Below, piece after piece: positions 1 through 44,914 of a stretch of DNA of 44,914 bases. The notes beneath the pieces were generated by a model. The model searched no databases. It was given only the letters and a program-made list of their open reading frames with translations, and was not told the origin of the DNA. The stretch is from positions 1 through 44,914 of the forward strand of contig JBEKSC010000023.1 of NCBI GenBank assembly GCA_049517415.1, given 5' to 3'. Position 1 is the first letter of the stretch; each line of letters starts with the position of its first letter. Both the position numbers and the translations under genes were made by a program. This stretch comes from Candidatus Bathyarchaeia archaeon (lineage in GTDB: Archaea; Thermoproteota; Bathyarchaeia; 40CM-2-53-6).

Positions 1-573
1 CCCCTTGACGAAGTCAGGTTGGACTATCCGGCCCGTGGGATTGTCCGGGCTCAGGAGGACAACAGCCTTCGTACGTTTGGTCACCAACGATTTGAGTAAC
101 TCAAGGTTGGGTTGGTACCCGTCTTCTACGCTCACAGGCAGTTTTATCATGCGTGCCCCTGCCAGTTGAGCCGATTCTAAGTACCCGAGGTAAGTTGGGT
201 CTGTTAATATGAGCTCGTCGTTCTTGTTGAAAATCGATAGGTAGGCGCTGAATATGGCTTCAGTGGCACCATCGGCTAGAATGACCTCCTTTTCCGGAGT
301 ATATTTTGTCCCTTGGTGTTTTTCCCAATCAATAGCTATGAGTTTCCTCAAGTCTAAGTATCCGCGGGTTCCGCTGTAAGCCGAAGTGCCCTGTGGATCC
401 TCTGTGATTCTCTTCACAATTTCCTCAGAAACTTCTTTTGGCGGCGGTAGGCTGGGCCCTCCGCCTCCAAAGGAGACGAGTTCTTTTCTCTCGCTTGCTT
501 CGGCCAGAAGAGCTGTTACGCGGCGGATGGGTGAGATGTGAAGTGCGCTAACACGGTCAGAAAGCACTACCAT
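1..573 (-). CDS. PLP-dependent class I/II aminotransferase (5' part; runs off the window)
   Basis: Translated by hand from ATG at 573: MVVLSDRV...SFGGGGP...YSGTRGYLDLRKLIA...GATEAIF...DPTYLGY...LLSPDNPTGRIV, which carries AspAT-family motifs. Confidence 0.9.
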   Translation of the reverse strand, partial: MVVLSDRVSALHISPIRRVTALLAEASERKELVSFGGGGPSLPPPKEVSEEIVKRITEDPQGTSAYSGTRGYLDLRKLIAIDWEKHQGTKYTPEKEVILADGATEAIFSAYLSIFNKNDELILTDPTYLGYLESAQLAGARMIKLPVSVEDGYQPNLELLKSLVTKRTKAVVLLSPDNPTGRIVQPDFVKG

Positions 574-706
574 CACGCTATGCCTGCTTTCCCGTGCGCG
601 GTTTGACCTAGGGCTCGCTATAAGCTTTCCAACGTAATGTAATTACACTAAATGCCAAAAATAATAGGATGAAGAGCAACAGGAAAACACGAGGAAAGAA
701 GAAGCG

Positions 707-1141
707 TTGTGCCTAAACTTTGTTGAAGGCGGCGTCTGTCACCTGACTGGCGGAAAATGCCTCCTCGGACTGAGCGGAGCTTCAGCGGAGAATCACAATA
801 GTGACTGTGAGTTCCACGGCAATTTTGATGTCTGGATTACACAGAAGAACCAACTTCTCATAACAGATATGGGGTTTCCATCTGAGGAACCAAAGCAATG
901 TTTAGCGCTCGGCATCAACGAAACCCTAGCAAGAAGAATCGCGTCGGACAAAGTGGATAAGCTCCGAACATGCATCCTCACGACTGAACGCAGATGTTTG
1001 AAATGCAAGAGCCAGTTTTGGATAACTCAACATGTATCTAAGCCTGGCCTCCTCGAAACTGGAAAAGGCTACTTCTGCCCCGACTGCATTGACGAAAGTA
1101 TCGAGGAGAGGCTGGGTGTTCTACGTTATTGGTGCGGTTAA
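707..1141 (+). CDS. Cys-rich hypothetical protein, probable Zn-binding
   Basis: 144 aa with 11 Cys, including CLKC...CPDC; fills the space between two minus-strand units. Confidence 0.6.
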   Translation: MCLNFVEGGVCHLTGGKCLLGLSGASAENHNSDCEFHGNFDVWITQKNQLLITDMGFPSEEPKQCLALGINETLARRIASDKVDKLRTCILTTERRCLKCKSQFWITQHVSKPGLLETGKGYFCPDCIDESIEERLGVLRYWCG

Positions 1142-1147
1142 TCTGGT

Positions 1148-1780
1148 CTATTGGGCTGCCCACGTCGGGACACAGTGGAACGGCGATTTGGCTTTGAATT
1201 CTGTTGTTGGGTTGGTACGAACGAATTCTCTACCCTTCGTCAATGCTAGGTAATTCAATGACATTAGGGTTTCTTTCTTGCCAGCGAGAAAGTGTTTCAA
1301 AGATTCCTTAATGCGATCATCAGTGACCTGTGGGTGGCACAGTTCGATAAATGCGCCGAACATTACTGCATTGGCGAACATTTTCGTATCTTGCGTCTCG
1401 GTTGGAAAATCATTCTTCAATTCATCTGCTATCTGGGTTGCCGGAATCCCGAATGCTTTAACATCATCACGGTCAATTTCGGTCCCGATCAGCGTCGTAT
1501 TGTAGAGGACTACTCCGTCGGGGCGAAGGTAGTTGAGGAAGTCCAATGAGGGTTGATTCATTATTATTTCAATGTCGGGTTCTTCCGCTATTGGGTTGTC
1601 AACTTCTTCGTCTGATATCACGACGTAGCACTTTGCTTTGCCACCCCGCGTCTCCGGGCCGTACGATGGTGTGTACGCAACATGTTTGCCTTCTAGCAAT
1701 GCAGTGTAGGCTATGTAATCACTGAGGAGCAAGACCCCTTGGCCACCGTGCCCAGCTATCAGTATCTTAGTCTTTGTCAT
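1148..1780 (-). CDS. 2-oxoacid:ferredoxin oxidoreductase gamma subunit
   Basis: IAGHGGQGVL, SYGPETRGG, NAVMFGA motifs. Confidence 0.93.
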   Translation of the reverse strand: MTKTKILIAGHGGQGVLLLSDYIAYTALLEGKHVAYTPSYGPETRGGKAKCYVVISDEEVDNPIAEEPDIEIIMNQPSLDFLNYLRPDGVVLYNTTLIGTEIDRDDVKAFGIPATQIADELKNDFPTETQDTKMFANAVMFGAFIELCHPQVTDDRIKESLKHFLAGKKETLMSLNYLALTKGREFVRTNPTTEFKAKSPFHCVPTWAAQ

Positions 1781-2577
1781 TTCTTCTCAACTCCGAAGGT
1801 ATCTTTGTAGACGCCTAGCGGGAACTTCTTCGCCATGTGCTCGTACACGAAGCGTTTGGCATCTAGGATAGGCATCTTCCAGTTAATCGAGCAGGTGCTT
1901 AGCAGTTCTACGAAGGCGAAACCGCCCAGGGCCTGGACTTTGAACGCGTTCTCCACCGATTTCTTCGCGTCAAGCAAATTCTTGATCGTGTACACCTTGC
2001 CCCTCTGGCCTGAGAGTTCTTGAATTGCCAAGCTTGCACGTTTCACGTAGGCTGCTCCGTCTATTTGTGAGATGAGTTTTGAAACATCGAGCTCAGTCCC
2101 TGTCATTGCTGCGTCTCTTCCGAAAGGCGTGGTACTAGTTACCTGACCTTCGAGTGTGGTTGGCGCCATTTGGCCGCCGGTCATACCGTAGATTGCGTTG
2201 TTCACGAGGAAGACTGTGATCGGGGTGCTTCTCTTCGCTGCGTACACCAATTCTGAGAGCCCGATGGAGGCGGCGTCTCCGTCGCCCTGAACTGTGAAGA
2301 CGGTGAGTTCAGGTTTAACCCTCTTCAGGCCTGCGGCAACCGCAGGAGCTCTTCCGTGAGGCGCCACGATGTGGTCGCAGTTGAAGTAATTGTAAGCCAG
2401 GACACTGCAGCCTACTGAGTCAATCATAACCGTTTTTTCACGAATTCGTAGTTCATCCATTGCGGCGGCGATCAACCGCGTGAGTGTGCCATGTTCGCAT
2501 CCTGCGCAGTAGTGCGTTGGGTTATCGGTCAAAGATTCCAGTTTGCCTACCTTTACTTTGAGAGAAAGTTGACTCAT
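1777..2577 (-). CDS. 2-oxoacid:ferredoxin oxidoreductase beta (TPP-binding) subunit, VOR-like
   Basis: HYCAGCEHG, SVGCS, HGRAPAVAAG, QGDGD...NNAIYGMTGGQMAPTT. Confidence 0.93.
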   Translation of the reverse strand: MSQLSLKVKVGKLESLTDNPTHYCAGCEHGTLTRLIAAAMDELRIREKTVMIDSVGCSVLAYNYFNCDHIVAPHGRAPAVAAGLKRVKPELTVFTVQGDGDAASIGLSELVYAAKRSTPITVFLVNNAIYGMTGGQMAPTTLEGQVTSTTPFGRDAAMTGTELDVSKLISQIDGAAYVKRASLAIQELSGQRGKVYTIKNLLDAKKSVENAFKVQALGGFAFVELLSTCSINWKMPILDAKRFVYEHMAKKFPLGVYKDTFGVEKK

Positions 2578-3650
2578 GCCGCTAACACCTCCAGATGTCG
2601 CAGCTTACTTTCTATTTCAGCTTCGGTCGGGACGATTCCGCCCCATTTGCCTAGAAAGTCGACGGTTACACCCTCGCCGACGGCGAGCTTCACATCTTCA
2701 CACATTTGACCGGTGTTCAACTCGACATCCAAGAACTGCTTTCCTTGCGAAGCGAGTTTTCTCAGCGCGAGTTTCGGAAAAGGCCAAAGCGTAATTGGCC
2801 TGAAGAGGCCGACCTTGACCCCGTTCGAACGAAGTTTGTTAATGGCGCCCTTTGCGATTCGTGACACAATACCGAAGGCAACGATCACTTTCTCAGCATC
2901 TTCAGTTAAGTAAGACTCAAACCTAACCTCGTTCGCTTCTGCCAGCTTGTATTTCTCAAAGATTCTACCCACGTGCTTGTACTGCTTCTGGTAGTCGAGT
3001 TCTAACGAGTTGAGTATGTGTGGCCCGCGACCCTTAGCCCCTGTTGCAGCCCAGGTGGACACATCATACTTTGGTGGCGTGAACTCCGGGAACTCCACGT
3101 CCTCCTTCAATTGGCCTGTGAAAGCATCTCCCAAAATCAGCGTTGGGTTCCTGTACTTGAATGCCAGGTCAAATCCAATCCTCGGGAAGACAGCCATTTC
3201 TTGTACTGAGGCCGGAGCCAAGACGAATAACCGATAGTCGCCATGTCCGCCCCCTTTGGTCGCCTGGAAGTAATCGCTCTGTTCCGGTCCAAGGTTGCCT
3301 AGGCCTGGCCCCGCTCGGCAAATATCAACCACTAGGAATGGAAGTTCCATTCCAGCCGCATATGACAACCCCTCCTGTTTCAGGCTGAAACCTGGGCTAG
3401 AGGTGGCAGTCATCGCGCGTACACCGCCGGATGCGGCTCCAAGGACCATGTTGATGGCTTCTAGTTCGCTCGCGGCTTGCAAGAAGTATTTGTATTCTGG
3501 GTATTTCTTGTTGCCAAACTCTTTTGCTAGGGTTTCTGGGATTTCGCTTGATGGGGTTATTGGATATGCGAAGTACGCGTTGAGGCCTGCTTCGAGCGCG
3601 CCGTATGCCAGGGCCTCGTTACCCTTTAGGTAAACTCGTTGTTTCGACAT
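2574..3650 (-). CDS. vorB: 2-oxoacid (probably 2-ketoisovalerate):ferredoxin oxidoreductase alpha subunit
   Basis: KGNEA, YPITPSSE, TSSPGFSLKQE, RAGPGLGNLGPEQSDY, GGGHGDY. Confidence 0.9.
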   Translation of the reverse strand: MSKQRVYLKGNEALAYGALEAGLNAYFAYPITPSSEIPETLAKEFGNKKYPEYKYFLQAASELEAINMVLGAASGGVRAMTATSSPGFSLKQEGLSYAAGMELPFLVVDICRAGPGLGNLGPEQSDYFQATKGGGHGDYRLFVLAPASVQEMAVFPRIGFDLAFKYRNPTLILGDAFTGQLKEDVEFPEFTPPKYDVSTWAATGAKGRGPHILNSLELDYQKQYKHVGRIFEKYKLAEANEVRFESYLTEDAEKVIVAFGIVSRIAKGAINKLRSNGVKVGLFRPITLWPFPKLALRKLASQGKQFLDVELNTGQMCEDVKLAVGEGVTVDFLGKWGGIVPTEAEIESKLRHLEVLAA

Positions 3651-3902
3651 CTATGCTTTCACCTGGATCTCGCTTATGGCGAAATCTGGGCAGACCCAGT
3701 AACAGATGGCGCATCCCGTGCAGTCTCCTTTCGTTCCTCGATACGTGAATTCCGCTGGGTGGAAGCCAGCATGATTTAGTTTCGTGGAGAGCTTGAGGTT
3801 GCCCTGTGGGCAAACGACGACGCACAGTTCACAGGCTTTGCACTGCTCATCCAAGATCTTAACTGAAGCCCTAGGTTGAGGGATCGTTATAGTTTCGGTC
3901 AA
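3651..3902 (-). CDS. 2x[4Fe-4S] ferredoxin, oxidoreductase delta subunit
   Basis: CKACELCVVVCP and CTGCAICYWVCPD. Confidence 0.93.
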   Translation of the reverse strand: MTETITIPQPRASVKILDEQCKACELCVVVCPQGNLKLSTKLNHAGFHPAEFTYRGTKGDCTGCAICYWVCPDFAISEIQVKA

Positions 3903-4318
3903 GCCTTTACGGCCTCCTTTCTATCAACAAAATTCTCCAATACGTAGCGCAGCATCGCGTAATGCTGTTCTTCGTCCAATGCGAGCATCGTGAGCAGGGT
4001 CTTTAGGTGCGGGTCTCTGACCTGTTCCGTTGCTGAAGTAAAAAGGCGGAGGGCATTCTCTTCCATATCCATAAGTCTCAGCAATTCTTCCCGGCTCTCG
4101 TTGACCGGTGCAAGTAGTTCCCACTGGTTCGTGGCGAGGTAATTGATTGCGCAGTTGATTACATCGGCATGTTGCATCGTGTCCCGCATGAGTTTGGCGT
4201 AGAGAATCTTAACGACGCTATGCTTGGTTTCTCTGACCTTCTTGGCATACACTTCGGTTTCATGTTCCTCGTGGTCTAGCTGATCCCGTAGTAATGCCAA
4301 AAGCTGCCGATTTAGCAT
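3899..4318 (-). CDS. Ferritin-like (rubrerythrin-type) four-helix protein
   Basis: Repeated E...D/ExxH pattern (DTMQH, DEEQH); overlaps the ferredoxin start. Confidence 0.75.
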   Translation of the reverse strand: MLNRQLLALLRDQLDHEEHETEVYAKKVRETKHSVVKILYAKLMRDTMQHADVINCAINYLATNQWELLAPVNESREELLRLMDMEENALRLFTSATEQVRDPHLKTLLTMLALDEEQHYAMLRYVLENFVDRKEAVKA

Positions 4319-4606
4319 ACGCCTCTCGCGTGAAAAAGCCAGGTAATTACTCTTAGCGGTTCTGTTGATATTCTATGTATTTTATCGACCCGTAGGTCGG
4401 AATCAGTCTGCTCGTTGCGGCTTGATTGGGATGACAGCCGAAACCGCCCCAAACTACGCCGCCGCACTCCCGGCCACAAGCGCAAAGGAGAAACTCTTCG
4501 TAACCTCTAGGATGTACCCAGTCAAAACGGCGACGACGATTGATAAGGAAACCAGCAATCACCTTCATAACCCGAGGAACCACAGCCCGATTTAGGTGCG
4601 TTCCAC

Positions 4607-5290
4607 TTGACTAGGCCCCCAGAAGTCATAACGTCTGCCGAGGGCGAGGTATTCGACGTGGAACTTGAGATTGACATACTGAGAGAGAACCAACGCCTCG
4701 CCGACGAGAATAAGAAAAAGCTAGATGCCAACAAGATCCACGCAATCGATGTCATGGGTTCGGTTGGATCGGGCAAAACCTCGCTCATCAAGGCTATCGT
4801 TTCTAGACTGAAGAACAAACACCGAATCGCAGTAATTGAGGGAGACGTAACTACAACGATTGATTCTGAGCTCATAGCCTCTGAGGGAGTCCCGACCGTT
4901 CAAGTCAACACAGGCAAAGAATGCCACCTGGACGCGAACCTCATCAGAAAAGCCTTGGACCGTATGCCATTGGATCGACTTGACCTGATCTTCATTGAGA
5001 ACGTAGGAAACCTGATTTGCCCAGCCGAGTTTCCGCTTGGGTCCGATAGACGATTGGTCGTGATCAGCGTAACGGAGGGCCCCTACATGGTTCTCAAGCA
5101 CCCGATGATGTTTCTCGACGCCAACGTCGTGGCCGTAAACAAGGTAGACTTGGCTAAGGCGATGGATGTTGAACCCGAGAAACTAAGCGCCGATGTTGCT
5201 AAACTGAACCCAAGGGCGGTTACTGTTCCCACAAGTTGCAAGAACGGAAAAGGCATCGAAGAAGTCATCAAAGCACTCGGGTTGAGTTAG
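4607..5290 (+). CDS. hypB: Hydrogenase nickel incorporation GTPase HypB
   Basis: GSVGSGKT, IEGD, TGKECHLDA, ENVGNLICPAEF, NKVD. Confidence 0.96.
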   Translation: MTRPPEVITSAEGEVFDVELEIDILRENQRLADENKKKLDANKIHAIDVMGSVGSGKTSLIKAIVSRLKNKHRIAVIEGDVTTTIDSELIASEGVPTVQVNTGKECHLDANLIRKALDRMPLDRLDLIFIENVGNLICPAEFPLGSDRRLVVISVTEGPYMVLKHPMMFLDANVVAVNKVDLAKAMDVEPEKLSADVAKLNPRAVTVPTSCKNGKGIEEVIKALGLS

Positions 5291-5301
5291 TGATTTAGAA
5301 T

Positions 5302-5712
5302 ATGCATGAGTTCTCTTTTGCCACATCAATTGTAGAATCGCTTCTCGACCTCGCAAATAAGCAGGGGGCGAGTAAGGTGTTGGCGGTTCACATGAGAATT
5401 GGAAAACTCAGAGCCCTATCGACCGAGCAGTTGAGCTTCTCGTATGGCATACTTGCCAAGGGCACTATTCTCGAAGGCTCCAAGTTGACGGTAGAGGAGT
5501 CGGCCGGAAGCCTAAGGTGTACTCACTGCGAGTATCATGGTGAATTTGACCCCGAGGGCGATTTGTCCTTTCACTTTGGAATACCGCCCCTCATCTGCCC
5601 GCGATGTGGTAGCGCTCTGAGTATCGAGGGCGGTGACGAATGCACGATAACAAGCGTCCGGATGGTTCTACCGACAACCGTGAATGAAAGCGAACCCGTA
5701 GCCGAGGCCTAG
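5302..5712 (+). CDS. hypA: Hydrogenase nickel metallochaperone HypA
   Basis: MHEFS N-terminus, CTHC...CPRCGS. Confidence 0.96.
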   Translation: MHEFSFATSIVESLLDLANKQGASKVLAVHMRIGKLRALSTEQLSFSYGILAKGTILEGSKLTVEESAGSLRCTHCEYHGEFDPEGDLSFHFGIPPLICPRCGSALSIEGGDECTITSVRMVLPTTVNESEPVAEA

Positions 5713-5846
5713 AATTGAGGGAACTGGCCGTCAGGTGATGCCTATTCTCTATATAGAAAAGCGGCGGAATATATAACTGGCTTCTCCAGCTCAAAGTAGT
5801 TTCGATTTCCGCATCAGATCAGAGTAATGACTAGAGTGAAGCAGTA

Positions 5847-6941
5847 TTGGAGATAAGAAAGGTCCAGAGAGTCGGACATTCGACATTAACCGTATCCCTT
5901 CCCAGAGATTGGGTTAGACAAGTTGGACTAAAGCAGGGCGGTGTAGTCACACTTCGACTTTCCGAATTCGGCGAACTCATCGTGACACCCGGCAGCGAGA
6001 TGGAATCTGAAGAGATGACGGTCTGCAAAATAAACGCCGACGCCTGCAAGGACCGAGAGTTCCTCTCAAGAATGATTACGGGCAACTACATCTTAGGCCG
6101 CGACACCATCGTAGTATCATCAACTACAGAACTAAAAGCGGAACAACTGGCTGAAATCCGGGACTCGACAAGAAGACTGAGCGGTCTTGGCATCGTCGAG
6201 CAAACACCAAAGGAGACCATGATCCAATGCTTTCTTGACCCTTCCAAATTCACGGTCACAGGCCTACTCACACGCCTACACAAAGTAGCTGTCTCGATGC
6301 TCGAGACGGCCATGCAGGCCTTAATGGACAGAAAATTTTCCCTAGCCTTAGACGTGCTAGAACTTGAGAACGAAGCCGACCGTCTATACTGGCTGATCCT
6401 GCGACAAATATTCAGGGCAATATCGAAGATACCACTGTCGCGGCATGTCGGAATAGAATCGGCAACTCACGCTGTAGGCTATCGGGCTGTGTCAAAATAC
6501 CTCGAAGAGATGGCTGACTGTAGCGAATCGATCGCCAATCTAGTTCTCTCCATGGCCGATGAGAACTGCCTTGAATACTCCTCAGTAATCGACGAAGTGT
6601 GCAAGTTTGGAGCTGAAACCATCGCCATATCGAAAAATGGAATGGATTCACTTAGCATGTTGGATGTCGTGATGGCAAACGAAATTATGGCTCGCTCAAA
6701 ACAGGCTGAAGAAATGGAAAAAGAGGTCATAGAACTCGTCGTGGCATCGGTTCAAGAGCCTAAACTAGCTCTAGCACTAAGAGGCATAGTATGGAACCTA
6801 GCGGAAATATCCCGCTCCGCTCAAATGGTCGCTGAGGTCGCAATGAACCGCTACCTTGAAAGCAATAGCGACATGTGTCAATTCTGGAAAGAGCGGAAGA
6901 GCGGGGGAGACGTTCAATACCTAAGGAAGGTCGTAGCCTAG
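5847..6941 (+). CDS. phoU: Archaeal PhoU-family regulator (AbrB-like N-domain plus two PhoU repeats)
   Basis: RKVQRVGHSTLTVSLPRDW N-terminus; ENEADRLY and LEEMAD motifs. Confidence 0.88.
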   Translation: MEIRKVQRVGHSTLTVSLPRDWVRQVGLKQGGVVTLRLSEFGELIVTPGSEMESEEMTVCKINADACKDREFLSRMITGNYILGRDTIVVSSTTELKAEQLAEIRDSTRRLSGLGIVEQTPKETMIQCFLDPSKFTVTGLLTRLHKVAVSMLETAMQALMDRKFSLALDVLELENEADRLYWLILRQIFRAISKIPLSRHVGIESATHAVGYRAVSKYLEEMADCSESIANLVLSMADENCLEYSSVIDEVCKFGAETIAISKNGMDSLSMLDVVMANEIMARSKQAEEMEKEVIELVVASVQEPKLALALRGIVWNLAEISRSAQMVAEVAMNRYLESNSDMCQFWKERKSGGDVQYLRKVVA

Positions 6942-8383
6942 ACTCATTCTTTGACCCCAAATCCCTAGCCATTGTTGGTGCATCGTCCACACCCCTTCGC
7001 ATAGGCTACGTCATGGCCCAAAATATGGTGGCCAATCATGCGAGAGGAATTTTCAAAGGCGAAGTTTTCCTAGTAAACCCGAATCACGACGAAATCCTCG
7101 GCCAGAGAAGCTACCCTTCCATCTCAGCGATCAAGAGGCGTGTCGAGACAATCGTTGTTGCTATCCCCGCTGAAGGCGTCCCAGATGTGATCGAAGAAGC
7201 TGGAAAAGCCGGGGCTAACGCAGCGATAGTAATATCGTCTGGATTCGCAGAGGTCGGCAACAAAGCATTAGAAGAAAAACTTGTAGACGTAGCAAGAAGA
7301 TACGGAGTCAGAGTTGTAGGGCCGAACTGCCTGGGAATCTATGATGCTTATACTGGCATGGACACGCTTTTCCTACCGGAAACAAAATTCCTTTCGGACG
7401 GGCGCGAAGTCATCGCGACCCCACGTCCAAGGCCTGGTTCAGTCTCGTTTCTAACCCAGAGCGGGGCGTTCGGTGCAGCGGCGTTAGACTACATGGCAGG
7501 CCATGGGATGGGCATACGTGGTTTCGTAAGTTATGGGAATAGGTGTGACGTGACAGAAGATGAATTCCTCGAATATTTCGCGAACGACGACCAAACCAAA
7601 GTAATTATGATGTACGTTGAAGGCCTCGCCAAAGGAAGAGAATTCCTTGAGAGGGCAAAGGAGACTACAAGGAAGAAACCGATTGTTGCGCTCAAGTCAG
7701 GTAGGACGGAGGCGGGGACTAGAGCCGCCGCATCACATACCGCAGCTCTAGCCGGGACCGAGCAGATTTACGAGGGAGCGTTCAAGCAAGTAGGAATCAT
7801 AAGGGTGCGAAACGTTGAAGAGTTGTTCGACTTCGGGCGTGCGTTAGCCCTTCAACCCCCAGCATATACTCAAAGTGTAGCCGTTCTGACGAACGCTGGC
7901 GGACCAGGAATTATTGCGGCTGATGCACTAGAAGAGTCTGGGTTGAAGGTGCAGAAGTTTTCTGAACGAATCATGTCGAAATTCGATGACCTCAAGGCGA
8001 AGAAGCTGCTTCTGCCGGTCCTTTCAGGATTCAATCCCATGGACCTTTCAGCAGAGGCCACGAGCGAGATGTTTGCGCTCGCCCTATCAACGATCTTGGA
8101 CGATTCCGAAATAGGAGGGCTCGTCTTGATTACGTTGCACCACGCTCCGACGATACTAGATGATGCTGCGGATAAGATCGCGAAAACCATACCAAAATAC
8201 GGGAAACCTGTTACAGTATGCGACATGGGCGGAACGGAAATGGCCGAAACAATGAGAATGGCGTTTGAGAAGAGGGGCATACCATCCTACTCGGTACCCG
8301 AAAGGGCCGCTCGTGCACTCTGGGCATTGTCGTACTACGGAACTTATTTGCAAGACCATGGTTTTGTAAGGGCCGCCGGGTAA
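6875..8383 (+). CDS. acdA: ADP-forming acyl/acetyl-CoA synthetase alpha subunit (true start may be slightly downstream)
   Basis: FFDPKSLAIVGAS, GPNCLG, QSGA, AAASHT (phospho-His), TNAGGPG. Confidence 0.9.
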   Translation: MSILERAEERGRRSIPKEGRSLDSFFDPKSLAIVGASSTPLRIGYVMAQNMVANHARGIFKGEVFLVNPNHDEILGQRSYPSISAIKRRVETIVVAIPAEGVPDVIEEAGKAGANAAIVISSGFAEVGNKALEEKLVDVARRYGVRVVGPNCLGIYDAYTGMDTLFLPETKFLSDGREVIATPRPRPGSVSFLTQSGAFGAAALDYMAGHGMGIRGFVSYGNRCDVTEDEFLEYFANDDQTKVIMMYVEGLAKGREFLERAKETTRKKPIVALKSGRTEAGTRAAASHTAALAGTEQIYEGAFKQVGIIRVRNVEELFDFGRALALQPPAYTQSVAVLTNAGGPGIIAADALEESGLKVQKFSERIMSKFDDLKAKKLLLPVLSGFNPMDLSAEATSEMFALALSTILDDSEIGGLVLITLHHAPTILDDAADKIAKTIPKYGKPVTVCDMGGTEMAETMRMAFEKRGIPSYSVPERAARALWALSYYGTYLQDHGFVRAAG

Positions 8384-8410
8384 ATCGCAGCTTAGGATGA
8401 GACACTCCTT

Positions 8411-9574
8411 TTGTCAGTTGCAACTTTGCCTAAGTATGTTGAAGAACTGAAAGGCCGCCACTTAGATACACTCGTTTCAAGCCTAGTTGAATCATCAGCC
8501 GACAGCAACCTCACCAAAATAGTAGGCTTGCTGAGGGAACGAGGTGTCTACGAAGTTTTCGTTCCGGAAGCCACTCGGTGCGGAATGATATGCGCGAGGG
8601 ACATTTTGAAGACAAACAACATTGAAACTACCAAAATCAGCGCCGTTATGTCATACATACCCACGCTTGAGAGAGATGCGCTGGTCAGCGAAGCGGCTAG
8701 GCTGATGGCAGACTACAGAGTAAGAGCCGTGCCCATTTCTGAAGGTCGGAAAATCATCGGTCAAGTGAACTGCGGGAGCATCCTACTAGAATTGAAAGGT
8801 AAGCTCGGTGCTGACATACGACTCGCTTCTCTAGCGACAAAGGATCCCATAACCCTCGACGACACGGCGCCGGTTGGGAAAGCGAGAGAACTCATGGTTC
8901 GAAAACGAATCGACCACCTACCGGTGACTACAAGAGGTAGAATAGCTGGAGTCATAACATCATTTCAAATCGTTACAAGCATGGCCCCACCAGAACGGGT
9001 TGGAAGCAAATCGATGAAACCCGAAACCCGGCACAACCTCGAGTATCTGGTTAGCGATGCTATGGAGCGGGATCCTTTGACCTGTTCTCCTGAAACTAGC
9101 GCCGAACAAGCTTTGGGTATGATGCTAAAGAGCGCGAGAACTTGTATTCTCGTCACACAATGGGAAGAACTCCAAGGGATAGCCACCCAAAGAGATTTCA
9201 TGACCCTCCTTACTGAGGCAGAGCCTGAACCTGAAGTCCCAGTCTTTATGGTTGGACTTCCCGAGGATCCGTTCGAGGCTGAAGCAACGAAAGCGAAGTT
9301 CAAACGAACCATTAGTCAACTGCACCGGAGTTTTCCAGACATGCTCGAAGCGAGGTCTGTAATAAAATCAAAATTCACGAAGCCAGGTAGAGAGCGAGGT
9401 CGGTATGAAGTGACGATTCATATCAAGACGCCTAGGAACGCTTACAGCTATTCGGAAGGCGGTTATGAACTCCCAGTCATATATGACCTCATAACGGACA
9501 GACTTAAACGCCTAATAACGCAGAAACAAAAAAGTCGAAGAATGCGCGAGAGGGAGCGGCAAGAAGCAGTCTAA
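8411..9574 (+). CDS. Multi-CBS-domain protein with C-terminal HPF/RaiA-like domain (putative ribosome hibernation factor)
   Basis: CBS repeats (EAARLMADYRVRAVPI, ARELMVRKRIDHLPV); C-terminus has a beta-alpha-beta-beta-beta-alpha pattern ending YELPVIYDLITDRLKRLI. Confidence 0.75.
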   Translation: MSVATLPKYVEELKGRHLDTLVSSLVESSADSNLTKIVGLLRERGVYEVFVPEATRCGMICARDILKTNNIETTKISAVMSYIPTLERDALVSEAARLMADYRVRAVPISEGRKIIGQVNCGSILLELKGKLGADIRLASLATKDPITLDDTAPVGKARELMVRKRIDHLPVTTRGRIAGVITSFQIVTSMAPPERVGSKSMKPETRHNLEYLVSDAMERDPLTCSPETSAEQALGMMLKSARTCILVTQWEELQGIATQRDFMTLLTEAEPEPEVPVFMVGLPEDPFEAEATKAKFKRTISQLHRSFPDMLEARSVIKSKFTKPGRERGRYEVTIHIKTPRNAYSYSEGGYELPVIYDLITDRLKRLITQKQKSRRMRERERQEAV

Positions 9575-9605
9575 GTCGCTTTGAATTAACAGGAGTAATT
9601 ACTAC

Positions 9606-11630
9606 ATGCTGCTGCCTACCAGAATGAGGCGGGTTGAGATCATTGTCCCGCAAAGAAAGTTCGATGACGTCATGCTCTACCTCCGCGAACAGAACGCGAT
9701 TGAACTCCTTGACGTTAAGGAAATGATCAAGGGGTACGGTGGCGGCGTAACCTCAACAACAGTCTCTGATAGACTCTACCGACTTACGACACTTGAATCA
9801 AAAATCAGTTCAATCATCGCAGCACTTCAACTCACATCGCTGCATTCGAAACAAGTTCAAGTGGACCGAAGAATCTCTGATGAGCAAATCGCCGATACCT
9901 AGAAGCGAGTGGCTGTAATCGAACAGCAAGTAACCACACTCACAAACGAATCCCAAACCCTCGAATCATTGATTGCCTACGCAGAACGGCAGCTGCACGC
10001 CAGCATAGAGGAAATCACAAAAATCGAGAACGTAAATTCACCCGAAGGAAGACATAGGCTCGAAGAAATCGTCGCCGGTATCTTCCAGACCCTTAAACCT
10101 TCAGAGATTAAGGTAACTGGGCAGCTTGAAGAAATAGTCCAAGCTAAGGCATTGGAGGACGCCGTTGTCAAGGACATTTCAGATAATGTGGCCAAGATCC
10201 TAGCCAAGAAGCGTGACGAAAAAGCGATCGCTAACACGATCACGCAGACGCTAGGCCTCAAACTGAAGGCCGCGAGTAGAGGCAAACGGTTGGCATATGA
10301 GGACACTAGCAGAATCGAAGAGTCGAAGCGGAGGCTTAGGGAACTCAAAGAGAAGCTTACTGAAATAAGCCGAACCGATGGCGATTTCCTTCTAATCAAC
10401 AGGGAGATTATCGGTGCAGAGAGAGCCTTCGAACAGGCCAAGGCGTACACTGGCAAGACAGAATCGACTTCTATGATTGAAGGGTGGATGCCCGCCTCAA
10501 GAATCAGCACCATCAGATCTGCGCTTTACGAGATGTGCGGCGGGGAAGTGATAATGAAGGATTGGGTGAGTAAGGATGCGCCGACTAATGTCTCGAAGCC
10601 GAAACTCCCAGTGCTTCAGATTTTCGAAAAGTTGACCGTTGGCTTCGGCATCCCAAACAGTGATGAGGTTGACCCCACTGTATTGTGGCTCGTCACCTAC
10701 CCACTCTTTTTCGGATTCATGTTTGGCGATGTGGGTAACGGGTTTGTAGTGATGGTTGTTTCAACCATATTCTGGATCAAGAAGAGGCAGGGGTTGGTTA
10801 TTCCAGACAATGCTTACGGCGGTTTAGGAGGAGTGTTCAACATGATAATTCAAGGAGCGCCATTACTCGTGCTCAGTGGCGGCTCAGCGATCGTTGTAGG
10901 ATTCCTCTACGGGACAGTTTTCGGCAGCGTCGCATGGTTCCGAATGGTCACGGGCCTCCCGGGACCTCTCTGGTTCGAACCTTTCGAAAATATTCGACTG
11001 ATGCTGAGGCTGTCCATTACTATCGGAGTGATCCATATCATGTCAGGCCTATGCTTGGACATATTCAACAAGGCCTACGCTAGGGAATATCGCGAATTGG
11101 TTTCTGGCCCGCTTGTTTGGCTCTGGTTCTACGGCGCATTTGGGATTACGTTGCTTCAATATGGACTGAGATTTCCAAATTACCTCTTCGACTCCAAGAA
11201 CACGGTCGACATCTTCCTTAGGATAGAAGTCCCGCTCATCGCTATGATGGTGCTGAAGCTTTGGGCAGAAGGGTCCATGGGTCTTATGCACGGCTTCGAA
11301 AATCTCTTGTCGTCCCTATCCCACACGATTTCCTATGTTCGAATTCTGGCCATGAAACTGATCGACGACGTCTTCCTCCGGCTCTTCCTAGGAGTTCTAG
11401 TCTTCTTCATGGCTTGGGGCACTGTTGCTGGGACAGCTCTAGGGTACGTGCTTTTCTCAGCCCTAACGATCGTTCTAATACTGATCTTGGAAACAGCTTT
11501 TGTGTTCATGCAGTCGCTTCGACTTCACTGGGTCGAGTGGTTCATGAAATTCTATGGTGGCAACGGTACGGCCTTCAAACCATACGGCGCCGAACGGGCT
11601 CACACGAAGGTGCGCACGGGCGCACAGTAG
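9606..11630 (+). CDS. atpI: A/V-type ATP synthase subunit I (a), interrupted by one in-frame TAG at 9900-9902 (error, pseudogene or readthrough)
   Basis: MLLPTRMRRVEI N-terminus; gcc gat acc TAG aag cga gtg in the same frame; then EVDPT, FFGFMFGDVG, SYVRILA, LRLHWVEW. Confidence 0.88.
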
Positions 11631-11707
11631 CCTACTCTGAAATTGAACTGGCTTCAAAGCCTGATTCCATGTCGTCGGTTAAAGTTTTTGATGTATTGGC
11701 GCTCGTG

Positions 11708-11715
11708 TTTATATG
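11708..11715 (+). promoter_or_regulatory. Candidate TATA box upstream of the TrmB-like gene
   Basis: TTTATATG in the intergenic region. Confidence 0.45.
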
Positions 11716-11780
11716 AGCCTTGTCGCTTCCGTATCAGACAATTCAGGCGAGGCGCATAATCAACGAGCCATACGGGTTCA

Positions 11781-13082
11781 ATCCAAGTACAAGCGGTCAA
11801 CGACATTGTCGCGCAGCTACAGGATTATGGATTAACCCGCAATGAGGCTCGCGTCCTAGTCTTCCTCGCAAAGACCGGGCCCTCAAAAGCCAGTGAAGTG
11901 GCTCGCGCGGTGCAAATCAACCGCACGGAAACTTACAGGACAATACGGAACCTTCAACGTCGTGGACTGGTAGAAGCCACGCTCGAAAGGCCGGTGCGCT
12001 TCCAATCTGTTCCATTTGACAGGTGCCTGCGCATCCTAATCGACGAGAGAAAGACGAGGTTGAGGATTCTCGAGCAACGCGGCGAAGATTTGCGTCGCCA
12101 ATTCGATGATGTGCGCGTCGAACCTGTCAGTCAAGAAGTTGAACGATTTCAGGTAGTGGGAGGAAGGCTTCGAATTGAGCAGCGGTTGCACGGTATGTAC
12201 AGCCAAGCCCAGAAATCGGTCATGACTGTTCTATCACCATCGGAAGTGATACGGGCCGATACGTCAGATTTGTTTGACTTGCTTGGAAACGCAGCGAAGA
12301 ATGGCGTTCGCGTTCGTGTGATTACAGCGATCAATCAAAGCAATTTACAAATTGTAGAGAAGTTTCGCGAGAGGATCGAGATAAGGCATCTCGACCTAAA
12401 GGCGAAACCGATTCCTAGGGTTTCTATAGTCGATGATAGTGAAGCCCTCTTCGAAATTACAACTGTCGACGAGAGCCCGAGAACAGAGGAAGAGGTTGCA
12501 CTATGGATCAACAGCCGCGCCTTCGTGAGAAACCTCCAAGCCTACTTTGAGGAGATGTGGAATTCAGGCACGCCAGCTGAAGGCCGTTTAGAGGCAGTGC
12601 GAAAAGGAATACTCCCTGACGACCTTAGAATATTCAAAGGAAGACCAGAAGTAAGCGGCAAACTCAACGAGATGATCACATCAGCCAACCAGAGCGTTGA
12701 GATATGGACGACGATGAGGGGAATCCAGGCTCTGGCGAACTTCCACTTCGGCCAGCTCAAGGAAGCAAAGGCTCGAGGAGTAAAGATACGCATCATTGCA
12801 CCCATCACAAGCGAGAATACAGAAGGTGCACGCAAGCTCGTACCCGTCTCCGAATTACGTTATTCTGAAGCTCTTGGCCCGGCGGGAATTGCGATTGCGG
12901 ACCAAAGAGAGTTAATGCTGTTCGAGAGACTGCCCGACGACAATAACGCCGAGGTGGGCGCTGACGTGGGTTTCTGGACCAATAGTACCCGCTTCATAGA
13001 AACTATGAGCAGAGCTTACGATGCGTTGTGGAAAGGCGTATTTGCGATTTACACGCCAAAACGCCGCGTGCTGCGTAGCTAG
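11781..13082 (+). CDS. TrmB-family regulator (HTH plus two effector domains); start uncertain
   Basis: Frame is open from 11760 and encodes LQDYGLTRNEARVLVFLAKTGPSKASEVARAVQINRTETYRTIRNLQRRGLV, upstream of the first GTG (11898). Confidence 0.85.
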   Translation: MQVQAVNDIVAQLQDYGLTRNEARVLVFLAKTGPSKASEVARAVQINRTETYRTIRNLQRRGLVEATLERPVRFQSVPFDRCLRILIDERKTRLRILEQRGEDLRRQFDDVRVEPVSQEVERFQVVGGRLRIEQRLHGMYSQAQKSVMTVLSPSEVIRADTSDLFDLLGNAAKNGVRVRVITAINQSNLQIVEKFRERIEIRHLDLKAKPIPRVSIVDDSEALFEITTVDESPRTEEEVALWINSRAFVRNLQAYFEEMWNSGTPAEGRLEAVRKGILPDDLRIFKGRPEVSGKLNEMITSANQSVEIWTTMRGIQALANFHFGQLKEAKARGVKIRIIAPITSENTEGARKLVPVSELRYSEALGPAGIAIADQRELMLFERLPDDNNAEVGADVGFWTNSTRFIETMSRAYDALWKGVFAIYTPKRRVLRS

Positions 13083-13144
13083 ACCATGACCTGTACTCCT
13101 GCGAAACCTAGCGCCTACAATTGGAGCCTTGTCGTTTGCCCAAA

Positions 13145-14005
13145 ATGAGGTTTGGATGCCAGCTTCCCCAAGACCTTGATGACTTCGACCGCCTAGTGGA
13201 CGTGGCGAAAAATTGCGAGAGGCTTGGATATGACAGCCTGTGGGTCTATGACCACCTTTCACCTTTCTGGTCGCGCTCCGGCCGAGTGTTAGAGTGCTGG
13301 ACCACGATGTCGGCAATTGCTGGACGCACGGAGACCGTAAAGGTGGGTAGTTTAGTTACGAACATTGCTCTACGCAATCCGAGTTTGCTGGCCAAAATGT
13401 CGAGCACCGTCGACAACATCAGCGGCGGCCGGCTCATACTCGGCCTTGGAACTGGAGACAAAATGAGTCGTAACGAATTGAACTCTTATGGCTATGGATA
13501 TCCCGGTCTAGAAGAACGAATGGAACGCCTAAAGGAAAGCATCCTCATTCTGAAAGCCCTGTGGACAAAGGATGAAAGCACTTTTCAAGGAAAGCATTAC
13601 AAGATTACAAAGGCAGTAAACGTTCCTAAACCAAAACAACACCCCCATCCTCCAATCTGGATTGGAGGAAAGCATCTCAGGATTTTGGATATTGTTGCAG
13701 AGTTTGCTGACGGATGGAACTATTGGGGCCTTCGTAAGGATGAGTTGGAACGACGCAGCACTTATCTCGCTAAGAAGTGCGCCGAATTCGGGCGTAATCC
13801 AAGCAGTATCGTCAAATCATGGTCTGGAACATATCGGCAACTTGCTCAGCCAACAAGGAACTATTCAGAAATGGTGGAAAACATGTCTAGGAACTTGCGG
13901 GATCAGACTGACCCGGAGACGAGTTATTTCATTGCATATTTTGACTCTCGGGCCGAACATGAGAGTTATCAAGCCTTCGCTGATGCCGTGAAGAGTTTGG
14001 ATTAG
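13145..14005 (+). CDS. LLM-class flavin/F420-dependent oxidoreductase
   Basis: GYDSLWVYDH, RNPSLLAKMSSTVDNISGGRLILGLGTG, PPIWIGG, ADGWN; ATG 13145 preferred over TTG 13121. Confidence 0.92.
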   Translation: MRFGCQLPQDLDDFDRLVDVAKNCERLGYDSLWVYDHLSPFWSRSGRVLECWTTMSAIAGRTETVKVGSLVTNIALRNPSLLAKMSSTVDNISGGRLILGLGTGDKMSRNELNSYGYGYPGLEERMERLKESILILKALWTKDESTFQGKHYKITKAVNVPKPKQHPHPPIWIGGKHLRILDIVAEFADGWNYWGLRKDELERRSTYLAKKCAEFGRNPSSIVKSWSGTYRQLAQPTRNYSEMVENMSRNLRDQTDPETSYFIAYFDSRAEHESYQAFADAVKSLD

Positions 14006-14012
14006 AATACCC

Positions 14013-14732
14013 ATGCACTCCTTAGATCATCATAGAATAAAGACACGTCAAGTTACGTTGGCCGCGTCCTTTGCCGCAGTCTACTTCGTGCTTCGGACTA
14101 TCCCCACTTTTCAAATGGTCGGTATATCCGGCCGATTCAGTGCAGCCGATTTCCTGCTGACTACGATTGCCATGCTGTGCGGCTTATGGGGCGGCGTACT
14201 TTCCGTGGTGATTGGGACGACCTTGGCTTACGGCTTAAGGCCCCCTATCTTCTTCGGCCTAGATTTCCTACCCGCTGTCGCGGACGTAGCGATAGCTGCC
14301 CTTCTGCTCAAAGGGCGCTATAGAACAGCGCGGGGCATTTATGTCGCAATCTTTTTCGCGTTTGTACTTAGCCCCTACAGCCTGTTGTTTGGCTACGGGT
14401 ATGTGCCTTACACGTGGCTTCATATTGTTGCACTAATCGTTCTCCTATCACCAATAGCGGCCAAGGTTCCTGCTTGGTTGAGTGGCCATGGTTACCGGCA
14501 GATAGTCGCCATAGGCACGTTGGCCTTTGTGGGAACAATGGCACAACACCTCGTAGGAGGGCTTCTTTACGAATTAGCAGTCGGAGTGGTTGGGGGAGTT
14601 AGCCCATCTAGTTTGGCCCTTTCGTGGCGCATCATTTTCTTGGCTTACCCAATCGAACGACTCCTCACGGTGGCCTTTTCAACGATCGTAGCGCTTGCCG
14701 TGCAGCGTTCCCTCAAGAAATGGATGCCCTAG
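14013..14732 (+). CDS. ECF-transporter S-component-like membrane protein
   Basis: About 7 hydrophobic segments; AASFAAVY, GTMAQHLVG, YPIER. Confidence 0.6.
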   Translation: MHSLDHHRIKTRQVTLAASFAAVYFVLRTIPTFQMVGISGRFSAADFLLTTIAMLCGLWGGVLSVVIGTTLAYGLRPPIFFGLDFLPAVADVAIAALLLKGRYRTARGIYVAIFFAFVLSPYSLLFGYGYVPYTWLHIVALIVLLSPIAAKVPAWLSGHGYRQIVAIGTLAFVGTMAQHLVGGLLYELAVGVVGGVSPSSLALSWRIIFLAYPIERLLTVAFSTIVALAVQRSLKKWMP

Positions 14733-14772
14733 CTTCATTCGCCTCATAGCGAAAATGGCGATAGCTTGGAGT

Positions 14773-15885
14773 TCAGCCGATTTCTTTCAGTTTGGCTGGC
14801 AAATATTTGTCTACGATGTAGGCCAACCCGTATCGGCTGAAAGCTTCTTGTTCTGCTTTTTTCTTAACTTTCAGGAATGTTGCAATTTCATCTTTCCATA
14901 GCTTTCCGTTATACCTAGGGTCCTTCTCAAGTTCATAGAGCCTCTTTATGTCGAGGTCTGTTAGAGGGTCGCTTGGAAGTTTGTAATCTACAATGTCAGA
15001 GGCCCACACCCCCGCCCATTTGGCGTCTGGAGTGTTTAGTTCCCGAAGGTGGGCGGCGTTTGCTGAGCCGGATATAATGACATTGGCTATGTGCATTCCC
15101 CAGGGGTCTGCGTCGCAGAAAATGTACACTGGGAGCCCCAATTCTTTGTTCAATCTTCGAAGGAGCGCTCGTGTTGCGCGCGGTGCCTGGCCTGCAGTGT
15201 GAATCAATAAAGCCTTGTACTTCTCGTGAACCCTCTCCTCAATAAAACGTGTGAAGAGCCCGCCTTTCTCGATAGCAATAATCTTGTCAGCTTTACAATC
15301 AGCAAATTCTGCGTTCGTAAGCGCCGGCCCGATCATCATCCCGTCTGGGTGCGACGATAGGTTGAGCTCCTTACCTTCATATCCGCGAACTGTATACTGG
15401 ATGGTTAGATCGCCGAAGATTGCGCTACGCTCCTCAGGAAATACGTTAAAGTCCTCTCTAGAGTACCCAAGAACTGTTTCAAGGTCAGTAATTATATCGT
15501 CACTTTCCGCTTGATCTGCGAAGCTCATTTCGTAAGCTTGCGCTGAGTAGAATACGTCTCTCAATGTTGAGGTCTTCCCTTCGCGTGCCAGTTCGTCAAC
15601 GAAGGACCCGGTCCAGACGAGCTGCGTTAGTGGCCTGACATGCCTTATGTTTCGGGCGCTACGCCTCACGTAATGCTCGCCGAGCACGTATTGCCGGGTT
15701 TTTTCATCGTAGCGTATGTTCTTTATCGACCGGCTAGGCATTCGGACCGAGGGCCATTGCTTCTGGGAGAGTTGCGAGTAGATTTGTCCACCCAAAGTCT
15801 TGAGGCTGTCTAATACCAAGCCTCTTCGTTGCTCGACTCGACTAGACTTGCTCTCCTTGGTCGTCTTCACTTTCTTCTTTTTCAT
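14773..15885 (-). CDS. top6A: DNA topoisomerase VI subunit A
   Basis: TLRDVFY (catalytic Tyr), AIEK, GQAPRATR, DADPWG, KAEQEA. Confidence 0.97.
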   Translation of the reverse strand: MKKKKVKTTKESKSSRVEQRRGLVLDSLKTLGGQIYSQLSQKQWPSVRMPSRSIKNIRYDEKTRQYVLGEHYVRRSARNIRHVRPLTQLVWTGSFVDELAREGKTSTLRDVFYSAQAYEMSFADQAESDDIITDLETVLGYSREDFNVFPEERSAIFGDLTIQYTVRGYEGKELNLSSHPDGMMIGPALTNAEFADCKADKIIAIEKGGLFTRFIEERVHEKYKALLIHTAGQAPRATRALLRRLNKELGLPVYIFCDADPWGMHIANVIISGSANAAHLRELNTPDAKWAGVWASDIVDYKLPSDPLTDLDIKRLYELEKDPRYNGKLWKDEIATFLKVKKKAEQEAFSRYGLAYIVDKYLPAKLKEIG

Positions 15886-17395
15886 ACCTCAAAACACTCC
15901 TGAGTAACGGCGAAACATCTGGGGGCTTATCCTTCTTAGCAAGCTTGGCCGAGAAAGAAGCGATCTTTGGAAGGTATTTCTGGAACACGTCAAGCCTGTG
16001 CTTGTCGTGTGCTAAGTGAATCTTTTTCGAAAGGAATAACGAGAGTCTACGGGCGACCTCACGAACTGCGTTAAGCACTTCACGTTCCACGTCGGGGCGA
16101 TCGGCGATGAATTCCTTGCCCACAGTTTTGTACGGTACCTTCGTGGAACAAATGTGAACGAAAACCGCTATCGGCATCTCAGGCGAGGCTTTGTAGTGCC
16201 GCCAGTCAACCTCTGTGTTTACAACTTTCCATGATACGTCACTCGCCTCGTCGAAGAGCAACGGAATCTTATTGGCGAATCTGAAAAGCTTGATTCCTCC
16301 ACCGGCCTCAATTTGCCCGCCGTAGGCTATGCCCACTTCAACAATGAATGGGAAACCGGAGTAGGCTGATGGTTTTCTTTGATAAACGGCTACGAATTCG
16401 GGAGCGAGTTCCTTCTTGATTCCGGCTTCAAGCAATTCTTCCCCAAGCGGTGACAGGCAACTTGCATCTGGGGCTAGGAACTTGTAGTTTTTCATTGCGT
16501 TTACGATTTTGACGATCTCTTCAGGTGTCAGTTTCTTCGGGTTTTTCTTGGCAGGGATGTCTACTTGTGTCAGGAATGAAGTGGCGATTGTGCGACCGAC
16601 TCTGTGAAAGTGAGTTTTCATGAAACCGACGAGCGTATGTTCCTTAGTTAATTCGATAAGGCGCGTCATCGTTTCGACGTCGACGCCGTACGGGTGTGGT
16701 AGGGTTTCTTGCGGCGGTTTTGGCATTTGTACTGTGCCACGATCGAACCTGTAGAGCCTGCCCCTCGGGTCCACGTAAGTTATAGTTGCGTATGGAGCGA
16801 CGATCGCGGTTGCCATTAGATAGTCGAGAATCTTGGACATCGCACGGGTGTAGTCTGCTTCGGTGGAGAATTCGATAACGGCCCCGTGCCAATGACTATC
16901 GTTTGGGTGCGTCTTGTGCTTGACAATGACTGGTTTGTTCTTTTGGATGTCAATCATCAGATCGTATTGGTGTATCTTTGTTCGACCAGTGCTGGACATT
17001 ATGGTTGCTGTGCCGTGGGTCGTGATCTGTCCGTAAAGTATGGCCATCTTGCCGCCCAACCCGAAGGTTCCTCGGGTCTGTCGAAGCTTGTACTTGGATC
17101 CGAAGAGAACTTGGCCGAAGGCGGAGGGTATGATATCGTGAGGTATCCCAATGCCGTTGTCTTCAATGTGGACCCTATAGACGCCCGGCCCATCTGTCGG
17201 ACCCGATTCGTGCGATACTCGCAGATAGATGTCAGGAGGAATTTCGCGTGTTTCGCAGGCGTCGAGTGAATTTTCGAGTAACTCACGGATAGTAGAGTAG
17301 ATAGCCCTCGTTGGGTTCGTGAATCCTGCGATGTCCCGGTTACGGTAGAAGAAATCTGCCGCCGATATTTCCTGGAATACTTCTTGAACGACCAT
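15842..17395 (-). CDS. top6B: DNA topoisomerase VI subunit B
   Basis: ELLENSLDA, EDNGIG, FGSKY...RGTFGLG, RFANKIPLL; ATG 17395 preferred. Confidence 0.97.
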   Translation of the reverse strand: MVVQEVFQEISAADFFYRNRDIAGFTNPTRAIYSTIRELLENSLDACETREIPPDIYLRVSHESGPTDGPGVYRVHIEDNGIGIPHDIIPSAFGQVLFGSKYKLRQTRGTFGLGGKMAILYGQITTHGTATIMSSTGRTKIHQYDLMIDIQKNKPVIVKHKTHPNDSHWHGAVIEFSTEADYTRAMSKILDYLMATAIVAPYATITYVDPRGRLYRFDRGTVQMPKPPQETLPHPYGVDVETMTRLIELTKEHTLVGFMKTHFHRVGRTIATSFLTQVDIPAKKNPKKLTPEEIVKIVNAMKNYKFLAPDASCLSPLGEELLEAGIKKELAPEFVAVYQRKPSAYSGFPFIVEVGIAYGGQIEAGGGIKLFRFANKIPLLFDEASDVSWKVVNTEVDWRHYKASPEMPIAVFVHICSTKVPYKTVGKEFIADRPDVEREVLNAVREVARRLSLFLSKKIHLAHDKHRLDVFQKYLPKIASFSAKLAKKDKPPDVSPLLRSVLRYEKEESEDDQGEQV

Positions 17396-17452
17396 CAGGG
17401 TTCGCCTATCTTGTTGAAGGTGGGGCATAAAGCTGATGATGGTTGCTCCGCA

Positions 17453-18025
17453 TCACGTAGGCGGTTTCTCCCATAGCTCAAGGGTTTCTCTTTTCTTGCT
17501 CTCGCTCTTTATCTTTCTAAGCAGTTTGTACACAGTGGAATGCTGTTTACCTTTGAGTAATAGTTCAATTGCTTCCCTCGCAGCAGTCACGTCCTCATAT
17601 TCGCCGATCGTAGAAATAGTATGACCGTAGACCGAAACTTTCGCATCGGTCATTTCCTCTATTAACCTGCGAATCTTGCCTTCACGCCCAATCACCCGGC
17701 CCTTTAACCTCGCAATATCGTTTTCATTTCTTCCGAACATTTCCCTTAGGTCGATGATATCTAGAACGATGTCGTCATCGACAAGTTCCATAGCTCTTTC
17801 TGGGGAAAAGCCACGCCCAATCGCGAGAACCACATCGCGGGCACGAAGGATGGTGGTCGGGTCGTCCGAATCTTCTCTGGGAACGATTTCTACGACGCCG
17901 CCTTGGCTTTGGATTAGCAAGCGTGCTTTGAACGCGTCTTCAATCTTGCTTTTGGTGGAACCTTCTTTTCCGATGAGCACACCCATGCGCTCGAAGGGGA
18001 TCGTTGTGCTAATTCGTGTCGACAT
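17453..18025 (-). CDS. KH-domain rRNA-processing protein (Dim2/Pno1-like)
   Basis: LIGKEG, AIGRGFSPE, KGRVIGREG, GKQHSTVY. Confidence 0.93.
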   Translation of the reverse strand: MSTRISTTIPFERMGVLIGKEGSTKSKIEDAFKARLLIQSQGGVVEIVPREDSDDPTTILRARDVVLAIGRGFSPERAMELVDDDIVLDIIDLREMFGRNENDIARLKGRVIGREGKIRRLIEEMTDAKVSVYGHTISTIGEYEDVTAAREAIELLLKGKQHSTVYKLLRKIKSESKKRETLELWEKPPT

Positions 18026-18806
18026 CTTCGCCTGTCACCCACTTCGTCAATCTCTCGATGGGTGGTACGGTCACACCGATTCGGGAGAAATATGTGTTCA
18101 TGCGAACCAAGTCCCTCTCAAGAAAGTTGCGGGCCATTGGGTGTTCCGGAGGAACGGCTTGGGCAAAGTCAAAGATTACCGGTTCGAGGTCAACTAGCAT
18201 TATGTTATATTCACTTAGGTCGCCGTGTACGAGTCGCGCCTTTTGGTAGAGCGTTCTCACAGCTCCAACAATCTTGTCGTAGACTCGTGCTGGGTGGTCA
18301 AGCGGAGTTTCTCTTAGCAGCGGAGCGGGGTTTCCGTTTCTTCCGATAAATTCCATTAGCAGCACGTTTCCCTCAACCTTCAATGGGACCGGCACTCGGA
18401 CGCCCGCGTCTCGCGCTTGTTGTAGGTTCCTGAATTCCTTCAGGGCCCAAAGGTTGACGAGCGACCTTGTATCCTTTCTAGTGTTCTTGAACCTTTCATC
18501 GCCTTTTATGTACATCATCCTCCCGCTGACGAATTCCGCTGATGTTGTCAAGAAGATCTTAATCGCCACTAATTTTCTTCTTCGACCTACTCCCCAATAC
18601 AGGCGCGATTCTTTGCCCGAGCGCACTACCCCATTGATGTTTGAGATATATCCTCGGTTTAACAGGCGATATACTATCATCAGCGTCGATTTGTCGAAAA
18701 CTTCTTCGAGAGATTCCATTTCCTCGCTACGTTTCTCTCTCATTAGCCGCTTTTCCTCGTAGTGTGCAACCTTACGTCGTAGCTTCCGCTCGGCTAAGGA
18801 CTCCAC
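18009..18806 (-). CDS. rio1: RIO1-family serine kinase
   Basis: EEVFD, SGKES, WALKEFRNL, LVHGDLSEYN. Confidence 0.95.
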   Translation of the reverse strand: MESLAERKLRRKVAHYEEKRLMREKRSEEMESLEEVFDKSTLMIVYRLLNRGYISNINGVVRSGKESRLYWGVGRRRKLVAIKIFLTTSAEFVSGRMMYIKGDERFKNTRKDTRSLVNLWALKEFRNLQQARDAGVRVPVPLKVEGNVLLMEFIGRNGNPAPLLRETPLDHPARVYDKIVGAVRTLYQKARLVHGDLSEYNIMLVDLEPVIFDFAQAVPPEHPMARNFLERDLVRMNTYFSRIGVTVPPIERLTKWVTGEDVDTN

Positions 18807-18838
18807 TTACACCACCAAACAAGCTCATCTAATGATGG

Positions 18839-19144
18839 CTAGACAGCTAGACGGCCTTGGCTCCTTAGCCAATTAGATTGGCTTTCCGTGTACCGCCAGA
18901 GGATGTCGCCCCTCGAGTCGGTTTGAAAATCCCATGGGGCAACCAAGACCGTGTCGTTGACTTTGATCCAGACTCGGCGCTTCATCTTGCCGCGGATACG
19001 GCACACTCTTTCGTGGCCATCTCCACATTTGACCATGAGCCGATCGTAGCCCAGCATCTGGGTTACAATCCCGAGCAGTTGCCCCTCATCGGGCATGACC
19101 ATTTCCCGGAGTTCCCCTTCACTCAGAACCTTCTTTTTACCCAC
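18839..19144 (-). CDS. eif1a: Translation initiation factor aIF-1A
   Basis: CRIRGKMKRRVWI, PWDFQ, RGDILWRY. Confidence 0.96.
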   Translation of the reverse strand: MGKKKVLSEGELREMVMPDEGQLLGIVTQMLGYDRLMVKCGDGHERVCRIRGKMKRRVWIKVNDTVLVAPWDFQTDSRGDILWRYTESQSNWLRSQGRLAV

Positions 19145-19234
19145 ACTCTTCCACCGAAGTTACGTCGCGATAATAATTCGACCAGCCTAAATAAGGATAT
19201 TAGACGTTTGCCAGCGTTTCCCTTTCAGCGTAAT

Positions 19235-19534
19235 TCACATGCGAACCATTTGGACGTGCGGAACGCCGCCGATATGGACGATTGCGGAAGGGCTTACGAA
19301 TCCCTTCTGAACTGCAGCTTCGACTATGCCCTCACCGACGAGGTTGGCTATGTCAGCCGCACCAATCGCCTGAAGAGCGTCGTGGATATTGGTGGAAACG
19401 CCCCTGTAGAAATCTACCTTTACTTCTAGCCTCAACTTTCCCTCGCGAAAGGTTGCCCCGAGTAGTTCGGAATCGCAAGCGGCTACGAGAGTATACTTTG
19501 CGTCCTTGAAAACACGGAGATAAACCTGATTCAT
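19235..19534 (-). CDS. DUF424-family protein
   Basis: LVAACDSELLG, FYRG, IANLVG, IGGVPHVQ; ATG 19534 avoids overlap with aIF-2beta. Confidence 0.88.
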   Translation of the reverse strand: MNQVYLRVFKDAKYTLVAACDSELLGATFREGKLRLEVKVDFYRGVSTNIHDALQAIGAADIANLVGEGIVEAAVQKGFVSPSAIVHIGGVPHVQMVRM

Positions 19535-19550
19535 GTGGGGGCACACTTTC

Positions 19551-19961
19551 TCAGACTGGAAGGATGGAAGACTTCGCGCCGCAGGCTTCACAGCGGAGGA
19601 AAAGGTACCGCCCTTCTTTCTCAATCTTCGTGTCAGGCCGATTGCATATGGGGCAGATTACATACCGCTGGGCGTAAATGTTGAGAAGCCGCGTCACGGT
19701 TCCTACATCGAACCTGCCTTGGAATATCGCCCTCGCGCCATCCAGGGATGCAGCAGTCGCGAGTTCTCTGGATAGAAACTTGAGCAAATGGTGAGGCTCA
19801 CGATTGATCTTGCTGCTTATATCACCAAAATTCTGAATAATGGTCCTCCTACCCATCCGTATACCAACGACTCTCGGTATCTCGAACCTTTCCCCCGTTC
19901 CAACCGCCTTAGGCAGGTTGGCATAGGCTCGTTCAAGTAGCTTGTTGTAATCTCCGCTCAA
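19551..19961 (-). CDS. eif2b: Translation initiation factor aIF-2 beta
   Basis: ERFEIP, TIIQNF, ELAT, YVICPICNRPDT...CEACGA. Confidence 0.96.
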   Translation of the reverse strand: MSGDYNKLLERAYANLPKAVGTGERFEIPRVVGIRMGRRTIIQNFGDISSKINREPHHLLKFLSRELATAASLDGARAIFQGRFDVGTVTRLLNIYAQRYVICPICNRPDTKIEKEGRYLFLRCEACGAKSSILPV

Positions 19962-20050
19962 GGTTGATTTCCAGCAGTAGATTACGAATAGCCATATTTC
20001 TTCGTTCCCCTTTGGGAAAGAAATGTTAATGTGGTTACGGGGAGGCTAGC

Positions 20051-20167
20051 TTGAGGAAGCTGTCGGAGGGGCCGCAACTAAAGCTCATCACAAGGGCACG
20101 AGAAGAACTCACTGCTTTCTTGTTCTTTGGAATGCGGGGCCGACTGGAGATGGTGATGAATGGGTAA
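20051..20167 (+). CDS. Candidate 38-aa leader ORF overlapping the metG start
   Basis: GGAGG (20041-45) 5 nt before TTG; MRKLSEGPQLKLITRAREELTAFLFFGMRGRLEMVMNG*. Confidence 0.3.
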   Translation: MRKLSEGPQLKLITRAREELTAFLFFGMRGRLEMVMNG

Positions 20168-21794
20168 ATGGATCATCAACTCTGCTTGGCCTTACGTAAA
20201 CTCCGTTCCCCACCTTGGAACATTCATCCACCTCCTCAGCGCGGACGTCTACACCAGATACCTCCGCCTCAAAGGCGAAGAGGTCATAGCGGTAACTGGC
20301 TCGGACGAGCATGGAACACCCATTGAAGTAGAAGCGGTAAGGAAAGGTGTCCCACCGAAGCAGCTGACGGATGAGATTCACAAGCAAATCTGCAACTTGC
20401 TAGATGTGTACAATATACGATTTGACAATTACACCAGGACCGAAAACCCCGTCCACATTCGGTATACCCAAGACCTCTACCGAAAAGTATACGCGAATGG
20501 TTATGTGTATACGGAAAACGTTAACCTACCTTATTGTGAAAAGGACCAAAGATTTCTCCCCGACCGCTTTGTTGAAGGCACGTGCCCCCACTGCGGCTAC
20601 GAACAAGCTAGGGGAGACCAATGCGAATCATGCGGCCGCGTACTCGACCCACTTGAATTAATCAGCCCAAGATGCGCTTTTTGCAGCTCAACGCCTACCG
20701 TTAAGTCGTCAACACACTGGTTCTTTGACCTCCCGAAGTTCCGGGATAAGCTCCTAACACTGGTCCAAGAAAACAAACAGCTCCCGGAGAACGCCCGCAA
20801 CTTCTCATTAAAATGGCTCGAAGAAGGACTCAAACCTCGAGCATTGACGAGAGACAACAAGTGGGGCATACCAGCACCATTTCCTGGAGCGGAAGGAAAA
20901 ACCATCTACGTCTGGTTGGAAGCCGTCCTGGGCTACGTTTCAGCATCCATAGAGTGGGCGGAAAAATCAGGAAAGCCCGATGCATGGAAGGAATTTTGGT
21001 TCGACAAGCAGACCAAGAACGTGCATTTCATCGGGAAGGACAACATACCCTTCCACGTAATCATTTTCCCAAGCCTCCTCCTAGCCACGCATGATGATTA
21101 TGTGCTGCCATGGCAAGTCTCTTCAACCGAATTCATCTTGTTTGAGGGGCAGAAATTCTCGAAGAGCAAGAAGGTCGGAGTCTGGATTGATGAAGCATTG
21201 AAAGTTGCCCCGGCCGAGTATTGGCGCTACATACTCATTGCCATACGACCCGAAGCCCGAGACGCAAACTTCACGTGGCGTGACTTTGAAGCACATATCA
21301 ACAGCGAACTGAACGATGTACTCGGCAACTTCGTTCACCGCACCCTCACATTCGTCAACAACCAGTTCGATTCAAAAATCCCCGAACCGCACGAGCTGGA
21401 CGAGAAGGATGAGGCTTTGAAGAGTCGAATAGAGTCATCACCGTTGAAGGTGGGAGCACTGTTTGACCAGTTCCAGTTGAGAAGTGCCCTAGGAGAAATC
21501 ATTGAACTAGCCCGGGCAGGCAATCAATATCTTAGTGAACGGGAACCCTGGCACCTCATAAAGAAGGACAAAGACAAGGCGTCTACAACACTTTACTTCG
21601 CCACACAACTCGTGAGATCGCTTAGCATCCTAATTTCACCAGTCCTTCCGGAAACGGCTCAGCACATACGCGATCAACTCAATTTGGCCCAAGAAGTGAA
21701 ATGGTCGGACGCGGGAAAACTCGAGTTGGAAGTCGGCCATACCATAGGGAAAGCCACACCGCTCTTTCACAAGATTTCAGCTCCAGCCCAGTAA
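20160..21794 (+). CDS. metG: Methionyl-tRNA synthetase (short form without the C-terminal tRNA-binding appendix)
   Basis: PYVNSVPHLG (HIGH-like), GSDEHG, Zn knuckles, GKDN, KFSKS. Confidence 0.97.
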   Translation: MGKWIINSAWPYVNSVPHLGTFIHLLSADVYTRYLRLKGEEVIAVTGSDEHGTPIEVEAVRKGVPPKQLTDEIHKQICNLLDVYNIRFDNYTRTENPVHIRYTQDLYRKVYANGYVYTENVNLPYCEKDQRFLPDRFVEGTCPHCGYEQARGDQCESCGRVLDPLELISPRCAFCSSTPTVKSSTHWFFDLPKFRDKLLTLVQENKQLPENARNFSLKWLEEGLKPRALTRDNKWGIPAPFPGAEGKTIYVWLEAVLGYVSASIEWAEKSGKPDAWKEFWFDKQTKNVHFIGKDNIPFHVIIFPSLLLATHDDYVLPWQVSSTEFILFEGQKFSKSKKVGVWIDEALKVAPAEYWRYILIAIRPEARDANFTWRDFEAHINSELNDVLGNFVHRTLTFVNNQFDSKIPEPHELDEKDEALKSRIESSPLKVGALFDQFQLRSALGEIIELARAGNQYLSEREPWHLIKKDKDKASTTLYFATQLVRSLSILISPVLPETAQHIRDQLNLAQEVKWSDAGKLELEVGHTIGKATPLFHKISAPAQ

Positions 21795-21809
21795 TGGTGA
21801 CCCTCAAAG

Positions 21810-22439
21810 ATGCCTTCACTCAAGTTCGATTTGCATGTCCACACGGTCGGCTCGTACGACGGCCACACAAAACGCGAAGACTTGCCCCAGATTATTAGGA
21901 GCAAAGGGCTAGATGGCGTAGCAATCACAGAGCATGATGTTTTCGACCCGCCAAAACTTCAGAACGCACTGCTCTTGCCGGCAATCGAGGTTTCTTCCCA
22001 GACGGGGCATGTCTTAGGTCTTGGTGTTCGTGAACTTATCCCCGCAGGACTTTCTGCGGATGAAACAATTCGTAAGATCCAAGATCAAGGTGGAGTAGCG
22101 ATAATTCCCCACCCGTACGACCCCGTCTGTGAATGCGTAAAGCTCGCCCGATTAAAGGTCAGGCCAGACGCTGTGGAGACAGTAAACGCTGACGCCCTGT
22201 CATTCTACATCTCAAAGTGGCTGGCGCATAAAGACGCGCACAGGTTCAACCTTCCAGAGGTCGGCGGTAGCGACTCCCACATCCCCCAAACAATCGGCGA
22301 CGCCTATACCGTCATCGACGCTGCTTCCAGCGACCTCAAGGATATCATCGGTGCCATTAAGTCTGGGAAGGTTCGCGCGGAAGGACGCCCCACATCCGTG
22401 AGAAACAAGTTACGTAAACTAAGCTACAAGTTCAAGTGA
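21810..22439 (+). CDS. PHP-domain metal-dependent phosphoesterase
   Basis: DLHVHT, ITEHD, IPHPY, GGSDSH. Confidence 0.92.
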   Translation: MPSLKFDLHVHTVGSYDGHTKREDLPQIIRSKGLDGVAITEHDVFDPPKLQNALLLPAIEVSSQTGHVLGLGVRELIPAGLSADETIRKIQDQGGVAIIPHPYDPVCECVKLARLKVRPDAVETVNADALSFYISKWLAHKDAHRFNLPEVGGSDSHIPQTIGDAYTVIDAASSDLKDIIGAIKSGKVRAEGRPTSVRNKLRKLSYKFK

Positions 22440-22440
22440 G

Positions 22441-22757
22441 CTTAGGTTCGATCTGGTCGAGACCTAGGTTTAGGTTAAGATGTTCCTGATGCGCGGATTC
22501 CGACTCCATTTCGAACAAGTCGAAGCAACGGAGCAGGTCCCGGAGGGAAAAAACTAGAGTCACCGCATCACCTGAGGTTGCTGAAACATTTCTCATGGAG
22601 ACCCGTCGCATCATATTTGGTAGGGGGTCTCATCGGTGGGGCGTTTTGACCATCATGAAGGTTAGCCGAGGAGTCTAAATCACGTTTAGGCCTCGATATT
22701 TCTCCAAGAATCAGGAAAGATTTCCTGTCCGAACATCAGAGTTTGCACTAAGTGTGC
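22441..22757. other. Hairpin-rich intergenic region between convergent genes; possible ncRNA
   Basis: About six predicted stems found by eye; no recognisable family motif. Confidence 0.3.
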
Positions 22758-22800
22758 CTAGTTTTAGCTACATGAGATTGGCCCTATTTACGGAAAAGAT

Positions 22801-23085
22801 TCAGCCCCCGCCGACGGGGGGTATAATTGCGATGGTGCTACCGTCCCTTAACAGTGTGGCGAATCCATCAATTTGGGAGATTGACTTCTCGTTTAGGAGG
22901 AATTGGAGGTATTCCCGCGGGTTTCCCGTGCCATCGAGAAGGTATTCTTTCAGTTTGTTCCCATACTTTGCGGTCAAGAGGTCGAGGAGGTTTCGCACGT
23001 TCGCCCCAGCTGGAATGTCGACCGTCTCTTCACGTAGGTTAACTAATTCTCGAACTGAAGCAAAGTATTGAATTTTCACTTTCAA
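22801..23085 (-). CDS. MoaD/ThiS/SAMP ubiquitin-like protein
   Basis: VKIQYFASVRE...IAIIPPVGGG. Confidence 0.92.
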   Translation of the reverse strand: MKVKIQYFASVRELVNLREETVDIPAGANVRNLLDLLTAKYGNKLKEYLLDGTGNPREYLQFLLNEKSISQIDGFATLLRDGSTIAIIPPVGGG

Positions 23086-23118
23086 GGGTTCTCACATAAT
23101 CGAGCTTTGGTTCGGGAG

Positions 23119-24636
23119 TTACTTGCGTTCGGATATGTTCTTCTTCCATGTCAATTGCATCGACTTTGGCCTGTTGGCCTTGGCTTCGTCGATTCTTGTC
23201 ACACTCGCTGCATGGGGACTTGTTGCAGGTTGGTCGGAATTTGAGTAGGCTTCCTCGCTAATCTTCGCGAAGGCGTCGATCATTGCGTCAAGTTCCCCTT
23301 TGGCTACGGTTTCAGTTGGCTCAGCCATCATGGCTTCTTCTATGATTAACGGGAAATAGACCGTTGGGGGGTGTACTCCAAAATCCAGCAACCTCTTTGC
23401 TACTTGAAGTGCCGTGACGCCCGTTTCCTTAGCGAGGGTTGACGCGGACAGGACGAATTCATGTTTTCTAGGAACCCCTTCTCCATACGGGAGCGAGAAA
23501 CCTTTGATTTTTCGAAGTTTTTCTGCCATGTAATTGGAGTTGAGAACAGCAATCTCCGACGCTGTCTCTAGGCCTCCTTTTCCATGGAGAAGAATGTAGG
23601 TGTAAGCACGAAGGACTACAGCAGCGCTGCCTTGAAACGCTCTAACCTTTCCGATACTTTTCGGCTTGTTGTAGTCAAGGTAGTACTTCTCTCCGTCAAA
23701 TTCGACCGTCGGTACGGGCAAGTAGTCCTCGAGGCGACTCGTGACTCCAACTGGTGCGGCGCCTGGTCCGCCTCCCCCGTGCGGTGTTGCGAAGGTTTTG
23801 TGCAGGTTGATGTGAACAATATCGAAGCCCATGTCGCCTGGTTTAGCTTTCCCCATGATCGCGTTGAGGTTTGCGCCGTCGTAGTAGAGCAGCCCACCGG
23901 AATCATGAACTATGCCCGCGATTTCGAGGATCTTCCGCTCGAAAATACCGAGCGTGTTTGGGTTTGTCACCATTAGGCCAGCCGTCTTTGGTCCGACGGC
24001 GCTTTTCAGCGCCTCCGTATCCACGCAGCCCTCTGAATCTGACGGGACCTCAACCACTTTGTAACCAGCCATTGCTGCGCTGGCAGGGTTCGTACCATGG
24101 GCTGAATCAGGGACGATGATCTCATCTCGCTTTGTGTCAGCCTTGTCGCGGTGGTATGCTCGCATCAGCATGACGCCCGTGTATTCTCCGTGCGCTCCGG
24201 CCGCTGGTTGCAACGTTATCTTCTTCATGCCAACAATGTTCGCGAGAAAGTTCGCAGCCTCATAGAGAATTTGAAGAATGCCTTGTACGGTCCTCAGGTC
24301 TTGGTATGGGTGTAATTCCTGGATTTTATGTGAAGCAGCTATGAGATCACAAAGTTTCGGGTTGTATTTCATTGTACAGCTTCCGAGCGGATAGAGGCCG
24401 AGGTCGACGCCGAAGTTCTCTTGCGAGAGTCGAGTGAAGTGGCGAACTACTTCAATCTCCGAGACTTCAGGCAACAACATTGGTGTAACGCGCCGAAGCT
24501 TCAGGGGGACACTTTCTAGGGCAGCATCGCGCTCCTCACTAGAGGAGAGCGTATGGAAGCCGACTTTTCCTGGTTGGGACAATTCGATGATGGGCGGTTC
24601 GTCCCATTTCGCTTGAGCATAACCCATTAGTCTCAA
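23119..24636 (-). CDS. gcvPB: Glycine dehydrogenase subunit 2
   Basis: YPLGSCTMKYNP, QPAAGAHGE, HGTNPASA, NLHKTFATPHGGGGPG. Confidence 0.97.
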   Translation of the reverse strand: MRLMGYAQAKWDEPPIIELSQPGKVGFHTLSSSEERDAALESVPLKLRRVTPMLLPEVSEIEVVRHFTRLSQENFGVDLGLYPLGSCTMKYNPKLCDLIAASHKIQELHPYQDLRTVQGILQILYEAANFLANIVGMKKITLQPAAGAHGEYTGVMLMRAYHRDKADTKRDEIIVPDSAHGTNPASAAMAGYKVVEVPSDSEGCVDTEALKSAVGPKTAGLMVTNPNTLGIFERKILEIAGIVHDSGGLLYYDGANLNAIMGKAKPGDMGFDIVHINLHKTFATPHGGGGPGAAPVGVTSRLEDYLPVPTVEFDGEKYYLDYNKPKSIGKVRAFQGSAAVVLRAYTYILLHGKGGLETASEIAVLNSNYMAEKLRKIKGFSLPYGEGVPRKHEFVLSASTLAKETGVTALQVAKRLLDFGVHPPTVYFPLIIEEAMMAEPTETVAKGELDAMIDAFAKISEEAYSNSDQPATSPHAASVTRIDEAKANRPKSMQLTWKKNISERK

Positions 24637-26021
24637 GCCCCCACGGTCTGCCGAAGCTTGTCAGCAAGCATCTCGATGTCTCTGTGCGCATGAACTTCCG
24701 TGAAGCAATAAAGTGCTGTTTGGCCTAATTCTGGAAAATAGGCGCTCACGTCTAGGCCGCCTTGGATCCCTGCTTTCAACAATGCCTCATTTACCTCGGC
24801 CACTTTCTTCCCACAGTCGTCGAAGTTTACCGTGAACTCCATATAGTGGAATGCCTCAAAAGCCGGGGCTGACACACCTCGGACTCTTCGTAACTGTTCA
24901 ATTGCGTACGAGGTCCTATCCAAGATTGTCGAGCAAAGCTCCTTCAATCCCTTCGGGCCTTGAAGGGCGAGGTACATTGCAGCCGCTAACGCCAAGAGAG
25001 CCTCATTTGTGCAAATGTTCGATGTGGCCTTCTCTCGACGAATGTGTTGCTCACGCGTTTGTAACGCCATGCAGTAGGCATCCTGCTTACCATCTTGTGT
25101 TGTTGTTTTTCCGATAATTCGGCCTGGCATCTGCCTGAGGAGCGCATCGCCTTTGCACGCAAAAATGCCTAGTAGGGGCCCGCCGTAGTTCATATGGTTC
25201 CCAAGCGGCTGCCCTTCACCGACAACTATGTCCGCACCCATCTCTCCGGGCGCTTTCAAAACGCCCAGCGAGATAGGTTCGCATCCAGTAAGAAAGAGAG
25301 CCCCGCTGCTGTGGGCCAGTTGAGCTATTTCTTCGCACGACTGTTCAACGAAACCAAGAAACGACGGGTATTCCAAGTAAACACCGGCGGTGCCGGTCGA
25401 CAACTTCCTCTTCAGGTCGGTAAGGTCAACGGCCCCTGTCCCTCTATCTTGTGCAACCTCAACGACCTTGATGTCTACAGGTTCACAAAATGTTCTCAGA
25501 GTTGAAAGGCGTTCAGGGTGAATGAAATGTGGTACAATGAACTCGTCACGGTGGGTTACTCGCGAAGCCATCCTGGCTGCCTCTCCCAACGCAGTCGACC
25601 AGTCGTAAAGCGAACTGTTCGAGTAGTCCATTGCGGTTAGCTCGCAAATCATACTTTGATATTCGAACATAGCTTGTAGCATTCCTTGCGAGATTTCGGG
25701 TTGATATGGTGTGTAGGAGGTTAGGAATTCGCCCCTGCTGATCACCGCGTCCACCGCTGCTGGAACATGGTGCGGCCAGATACCTCCCCCGAGAAATGAT
25801 AACACGTCTCGTGTTGAGAGATTCTTGTTCAGAAGCCCTTCGACATGACTCCTAGCCTCCATCTCCGAAAACTTCGATGGAATCGCTAGGGATGCTTTCG
25901 TTCGTATCGCAGGTGGGATGTCCTTGTATAGGTCCTCAATTGTCGGAGCGCCAATCTCCTTGAGCATCTGTCGCGTAATCGACTCCTCAGCATTCGGGAT
26001 GTAGGGATGAACTCTCGACAA
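24633..26021 (-). CDS. gcvPA: Glycine dehydrogenase subunit 1
   Basis: YTPYQPEISQG, LQTREQHIRREKATSNICTN. Confidence 0.97.
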   Translation of the reverse strand: MSRVHPYIPNAEESITRQMLKEIGAPTIEDLYKDIPPAIRTKASLAIPSKFSEMEARSHVEGLLNKNLSTRDVLSFLGGGIWPHHVPAAVDAVISRGEFLTSYTPYQPEISQGMLQAMFEYQSMICELTAMDYSNSSLYDWSTALGEAARMASRVTHRDEFIVPHFIHPERLSTLRTFCEPVDIKVVEVAQDRGTGAVDLTDLKRKLSTGTAGVYLEYPSFLGFVEQSCEEIAQLAHSSGALFLTGCEPISLGVLKAPGEMGADIVVGEGQPLGNHMNYGGPLLGIFACKGDALLRQMPGRIIGKTTTQDGKQDAYCMALQTREQHIRREKATSNICTNEALLALAAAMYLALQGPKGLKELCSTILDRTSYAIEQLRRVRGVSAPAFEAFHYMEFTVNFDDCGKKVAEVNEALLKAGIQGGLDVSAYFPELGQTALYCFTEVHAHRDIEMLADKLRQTVGA

Positions 26022-26379
26022 AGTTGCCGTTTCCTCACGACGGCTTTTACCTGTTGTAGATATTATTCGGTTTTGGTCATCTGAGAAAATGGAAAATCAT
26101 TCATCATTCAGATTGATGCTACGAGGCTGCCTCCAGATCGGTGCTGGCCGTAGTGCTACTGCTAACCGTTGTCCAACTGCTGGCAAAAGGTTTACTACGA
26201 TTACGCCTTTAACAACGAATGCGGTTCAGACTAAAGGTTACGAGAAAGAAAGATTAGGGAGACGTCAAGACGCTTGCCTGTCATAAAGAAAACGCTCGTT
26301 GAGTCCCCTAGAGGGAACTAATGCTCGACAAAGGCAAACTCTTCTAGATGACACATGAGATGAATGTGTGGGATAACAT

Positions 26380-27147
26380 TTGGGTTTACGTGGGATTGAC
26401 CTCACAGCTGTTGTGGAAGAGAAGCGCCTCCTTGCCCCTGGGACACATGTTGGTCCCGGTGCTCGCATAATTGGAGCAGTGAAGACTGCTAGGGGCGCAT
26501 TCATCGATGCTAACGCGGTGCTTTACGGCCCTCTGGCGGTAGGTAAACACACGTATGTCGGACCGAACTGCGTCATCGGGTTCCCTGCTGCCGATGAGCT
26601 CAAAGAATTGACGCGCTCACACCGGATCAAGCGAAAGAAATCGACTAAGCTGGGCGACAACTGCACGTTAAGAGCCGGTACAATCCTGTACTCCAATGTT
26701 CGAGTTTCTGATGAAGTAGCATTCGGTCACAACGTGCTTGTAAGAGAAAATGTGACGATTGGCCCCCGAACAAAAATAGGAACGAATGTCGTAATTGATG
26801 GAAGCACACGCATAGGAGCGAAGGTTTCGATACAAACTGGGGTGTACATCTGCACATATTCGGTCGTCGAGGATGGAGTCTTCCTCGGCCCTTGTTGCGT
26901 CTTCGCAAACGACAAATATGTTGTCCAGAAACCGTTCAAACTTATCGGGCCTACGGTGAAGAAAGGCGCGAGCATTGGCGCGAACGCGCTACTGTTTCCT
27001 GGAGTGACGGTGGGAGAAGGAGCTGTTGTGGGCTCGCAGGCGATGGTGAATTCCGATGTTCCTGCCCGTACAATTTTCGTGGGTCTCCCAGCTAGGAAAT
27101 TGAGGGATGTACCCGACGATTGGCGGTCTTCACTTTTGCAAAGTTGA
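26380..27147 (+). CDS. Hexapeptide-repeat (left-handed beta-helix) acyltransferase
   Basis: Repeated IG/VG hexapeptides, FLGPCCVFANDKY, GASIGANA, VGLPAR. Confidence 0.88.
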   Translation: MGLRGIDLTAVVEEKRLLAPGTHVGPGARIIGAVKTARGAFIDANAVLYGPLAVGKHTYVGPNCVIGFPAADELKELTRSHRIKRKKSTKLGDNCTLRAGTILYSNVRVSDEVAFGHNVLVRENVTIGPRTKIGTNVVIDGSTRIGAKVSIQTGVYICTYSVVEDGVFLGPCCVFANDKYVVQKPFKLIGPTVKKGASIGANALLFPGVTVGEGAVVGSQAMVNSDVPARTIFVGLPARKLRDVPDDWRSSLLQS

Positions 27148-27246
27148 ATCAATCCGCACTCAACAGAACGAATAAATATTGAACGCCGCATTCACGGGGC
27201 GCCACTCGTATGCGCATAACCCGATGAAAGCGGAGCTAAGCTGAGG

Positions 27247-28974
27247 TTGAAGATAAAATTCGCACTGGTTATCACAATCTTGGTTCTTGCTCTTGCGGTG
27301 GCCACACCCCTCCAATCAGCGAAGGCACAGACCAACCAGACCAATCTAGACATACACATCGTAAGAATAGTGGCAGTTGGAATCTGGGGAGTCACACATG
27401 TAACCGACATTTTCACCATTCATAACATTGGAACGGCCGCAGCATCCTCTCTTGATTTCGGGTTTTCACGCTTGTACCGAAACAACGTGTACTACGCCAG
27501 AGCAAAAGATAGCAAAGGAAAAGAGTTACTCCTGGACGCAGACGTAGGCCAGGGCACTGAAATCTACTGGATGCGGGCCCACTTCGCCCAAGAGTTGAGT
27601 CCTAACCAGACTTACGTTTTCACAGTACTATCGGTACTGAACGGTGTGTTGACTCATGCCCCCGGAGGTTACGAGTATAATTTCACCGCAGCCCCTATCC
27701 TTACTCAAGACGCTACTTACGCTAATGTGACGTTTATTGGGGCACCAGGATCCACATTCGTACTTCCCAGCCCGAGCCCATATCAGTCGTTCACTTATGA
27801 AGGCCAACCTGCCCTCTTCAAGCAATTCAAGCCTTGGAAGGCCAACTCCAATGACACCTTTTACGCGCCCTACAGAACCGTAGGAGAGTACATCGTCGAC
27901 CTCTCATCCGTCGAGCGCGATATCAATGTGGGAAACACTGGCGTCCTAAGCATAACGGACACCTACAACCTTCACAACATCGGCATAGAAATTACATCAA
28001 TCACCATTTCGCTCCCAGAAGGCGCATCGAATGTTATGGCCTACGATGTTGTGGGTGCAATGTGGGCTAACCCAGAAAACCCATCCCCACCATACCAAAT
28101 CACAATCTCGCCAAGGTACTCATCGGGCATTGGATCCGGTCAGAACTTTACGTTCACGTTGACCTACAATCTCCCGCAGTCACAGTACCTCAAACAACTG
28201 AAGTGGTGGGGAACGTACAACCTAACCATCGGCCTTCTCAACAACGCGGACGACTTCCTTTTCGATAGGGCAACTGTCAAACTGATAACGCCGAGCGGAG
28301 TGACCGTTACTGACGTTAAGACTCCTACTCAATCATCCGTGGCAAATCCAATTCAGTACGACCCAACAGGTCGGGCTTTTGCACTCCAAGGTGTCACCAA
28401 CCAGAACAACGTAACTGTTGGACTGACGCTGAACTATTTGCCCTTCTGGTCAGCGTACGCAGCGTTACCTTGGATTTTTGGCCTCGAACTTGTGATCGCA
28501 GCATTTGCCCTAGCCGTCGTGGTCAGACGAGGCCCAGAGCTCGCGGTACCGGTTCCTGTTGAGAAGCTTAGAGAATTCGTCGGCCTATATGACGAAAGGC
28601 TCGCACTGTCAAGGGAACTCGTTGTAATGGAAGAAGAAGTGGCTAGAGGCGGCCTGGTGAAGCATGAGTTTAGAAGACGGACGAAAGTCATGGAACTCAG
28701 GCTGGACGAGATTAACAAGTCGCTTATGGAAGTTAAAGCTGAGCTGCGTGGCGTGACCCCACGCTATGACGAGCTGATCCGTAGAATTGATAGAGCAGAA
28801 GCCGAGATACACGTATCACGGGCCAGCCTTAGCCAGGTAAGGTCCCAGTACAGATCGGGCAAAACGACTCGTGAAACCTACGACGCCATGCTTAATGATA
28901 TCACGAGACGTATCGACCGTGCAGAAGAAACTGTAGAGACGATCCTGATTACTTTACGAGAAGACGCAAGGTAA
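27247..28974 (+). CDS. Ribophorin I (OST1/RPN1)-like membrane protein
   Basis: Signal peptide, two beta-rich repeats with RPN1-like motifs (VERDINV...TDTYNLHN; LPEGA..V.AYDVVG; PRY...FTLTYNLP..QYL), one TM, helical cytoplasmic tail. Confidence 0.7.
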   Translation: MKIKFALVITILVLALAVATPLQSAKAQTNQTNLDIHIVRIVAVGIWGVTHVTDIFTIHNIGTAAASSLDFGFSRLYRNNVYYARAKDSKGKELLLDADVGQGTEIYWMRAHFAQELSPNQTYVFTVLSVLNGVLTHAPGGYEYNFTAAPILTQDATYANVTFIGAPGSTFVLPSPSPYQSFTYEGQPALFKQFKPWKANSNDTFYAPYRTVGEYIVDLSSVERDINVGNTGVLSITDTYNLHNIGIEITSITISLPEGASNVMAYDVVGAMWANPENPSPPYQITISPRYSSGIGSGQNFTFTLTYNLPQSQYLKQLKWWGTYNLTIGLLNNADDFLFDRATVKLITPSGVTVTDVKTPTQSSVANPIQYDPTGRAFALQGVTNQNNVTVGLTLNYLPFWSAYAALPWIFGLELVIAAFALAVVVRRGPELAVPVPVEKLREFVGLYDERLALSRELVVMEEEVARGGLVKHEFRRRTKVMELRLDEINKSLMEVKAELRGVTPRYDELIRRIDRAEAEIHVSRASLSQVRSQYRSGKTTRETYDAMLNDITRRIDRAEETVETILITLREDAR

Positions 28975-29048
28975 AACGCGGAAGCTATTAGAATCCGCCC
29001 ACAACCTCTACGCCGTTTCAGCTTGAAGGCGAAGCCCTAGTGTGATTA

Positions 29049-30299
29049 ATGACCGATCAAATCCCAGTCTCAAAATTGCAAGAATGGCTGCGGAAATCCC
29101 TCGCATCCAGCCTCTCCCAAGCAGAACGTGAGCGCGACAAGCTGATGGCTGAGATAAAACGTGGATTGGATTCGATTACTGAATTCTGCAGTCAACTTTC
29201 ACGTAAGGCAGAACAGGACATGGAAACAAAGCGCGACAATAGAGCGGAGTATAGGGCAGCAAAAGCAGTGGCACGGTTGACGACCATAATCCCAGACATG
29301 TGCAAGGAGTTTAGTGTCCCTACAGAGAACGACTCTGCGAGCTTAAGAAACCTGCAACGCGAGACTTCGAAGCTCGCATCCGAGGCGGCACGAACTAGAG
29401 AGACCTGGCTTCGGCAGATTAGGCCTTACCATATTATCGACATGATGACGCTGGGCGGCAACATTGACAAGCTACGTAGGCTAGGCGACGAGCTCCACAA
29501 TTTCCTGATAGGGCGCGGGGCCTTGCTGCGTTCGCTGGAGGAGTTGAATGAGAAACTTGAGTCGCTAACAAAGTTGCAGGCCTTAAGAGATTCAGCAGCC
29601 CAGCAGAGACGGTCATTGGAAGAGAAACTTAGCGAAACGGAACGTGTCAACAACTCGTTGAAGAGTGAAGTCGCGGAAATCCGCCAGAACCCGAAAATCA
29701 AGGAGTACATGAAAATTAATGTCGAATTGAGGGCCTTGAGAAGCGAATTAATACGGACCGGGTTCAGCAGGCTCGGTAGGCCCTTCAAAAAGCTCGTCTC
29801 GATTTCAGAACGCGGGGACTACGCACTTCCAATTGAAGTAAGGGAAAGTGCAAAGGAGTACACGAAGAAGCCATTCGCCACTTTCCTCTCTGAAGAAAGC
29901 GGCTATCCTCGGCTGAAGGCAGTTATGTCTGCTCTGTCTGGGGCTGTTTCAAGCGGAAAACTGGCTCTCAAGCAACGGGAAGCTAAGAAAGTAATTGAGC
30001 GAACTGACCAGGTTGTTTCCGGTAATTCGTTGTCAAAGGTGCATGAATTGTCGAGAGATCGCAAGCGCACCTACGATGGGTTCTTGGCCGATAAGGAAAC
30101 AGCTGCCCTGGTGCAACAACTTAGGGAACTTCGCCTTAAGGGCCGAGCAAACCGCACTGCCCATGATGAAATCAAAGCTGACCTACAACGCGCAATTGGG
30201 AACGAAAAGCGCCTTGACGAACAAATTAGTTCTCTGTTAGCAGAAATCGAATCCTTCTCACGCAAGCTCTCTCGCGCGGACTTGAAAGTAGAACTATAG
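29049..30299 (+). CDS. Coiled-coil hypothetical protein
   Basis: 416-aa helical, heptad-rich ORF. Confidence 0.8.
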   Translation: MTDQIPVSKLQEWLRKSLASSLSQAERERDKLMAEIKRGLDSITEFCSQLSRKAEQDMETKRDNRAEYRAAKAVARLTTIIPDMCKEFSVPTENDSASLRNLQRETSKLASEAARTRETWLRQIRPYHIIDMMTLGGNIDKLRRLGDELHNFLIGRGALLRSLEELNEKLESLTKLQALRDSAAQQRRSLEEKLSETERVNNSLKSEVAEIRQNPKIKEYMKINVELRALRSELIRTGFSRLGRPFKKLVSISERGDYALPIEVRESAKEYTKKPFATFLSEESGYPRLKAVMSALSGAVSSGKLALKQREAKKVIERTDQVVSGNSLSKVHELSRDRKRTYDGFLADKETAALVQQLRELRLKGRANRTAHDEIKADLQRAIGNEKRLDEQISSLLAEIESFSRKLSRADLKVEL

Positions 30300-30309
30300 A
30301 GATCACTTA

Positions 30310-32118
30310 CTAGATTAGAACCCGAATTCTCTGCTTAGAGACTAAGGCACGTAAGAGGCTCCGGCCCAAGTCAGATTTCTTTGAGACCCTAATCTGACTC
30401 TTCTTGCCGATTGTTGCAGAGAACAGGTATTGGTCGCCAACGTAAACGTTCGCAGCTGTGCCCGTCAGATCTTCTTCAAATACTATGTCAATTCGATTCC
30501 CTACTTCTCTAATCTCGTAGCGGACCTCCTTCCCTGAGGAACTAGGTGCCAAAGGTTCTACGTCGATTTTGACGCCCAGTTTTTCTTCAAGTTTCGTGAC
30601 TGTGACACCCTTCTTTCCTATGAGTATGGGAACAATCTCGTTGTCGACCCGAACAACGGCACGGTTGCCAGAGACTAATGTGACCTCACCGCCTGGGTCG
30701 AATTTCCTAATTTCTTGCAATATTCTTTCCTCAGCTAACTTTTGTGTAGCGCTGATTGCAGGTTTTGCATCGCTTACTGGAATAATCACGTTCTCCTCGC
30801 CGAAGGTGTAGATCTCGAATTGCAAGGACCCGTTCTCGAAGTCGCGCACTTCAACAACTGGCCTGGCGAGGTCAGCCTCGATCATGCCCGTCGGAACTTT
30901 AACCGTCAAGTTTAGAGTGAAGAGGTTTCGAACTTCTCCATATTGAATGAATATTATTGTGTCTATGATATGTGGGATCATTCCCAGCTCGACGCGGCCA
31001 ATGAATCGTTGGATAGCGTTAATTGCCTCGCTAGCGTGCACGACGCCAATCATCCCGACTCCTGCCAAGCGCATGTCGGCGAAGATCATGAAGTCCTTGC
31101 TTCGCCTCACCTCGTCGAACACGGTATAGTCCGGCCTAACTAGGAGAAGAATCTCAGCAGTCTTCTCGAAATCCCCTTCCAGAGGGCCGTATTGTGTTAT
31201 TTCTGGGCCAACCTGCAAGTCTCGCGGTGACTCAAGCGTCTTGACGATCTTGTTCTGCCTCCAGTAGAACTCAGCTAGGGAAGAGGCAAAGGTGGTTTTT
31301 CCCGACCCCGGAGGGCCTGCGATTAGAATCCCTTCCGCTCCCGTTGCGAGCCGTTCCATCAGCTTTGTAGAAAGCCTATAGTCTTGTAGCGTGAGGCTAA
31401 CGACGGGCCGAACAATTGTAACTTCTAAGCCGTCGGATAGTGGGGGTCTGGTGATTGCAACACGGTAGCGTCCCAATTGGATGACCATTGCTCCGGCTCT
31501 GTTTATTTCGACAAAGCCTTCCCTGCTGACCCTTGCCGCCTCCGTTATCTCTCGAATGATTTGTTCAACTTCCTGTGTTGAGCTCGGTGTTTCGGAGAGG
31601 GTGACCAGCTCAAATTTGCCTGGTTTTCCTCTCTTTGCGAGTGCCCGCGTCCCCTCTTTGAGATGAATGCTAGACGTGTCGGGTGTGAATAACTTCTCAA
31701 AAGCAAGACCAGTGGTTCTGACTTCGCCTGGGACGTGCTTCACCTGTACGCCCGAGGCTTCAGCCACCAAGGCTTGCACGTAATCGGCCGTCAGCAGAGT
31801 CCCATTCTCAGACCGAGCAACGTCAGTGATGAGAGCATCTAACCTACCGCTCCTCGCTAGCATGATATCATTGTAGCCAGGCCGCTGCCCGAGAAATGTT
31901 AGCTTGATACCTTTACTATCGCAAAAAACCCGTAGCTTCTTGATTTCCTCAAGCCCGACGAAACCTGGCTCTCGTCCCTTCGAAGCTTGTGCCTGAAGTT
32001 CATCTAAGACTGCGTATGGGATTATTATCTCAACGTCAGTTAGTCCACCCTTCTCGATTACCGAAGGCACGTTGCCGTCTATGATTATCGATGTATCGGG
32101 GACGAGTTTCTGAGTCAA
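30310..32118 (-). CDS. PIN-domain ATPase with C-terminal KH domain (PINA family)
   Basis: VPDTSIIIDG (PIN), GPPGSGKTT, ESPRDLQ, DEVR, LIGKKG (KH). Confidence 0.93.
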   Translation of the reverse strand: MTQKLVPDTSIIIDGNVPSVIEKGGLTDVEIIIPYAVLDELQAQASKGREPGFVGLEEIKKLRVFCDSKGIKLTFLGQRPGYNDIMLARSGRLDALITDVARSENGTLLTADYVQALVAEASGVQVKHVPGEVRTTGLAFEKLFTPDTSSIHLKEGTRALAKRGKPGKFELVTLSETPSSTQEVEQIIREITEAARVSREGFVEINRAGAMVIQLGRYRVAITRPPLSDGLEVTIVRPVVSLTLQDYRLSTKLMERLATGAEGILIAGPPGSGKTTFASSLAEFYWRQNKIVKTLESPRDLQVGPEITQYGPLEGDFEKTAEILLLVRPDYTVFDEVRRSKDFMIFADMRLAGVGMIGVVHASEAINAIQRFIGRVELGMIPHIIDTIIFIQYGEVRNLFTLNLTVKVPTGMIEADLARPVVEVRDFENGSLQFEIYTFGEENVIIPVSDAKPAISATQKLAEERILQEIRKFDPGGEVTLVSGNRAVVRVDNEIVPILIGKKGVTVTKLEEKLGVKIDVEPLAPSSSGKEVRYEIREVGNRIDIVFEEDLTGTAANVYVGDQYLFSATIGKKSQIRVSKKSDLGRSLLRALVSKQRIRVLI

Positions 32119-32215
32119 TGCCCAATCCTTGCGTTGCTAGCAGTAGAGCGCTGTCAATAAAAACAGTACCGAGCGAAGCCGAGTGAAGAGCCGCTGAGCC
32201 GGCAAACCTCTCATA

Positions 32216-32770
32216 TTGGAGGTTGCAATCCAAGAGCCGAGGATAGTTTTGGAGCGCTGCATGTCTTCTTCGCGCGTTTACGATGGCCGAATCCTGAATT
32301 TCCGCGTTGATCAAGTGGCCTTGGGGAACGGTGGGACAACGAAACGTGAGGTCATTGAACATCGTGGTGCTGCTGCAATTGTCCCGGTAACCCGAGACCG
32401 CGATGTCATTCTAGTTCGTCAATACAGGTATGCAATAACAACAAACTTACTCGAAATCCCGGCGGGAACTATGGAACCTGGAGAAACACCTGAGCAATGC
32501 GCCTCGAGAGAACTGGAAGAAGAGACGGGATACAGGTGCAAGGAGATTGAGAAAATATTGGAATTTTTCCCCGTCCCAGGTTACAGTACAGAGAAGATTC
32601 ACGTTTACCTAGCTAAAGGGCTCATCAACTCGAAGATGCATACCGAAGACGACGAGAAGATCGAACTGGAAATAATGCCGTTCCATAGAGCCTTGGAAAA
32701 GGTTCGGTCGGGAGAGATTCAGGATGCAAAATCAATCTGCGCACTTTACCGGGCCGCCGAACTGATTTAG
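32216..32770 (+). CDS. NUDIX hydrolase, ADP-ribose pyrophosphatase-like
   Basis: RQYRY, EIPAGTMEPGETPEQCASRELEEETG, IQDAKS. Confidence 0.93.
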   Translation: MEVAIQEPRIVLERCMSSSRVYDGRILNFRVDQVALGNGGTTKREVIEHRGAAAIVPVTRDRDVILVRQYRYAITTNLLEIPAGTMEPGETPEQCASRELEEETGYRCKEIEKILEFFPVPGYSTEKIHVYLAKGLINSKMHTEDDEKIELEIMPFHRALEKVRSGEIQDAKSICALYRAAELI

Positions 32771-33351
32771 TGTCTTGCCTCAATTTTGAAGAAAGCGGGT
32801 TGGCCCGATGAGATCATCCCCATGACTTTCTCCTTCAGCGGGGACAAAATGATGCCGAAATGCTCGTTGTCATATTTTTCCAGTTTCTCGTAGGCTCGTT
32901 TCATAACTGAGAGTGTGATCTCTTGTTCGCTTTTTTGCAAGTGAACGAGAGCAGCGGCTAGGAGAATGATGCCCTGTAGGATCTCTTTCTCGGAACCGCT
33001 GGACCTTCTCCACGCTGCTTCTAGCGCCTCGTGGCTCTCCCAATATCTCTCCTCATTGAACAGGGCCAGGCCTAGTTTGACAGCCTCCGTGTTTTCCATC
33101 AGGGCGGTTTCCACGTCTAGTTCCCGAATCGTCACCAACGAGCCGATCTTAGCCTCAAGAGCTTGAACTGCCCTGTTTGAGTTGGCCTTGGAGTCGATTA
33201 GGAGGTCAAGTTCTACGGCGGAGCTGCTGATCCGGAGATTCCCTATGTCCCCACCCAATGGTCGCACAGCTTCGTAAGCAACCGAGGTTAGGTGATGTCT
33301 GTCAGCTGGGACGTATTTTCGCTCATTTGAAAGCCTAACCAGAAACCTCAT
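32767..33351 (-). CDS. DUF309-domain protein
   Basis: LFNEERYWESHEALEAAW...QGIILLAAALVH. Confidence 0.88.
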   Translation of the reverse strand: MRFLVRLSNERKYVPADRHHLTSVAYEAVRPLGGDIGNLRISSSAVELDLLIDSKANSNRAVQALEAKIGSLVTIRELDVETALMENTEAVKLGLALFNEERYWESHEALEAAWRRSSGSEKEILQGIILLAAALVHLQKSEQEITLSVMKRAYEKLEKYDNEHFGIILSPLKEKVMGMISSGQPAFFKIEARH

Positions 33352-33440
33352 TCTAGATTACCGCACTTTCAGCATGTCAGAAAACAGCTATAACAGTGGT
33401 TGAACGTCAACAATTCTCCGATAAGAGCGAGGTTGCTCCC

Positions 33441-33851
33441 ATGTCTGAGTCACAAGAGTACGTGGTGGACGGCAACGAAGTGAACAAACTCCTAGAAGCC
33501 TACAACTTTGAAGCTTACCAGCCCACCAGTGAACTACACCACATGTTATCGGGCCAAGTCTTCGATGCGATTGAGAAGAAACTCGTGAAAGGCTTGATGG
33601 AAGAGATTGATAAGGCAAAACCTCAGACTGTCAGATTTCAGAATCTTGAAGCGCTGGCCTCAGGCTCCCATAAGGAGTATCTTTACCCAATCTGTGGGGG
33701 ACTTGCCGTTCTAATAGAGAATCTAGGGGCAAAGAACATACAAGTCACTGGGACAGTTCAGAACCCCTTGGTGCTACCTTGGCATTTGGTGGCGAAATTA
33801 GACAAGACCTTCAAAGGGATACCTGCCCCCAGCCAAACACAACCCCCGTAG
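33441..33851 (+). CDS. Hypothetical protein
   Basis: ORF with GAGGT upstream of ATG 33441. Confidence 0.65.
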   Translation: MSESQEYVVDGNEVNKLLEAYNFEAYQPTSELHHMLSGQVFDAIEKKLVKGLMEEIDKAKPQTVRFQNLEALASGSHKEYLYPICGGLAVLIENLGAKNIQVTGTVQNPLVLPWHLVAKLDKTFKGIPAPSQTQPP

Positions 33852-33961
33852 AATCGACTGCATACTTAGGTCCGCCCCACGCAAACCTGCTAACTCAACG
33901 CTCACAGTTGCAGGGTAACGGTTAATTCTAAGCCCACTTTCTTCGAGACAGGTAACTTCCA

Positions 33962-34423
33962 ATGTCAGTCGAGATCGGACAAAAACCTCCGGATTTCCAA
34001 CTCCACGACCAAGATAAAAAGCAACGTTCTTTGAACGACTTCCTAGGAAGGAAAATCGTTCTGGCGTTCTTCCCAGGAGCTTTCACAGGAGTTTGCGATA
34101 AAGAGATGTGCACCTTTAGAGACTCATTACAATCCTTACCCGGACAAGTTGTTGCCGTAAGCGTCAATGACCCTTTCACAAACAAAGGCTTCGCCCAAGT
34201 ACACAACTTGCAATTTCCCATACTCAGCGATTATTCAAGGGAGACCATCAAGAAGTACAACATCGTCGCGAACGACTTCGCTGGGCTGAAAGGTTATGCA
34301 GCAGCAAAAAGGTCTGTGTTCATTTTAGACGAAAAAGGCATCGTCCGTTACAGGTGGGTTTCTGAAGATGCGACCAAAGAACCGAACTACGAAGAAGTAA
34401 AGAAAACGTTAGCTAATCTCTAA
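33962..34423 (+). CDS. Peroxiredoxin (BCP/PrxQ-like)
   Basis: FFPGAFTGVCDKEMC, FPILSD, KRSVFILD. Confidence 0.93.
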   Translation: MSVEIGQKPPDFQLHDQDKKQRSLNDFLGRKIVLAFFPGAFTGVCDKEMCTFRDSLQSLPGQVVAVSVNDPFTNKGFAQVHNLQFPILSDYSRETIKKYNIVANDFAGLKGYAAAKRSVFILDEKGIVRYRWVSEDATKEPNYEEVKKTLANL

Positions 34424-34466
34424 ACTACGCTTCAGCCCTATCCGCGAGGGCTTCACTTCAGTTCTA

Positions 34467-34492
34467 AAATAGAGGAAAAAGAAAAAGAGGGG
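34467..34492 (-). terminator. U-rich terminator after hsp20
   Basis: Minus strand reads CCCCTCTTTTTCTTTTTCCTCTATTT shortly after the stop. Confidence 0.55.
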
Positions 34493-34510
34493 CGTCGGTA
34501 CCGTTACGGC

Positions 34511-35125
34511 TTAGTCGATTTTGATCTCTCTGCCCCGAGGTTTTGGTTTCACCTTTCGGAGGACGATTTCCAGAACGCCGTTGTTGTACGATGCCTTGGA
34601 TGTGTCTGAGTCGACGCTGGATGGGAGTTCAATTTCCTTGTAGTATTTTCGTGCGGCGGAATCGACACTGATCGTTAGCCTGTTTTCAGATATACTGGTC
34701 TTGATGTCTGATTTTTCGACTCCGGGTAGTTCGGCGACTACGCGGACCTGTTCTGCCTCGTTGATGACGTCTACCAAGGGCTCGCGTGAGTCCTTTGGTT
34801 CTAGTGCTGGTTGTTCGAGGCCGAAGGCTCCAGGCTTCTTGGAAGGTTTGACGTTTCCGAACTCTTGTATGACGGGTTTGCCGTCGGGCCCCATAGTCAT
34901 TGAGTAGCCGTATACGAAGGGGCCGTATTGTCGCATGGTTGAGCCGTCAGGCAATTTCCTTTCGGTAATGCTGTCTTTAGGCATACCTTTGGCCATGTCT
35001 TGGAACATGCGTTCGAACATTTGGTCAATATCGCTGAACCACCTGTCCATCCAACCGAAGGGTGATGTGCGTCCTCGGCGCGACCTAAACCATTCAGGGA
35101 ATTCGTCGTCGTTTGACATTCTCAC
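34511..35125 (-). CDS. hsp20: Archaeal small heat-shock protein Hsp20
   Basis: GPFVYGYSMTMGPDGKPVIQEFGN, EPLVDV, AELPGV, ASYNNGVLEI. Confidence 0.95.
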   Translation of the reverse strand: MRMSNDDEFPEWFRSRRGRTSPFGWMDRWFSDIDQMFERMFQDMAKGMPKDSITERKLPDGSTMRQYGPFVYGYSMTMGPDGKPVIQEFGNVKPSKKPGAFGLEQPALEPKDSREPLVDVINEAEQVRVVAELPGVEKSDIKTSISENRLTISVDSAARKYYKEIELPSSVDSDTSKASYNNGVLEIVLRKVKPKPRGREIKID

Positions 35126-35149
35126 AGTTCACCTCGCATGTGCTTAGTT

Positions 35150-35178
35150 TGTTACCATTAGTAACACTTTCATATAAA
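35150..35178 (-). promoter_or_regulatory. hsp20 promoter: TATA box plus palindromic operator
   Basis: TTTATATG (minus, 35171-78); TGTTAC-N5-GTAACA at 35150-35166. Confidence 0.6.
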
Positions 35179-35183
35179 TATTG

Positions 35184-35240
35184 TTACGTAAGGTAACGGA
35201 TAGTTGACGGTTGACGGCTGAGGGTGGATAAAGTCGGTTG
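35184..35240 (+). repeat. Target octamer plus left end of element 1
   Basis: TTACGTAA|GGTAACG-N9-CGGTTG-N21-CGGTTG. Confidence 0.85.
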
Positions 35241-35259
35241 ATAAGAGCCTATAGGTAAA

Positions 35260-35991
35260 CTACCGCTTGCGCTTCTTGCGGGGCTTGGTCACAATGATTA
35301 TTCCTCGATCAAGGAGATTGTATACCGCAAGCAGTATCCCTATCAGAACAAGAATAATGATCGATGATAACGCTCCAATAGTCGCGTACAGCGGGACAGA
35401 ACTTAGCAAATACGTAGTCGAACTTGTCAAGCTGAACACCGTCGTCGTTTGCATCACCTCTGCAACATGTGACAAAGTATTCGTAGACCCGATAGATGTC
35501 ACTGAAAGGTTAGTAATCATGCCATCAAAATCACCAATATTCCCTAGAGTCACTACGTAGTGACCTGATTCGGAGACTCTCGCAGTTGCTACCATTTGGT
35601 TGGAGGAAGGAAATGGGGGGAAAACTGGGCTTAGCTGAATTATCACTGCGTCACTAGGGGGAATGGAGAAATTAGTATTGTCTATGGAGACCATACAAAA
35701 CTGGCACTCGGTTACGTTTACTTGAATGATGCTCCCTGATTGAAGGAAAAAACTGTGACTCACCCAGCAAGCCTCCATGCAACGACCCGCAAGGTTGACA
35801 GGAGCGTACAGACTGAAGATTCCATTCGGTTGAGCGAGGCTCGTTTGTGTTTCATAATTGGTTGTTAGGACAGTGCCTTCTGACATGTAAGTTTCAATTT
35901 GAGGGTTAACTTGGCTTGTTGGATACCAAGGCAAAACAAGGGCGATAACTGCAACCATGAGCACTAGTGATGAAGCGATAACTGCTTTCAA
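35260..35991 (-). CDS. Membrane-anchored S/T-rich surface protein (cargo; paralog of 40085-40789)
   Basis: N-terminal TM ending PWYP, beta-rich middle, C-terminal TM plus basic tail. Confidence 0.75.
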   Translation of the reverse strand: MKAVIASSLVLMVAVIALVLPWYPTSQVNPQIETYMSEGTVLTTNYETQTSLAQPNGIFSLYAPVNLAGRCMEACWVSHSFFLQSGSIIQVNVTECQFCMVSIDNTNFSIPPSDAVIIQLSPVFPPFPSSNQMVATARVSESGHYVVTLGNIGDFDGMITNLSVTSIGSTNTLSHVAEVMQTTTVFSLTSSTTYLLSSVPLYATIGALSSIIILVLIGILLAVYNLLDRGIIIVTKPRKKRKR

Positions 35992-36019
35992 GGTGAGAAT
36001 GGAAGCGATTCATAAGTTC

Positions 36020-37183
36020 TTAAGACTTTGCAACTTTGCGACTCGCATTTTGGATTATGGTGAGCCATTTGTTCTCTCCCTCGATTTTGATTCCTGCAAC
36101 ATCAGCTGGCGTTTTGCCTTTTAGAGCTTCATGTGGCCGTATGTAGTTGTGGAAGATTTGCATACCTGAAAGAATAGGCGTATCAGTTTTCTCTAAGGTT
36201 CGCATCACGCGCTCTCTGTCCCTTAGTTCTCCATTCATGCGCTCCATCTTATTGTTGTGAACCTTGCCAGCCATGCGGATTTCTTGTATGTGTTCGGTTC
36301 TTGTTTCAAGACGTTTCGTGTAAAACTCTCTTAGGTATGCTTCGTGGAAGTTGGGGGCACCGTCAGTTATCAGAGTCTTAGGGCTTTTCTCCGCAATTTC
36401 TTTGCCTTGTTGGAATAGTGGTCTTAGGTCGGCTGTGAATTTTGTGTCAGCTACTTCTTGGGCTATCCAGAAGCGGGTTTGGTCGTCCATTAGGGCGTAG
36501 AGGTACTTCATGTTCCCTTTTACTTTCAGGAATAGCTCGTCTGCTCTCCAAGTGTCTGAGACTTGCGGAGTTATCTTGTCCAGATACTTCTCCATCAGGG
36601 CCGTGTATTTCTCAATCCAGTTGAACACGGTTCTGTGGCAAACATGAACGCCGAGCAGCCGTAATGTCTTGGCCGTATTCCGTAAGCTCTCTCCGCTGAA
36701 GTACATTTGCATCGCCGTCGTTACGGCTTGAGGGCTGTGCTTCATTCGTTCAAAGCCCAAGTTGACGCTGAATGTTCTATCGCAAGCAACACATAGGAAT
36801 CTCTGGATTTCACCGCACTTGTTATGCCTGATTCCAAACCTTTTGAGACTCTTATCGGAGTGGCAGTAGATGCAAGCAGTGATCTCGACAGGCTGAATAA
36901 CTACATTCTCTCTAACCTTTTCTCGTAACTGCTCGCGTAGCTGACAGGCTATGATGTGCTTGCATCGAATAATCTGGTGAAGCTCACTTGCCCTATAGTG
37001 AAAATCTAAGCAACTGCAAATCCAAGAACCATTCTCTCTGCGAACAACATCATACGTTATCTCTCTTGATTGGGAGTTGACTTTGTAGAAGCGTTCATCT
37101 ATCTGCTGAATCTGGTTCGGTTTCTCAGCGATTAGTCGCCCTTTTTCTTCACGGGAGAGAACGGCTGTTTGCATTTCATTCAC
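36020..37183 (-). CDS. DDE transposase (IS6-like core) with N-terminal SWIM finger, Zn ribbon and HTH
   Basis: CSC...CKH (SWIM), CIYC...CVAC, SLRNTAKTL...HRTVFNWI, WRADE / ITDG / NKMERMN triad, HNYIRPH. Confidence 0.9.
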   Translation of the reverse strand: MNEMQTAVLSREEKGRLIAEKPNQIQQIDERFYKVNSQSREITYDVVRRENGSWICSCLDFHYRASELHQIIRCKHIIACQLREQLREKVRENVVIQPVEITACIYCHSDKSLKRFGIRHNKCGEIQRFLCVACDRTFSVNLGFERMKHSPQAVTTAMQMYFSGESLRNTAKTLRLLGVHVCHRTVFNWIEKYTALMEKYLDKITPQVSDTWRADELFLKVKGNMKYLYALMDDQTRFWIAQEVADTKFTADLRPLFQQGKEIAEKSPKTLITDGAPNFHEAYLREFYTKRLETRTEHIQEIRMAGKVHNNKMERMNGELRDRERVMRTLEKTDTPILSGMQIFHNYIRPHEALKGKTPADVAGIKIEGENKWLTIIQNASRKVAKS

Positions 37184-37240
37184 GGCTACGATACTGTAGC
37201 CTAAGTTTAATATAAGGCTTACTACGATATCGTAGCCATG
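37181..37240. promoter_or_regulatory. Bidirectional promoter with twin palindromic operators
   Basis: GGCTACGATACTGTAGCC (37184-201), TTTAATATAA (37206-15), CTACGATATCGTAG (37222-35). Confidence 0.7.
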
Positions 37241-37426
37241 GTCAGAAAAGAGATATTCGGCAAGTCAGAACGCAAAGTCCTAGAAGCATATCTTAGCGGA
37301 AAGCGTCTGAAGGGCTACACTACGCTTTTCACACGAATCCGCCAACTAGGTCTAGCAGAGATAATCGAAGGGTGCGAGCATGATCTAGAGTTACTTAGGA
37401 AGTTAGCTAAGGTCATCGACCTGTGA
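37238..37426 (+). CDS. Small helical protein divergent from the transposase (candidate regulator)
   Basis: 62 aa, basic N-half; ATG about 23 nt from the TATA box. Confidence 0.65.
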   Translation: MVRKEIFGKSERKVLEAYLSGKRLKGYTTLFTRIRQLGLAEIIEGCEHDLELLRKLAKVIDL

Positions 37427-37439
37427 GAGGGATACTTTC

Positions 37440-37859
37440 GTGACGAAGCGGCCAGTGCTTGTGACAATACTTGCAATCGTGTACGCTCTAGCGGGCGTGA
37501 TGGTCATCGTGCTGGAGTCAGTGGTCCTAATAGGTCAAACATTGCCCAATCAATCTTACACTTCAGCTCTTCAAATGGCTGGATTATCAATGATAGTGCT
37601 TCCGCAGTGGGCTATTCTCGTGTACGCAGGCGGGTTTTTCGCATTAGCTCAAGGATATGGGTTTTGGAGCCTGAAAGCATGGAGCTGGTGGTTGTATGTA
37701 GGATTCGTGATCGCTCGTCTTGGGTCCGTCATCTTTTTTCCCGGCATATCCTCTAGGCCCCTAGCAATCCTTGGCGATATCGTAGTACTGATGCTCTTAC
37801 TTTATCTGATCATGCGACGCGACATATTCCATCTGAAGATTCCGAGCTGGCTGAGTTGA
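37440..37859 (+). CDS. Membrane protein (cargo)
   Basis: RPVLVTILAI N-terminus, about 4 TM segments. Confidence 0.7.
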   Translation: MTKRPVLVTILAIVYALAGVMVIVLESVVLIGQTLPNQSYTSALQMAGLSMIVLPQWAILVYAGGFFALAQGYGFWSLKAWSWWLYVGFVIARLGSVIFFPGISSRPLAILGDIVVLMLLLYLIMRRDIFHLKIPSWLS

Positions 37860-37886
37860 TCACGACACGAAAGGTGCCCCGAAAAC

Positions 37887-38078
37887 TTATGCAAAATGAT
37901 ACGCGCGGCTGAATCTACTTCTGATATAGGCTGTCCTTTCTGTGTCGGAACCTGATAGGGCTTTTAGCGTGACTAGTAGATTTTTCGAGTCGTCGTAACC
38001 TAGAATCCATTTCTTAAACCATATATCAAAGTCTATTATCAGTCGATCAACGTCGTCCATAGCTGAAAAATATGCCAA
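37887..38078 (-). CDS. Small hypothetical protein
   Basis: 63-aa ORF only. Confidence 0.3.
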   Translation of the reverse strand: MAYFSAMDDVDRLIIDFDIWFKKWILGYDDSKNLLVTLKALSGSDTERTAYIRSRFSRAYHFA

Positions 38079-38114
38079 TTCTCGACCCAGTGACCGAATC
38101 GGTCGTTATCGGTC

Positions 38115-38528
38115 TTGTCACGATTGCATATGGCATTAGGGTGGGAACGACACTATACGGCGTTCATTTCGGTCGTTATGAATGTCGTTTTCACGGTGGT
38201 TCTGTTTGCTTCTACTAATTTTCCGACACAAATGGGTGGGATACTCATTATCTACATCGTTCTGGGCTTTGTCACAGCATGGAAGACGCTTCGCGCCATA
38301 TTCTTCTTATTTGGAACGAAAACCTTCGGGGCACTTGCCCTGACAGTTGCCCTAGCTGAGTCAGGAAATATAGGATGGACAACATCTATCGCGCAGGGAT
38401 TAAGCCAGTTTGATCTCATGACAGCTGAGTACCTTGTATCATGGGTTGTAATCGCCCTAGTGGTACACGTTGCCGGATTCATATTGTTTCCACCGCATCG
38501 GTCCCATCACTCACCAATGGTAATGTAG
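38115..38528 (+). CDS. Membrane protein (cargo)
   Basis: About 4 hydrophobic segments. Confidence 0.65.
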   Translation: MSRLHMALGWERHYTAFISVVMNVVFTVVLFASTNFPTQMGGILIIYIVLGFVTAWKTLRAIFFLFGTKTFGALALTVALAESGNIGWTTSIAQGLSQFDLMTAEYLVSWVVIALVVHVAGFILFPPHRSHHSPMVM

Positions 38529-38619
38529 GTACGCCGGAAAGGTAATGCTATCAGCCGAAAGGTAACAACGGCAGAAATCTGGGCGATTTAGCGTTTCAAC
38601 CGTAGAGGTAACAGAGCCT

Positions 38620-39192
38620 TCAGGGATTCCTGCCACCTTTGGTTTTCAACTCATCTTCCCAAGGGAAGCGGGGTACAAGTCTGATTTTGTGTTTCCGCGC
38701 GAAACGTTTGAGGGCTCTAATGTTGTCAAATTGAACGGCGCGTATGATGTGGTTTCTGAACAAGTAATAGATATGCTGTGGTATCCAGTATCCAACCTTT
38801 GTATCCGTATTCACTACGTAATACGGATAGTCGGGGTAGAATGGTTCAGGTTCGTCTTTCGGAAACAGAACTTCTAAACGCGCATGGCTCAACGCCAGTT
38901 CTGCGGTTAAGGCAGCGAGTTGCAATCTCTGATATGTTTTCTCTGCATTAGATGGTTCACCAATTCCCAACAACTTGGCCAGTGCTATGGCTAACACTTC
39001 AACGCCTCCAAACGAAAAGAAGGTATTCCAATCGAAGAGGTGAGAAGAGGTCAGAACTGCTAGGAGGACAACGATCAAATAATCGCCGACAATAGCTAGG
39101 CCAAGGATTACCGCCCATCTTCCCGCGAAACGTACCCATTTCGGTATTTTGAGATAGTATCTGCGTATCGCTTGTAGTGTGGAAATGGTCAT
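38620..39192 (-). CDS. Membrane protein with soluble C-terminal domain (cargo)
   Basis: Two TM segments followed by a basic soluble domain. Confidence 0.65.
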   Translation of the reverse strand: MTISTLQAIRRYYLKIPKWVRFAGRWAVILGLAIVGDYLIVVLLAVLTSSHLFDWNTFFSFGGVEVLAIALAKLLGIGEPSNAEKTYQRLQLAALTAELALSHARLEVLFPKDEPEPFYPDYPYYVVNTDTKVGYWIPQHIYYLFRNHIIRAVQFDNIRALKRFARKHKIRLVPRFPWEDELKTKGGRNP

Positions 39193-39324
39193 TTGCTTGC
39201 ACTACCTTAATTCTTGAGCGTCCTGCGAATTTAAGGCAAGGTTGCGTGTCCCGCTTTGCAAACCCCTTCGGAGGCCGTTTTGTCGTGTCCCACCAACGCA
39301 AAAGTTCCCACAAATAACAAACGG

Positions 39325-39439
39325 CAACCGAAACTTTACAGCTTGCTAGGAATGCATTAGCAACCGAGAACTTGACGTTACCTTACGTAAGGTAACGTGA
39401 AGTTCACGGTTGATAGGATATGCTGTGAAATTCCGGTTG
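39325..39439. repeat. Junction of elements 1 and 2 (long imperfect palindrome)
   Basis: CAACCG-N30-CAACCG-N9-CGTTACC|TTACGTAA|GGTAACG-N9-CGGTTG-N21-CGGTTG. Confidence 0.9.
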
Positions 39440-39564
39440 ATGACCAAACCAGAAATATGATTGAAACTGCAAGAATCGTCCCAAAAGCCACTAAAGTAAG
39501 TTTGGTGGTACTCTTCTTGTAGATCACGAATGTAGCGAAGATAAGGACGGCGAGGACATCAAGC

Positions 39565-39999
39565 ATGACGTCTGCCTTTCTAAGTTTCCTAATCTGGCTT
39601 TGGAGCATCCAGATTGACGTCTTCTTAATTCCTGTTCTGACATTGATTGTGGTTCCGTATCGCGTAGATCGTTGTCGGTCAATGGAGACATTCTGCTTAA
39701 CCGCCCTAGGTTTGATTGGTGCATATTTTCTATACGCTCCAACAACTCTAGCAAGCATGACACAGACAAACTCAACCACGCTGTTGCGACTTAGCTTCGC
39801 AACAAGAAGTCTTGGGTTGAATGTATACGGGACGACATTGGCCCAAAGCCTTCTACTGAATGTTCCGACACTCTCCCTCATAATACGATCCACTGGAACA
39901 CGCGAGGATAAGATACTCTTCGCAAGGAAGTTCTGTGGTGCTGCGGCAGTGATGCTATTCGCCGTGTACTGGCTTTATGTTGCTGGTTTGTTGAGTTAG
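39565..39999 (+). CDS. Membrane protein (cargo); strand ambiguous
   Basis: Hydrophobic 144-aa ORF; the antisense ORF 39378-39893 is also open. Confidence 0.5.
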   Translation: MTSAFLSFLIWLWSIQIDVFLIPVLTLIVVPYRVDRCRSMETFCLTALGLIGAYFLYAPTTLASMTQTNSTTLLRLSFATRSLGLNVYGTTLAQSLLLNVPTLSLIIRSTGTREDKILFARKFCGAAAVMLFAVYWLYVAGLLS

Positions 40000-40084
40000 G
40001 CATTTAGTTCTATGAAAAAATCGAATCTGTGGATTCCTCCTATGTCGAATGAGAAGCTTATTCCTTCAGGGTCTATTTCCAACA

Positions 40085-40789
40085 TTATCGTTTTCGTCTC
40101 TTGCGGCGCTTTGTTGACAGAGTGATTATCCCCCAATGAACCAATATGGATAGAACAACTAGTAGCATTGCCAGAGCAAGAAGTATCGTTGAGGCTACCG
40201 CTCCAAGGATTGTGTAGGGTGGGACCGTAGTTTGCGAAAGTTGGGTTATAGCTACTGCATTGTATGTGGTTACCGTTTCAGTTAGCTGAAAAGCGTAGGC
40301 CACACTTGTAGTTATCAAAAGATTGCTAAGCGTGATTGGGATAGGACTAGAGTTGTAAATTAATATGCTGTACGCCCCTGATTTCGCCACCGTTAAGATT
40401 CCGTGTCCATGCCCAAACGCATCATAGTACAATGTATAATTCAGTAAATCATTGCTTTCATGAGGAGAGAGAAAAATCGTTCCCCTTACACAAGGATTGC
40501 AGGGTTGCCATGAAAGGTTCACTAGGTAAATGGAGCCGTTCTGCAGATTGAACTCAGTCGATGTGAAGACGGCAGTAGTTGGTGCCACGAAAATACCCGT
40601 GAGAGTAACGGGGTTTGGCATACTGTAAATCGTCTGCGTTTGATAACTCGTAGTTGATACTTCGAGTTGCGTAGTGTAAGTCTGGGTTTGAGGTACTACT
40701 TGGCTTGTTGGCATCGGATACCAAGGTACGACTAGAACAAATAGGACAACGACAAGAACGACAACTGAACCAGCAATCACGGATTTCAC
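40085..40789 (-). CDS. Membrane-anchored S/T-rich surface protein (paralog of 35260-35991)
   Basis: MKSVIAGS...PWYP...PQTQTY; VPPYTILGAVAS...GIITLSTKRRKRRKR. Confidence 0.75.
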   Translation of the reverse strand: MKSVIAGSVVVLVVVLFVLVVPWYPMPTSQVVPQTQTYTTQLEVSTTSYQTQTIYSMPNPVTLTGIFVAPTTAVFTSTEFNLQNGSIYLVNLSWQPCNPCVRGTIFLSPHESNDLLNYTLYYDAFGHGHGILTVAKSGAYSILIYNSSPIPITLSNLLITTSVAYAFQLTETVTTYNAVAITQLSQTTVPPYTILGAVASTILLALAMLLVVLSILVHWGIITLSTKRRKRRKR

Positions 40790-40825
40790 GGAGAAAACCG
40801 TGGTAGGAGAGATTGGAGAGTGCGC

Positions 40826-41233
40826 TTAAGACTTTGCTTTTTTCGCGCTCGCATTTTGAATCAATGTAAGCCATTTGTTCTCTCCTTGAACTGTGATTCC
40901 TGCAACTTCAGCAGGAGTCTTACCGTTTAGGGCTTCATGTGGTCGTACATAGTTGTGAAAGATTTGCATACCTGAAAGAATCGCCGTATCAGGTTTTTCT
41001 AAGGTGCGCATCACTTTCTCTCTTTGGCGTAGTTCTCCGTTCATGCGTTCCATCTCGTTATTGTGTCGTACTCCATCTAATGCGATTTCTCTAATGTGTT
41101 CTGTTCGTGTTTCCAGTCTCTTTGTGTAGAACTCCTGTAAGTATGCTTCATGGAAGTTTGGCGCACCATCCGTTATGAGCGTCATAGGCTTCTTGTCAGC
41201 AATTCGTTTGCCTTGTTGGAATAGTGGTCTTAG
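40826..41233 (-). pseudogene. 5'-truncated transposase (from LRPLFQ to the end)
   Basis: Highly similar to the C-terminal third of 36020-37183; lacks SWIM, HTH and the first catalytic Asp. Confidence 0.88.
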
Positions 41234-41373
41234 CTGGCTACCAGCTATTCCACAATTACATACGCCCACACATGGCATTCGAAGGTAAAACTCCTGAGAA
41301 GGCAGGTATCGAAGTCAAGGGAGAGAACAAGTGGTTAACTCTGATTCAGAACGCAAAAAGTAGATCAGTCTAA
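41230..41373 (+). pseudogene. Transposase C-terminal fragment in the opposite orientation
   Basis: Hand translation: LAGYQLFHNYIRPHMAFEGKTPEKAGIEVKGENKWLTLIQNAKSRSV*. Confidence 0.88.
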
Positions 41374-41663
41374 TTCGAGTTCTGTGTTTCCGAGGAATCC
41401 TCTCGATGTCCGCCGCGCAAGGCTTGGAAATCCCAAACCCAAAATCGCTGATTGTCCGTTCTTCGCAGGTATCTCCACCACAACTCCAAATTAACTGTAA
41501 GAACGAAAAGGGTAAGGGCAGTTATCAAAGCAACCGTTTCAAAGAAATTAGCCACGAAGGTTTGCATGTAGCGTGAAACGTTGTAGAATGCAACAGCGTT
41601 TATGATAGTAACTACGGAAATTACTCGTAGGAGTAGGTGTTCTTTGCTCGTTAATCCTTTCAT
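41370..41663 (-). CDS. Small 2-TM protein
   Basis: MKGLTSKEHLLLRVIS...LTVNLELWWRY; ATG 41663 preferred. Confidence 0.6.
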   Translation of the reverse strand: MKGLTSKEHLLLRVISVVTIINAVAFYNVSRYMQTFVANFFETVALITALTLFVLTVNLELWWRYLRRTDNQRFWVWDFQALRGGHREDSSETQNSN

Positions 41664-41745
41664 CTTTCTTTTATATCTCTTTTTGGCCAACACCGATTAG
41701 ACAGACGCACAAGTTTTTCCTTCGCAGCCATACTGATACTTGTTG

Positions 41746-41916
41746 TCATTTCTTCCACCAATAGATTATCGCAGATATTACGACTATCCCGATATTGGTT
41801 ATTAGTCGATAGTTGAAAGCGAGAGATTTGTTAGGGGTTAATGCGTGAATTATTAAATCCGCTATCACAATAGTCATCAGCATTCCAATCACCATTTTTA
41901 ATGCTAATCCTTTCAT
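41746..41916 (-). CDS. Small 2-TM protein (56 aa, below the ORF-track cutoff)
   Basis: MKGLALKMVIGMLMTIVIADLII...IGIVVISAIIYWWKK*; shares a 19-bp start-region repeat with 41663. Confidence 0.55.
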   Translation of the reverse strand: MKGLALKMVIGMLMTIVIADLIIHALTPNKSLAFNYRLITNIGIVVISAIIYWWKK

Positions 41917-42065
41917 CTTTCTTCCCCTCTTGGGTAAGTAAGGCGCGTCCCGCTCTTACTGGGTCCCCTGTTTTTCACGAATCGAAACACGGTTCCGTGT
42001 GCAAACTATTACCAATGAGAGGCTTAAACGAGACACGACCAGTAACGGTAAGGTAGAATCCTGAC

Positions 42066-42171
42066 CAAACGAAAGTAAACAGTCTTCCATACCAAACGTA
42101 GACTACGCGTTACCTTACGTGAGGTAACGGTACGTTGTCGGTTGGTGCTTAGAGCTGCTTACTTTCGGTTG
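42066..42171. repeat. Junction of elements 2 and 3 (long imperfect palindrome)
   Basis: CAAACG-N21-CAAACG-N9-CGTTACC|TTACGTGA|GGTAACG-N9-CGGTTG-N21-CGGTTG. Confidence 0.9.
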
Positions 42172-42179
42172 GTCTTACT

Positions 42180-42389
42180 CTAAGCCACTTTGAGCACGTC
42201 ATATCTCCATTGGTCGAACCAAATGTTAACTGTGAGCGGTATCAGGGTAACAAGAATGATCCAGAACGTCAATTCCCCTGTTATCGCAGCATATCTTGTT
42301 GAGATCAGGTAAAAAATGATCGCGTCGGTAAGAACAATGACGATGATTGCACGAGCAATCAAATCATAAAGCAACGGAAGGCGCTTCAT
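42180..42389 (-). CDS. Small 2-TM protein (paralog of 41370-41663)
   Basis: Shared R.I.V....A..FY..S, RY and LTVN...WRY pattern. Confidence 0.6.
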   Translation of the reverse strand: MKRLPLLYDLIARAIIVIVLTDAIIFYLISTRYAAITGELTFWIILVTLIPLTVNIWFDQWRYDVLKVA

Positions 42390-42534
42390 TCAATTCACCC
42401 AGCATGAGCACACTATGCCGTAATCCTCTCTTACGGATTACCCTAGTTCTTAACAAGCGAAATTACTTCTTGCTTGCGCATTTTCGGCTTGCCTTCTGAA
42501 TCAGTGTAAGTTTTACTTTCGTTTGGTAGCTTAG

Positions 42535-42822
42535 CTAAGGCTGAGTACTGAACGCTATGTATTGGTACGGTCCGCAGTGAGGACAGTACTGTAACCGATT
42601 TTCTATTCTTCTCGTGCACATAGAATTGACGCAAATCTTTGTCGTGAACTGACTGATGTAACCCGTCGGATATGGTAACGGATGAATAAGAGAGTCCGTA
42701 TTACGGCAAACTGGGCAGATGAGATAGCTTCCAGCTAGGCTCATCGGGGACCCACAAGGGGAACAGAACCTTACGCCAAAGCTCGAACGACGAGGGTACA
42801 TGAATATGAGATGAGAATTCAT
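42535..42822 (-). CDS. Small zinc-ribbon protein
   Basis: CSPCG, CPVC, CVNSMC, CPHCG. Confidence 0.55.
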   Translation of the reverse strand: MNSHLIFMYPRRSSFGVRFCSPCGSPMSLAGSYLICPVCRNTDSLIHPLPYPTGYISQFTTKICVNSMCTRRIENRLQYCPHCGPYQYIAFSTQP

Positions 42823-42894
42823 TTCAGGACGATTCTACCTGTGGTTTGAATACGGAACCGTTAAGTTGAGCTGCATAGACTCGGTTTTCAAGAG

Positions 42895-43413
42895 TTGCTC
42901 TTGACAAAGAAAGGATTCGAGAGTTTCGCGGTTTACATGTTCTCGATAGATTACCCGAAGGTCTGCAGAATCGAATTTCACCCGAAGAGCATGAAACAGA
43001 AGGGTGACGTGGTCTTCCACTTTCCGGATCGTGAAAAGATATTTGTGTCGTGGGGCAAGCTTGACGTTGCACTGAAGAAGTTCGCAACGGTTGAAGAACA
43101 GGCCGAGAACAGTCTAAAATCCGTAAGCAAAAGTGCCCAACCGAAAACTATGGAACGGATAGACCAAGACTCGATGAAGATAAACTCGCATACGGCGGTC
43201 TACAACCACATTAGGGTGGAAGAGAGGCCCAGGGGATTCTTTCCAAGTAAGCAGAAGATATTGCGCGATGTTCTGTCAATTCACCTTCATTGCGAACCTA
43301 CTTCCAGATACTTCGTTATTTACTCCACGCCCACGCGAAATGCGCCTGAAGATTTCGGAGACCTCTTCCTCGACATGGCTAACACCTTCGAGTGTCACCC
43401 AATCGCACGCTAG
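42895..43413 (+). CDS. Hypothetical protein
   Basis: 172-aa ORF with globular composition. Confidence 0.65.
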   Translation: MLLTKKGFESFAVYMFSIDYPKVCRIEFHPKSMKQKGDVVFHFPDREKIFVSWGKLDVALKKFATVEEQAENSLKSVSKSAQPKTMERIDQDSMKINSHTAVYNHIRVEERPRGFFPSKQKILRDVLSIHLHCEPTSRYFVIYSTPTRNAPEDFGDLFLDMANTFECHPIAR

Positions 43414-43460
43414 TAGCAGGCGTCTAGGGCTGAGGTGTGACGGAAAGAAAAAAGAAAGAC

Positions 43461-43573
43461 ACCTCCGACCGTTATGAGCCTCCTAGGGCGTTTTCCTGCA
43501 ATTTGCTTTCCTGATCTGAATAGAGGCCTAACGTCAGCCGCGTACTTGGTTCCGCTACCTCTTGCGCTATCCA
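43461..43573 (-). pseudogene. Internal transposase remnant with a frameshift
   Basis: WIAQEVAE/KYAADVRPLFRSGKQIAGKRPRRLITVGG, compared with WIAQEVADTKFTADLRPLFQQGKEIAEKSPKTLITDGA in the intact copy. Confidence 0.85.
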
Positions 43574-43599
43574 AACATCAGGTTTGGCACATCTCGAGA

Positions 43600-43635
43600 G
43601 GGTGTGGTACACCCATCATCGGGTGTGGTACACCC
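43600..43635. repeat. Tandem palindromic 15-mer
   Basis: GGGTGTGGTACACCC at 43600-14 and 43621-35. Confidence 0.85.
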
Positions 43636-43769
43636 GCCTCAGTTGTGGCTCTTCTCAGTTTAGACGATTCAAGCGAATCGAATTTCCCGCGGTATGTCGT
43701 AAGGTTCACCAATGTTCGTGTACCAAACTCATAAGAGTTAGATGCTGTTGTGCAGCACATTGTTGCGAC

Positions 43770-44914
43770 ATGCCCATCGCCGAGTCTCCGATCACCGTCA
43801 TGTTGTTTGTGATTGTGCTTTCTTTTGTGGCGGCCATCGTAAGTTCCAAAGTGAAGGTATCTTATCCGACGGTAATGGTTGCCATTGGCCTTATACTATC
43901 AGTTCTCAGATTTGGAGGCGGGTTCGGTACCATTTCCGTCGATAGCAATTTGATACTCGGCATTGTTGTTCCTCCTTTGATATTTGAGGCCGCTATGCGG
44001 ACTCGTTTTGAAGTTTTCAGGACTGTTCAGAAGACAGTCATAGGTTTGGCAATATTCGGGGTTGTGATTTCGGCTTTCGTGAGCGCCTTTGTTCTCAATG
44101 TCACCTTAGGATTGCCATTAGCTGTTGCACTTCTGTTTGGAGTCATAGTCTCGCCTACCGACCCGGTGACAGTCGTGAGTGTCTTGAGCAGGGTGCGGGC
44201 GCCGGAGAGGCTGACAGCAATTCTGGAATCGGAAGCCTACCTCAACAACGCTACACCGGTCATCCTATTTCCTATCGCTCTTTCCTTATCCTTCAACCCC
44301 ATGCAGAGCCTAAGCCAGTTCGCCGTCATCTTGTTGGGAGGAGTTGCGGTCGGCCTACTTGTCTCAGGCATTGCTGAACTGCTGTACAAGATGATCACGG
44401 AGCCTTTGGCTGAGACTTCCTTCACGATAGCCGTCATGTACGGATCCTACGTTCTCGCACAGAGTTTGGGTGTGTCGGGGTTGATTGCCGTACCGATCGC
44501 CGGCCTATACATGGGTAACCGGACCATGCGAACCGCCATGTCTGAAGAAACTCGTATGACCATGACGAAGTTCTGGGAGGTGGTGACTTTTCTCGCTACA
44601 TCCTTTGCGTTTCTACTCATCGGGCTGAAGACGGACTTCAACCTGCTCGTTGCTTTCGCTCCGTTCATAATCGTGGCTTTTGCAGCGATCCTTATTGCTA
44701 GAATTCTTAGCGTCTACCCAATCTTGTGGTTAGCGGAGCTACTCGGGGAGAAGATTCCCAGTTCATGGAAGAGGATAGTAGCCTTCGCAGGTCTACGAGG
44801 AGCGGTCTCGGTCGCTCTGGTCCTGTCGTTGCCCGAAAGCAGCTCCGGGGGCATCATAACGGCCATGGTATTCGGCGTGGCACTTCTCTCACTGATTATT
44901 CAAGCAGAAATTCT
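43770..44914 (+). CDS. CPA1-family cation/H+ antiporter (NhaP-like; runs off the window)
   Basis: Hand translation: PPLIFEAA, SPTDPV, ILESEAYLNN, GVSGLIAV, FWE, AGLRGAVSVAL. Confidence 0.9.
   Translation, partial: MPIAESPITVMLFVIVLSFVAAIVSSKVKVSYPTVMVAIGLILSVLRFGGGFGTISVDSNLILGIVVPPLIFEAAMRTRFEVFRTVQKTVIGLAIFGVVISAFVSAFVLNVTLGLPLAVALLFGVIVSPTDPVTVVSVLSRVRAPERLTAILESEAYLNNATPVILFPIALSLSFNPMQSLSQFAVILLGGVAVGLLVSGIAELLYKMITEPLAETSFTIAVMYGSYVLAQSLGVSGLIAVPIAGLYMGNRTMRTAMSEETRMTMTKFWEVVTFLATSFAFLLIGLKTDFNLLVAFAPFIIVAFAAILIARILSVYPILWLAELLGEKIPSSWKRIVAFAGLRGAVSVALVLSLPESSSGGIITAMVFGVALLSLIIQAEI

Follow-up and report, generated by a model that had tools for sequence, protein, structure and literature searches.

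Tip-to-tip arrays of distantly IS6-like cargo transposons in a Bathyarchaeia genus: probable insertion beside resident element ends

Introduction

How do three related transposons come to lie exactly tip to tip beside the promoter of one heat-shock gene? The question is raised by a 44,914-bp contig of a Bathyarchaeia archaeon, referred to here as the window and analyzed over its whole length. The host of the array is an uncultured peat archaeon. The array comprises an intact element (E1), a decayed element (E2), and a truncated element (E3), which are joined as CGTTACC-8 bp-GGTAACG. The features of the locus are as follows.

34511..35125, minus strand: hsp20 gene, outside the elements (Pfam HSP20, E 3.7e-11)
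35151..35165: proximal palindrome GTTAC-N5-GTAAC, candidate heat-shock operator, shared across the genus and with other families of the order
35172..35180, minus strand: TATA-box-like ATATAAATA between the two palindromes, with an invariant core in the alignment; putative promoter element
35184..35191: first octamer copy, TTACGTAA, read from the sequence as a putative 8-bp target-site duplication
35192..39382, minus strand: E1, intact IS6-like cargo transposon, 4191 bp (end pattern; perfect TTACGTAA on both sides)
35192-35240: left end of E1, GGTAACG with boxes at 35208 and 35235
35260..35991, minus strand: gene for a 243-aa protein, directly following the transposase gene
36020..37183, minus strand: 387-aa transposase (Pfam DDE_Tnp_IS240)
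37238..37426, plus strand: conserved ORF of 62 aa, divergently oriented to the transposase gene
37440-37859 (plus), 38115-38528 (plus), and 38620-39192 (minus): E1 cargo, three small membrane-protein ORFs, assigned from hydrophobic segments
39325-39382: right end of E1, boxes at 39361 and 39325
39383..39390: second putative duplication copy, TTACGTAA, common to E1 and E2, bridged by contigs of four runs
39391..42114, minus strand: E2, decayed unit, 2724 bp (end pattern and transposase remnants)
40085-40789, minus strand: E2 surface-protein paralogue of the 243-aa protein of E1
40826-41278, minus strand: E2 transposase remnant, 80% identity at 40829-41239
41227-41364, plus strand: second E2 transposase remnant
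42115..42122: third putative duplication copy, TTACGTGA, one substitution, bridged by contigs of four runs
42123..43573, minus strand: E3, truncated unit, at least 1451 bp, only the left end intact
43461-43559, minus strand: E3 transposase remnant, aa 244-276 (E 7e-5)
43584..44912, plus strand: Na+/H+ exchanger gene, ordinary chromosomal DNA outside the array (Pfam Na_H_Exchanger, E 5.4e-58)

Architecture of the Array

A scan of the window for GGTAACG-N9-CGKTTG yields exactly five matches, all with 0 mismatches, at 35192(+), 39382(-), 39391(+), 42114(-), and 42123(+). The chance expectation is 0.09, and five matches were reached in 0 of 100 shuffles; the octamer-plus-terminus pattern likewise has five matches, with 0.07 expected. 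The second box lies N21 beyond the first at four ends and N30 beyond it at 39382(-). Octamer TTACGTAA, which is palindromic, is read at 35184 and 39383, and TTACGTGA is read at 42115. The E1-E2 junction, 39376-39397, is a perfect 22-bp palindrome. The original prediction had given these five ends, box spacings, octamers, and unit sizes, and all are reproduced. It had also placed a transposase or remnants of the same family in each unit, which agrees with the full gene in E1 and the remnants in E2 and E3. The layout does not stem from this one assembly: independent assemblies of four other public runs yielded contigs that span the left edge, both junctions, and the joint between E3 and the antiporter gene with 0 differences, and a contig of one of these runs (X16) covers 41799 through 43700 and beyond.

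The E1 transposase comprises a CxCx15CxH motif (residues 56-76), a Zn ribbon (residues 104-139), and an IS6-type HTH and DDE region (residues 144-348). The intergenic region between its gene and the 62-aa ORF (37184-37237) contains two palindromes flanking a TATA-like box. The 62-aa ORF adjoins the transposase gene in most full-length elements (57-82% identity in tblastn) and is a candidate regulator; no family was found for it in Pfam or NCBIfam. The 243-aa protein combines an N-terminal anchor with a C-terminal TM segment and a basic tail, and its hydrophobic stretches lie at residues 1-28 and 195-235. Searches of Pfam, NCBIfam, and PADLOC found no family for this protein, and Atlas gave leads only; BLASTP identifies the E2 ORF at 40085-40789 as its paralogue (32% identity, E 4e-18). 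The three cargo ORFs of E1 have no family above threshold in Pfam, NCBIfam, or PADLOC, and they are not conserved in other elements except for a 34%-identity match to 38115-38528.

The ends of E2 form a chimera, the left end carrying CGGTTGAT boxes and the right end CGTTTGGT boxes, and the unit also holds small TM ORFs. E3 contains ORFs of 69, 95 (Zn ribbon), and 172 aa. Its truncation falls inside its transposase gene, and a search of the window found no right end of E3. The truncated unit adjoins the Na+/H+ exchanger gene, orthologues of which have other contexts in relatives. A closing end beyond 44914 had been anticipated; none is to be expected there, because the window is the whole contig and ordinary exchanger sequence runs from 43584.

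Relationship to the IS6 Family

Within a Bathyarchaeia genus, these elements form a group of DDE transposons distantly similar to IS6/IS26. The E1 transposase scores 55.6 bits against Pfam DDE_Tnp_IS240 (PF13610; cut-off 27; residues 210-348) and 102.5 bits against NCBIfam transpos_IS6 over the full model (residues 144-348). The latter score lies under the cut-off of 125, yet IS6 is the best-scoring family, and the transposase is therefore placed on a distant branch rather than among canonical IS6 members. The next best NCBIfam matches are IS1, IS481, and IS3, and there is no match to the IS30 family. The proposal of a SWIM-type transposase holds in part: C56-x-C58-x15-C74-x-H76 is visible in the E1 protein and precomputed annotations assign PF04434 to 7 of the 120 close relatives listed, but Pfam gives no PF04434 match in the E1 protein itself up to E 10.

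A typical element in the genus encodes the 387-aa transposase, the divergent 62-aa ORF, and cargo that varies between elements and consists mainly of small membrane proteins; the elements measure 1.3-5 kb with 2-6 ORFs. Their ends are ~60 bp long and consist of an invariant GGTAACG, the 7-bp shared repeat, and two boxes, the first spaced by N9 and the second by N21 or N30. The boxes are subfamily-specific (CGGTTG, CGTTTG, or CGTCTG): GGTTG boxes accompany 8 of 8 transposases at least 72% identical to that of E1, and GTTTGG boxes accompany 7 of 7 at 59-67%. This correspondence suggests that the boxes are cognate sites of the transposase. IS6 termini begin with GG, and the elements resemble the IS6 family in their GG termini, IS240-type DDE domain, and 8-bp direct target repeats. 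One IS6-like DDE family with multi-site ends, cargo, and 8-bp duplications, as originally proposed, is thus supported by the Pfam and NCBIfam matches, the ends, and the flanks.

IS6-family elements are described as ~700-890 bp long, with one ORF and ~14-bp near-perfect terminal inverted repeats (PMC7986276). The same review includes in the family the long zinc-finger clades h and i, members that, similar to the elements here, have extra N-terminal zinc-binding domains, and the passenger-carrying ISDsp3. The main differences from IS6 as described there are the size of the archaeal elements (1.3-5 kb versus 700-890 bp), their several passenger genes versus a single ORF, the review naming one passenger-carrying member, and ends built from a 7-bp perfect repeat and two subterminal boxes rather than ~14-bp inverted repeats.

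Spacing and Octamers across the Genus

Across 3.19 Mb, comprising the own genome and fetched loci, CGTTACC-Nk-GGTAACG has 25 unique occurrences, every one of them at k=8, over a tested range of k from 0 to 30. In the genus, 31 junctions occur in 12 of 23 genomes, with 0 in a reversed-pattern control. These 31 junctions contain 20 distinct octamers, of which 11 bear no relation to TTACGTAA. Octamers vary between species and are uniform within an array. A single octamer occurs along the 4 junctions of G017, and likewise along the 2 junctions of G016, in each case at the promoter flank as well; the three junctions of the array G019:C18 also share an octamer. G021 has TTACGCCA at two junctions and the promoter flank and TTACACCA at the third junction.

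E1 lies between perfect 8-bp repeats, as do elements in G004, G002, G016, G013, and G019. Solitary elements carry perfect duplications unrelated to the window octamer (TAAGAAAG at G004:C33, CTCAACAG at G002:C39). G013 holds a dispersed burst of 186-bp MITEs, and of the 8 paired copies, 4 are flanked by perfect duplications, while the repeats differ at one position in 1 copy and at two positions in 3.

These data bear on two other accounts of the octamer. In the first, the transposase would recognize TTACGT(A/G)A itself, and each insertion would regenerate this fixed target to be hit again. The spacers of the window are all TTACGTAA or TTACGTGA, the former palindromic, and the same octamer is present at the same locus in G011, G013, G016, and G017, as this account would have it. 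Against it stand the five other strict ends in the genome, whose flanks are unrelated to the window octamer, the octamer diversity among the genus junctions, the unrelated duplications at solitary elements and MITEs, and the continued use of the hsp20 site in species where its octamer differs. A fixed octamer target, as first suggested, is not borne out; it is now highly improbable and, on these comparisons, appears largely refuted.

In the second account, the junctions would be core sites, each with an overlap of 8 bp between inverted arms of 7 bp, for a tyrosine or serine recombinase whose gene lies elsewhere, and the units would be cassettes that this enzyme integrates and excises. The geometry of CGTTACC-N8-GGTAACG is that of a recombinase core, and spacers are identical within an array, as strand exchange would require; but spacers differ between arrays, each unit contains a DDE transposase gene, whole or as a remnant, but none for a recombinase, only one arm is present at the empty hsp20 site, and single elements are flanked by arbitrary 8-bp direct duplications, which are not a recombinase product. 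A recombinase core site has a fixed overlap and no duplication, whereas here there are 20 spacers and direct duplications at solitary copies. No recombinase domain was found by Pfam among the 17 ORFs scanned, and this account is scarcely credible.

The likeness to an integron is likewise superficial, limited to a row of gene-carrying units at one site beside a promoter. Integrons have an IntI-type recombinase, attI/attC sites, and a common promoter into the units, and no integrase, attC-like site, or expression platform was seen here. The units, bounded by transposon ends and mixed in their orientation, are transposons that are either autonomous or decayed, and two of the three are decayed. 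Neither the integron-like array of the original prediction nor its recombinase-site alternative is upheld, on the same grounds; its view that diverged relatives inserted repeatedly at one place is supported.

The hsp20 Promoter as an Insertion Hot Spot

The orthologous hsp20 locus is present in 19 of 22 other genus genomes. Among the 19 genus genomes in which the promoter is readable, an element end follows directly after TTACNNNN in 16, and the site is empty in 3. At the empty sites, TTAC(T/C)AAA-GGTAAC runs on into native sequence. In the window, the first octamer copy and the first 6 nt of E1 re-form the distal palindrome GTTAC-N5-GTAAC (35183-35197). The promoter-adjacent element differs even between G000 and G014, the hsp20 regions of which are 92% identical. 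The octamer at the site differs by species (TTACGACA, TTACGCCA, TTACTAAA, TTACATGA, TTACGGAA, and TTACTACT), and the site is used regardless. The hsp20 palindrome is also found in other families of the order, including G025, in which the query used here found no transposase.

The native operator half-site GGTAAC appears to mimic an element terminus at exactly the 8-bp position. The hot spot could also reflect a host protein: a putative heat-shock regulator bound at GTTAC-N5-GTAAC would recruit the transpososome, so that the hsp20 site, and perhaps element tips, would be chosen by protein rather than by a transposase reading a terminus. The hot spot does lie inside a conserved paired operator, which is also found upstream of dnaK and other genes (8 occurrences versus 2.5 expected), and the element terminus itself contains GTAAC, many ends reading GGTAACGTTACC. 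Other operators of the same type are, however, unoccupied in this genome, and junctions elsewhere are spaced GTTAC-N10-GTAAC rather than N5. Such tethering is unlikely, although it would be compatible with insertion directed by element tips.

A Model for Tip-Adjacent Insertion

Judged from the end states, the target is probably the 8 bp immediately outside a resident terminus or a host mimic of it, and the octamer is the target-site duplication. The family would be able to insert at many sites, with a very strong preference for these 8 bp. A newcomer would thus duplicate the flanking octamer of the resident and abut it as CGTTACC-8 bp-GGTAACG, and insertion exactly eight bases outside resident ends would explain why three elements lie tip to tip. 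Repetition would build an array with one octamer in every spacer. The hsp20 promoter would seed arrays, its outer operator half-site GGTAAC directly adjoining the future duplication TTACNNNN; insertion there would re-form the palindrome and leave the TATA box and inner operator untouched. In chemical terms, a transposase protomer may dock on the resident terminus or its mimic as for donor cleavage, the incoming 3'-OH, instead of water, may attack the phosphodiester between terminus and flank, and the second incoming end may attack the other strand 8 bp away. Arrays would later decay by deletion and inversion, and blocks could move as composites, as suggested by G004:C33, in which a perfect outer duplication encloses an inner junction that is decayed and has another octamer.

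Tip targeting is not obligatory. Of 133 strict ends in the genus genomes, 37 lie inside exact junctions (junction and end coordinates matched by hand) and 96 lie outside them, including dispersed copies. No clear native mimic was found outside the hsp20 site. Among 33 non-abutted flanks, some of which are not independent, matches to GGTAACG just beyond the duplication number 70 versus 41-68 at other offsets, weakly above and mainly at positions 2 and 3. Other GGTAAC-containing operators in the genome (C48 and C49) are unoccupied. The closing structure of end, octamer, and native GGTAAC was not found here, where the right boundary of the array is lost, or in the other fetched arrays. Uniform octamers could also partly reflect turnover in an old array rather than independent colonization.

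The tips might instead have been joined by transposase-mediated end joining or conservative exchange rather than two-ended insertion, the spacer deriving from the flank of one partner, a route akin to the formation of IS30 dimers or to the targeted conservative cointegration of IS26. Related enzymes are documented to carry out both reactions (PMC7986276, PMC9333248), and in the IS26 model presented in these sources, too, a single cleaved end is joined to the flank of a resident end. Some junction octamers differ from the outer flanks (G004:C33 and G011:C3), and the inverted octamers within two arrays (G019:C18 and G004:C13) fit intramolecular replicative events. End joining of elements from different loci nevertheless predicts different octamers within each array, whereas the larger arrays carry one, which matches the native promoter flank. 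As described, IS26 conservative exchange needs identical reacting ends and leaves no abutted tips, whereas neighbors here are diverged. Orientation is also mixed (5 same and 4 opposite, at the 9 junctions with transposase matches on both sides), unlike the strict IRL-IRR rule of IS30. End joining is accordingly rated as very unlikely, and tip-adjacent insertion is preferred.

Comparison with Other Targeting Systems

IS30 and IS911 are documented to insert beside their own terminal repeats, and IS26 to undergo targeted insertion next to a copy already in place (PMC9333248, PMC7986276). A few bacterial elements thus behave similarly to the archaeal family, the closest being IS30/IS911 with inverted-repeat targeting and IS26 with targeted insertion. 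IS30 and IS911 are DDE elements that insert beside a resident inverted repeat or a similar sequence, and the spacer of their IR-IR junctions equals the target duplication length of the family (PMC9333248). That account gives a spacer of 2-3 bp, versus 8 bp here, assigns the elements to other transposase families (IS30 and IS3), and describes copy-out-paste-in transposition; in it, an IS30 junction always pairs IRL with IRR and is highly reactive, whereas the junctions here persist while their units decay. In addition, the seed here is a host operator half-site, unlike in IS30 and IS911. IS26 shares preferential integration beside a resident copy (PMC7986276), but targeted insertion here yields a new 8-bp duplication and abutted tips, neither of which arises in the targeted conservative reaction of IS26. 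The inverted octamers in two arrays may be indirect hints of the cointegrate-only transposition (copy-in or targeted conservative) of IS6/IS26. No published description of a tip-to-tip habit was found for this large archaeal group.

Tn7-like elements at attTn7 and casposons form site-specific pile-ups that regenerate their target. Similar to the arrays here, successive different elements lie head to tail at one locus with target repeats between them. Tn7-like elements and casposons use a fixed host sequence, via dedicated targeting proteins or Cas1, whereas the feature recognized here would be the element's own tip, so that any first insertion could seed an array.

Organization of the Transposon Array

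The array lies on C23, the 44,914-bp contig that makes up the entire window, within a genome assembly of 2.65 Mb and 59 contigs with an estimated contamination of 6.9%. The original prediction described five element ends, and a search with GGTAACG-N9-CGKTTG at zero mismatches recovered them at 35192(+), 39382(-), 39391(+), 42114(-), and 42123(+), five matches compared with 0.09 expected by chance. Each end consists of a 7-bp tip, GGTAACG, and subterminal boxes, and all five termini are abutted by an octamer, TTACGTAA or TTACGTGA, as predicted. The spacing between the first and second boxes (21 nt at four ends and 30 nt at 39382(-)) and the unit sizes (4191, 2724, and at least 1451 bp) likewise agree with the prediction. 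Both internal junctions of the array have the form CGTTACC-8 bp-GGTAACG. The array comprises three units:

35192-39382, E1, intact
39391-42114, E2, with transposase remnants only, in both orientations, and differing box types at its two ends; therefore a decayed chimera
42123 to ~43573, E3, whose left end is intact and whose transposase remnant spans 33 residues, followed by a Na+/H+ exchanger gene

A closing end had been anticipated beyond 44914. Such an end is not to be expected, as E3 passes straight into an ordinary Na+/H+ exchanger gene, and inspection of 43400-43600 by eye revealed no degenerate right end for E3. Just past E3, at the start of the exchanger ORF (43600-43640), the palindromic 15-mer GGGTGTGGTACACCC occurs twice in direct orientation, 7 nt apart. 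This pair may be an operator or, because orthologue matches to the exchanger start only at ~43733, the true upstream region of the gene.

The structure of the array is real. Independently assembled contigs of four further public runs read through the left edge of the array, its two internal junctions, and its passage into the downstream gene with zero differences. At least 95% of the sampled words of the stretch are present in 20 runs from 19 studies of peat, wetland, and soil metagenomes, of which 13 runs are flagged as possible sources and the 19 studies may represent one campaign. No excision or circle joints at element boundaries were found in the contigs of the four runs, an assembly product that drops rare variants; the sole joint in those contigs, present in three runs, omits the 148 bp between 41389 and 41538 and lies within a multi-copy segment. 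A tRNA-targeting island was ruled out, as ARAGORN found no tRNAs in 30000-44914 and Rfam no families in 34400-44000.

The Octamer Is a Target Duplication Placed beside a Resident Tip

The octamer was originally taken to be a fixed target. Elsewhere in the same genome, other ends of the same type have unrelated flanks, and a second tip-to-tip junction, at 3029-3065 of contig C16, has the spacer GTTGATTG. One partner of the C16 junction is without boxes, and the transposase query found no remnant nearby; the junction is a relic nest. The transposase family is present in 20 of 22 other genomes of the genus, with its copies clustered. The arrays fetched from these genomes, which were picked around transposase clusters, have one junction geometry throughout and an octamer that depends on the locus (TTACGACA, TTACGCCA, TTACGTCA, TTCTTACA, GCCGAAAG, and others). 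Solitary elements are flanked by perfect 8-bp direct repeats of arbitrary sequence, such as TAAGAAAG and CTCAACAG. The reading of the octamer itself as the target is refuted by this diversity between junctions, by the unrelated flanks, and by the arbitrary repeats at solitary copies.

The geometry is exclusive. In 3.19 Mb comprising the own genome and the fetched loci, CGTTACC-Nk-GGTAACG has 25 unique exact occurrences, all of them at k = 8 in a scan of k from 0 to 30. Unbiased counts come only from whole-genome pattern searches, which found 31 junctions with 20 different octamers in 12 of 23 genomes of the genus (reversed-pattern control, zero); in a class-wide sample of 401 genomes, the junction is confined to those same 12. 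The strict end pattern, which is blind to decayed ends and to subfamilies with another tip, matches 133 times in the genus, compared with six control matches. Of these 133 ends, hand-matched coordinates place 37 in exact junctions and 12 more at the hsp20-type promoter site discussed below. These genomes are related rather than independent, and the inferences derive from end states seen in assembled genomes, a good number of which are MAGs. At 33 non-abutted flanks, the target logo has only a weak GGT preference just past the duplication. The family thus transposes into many sites with an 8-bp duplication and, beyond that, very strongly favors the 8 bp immediately outside a resident tip.

A burst of ~20 dispersed MITEs of 185-186 bp is observed in genome G013 (loci L122-L141, e.g., L129:638-823), with both family ends and 8-bp duplications, and shows recent trans-mobilization. 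The duplications are unrelated; among eight scored pairs, four are perfect, one has one mismatch, and three have two mismatches.

Other origins for the junctions were considered. If they were core sites of a recombinase, one would have to account for duplications at solitary copies, variable spacers, an empty hsp20 site with one arm only, and the absence of a recombinase gene, all of which contradict that reading. A "safe haven" that acts through selection alone, with random insertion and neutral retention, does not predict the exclusive 8-bp spacing and was rejected. End joining similar to that of IS30, or conservative exchange similar to that of IS26, may have made a few odd junctions; both predict mixed octamers within an array, and the larger arrays are without such mixture.

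The hsp20 Promoter Is an Insertion Hot Spot

The left neighbor of the array is an hsp20 gene (34511..35125, -). The region upstream of hsp20 is filled at one identical nucleotide in 16 of the 19 readable genomes of the genus and is empty in three (G002, G003, and G005). The native promoter is composed of two GTTAC-N5-GTAAC palindromes around a TATA-like box, a layout that is kept in other families of the order, including one genome where the transposase query found nothing. In the empty alleles, the outer half-site is GGTAAC, the same as the first six bases of every element, and the 8 bp preceding it, TTACTAAA or TTACCAAA, are the exact sequence that is duplicated in filled alleles. The host site therefore resembles a resident tip. 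On insertion, the tip of the element completes the palindrome anew, and neither the TATA box nor the inner operator is disturbed. The octamers at hsp20 vary between species and are uniform inside each array. The promoter-proximal element differs even between genomes whose hsp20 regions are 92% identical. Use of the site has been repeated and recent. It is possible that a heat-shock regulator tethers the transposition machinery at the hsp20 site, a reading that leaves the other arrays unexplained.

The palindrome GTTAC-N5-GTAAC occurs eight times in the own genome, compared with ~2.5 expected, upstream of dnaK and other genes:

35151-35197 of the window, sites at hsp20
C1:148713 and C1:148745, two sites
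C6:8088, C11:71540, C48:5207, and C49:6980, further sites

At hsp20 and on C1, the sites come in pairs with a TATA-like box between them; a single site lies just upstream of a dnaK-like start (MPKIIGIDLGTSNS). GTTAC-N5-GTAAC is a candidate heat-shock operator of Bathyarchaeia, order-wide at hsp20.

The gene that diverges from hsp20 in the empty alleles encodes a small DnaJ-type zinc-finger protein with repeated CxxCxGxG (L090:2270-2539 in G002). Its orthologue in the own genome is on another contig (C2:9857-10068), and synteny is therefore no longer intact on this flank of the insertion site. A 19-nt motif representing native sequence to the right of the empty site is absent from the own genome and from all fetched arrays, and the far boundary of the array against native GGTAAC was not found in either. 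A 47-bp copy of the hsp20-promoter end without the hsp20 gene adjoins a second array in two genomes (G013:C4:218207-218253 and G019:C174:34-80); either an array block carried part of the promoter with it or those assemblies combine two strains.

Box Types, Orientation, and Movement of Blocks

The type of box tracks the transposase clade. Among 31 full-length matches to the E1 transposase, relatives with at least 72% identity have GGTTG (8/8) and those with 59-67% identity have GTTTGG (7/7); 13 of the 31 were without an end by pattern, one wrong assignment was dropped, and two are doubtful. A third box type, CGTCTG, was also found. The 7-bp tip is common to all three types, which would explain the stacking of different subfamilies on one another. 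Between box clades, the N-terminal zinc domains are the most diverged (0.46-0.53) and the HTH and DDE domains the least (0.67-0.71), a pattern that is suggestive only; two of nine CGTTTG-clade assignments are doubtful.

The orientation of junction neighbors is mixed, with five the same and four opposite among nine scorable junctions. Octamers in inverted orientation are present in two arrays and indicate inversions. One element has a perfect outer duplication around a decayed inner junction with another octamer; array blocks can therefore move as composites.

Genes and Cargo of the Units

The following genes are referred to below:

36020-37183, -, E1 transposase, 387 aa, Pfam DDE_Tnp_IS240 (55.6 bits)
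divergent from the transposase gene, 62-aa ORF, conserved next to that gene in the majority of full-length relatives
downstream of the transposase gene, 243-aa membrane-anchored protein of E1, with a paralogue in E2 (32% identical)
41370-41693, 2-TM ORF, 107 aa, within the segment 41368-41661 (listed together with 36370-36663)

The best NCBIfam match of the E1 transposase is the IS6 transposase model, at 102.5 bits, short of the curated cut-off of 125. The protein contains a CxCx15CxH signature (residues 56-76) and a zinc ribbon of the IS1/IS1595 type (residues 104-139). A SWIM domain is not called in it by Pfam; PF04434 is precomputed for seven of the 120 close relatives listed. A PDB sequence search returned no matches at E up to 1. 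At 37184-37237, in the stretch separating the transposase gene from the 62-aa ORF, GGCTAC-N6-GTAGCC and CTACGAT/ATCGTAG palindromes surround a TATA-like TTTAATATA. This divergent promoter region looks like an autoregulatory switch, with the 62-aa protein perhaps as its regulator.

Most of the cargo has no Pfam or NCBIfam family. For the 243-aa protein, an Atlas search gave weak leads only (a GOLD- or PPC-like sandwich, with scores <0.9 and TM <0.5), which were not used. The remaining cargo is specific to each unit and consists chiefly of small ORFs with hydrophobic segments and without a recognizable family. A reading of the cargo as defense genes is baseless, as PADLOC gave a single sub-threshold match, to a 2TM effector (E 0.0045), among 12 cargo ORFs. 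In all four runs, contigs covering 41368-41661 add up to a depth ~3-8 times that of the neighboring sequence, and the 2-TM ORF has relatives in four other loci (48-68% identity); the segment is multi-copy cargo in the community.

Comparison with Known Systems and Proposed Mechanism

According to the IS6 review, members of that family are 700-890 bp in length, contain a single ORF, have 8-bp repeats, and include zinc-finger clades; ISDsp3 is the sole passenger-carrying member named (PMC7986276). One search scored more than 5,000 homologues of the transposase, whose annotation goes no further than generic Bathyarchaeia DDE transposase. A literature search, with most subscription journals outside it, found no description of these archaeal cargo elements or of their stacking. 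The present elements form a large and undescribed branch of archaeal IS6-like transposons, with tip-adjacent targeting.

We infer that insertion with an 8-bp 5' stagger beside a resident left end would involve a bottom-strand attack at the phosphodiester between tip and flank, which would be the bond that the transposase hydrolyzes in donor cleavage. A protomer docked on a resident tip, or on a mimic of it, could offer this bond to the incoming 3'-OH, and attack by the partner end, 8 bp away, would follow. Attack on this bond would in essence be the first step proposed for targeted integration by IS26 and for terminal-repeat targeting by IS911 and IS30 (PMC7986276, PMC9333248), which the tip-adjacent targeting of the archaeal family resembles. 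In contrast to IS26, IS911, and IS30, the archaeal neighbors are diverged, and insertion is completed at both ends and creates a new duplication; the spacing and the orientation rule also differ, and a host operator is the seed.

Our assessment is evenly divided on the broader reading, in which the 7-bp tip of any resident end, or a host half-site that mimics it, is a landing pad that steers newcomers to the adjacent 8 bp. Self-extending nests would then form at safe sites, the hsp20 promoter among them, where diverged subfamilies that differ in box specificity cross-target via the common tip, fuse, move as blocks, and accrete cargo. An extension in which the tips mimic the heat-shock operator and are bound by a host stress regulator, coupling targeting or activity to stress, seems improbable.

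The genus-wide comparison of filled with empty alleles at a single promoter, together with 31 junctions and 20 octamers, constitutes a clean natural experiment, which yields a precise targeting rule: the 8 bp outside a GGTAAC(G) tip. A by-product is the candidate heat-shock operator of Bathyarchaeia. As a simple DNA address, the rule might serve directed integration, and it gives a testable mechanism that joins targeted integration of the IS26 type to the IR-targeting of IS30 and IS911. Should the tip alone suffice, a DDE transposase would have a natural and minimal targeting rule that is addressable by sequence. The 8-bp rule accounts for the nests and the patchwork elements of these cargo-laden archaeal transposons.
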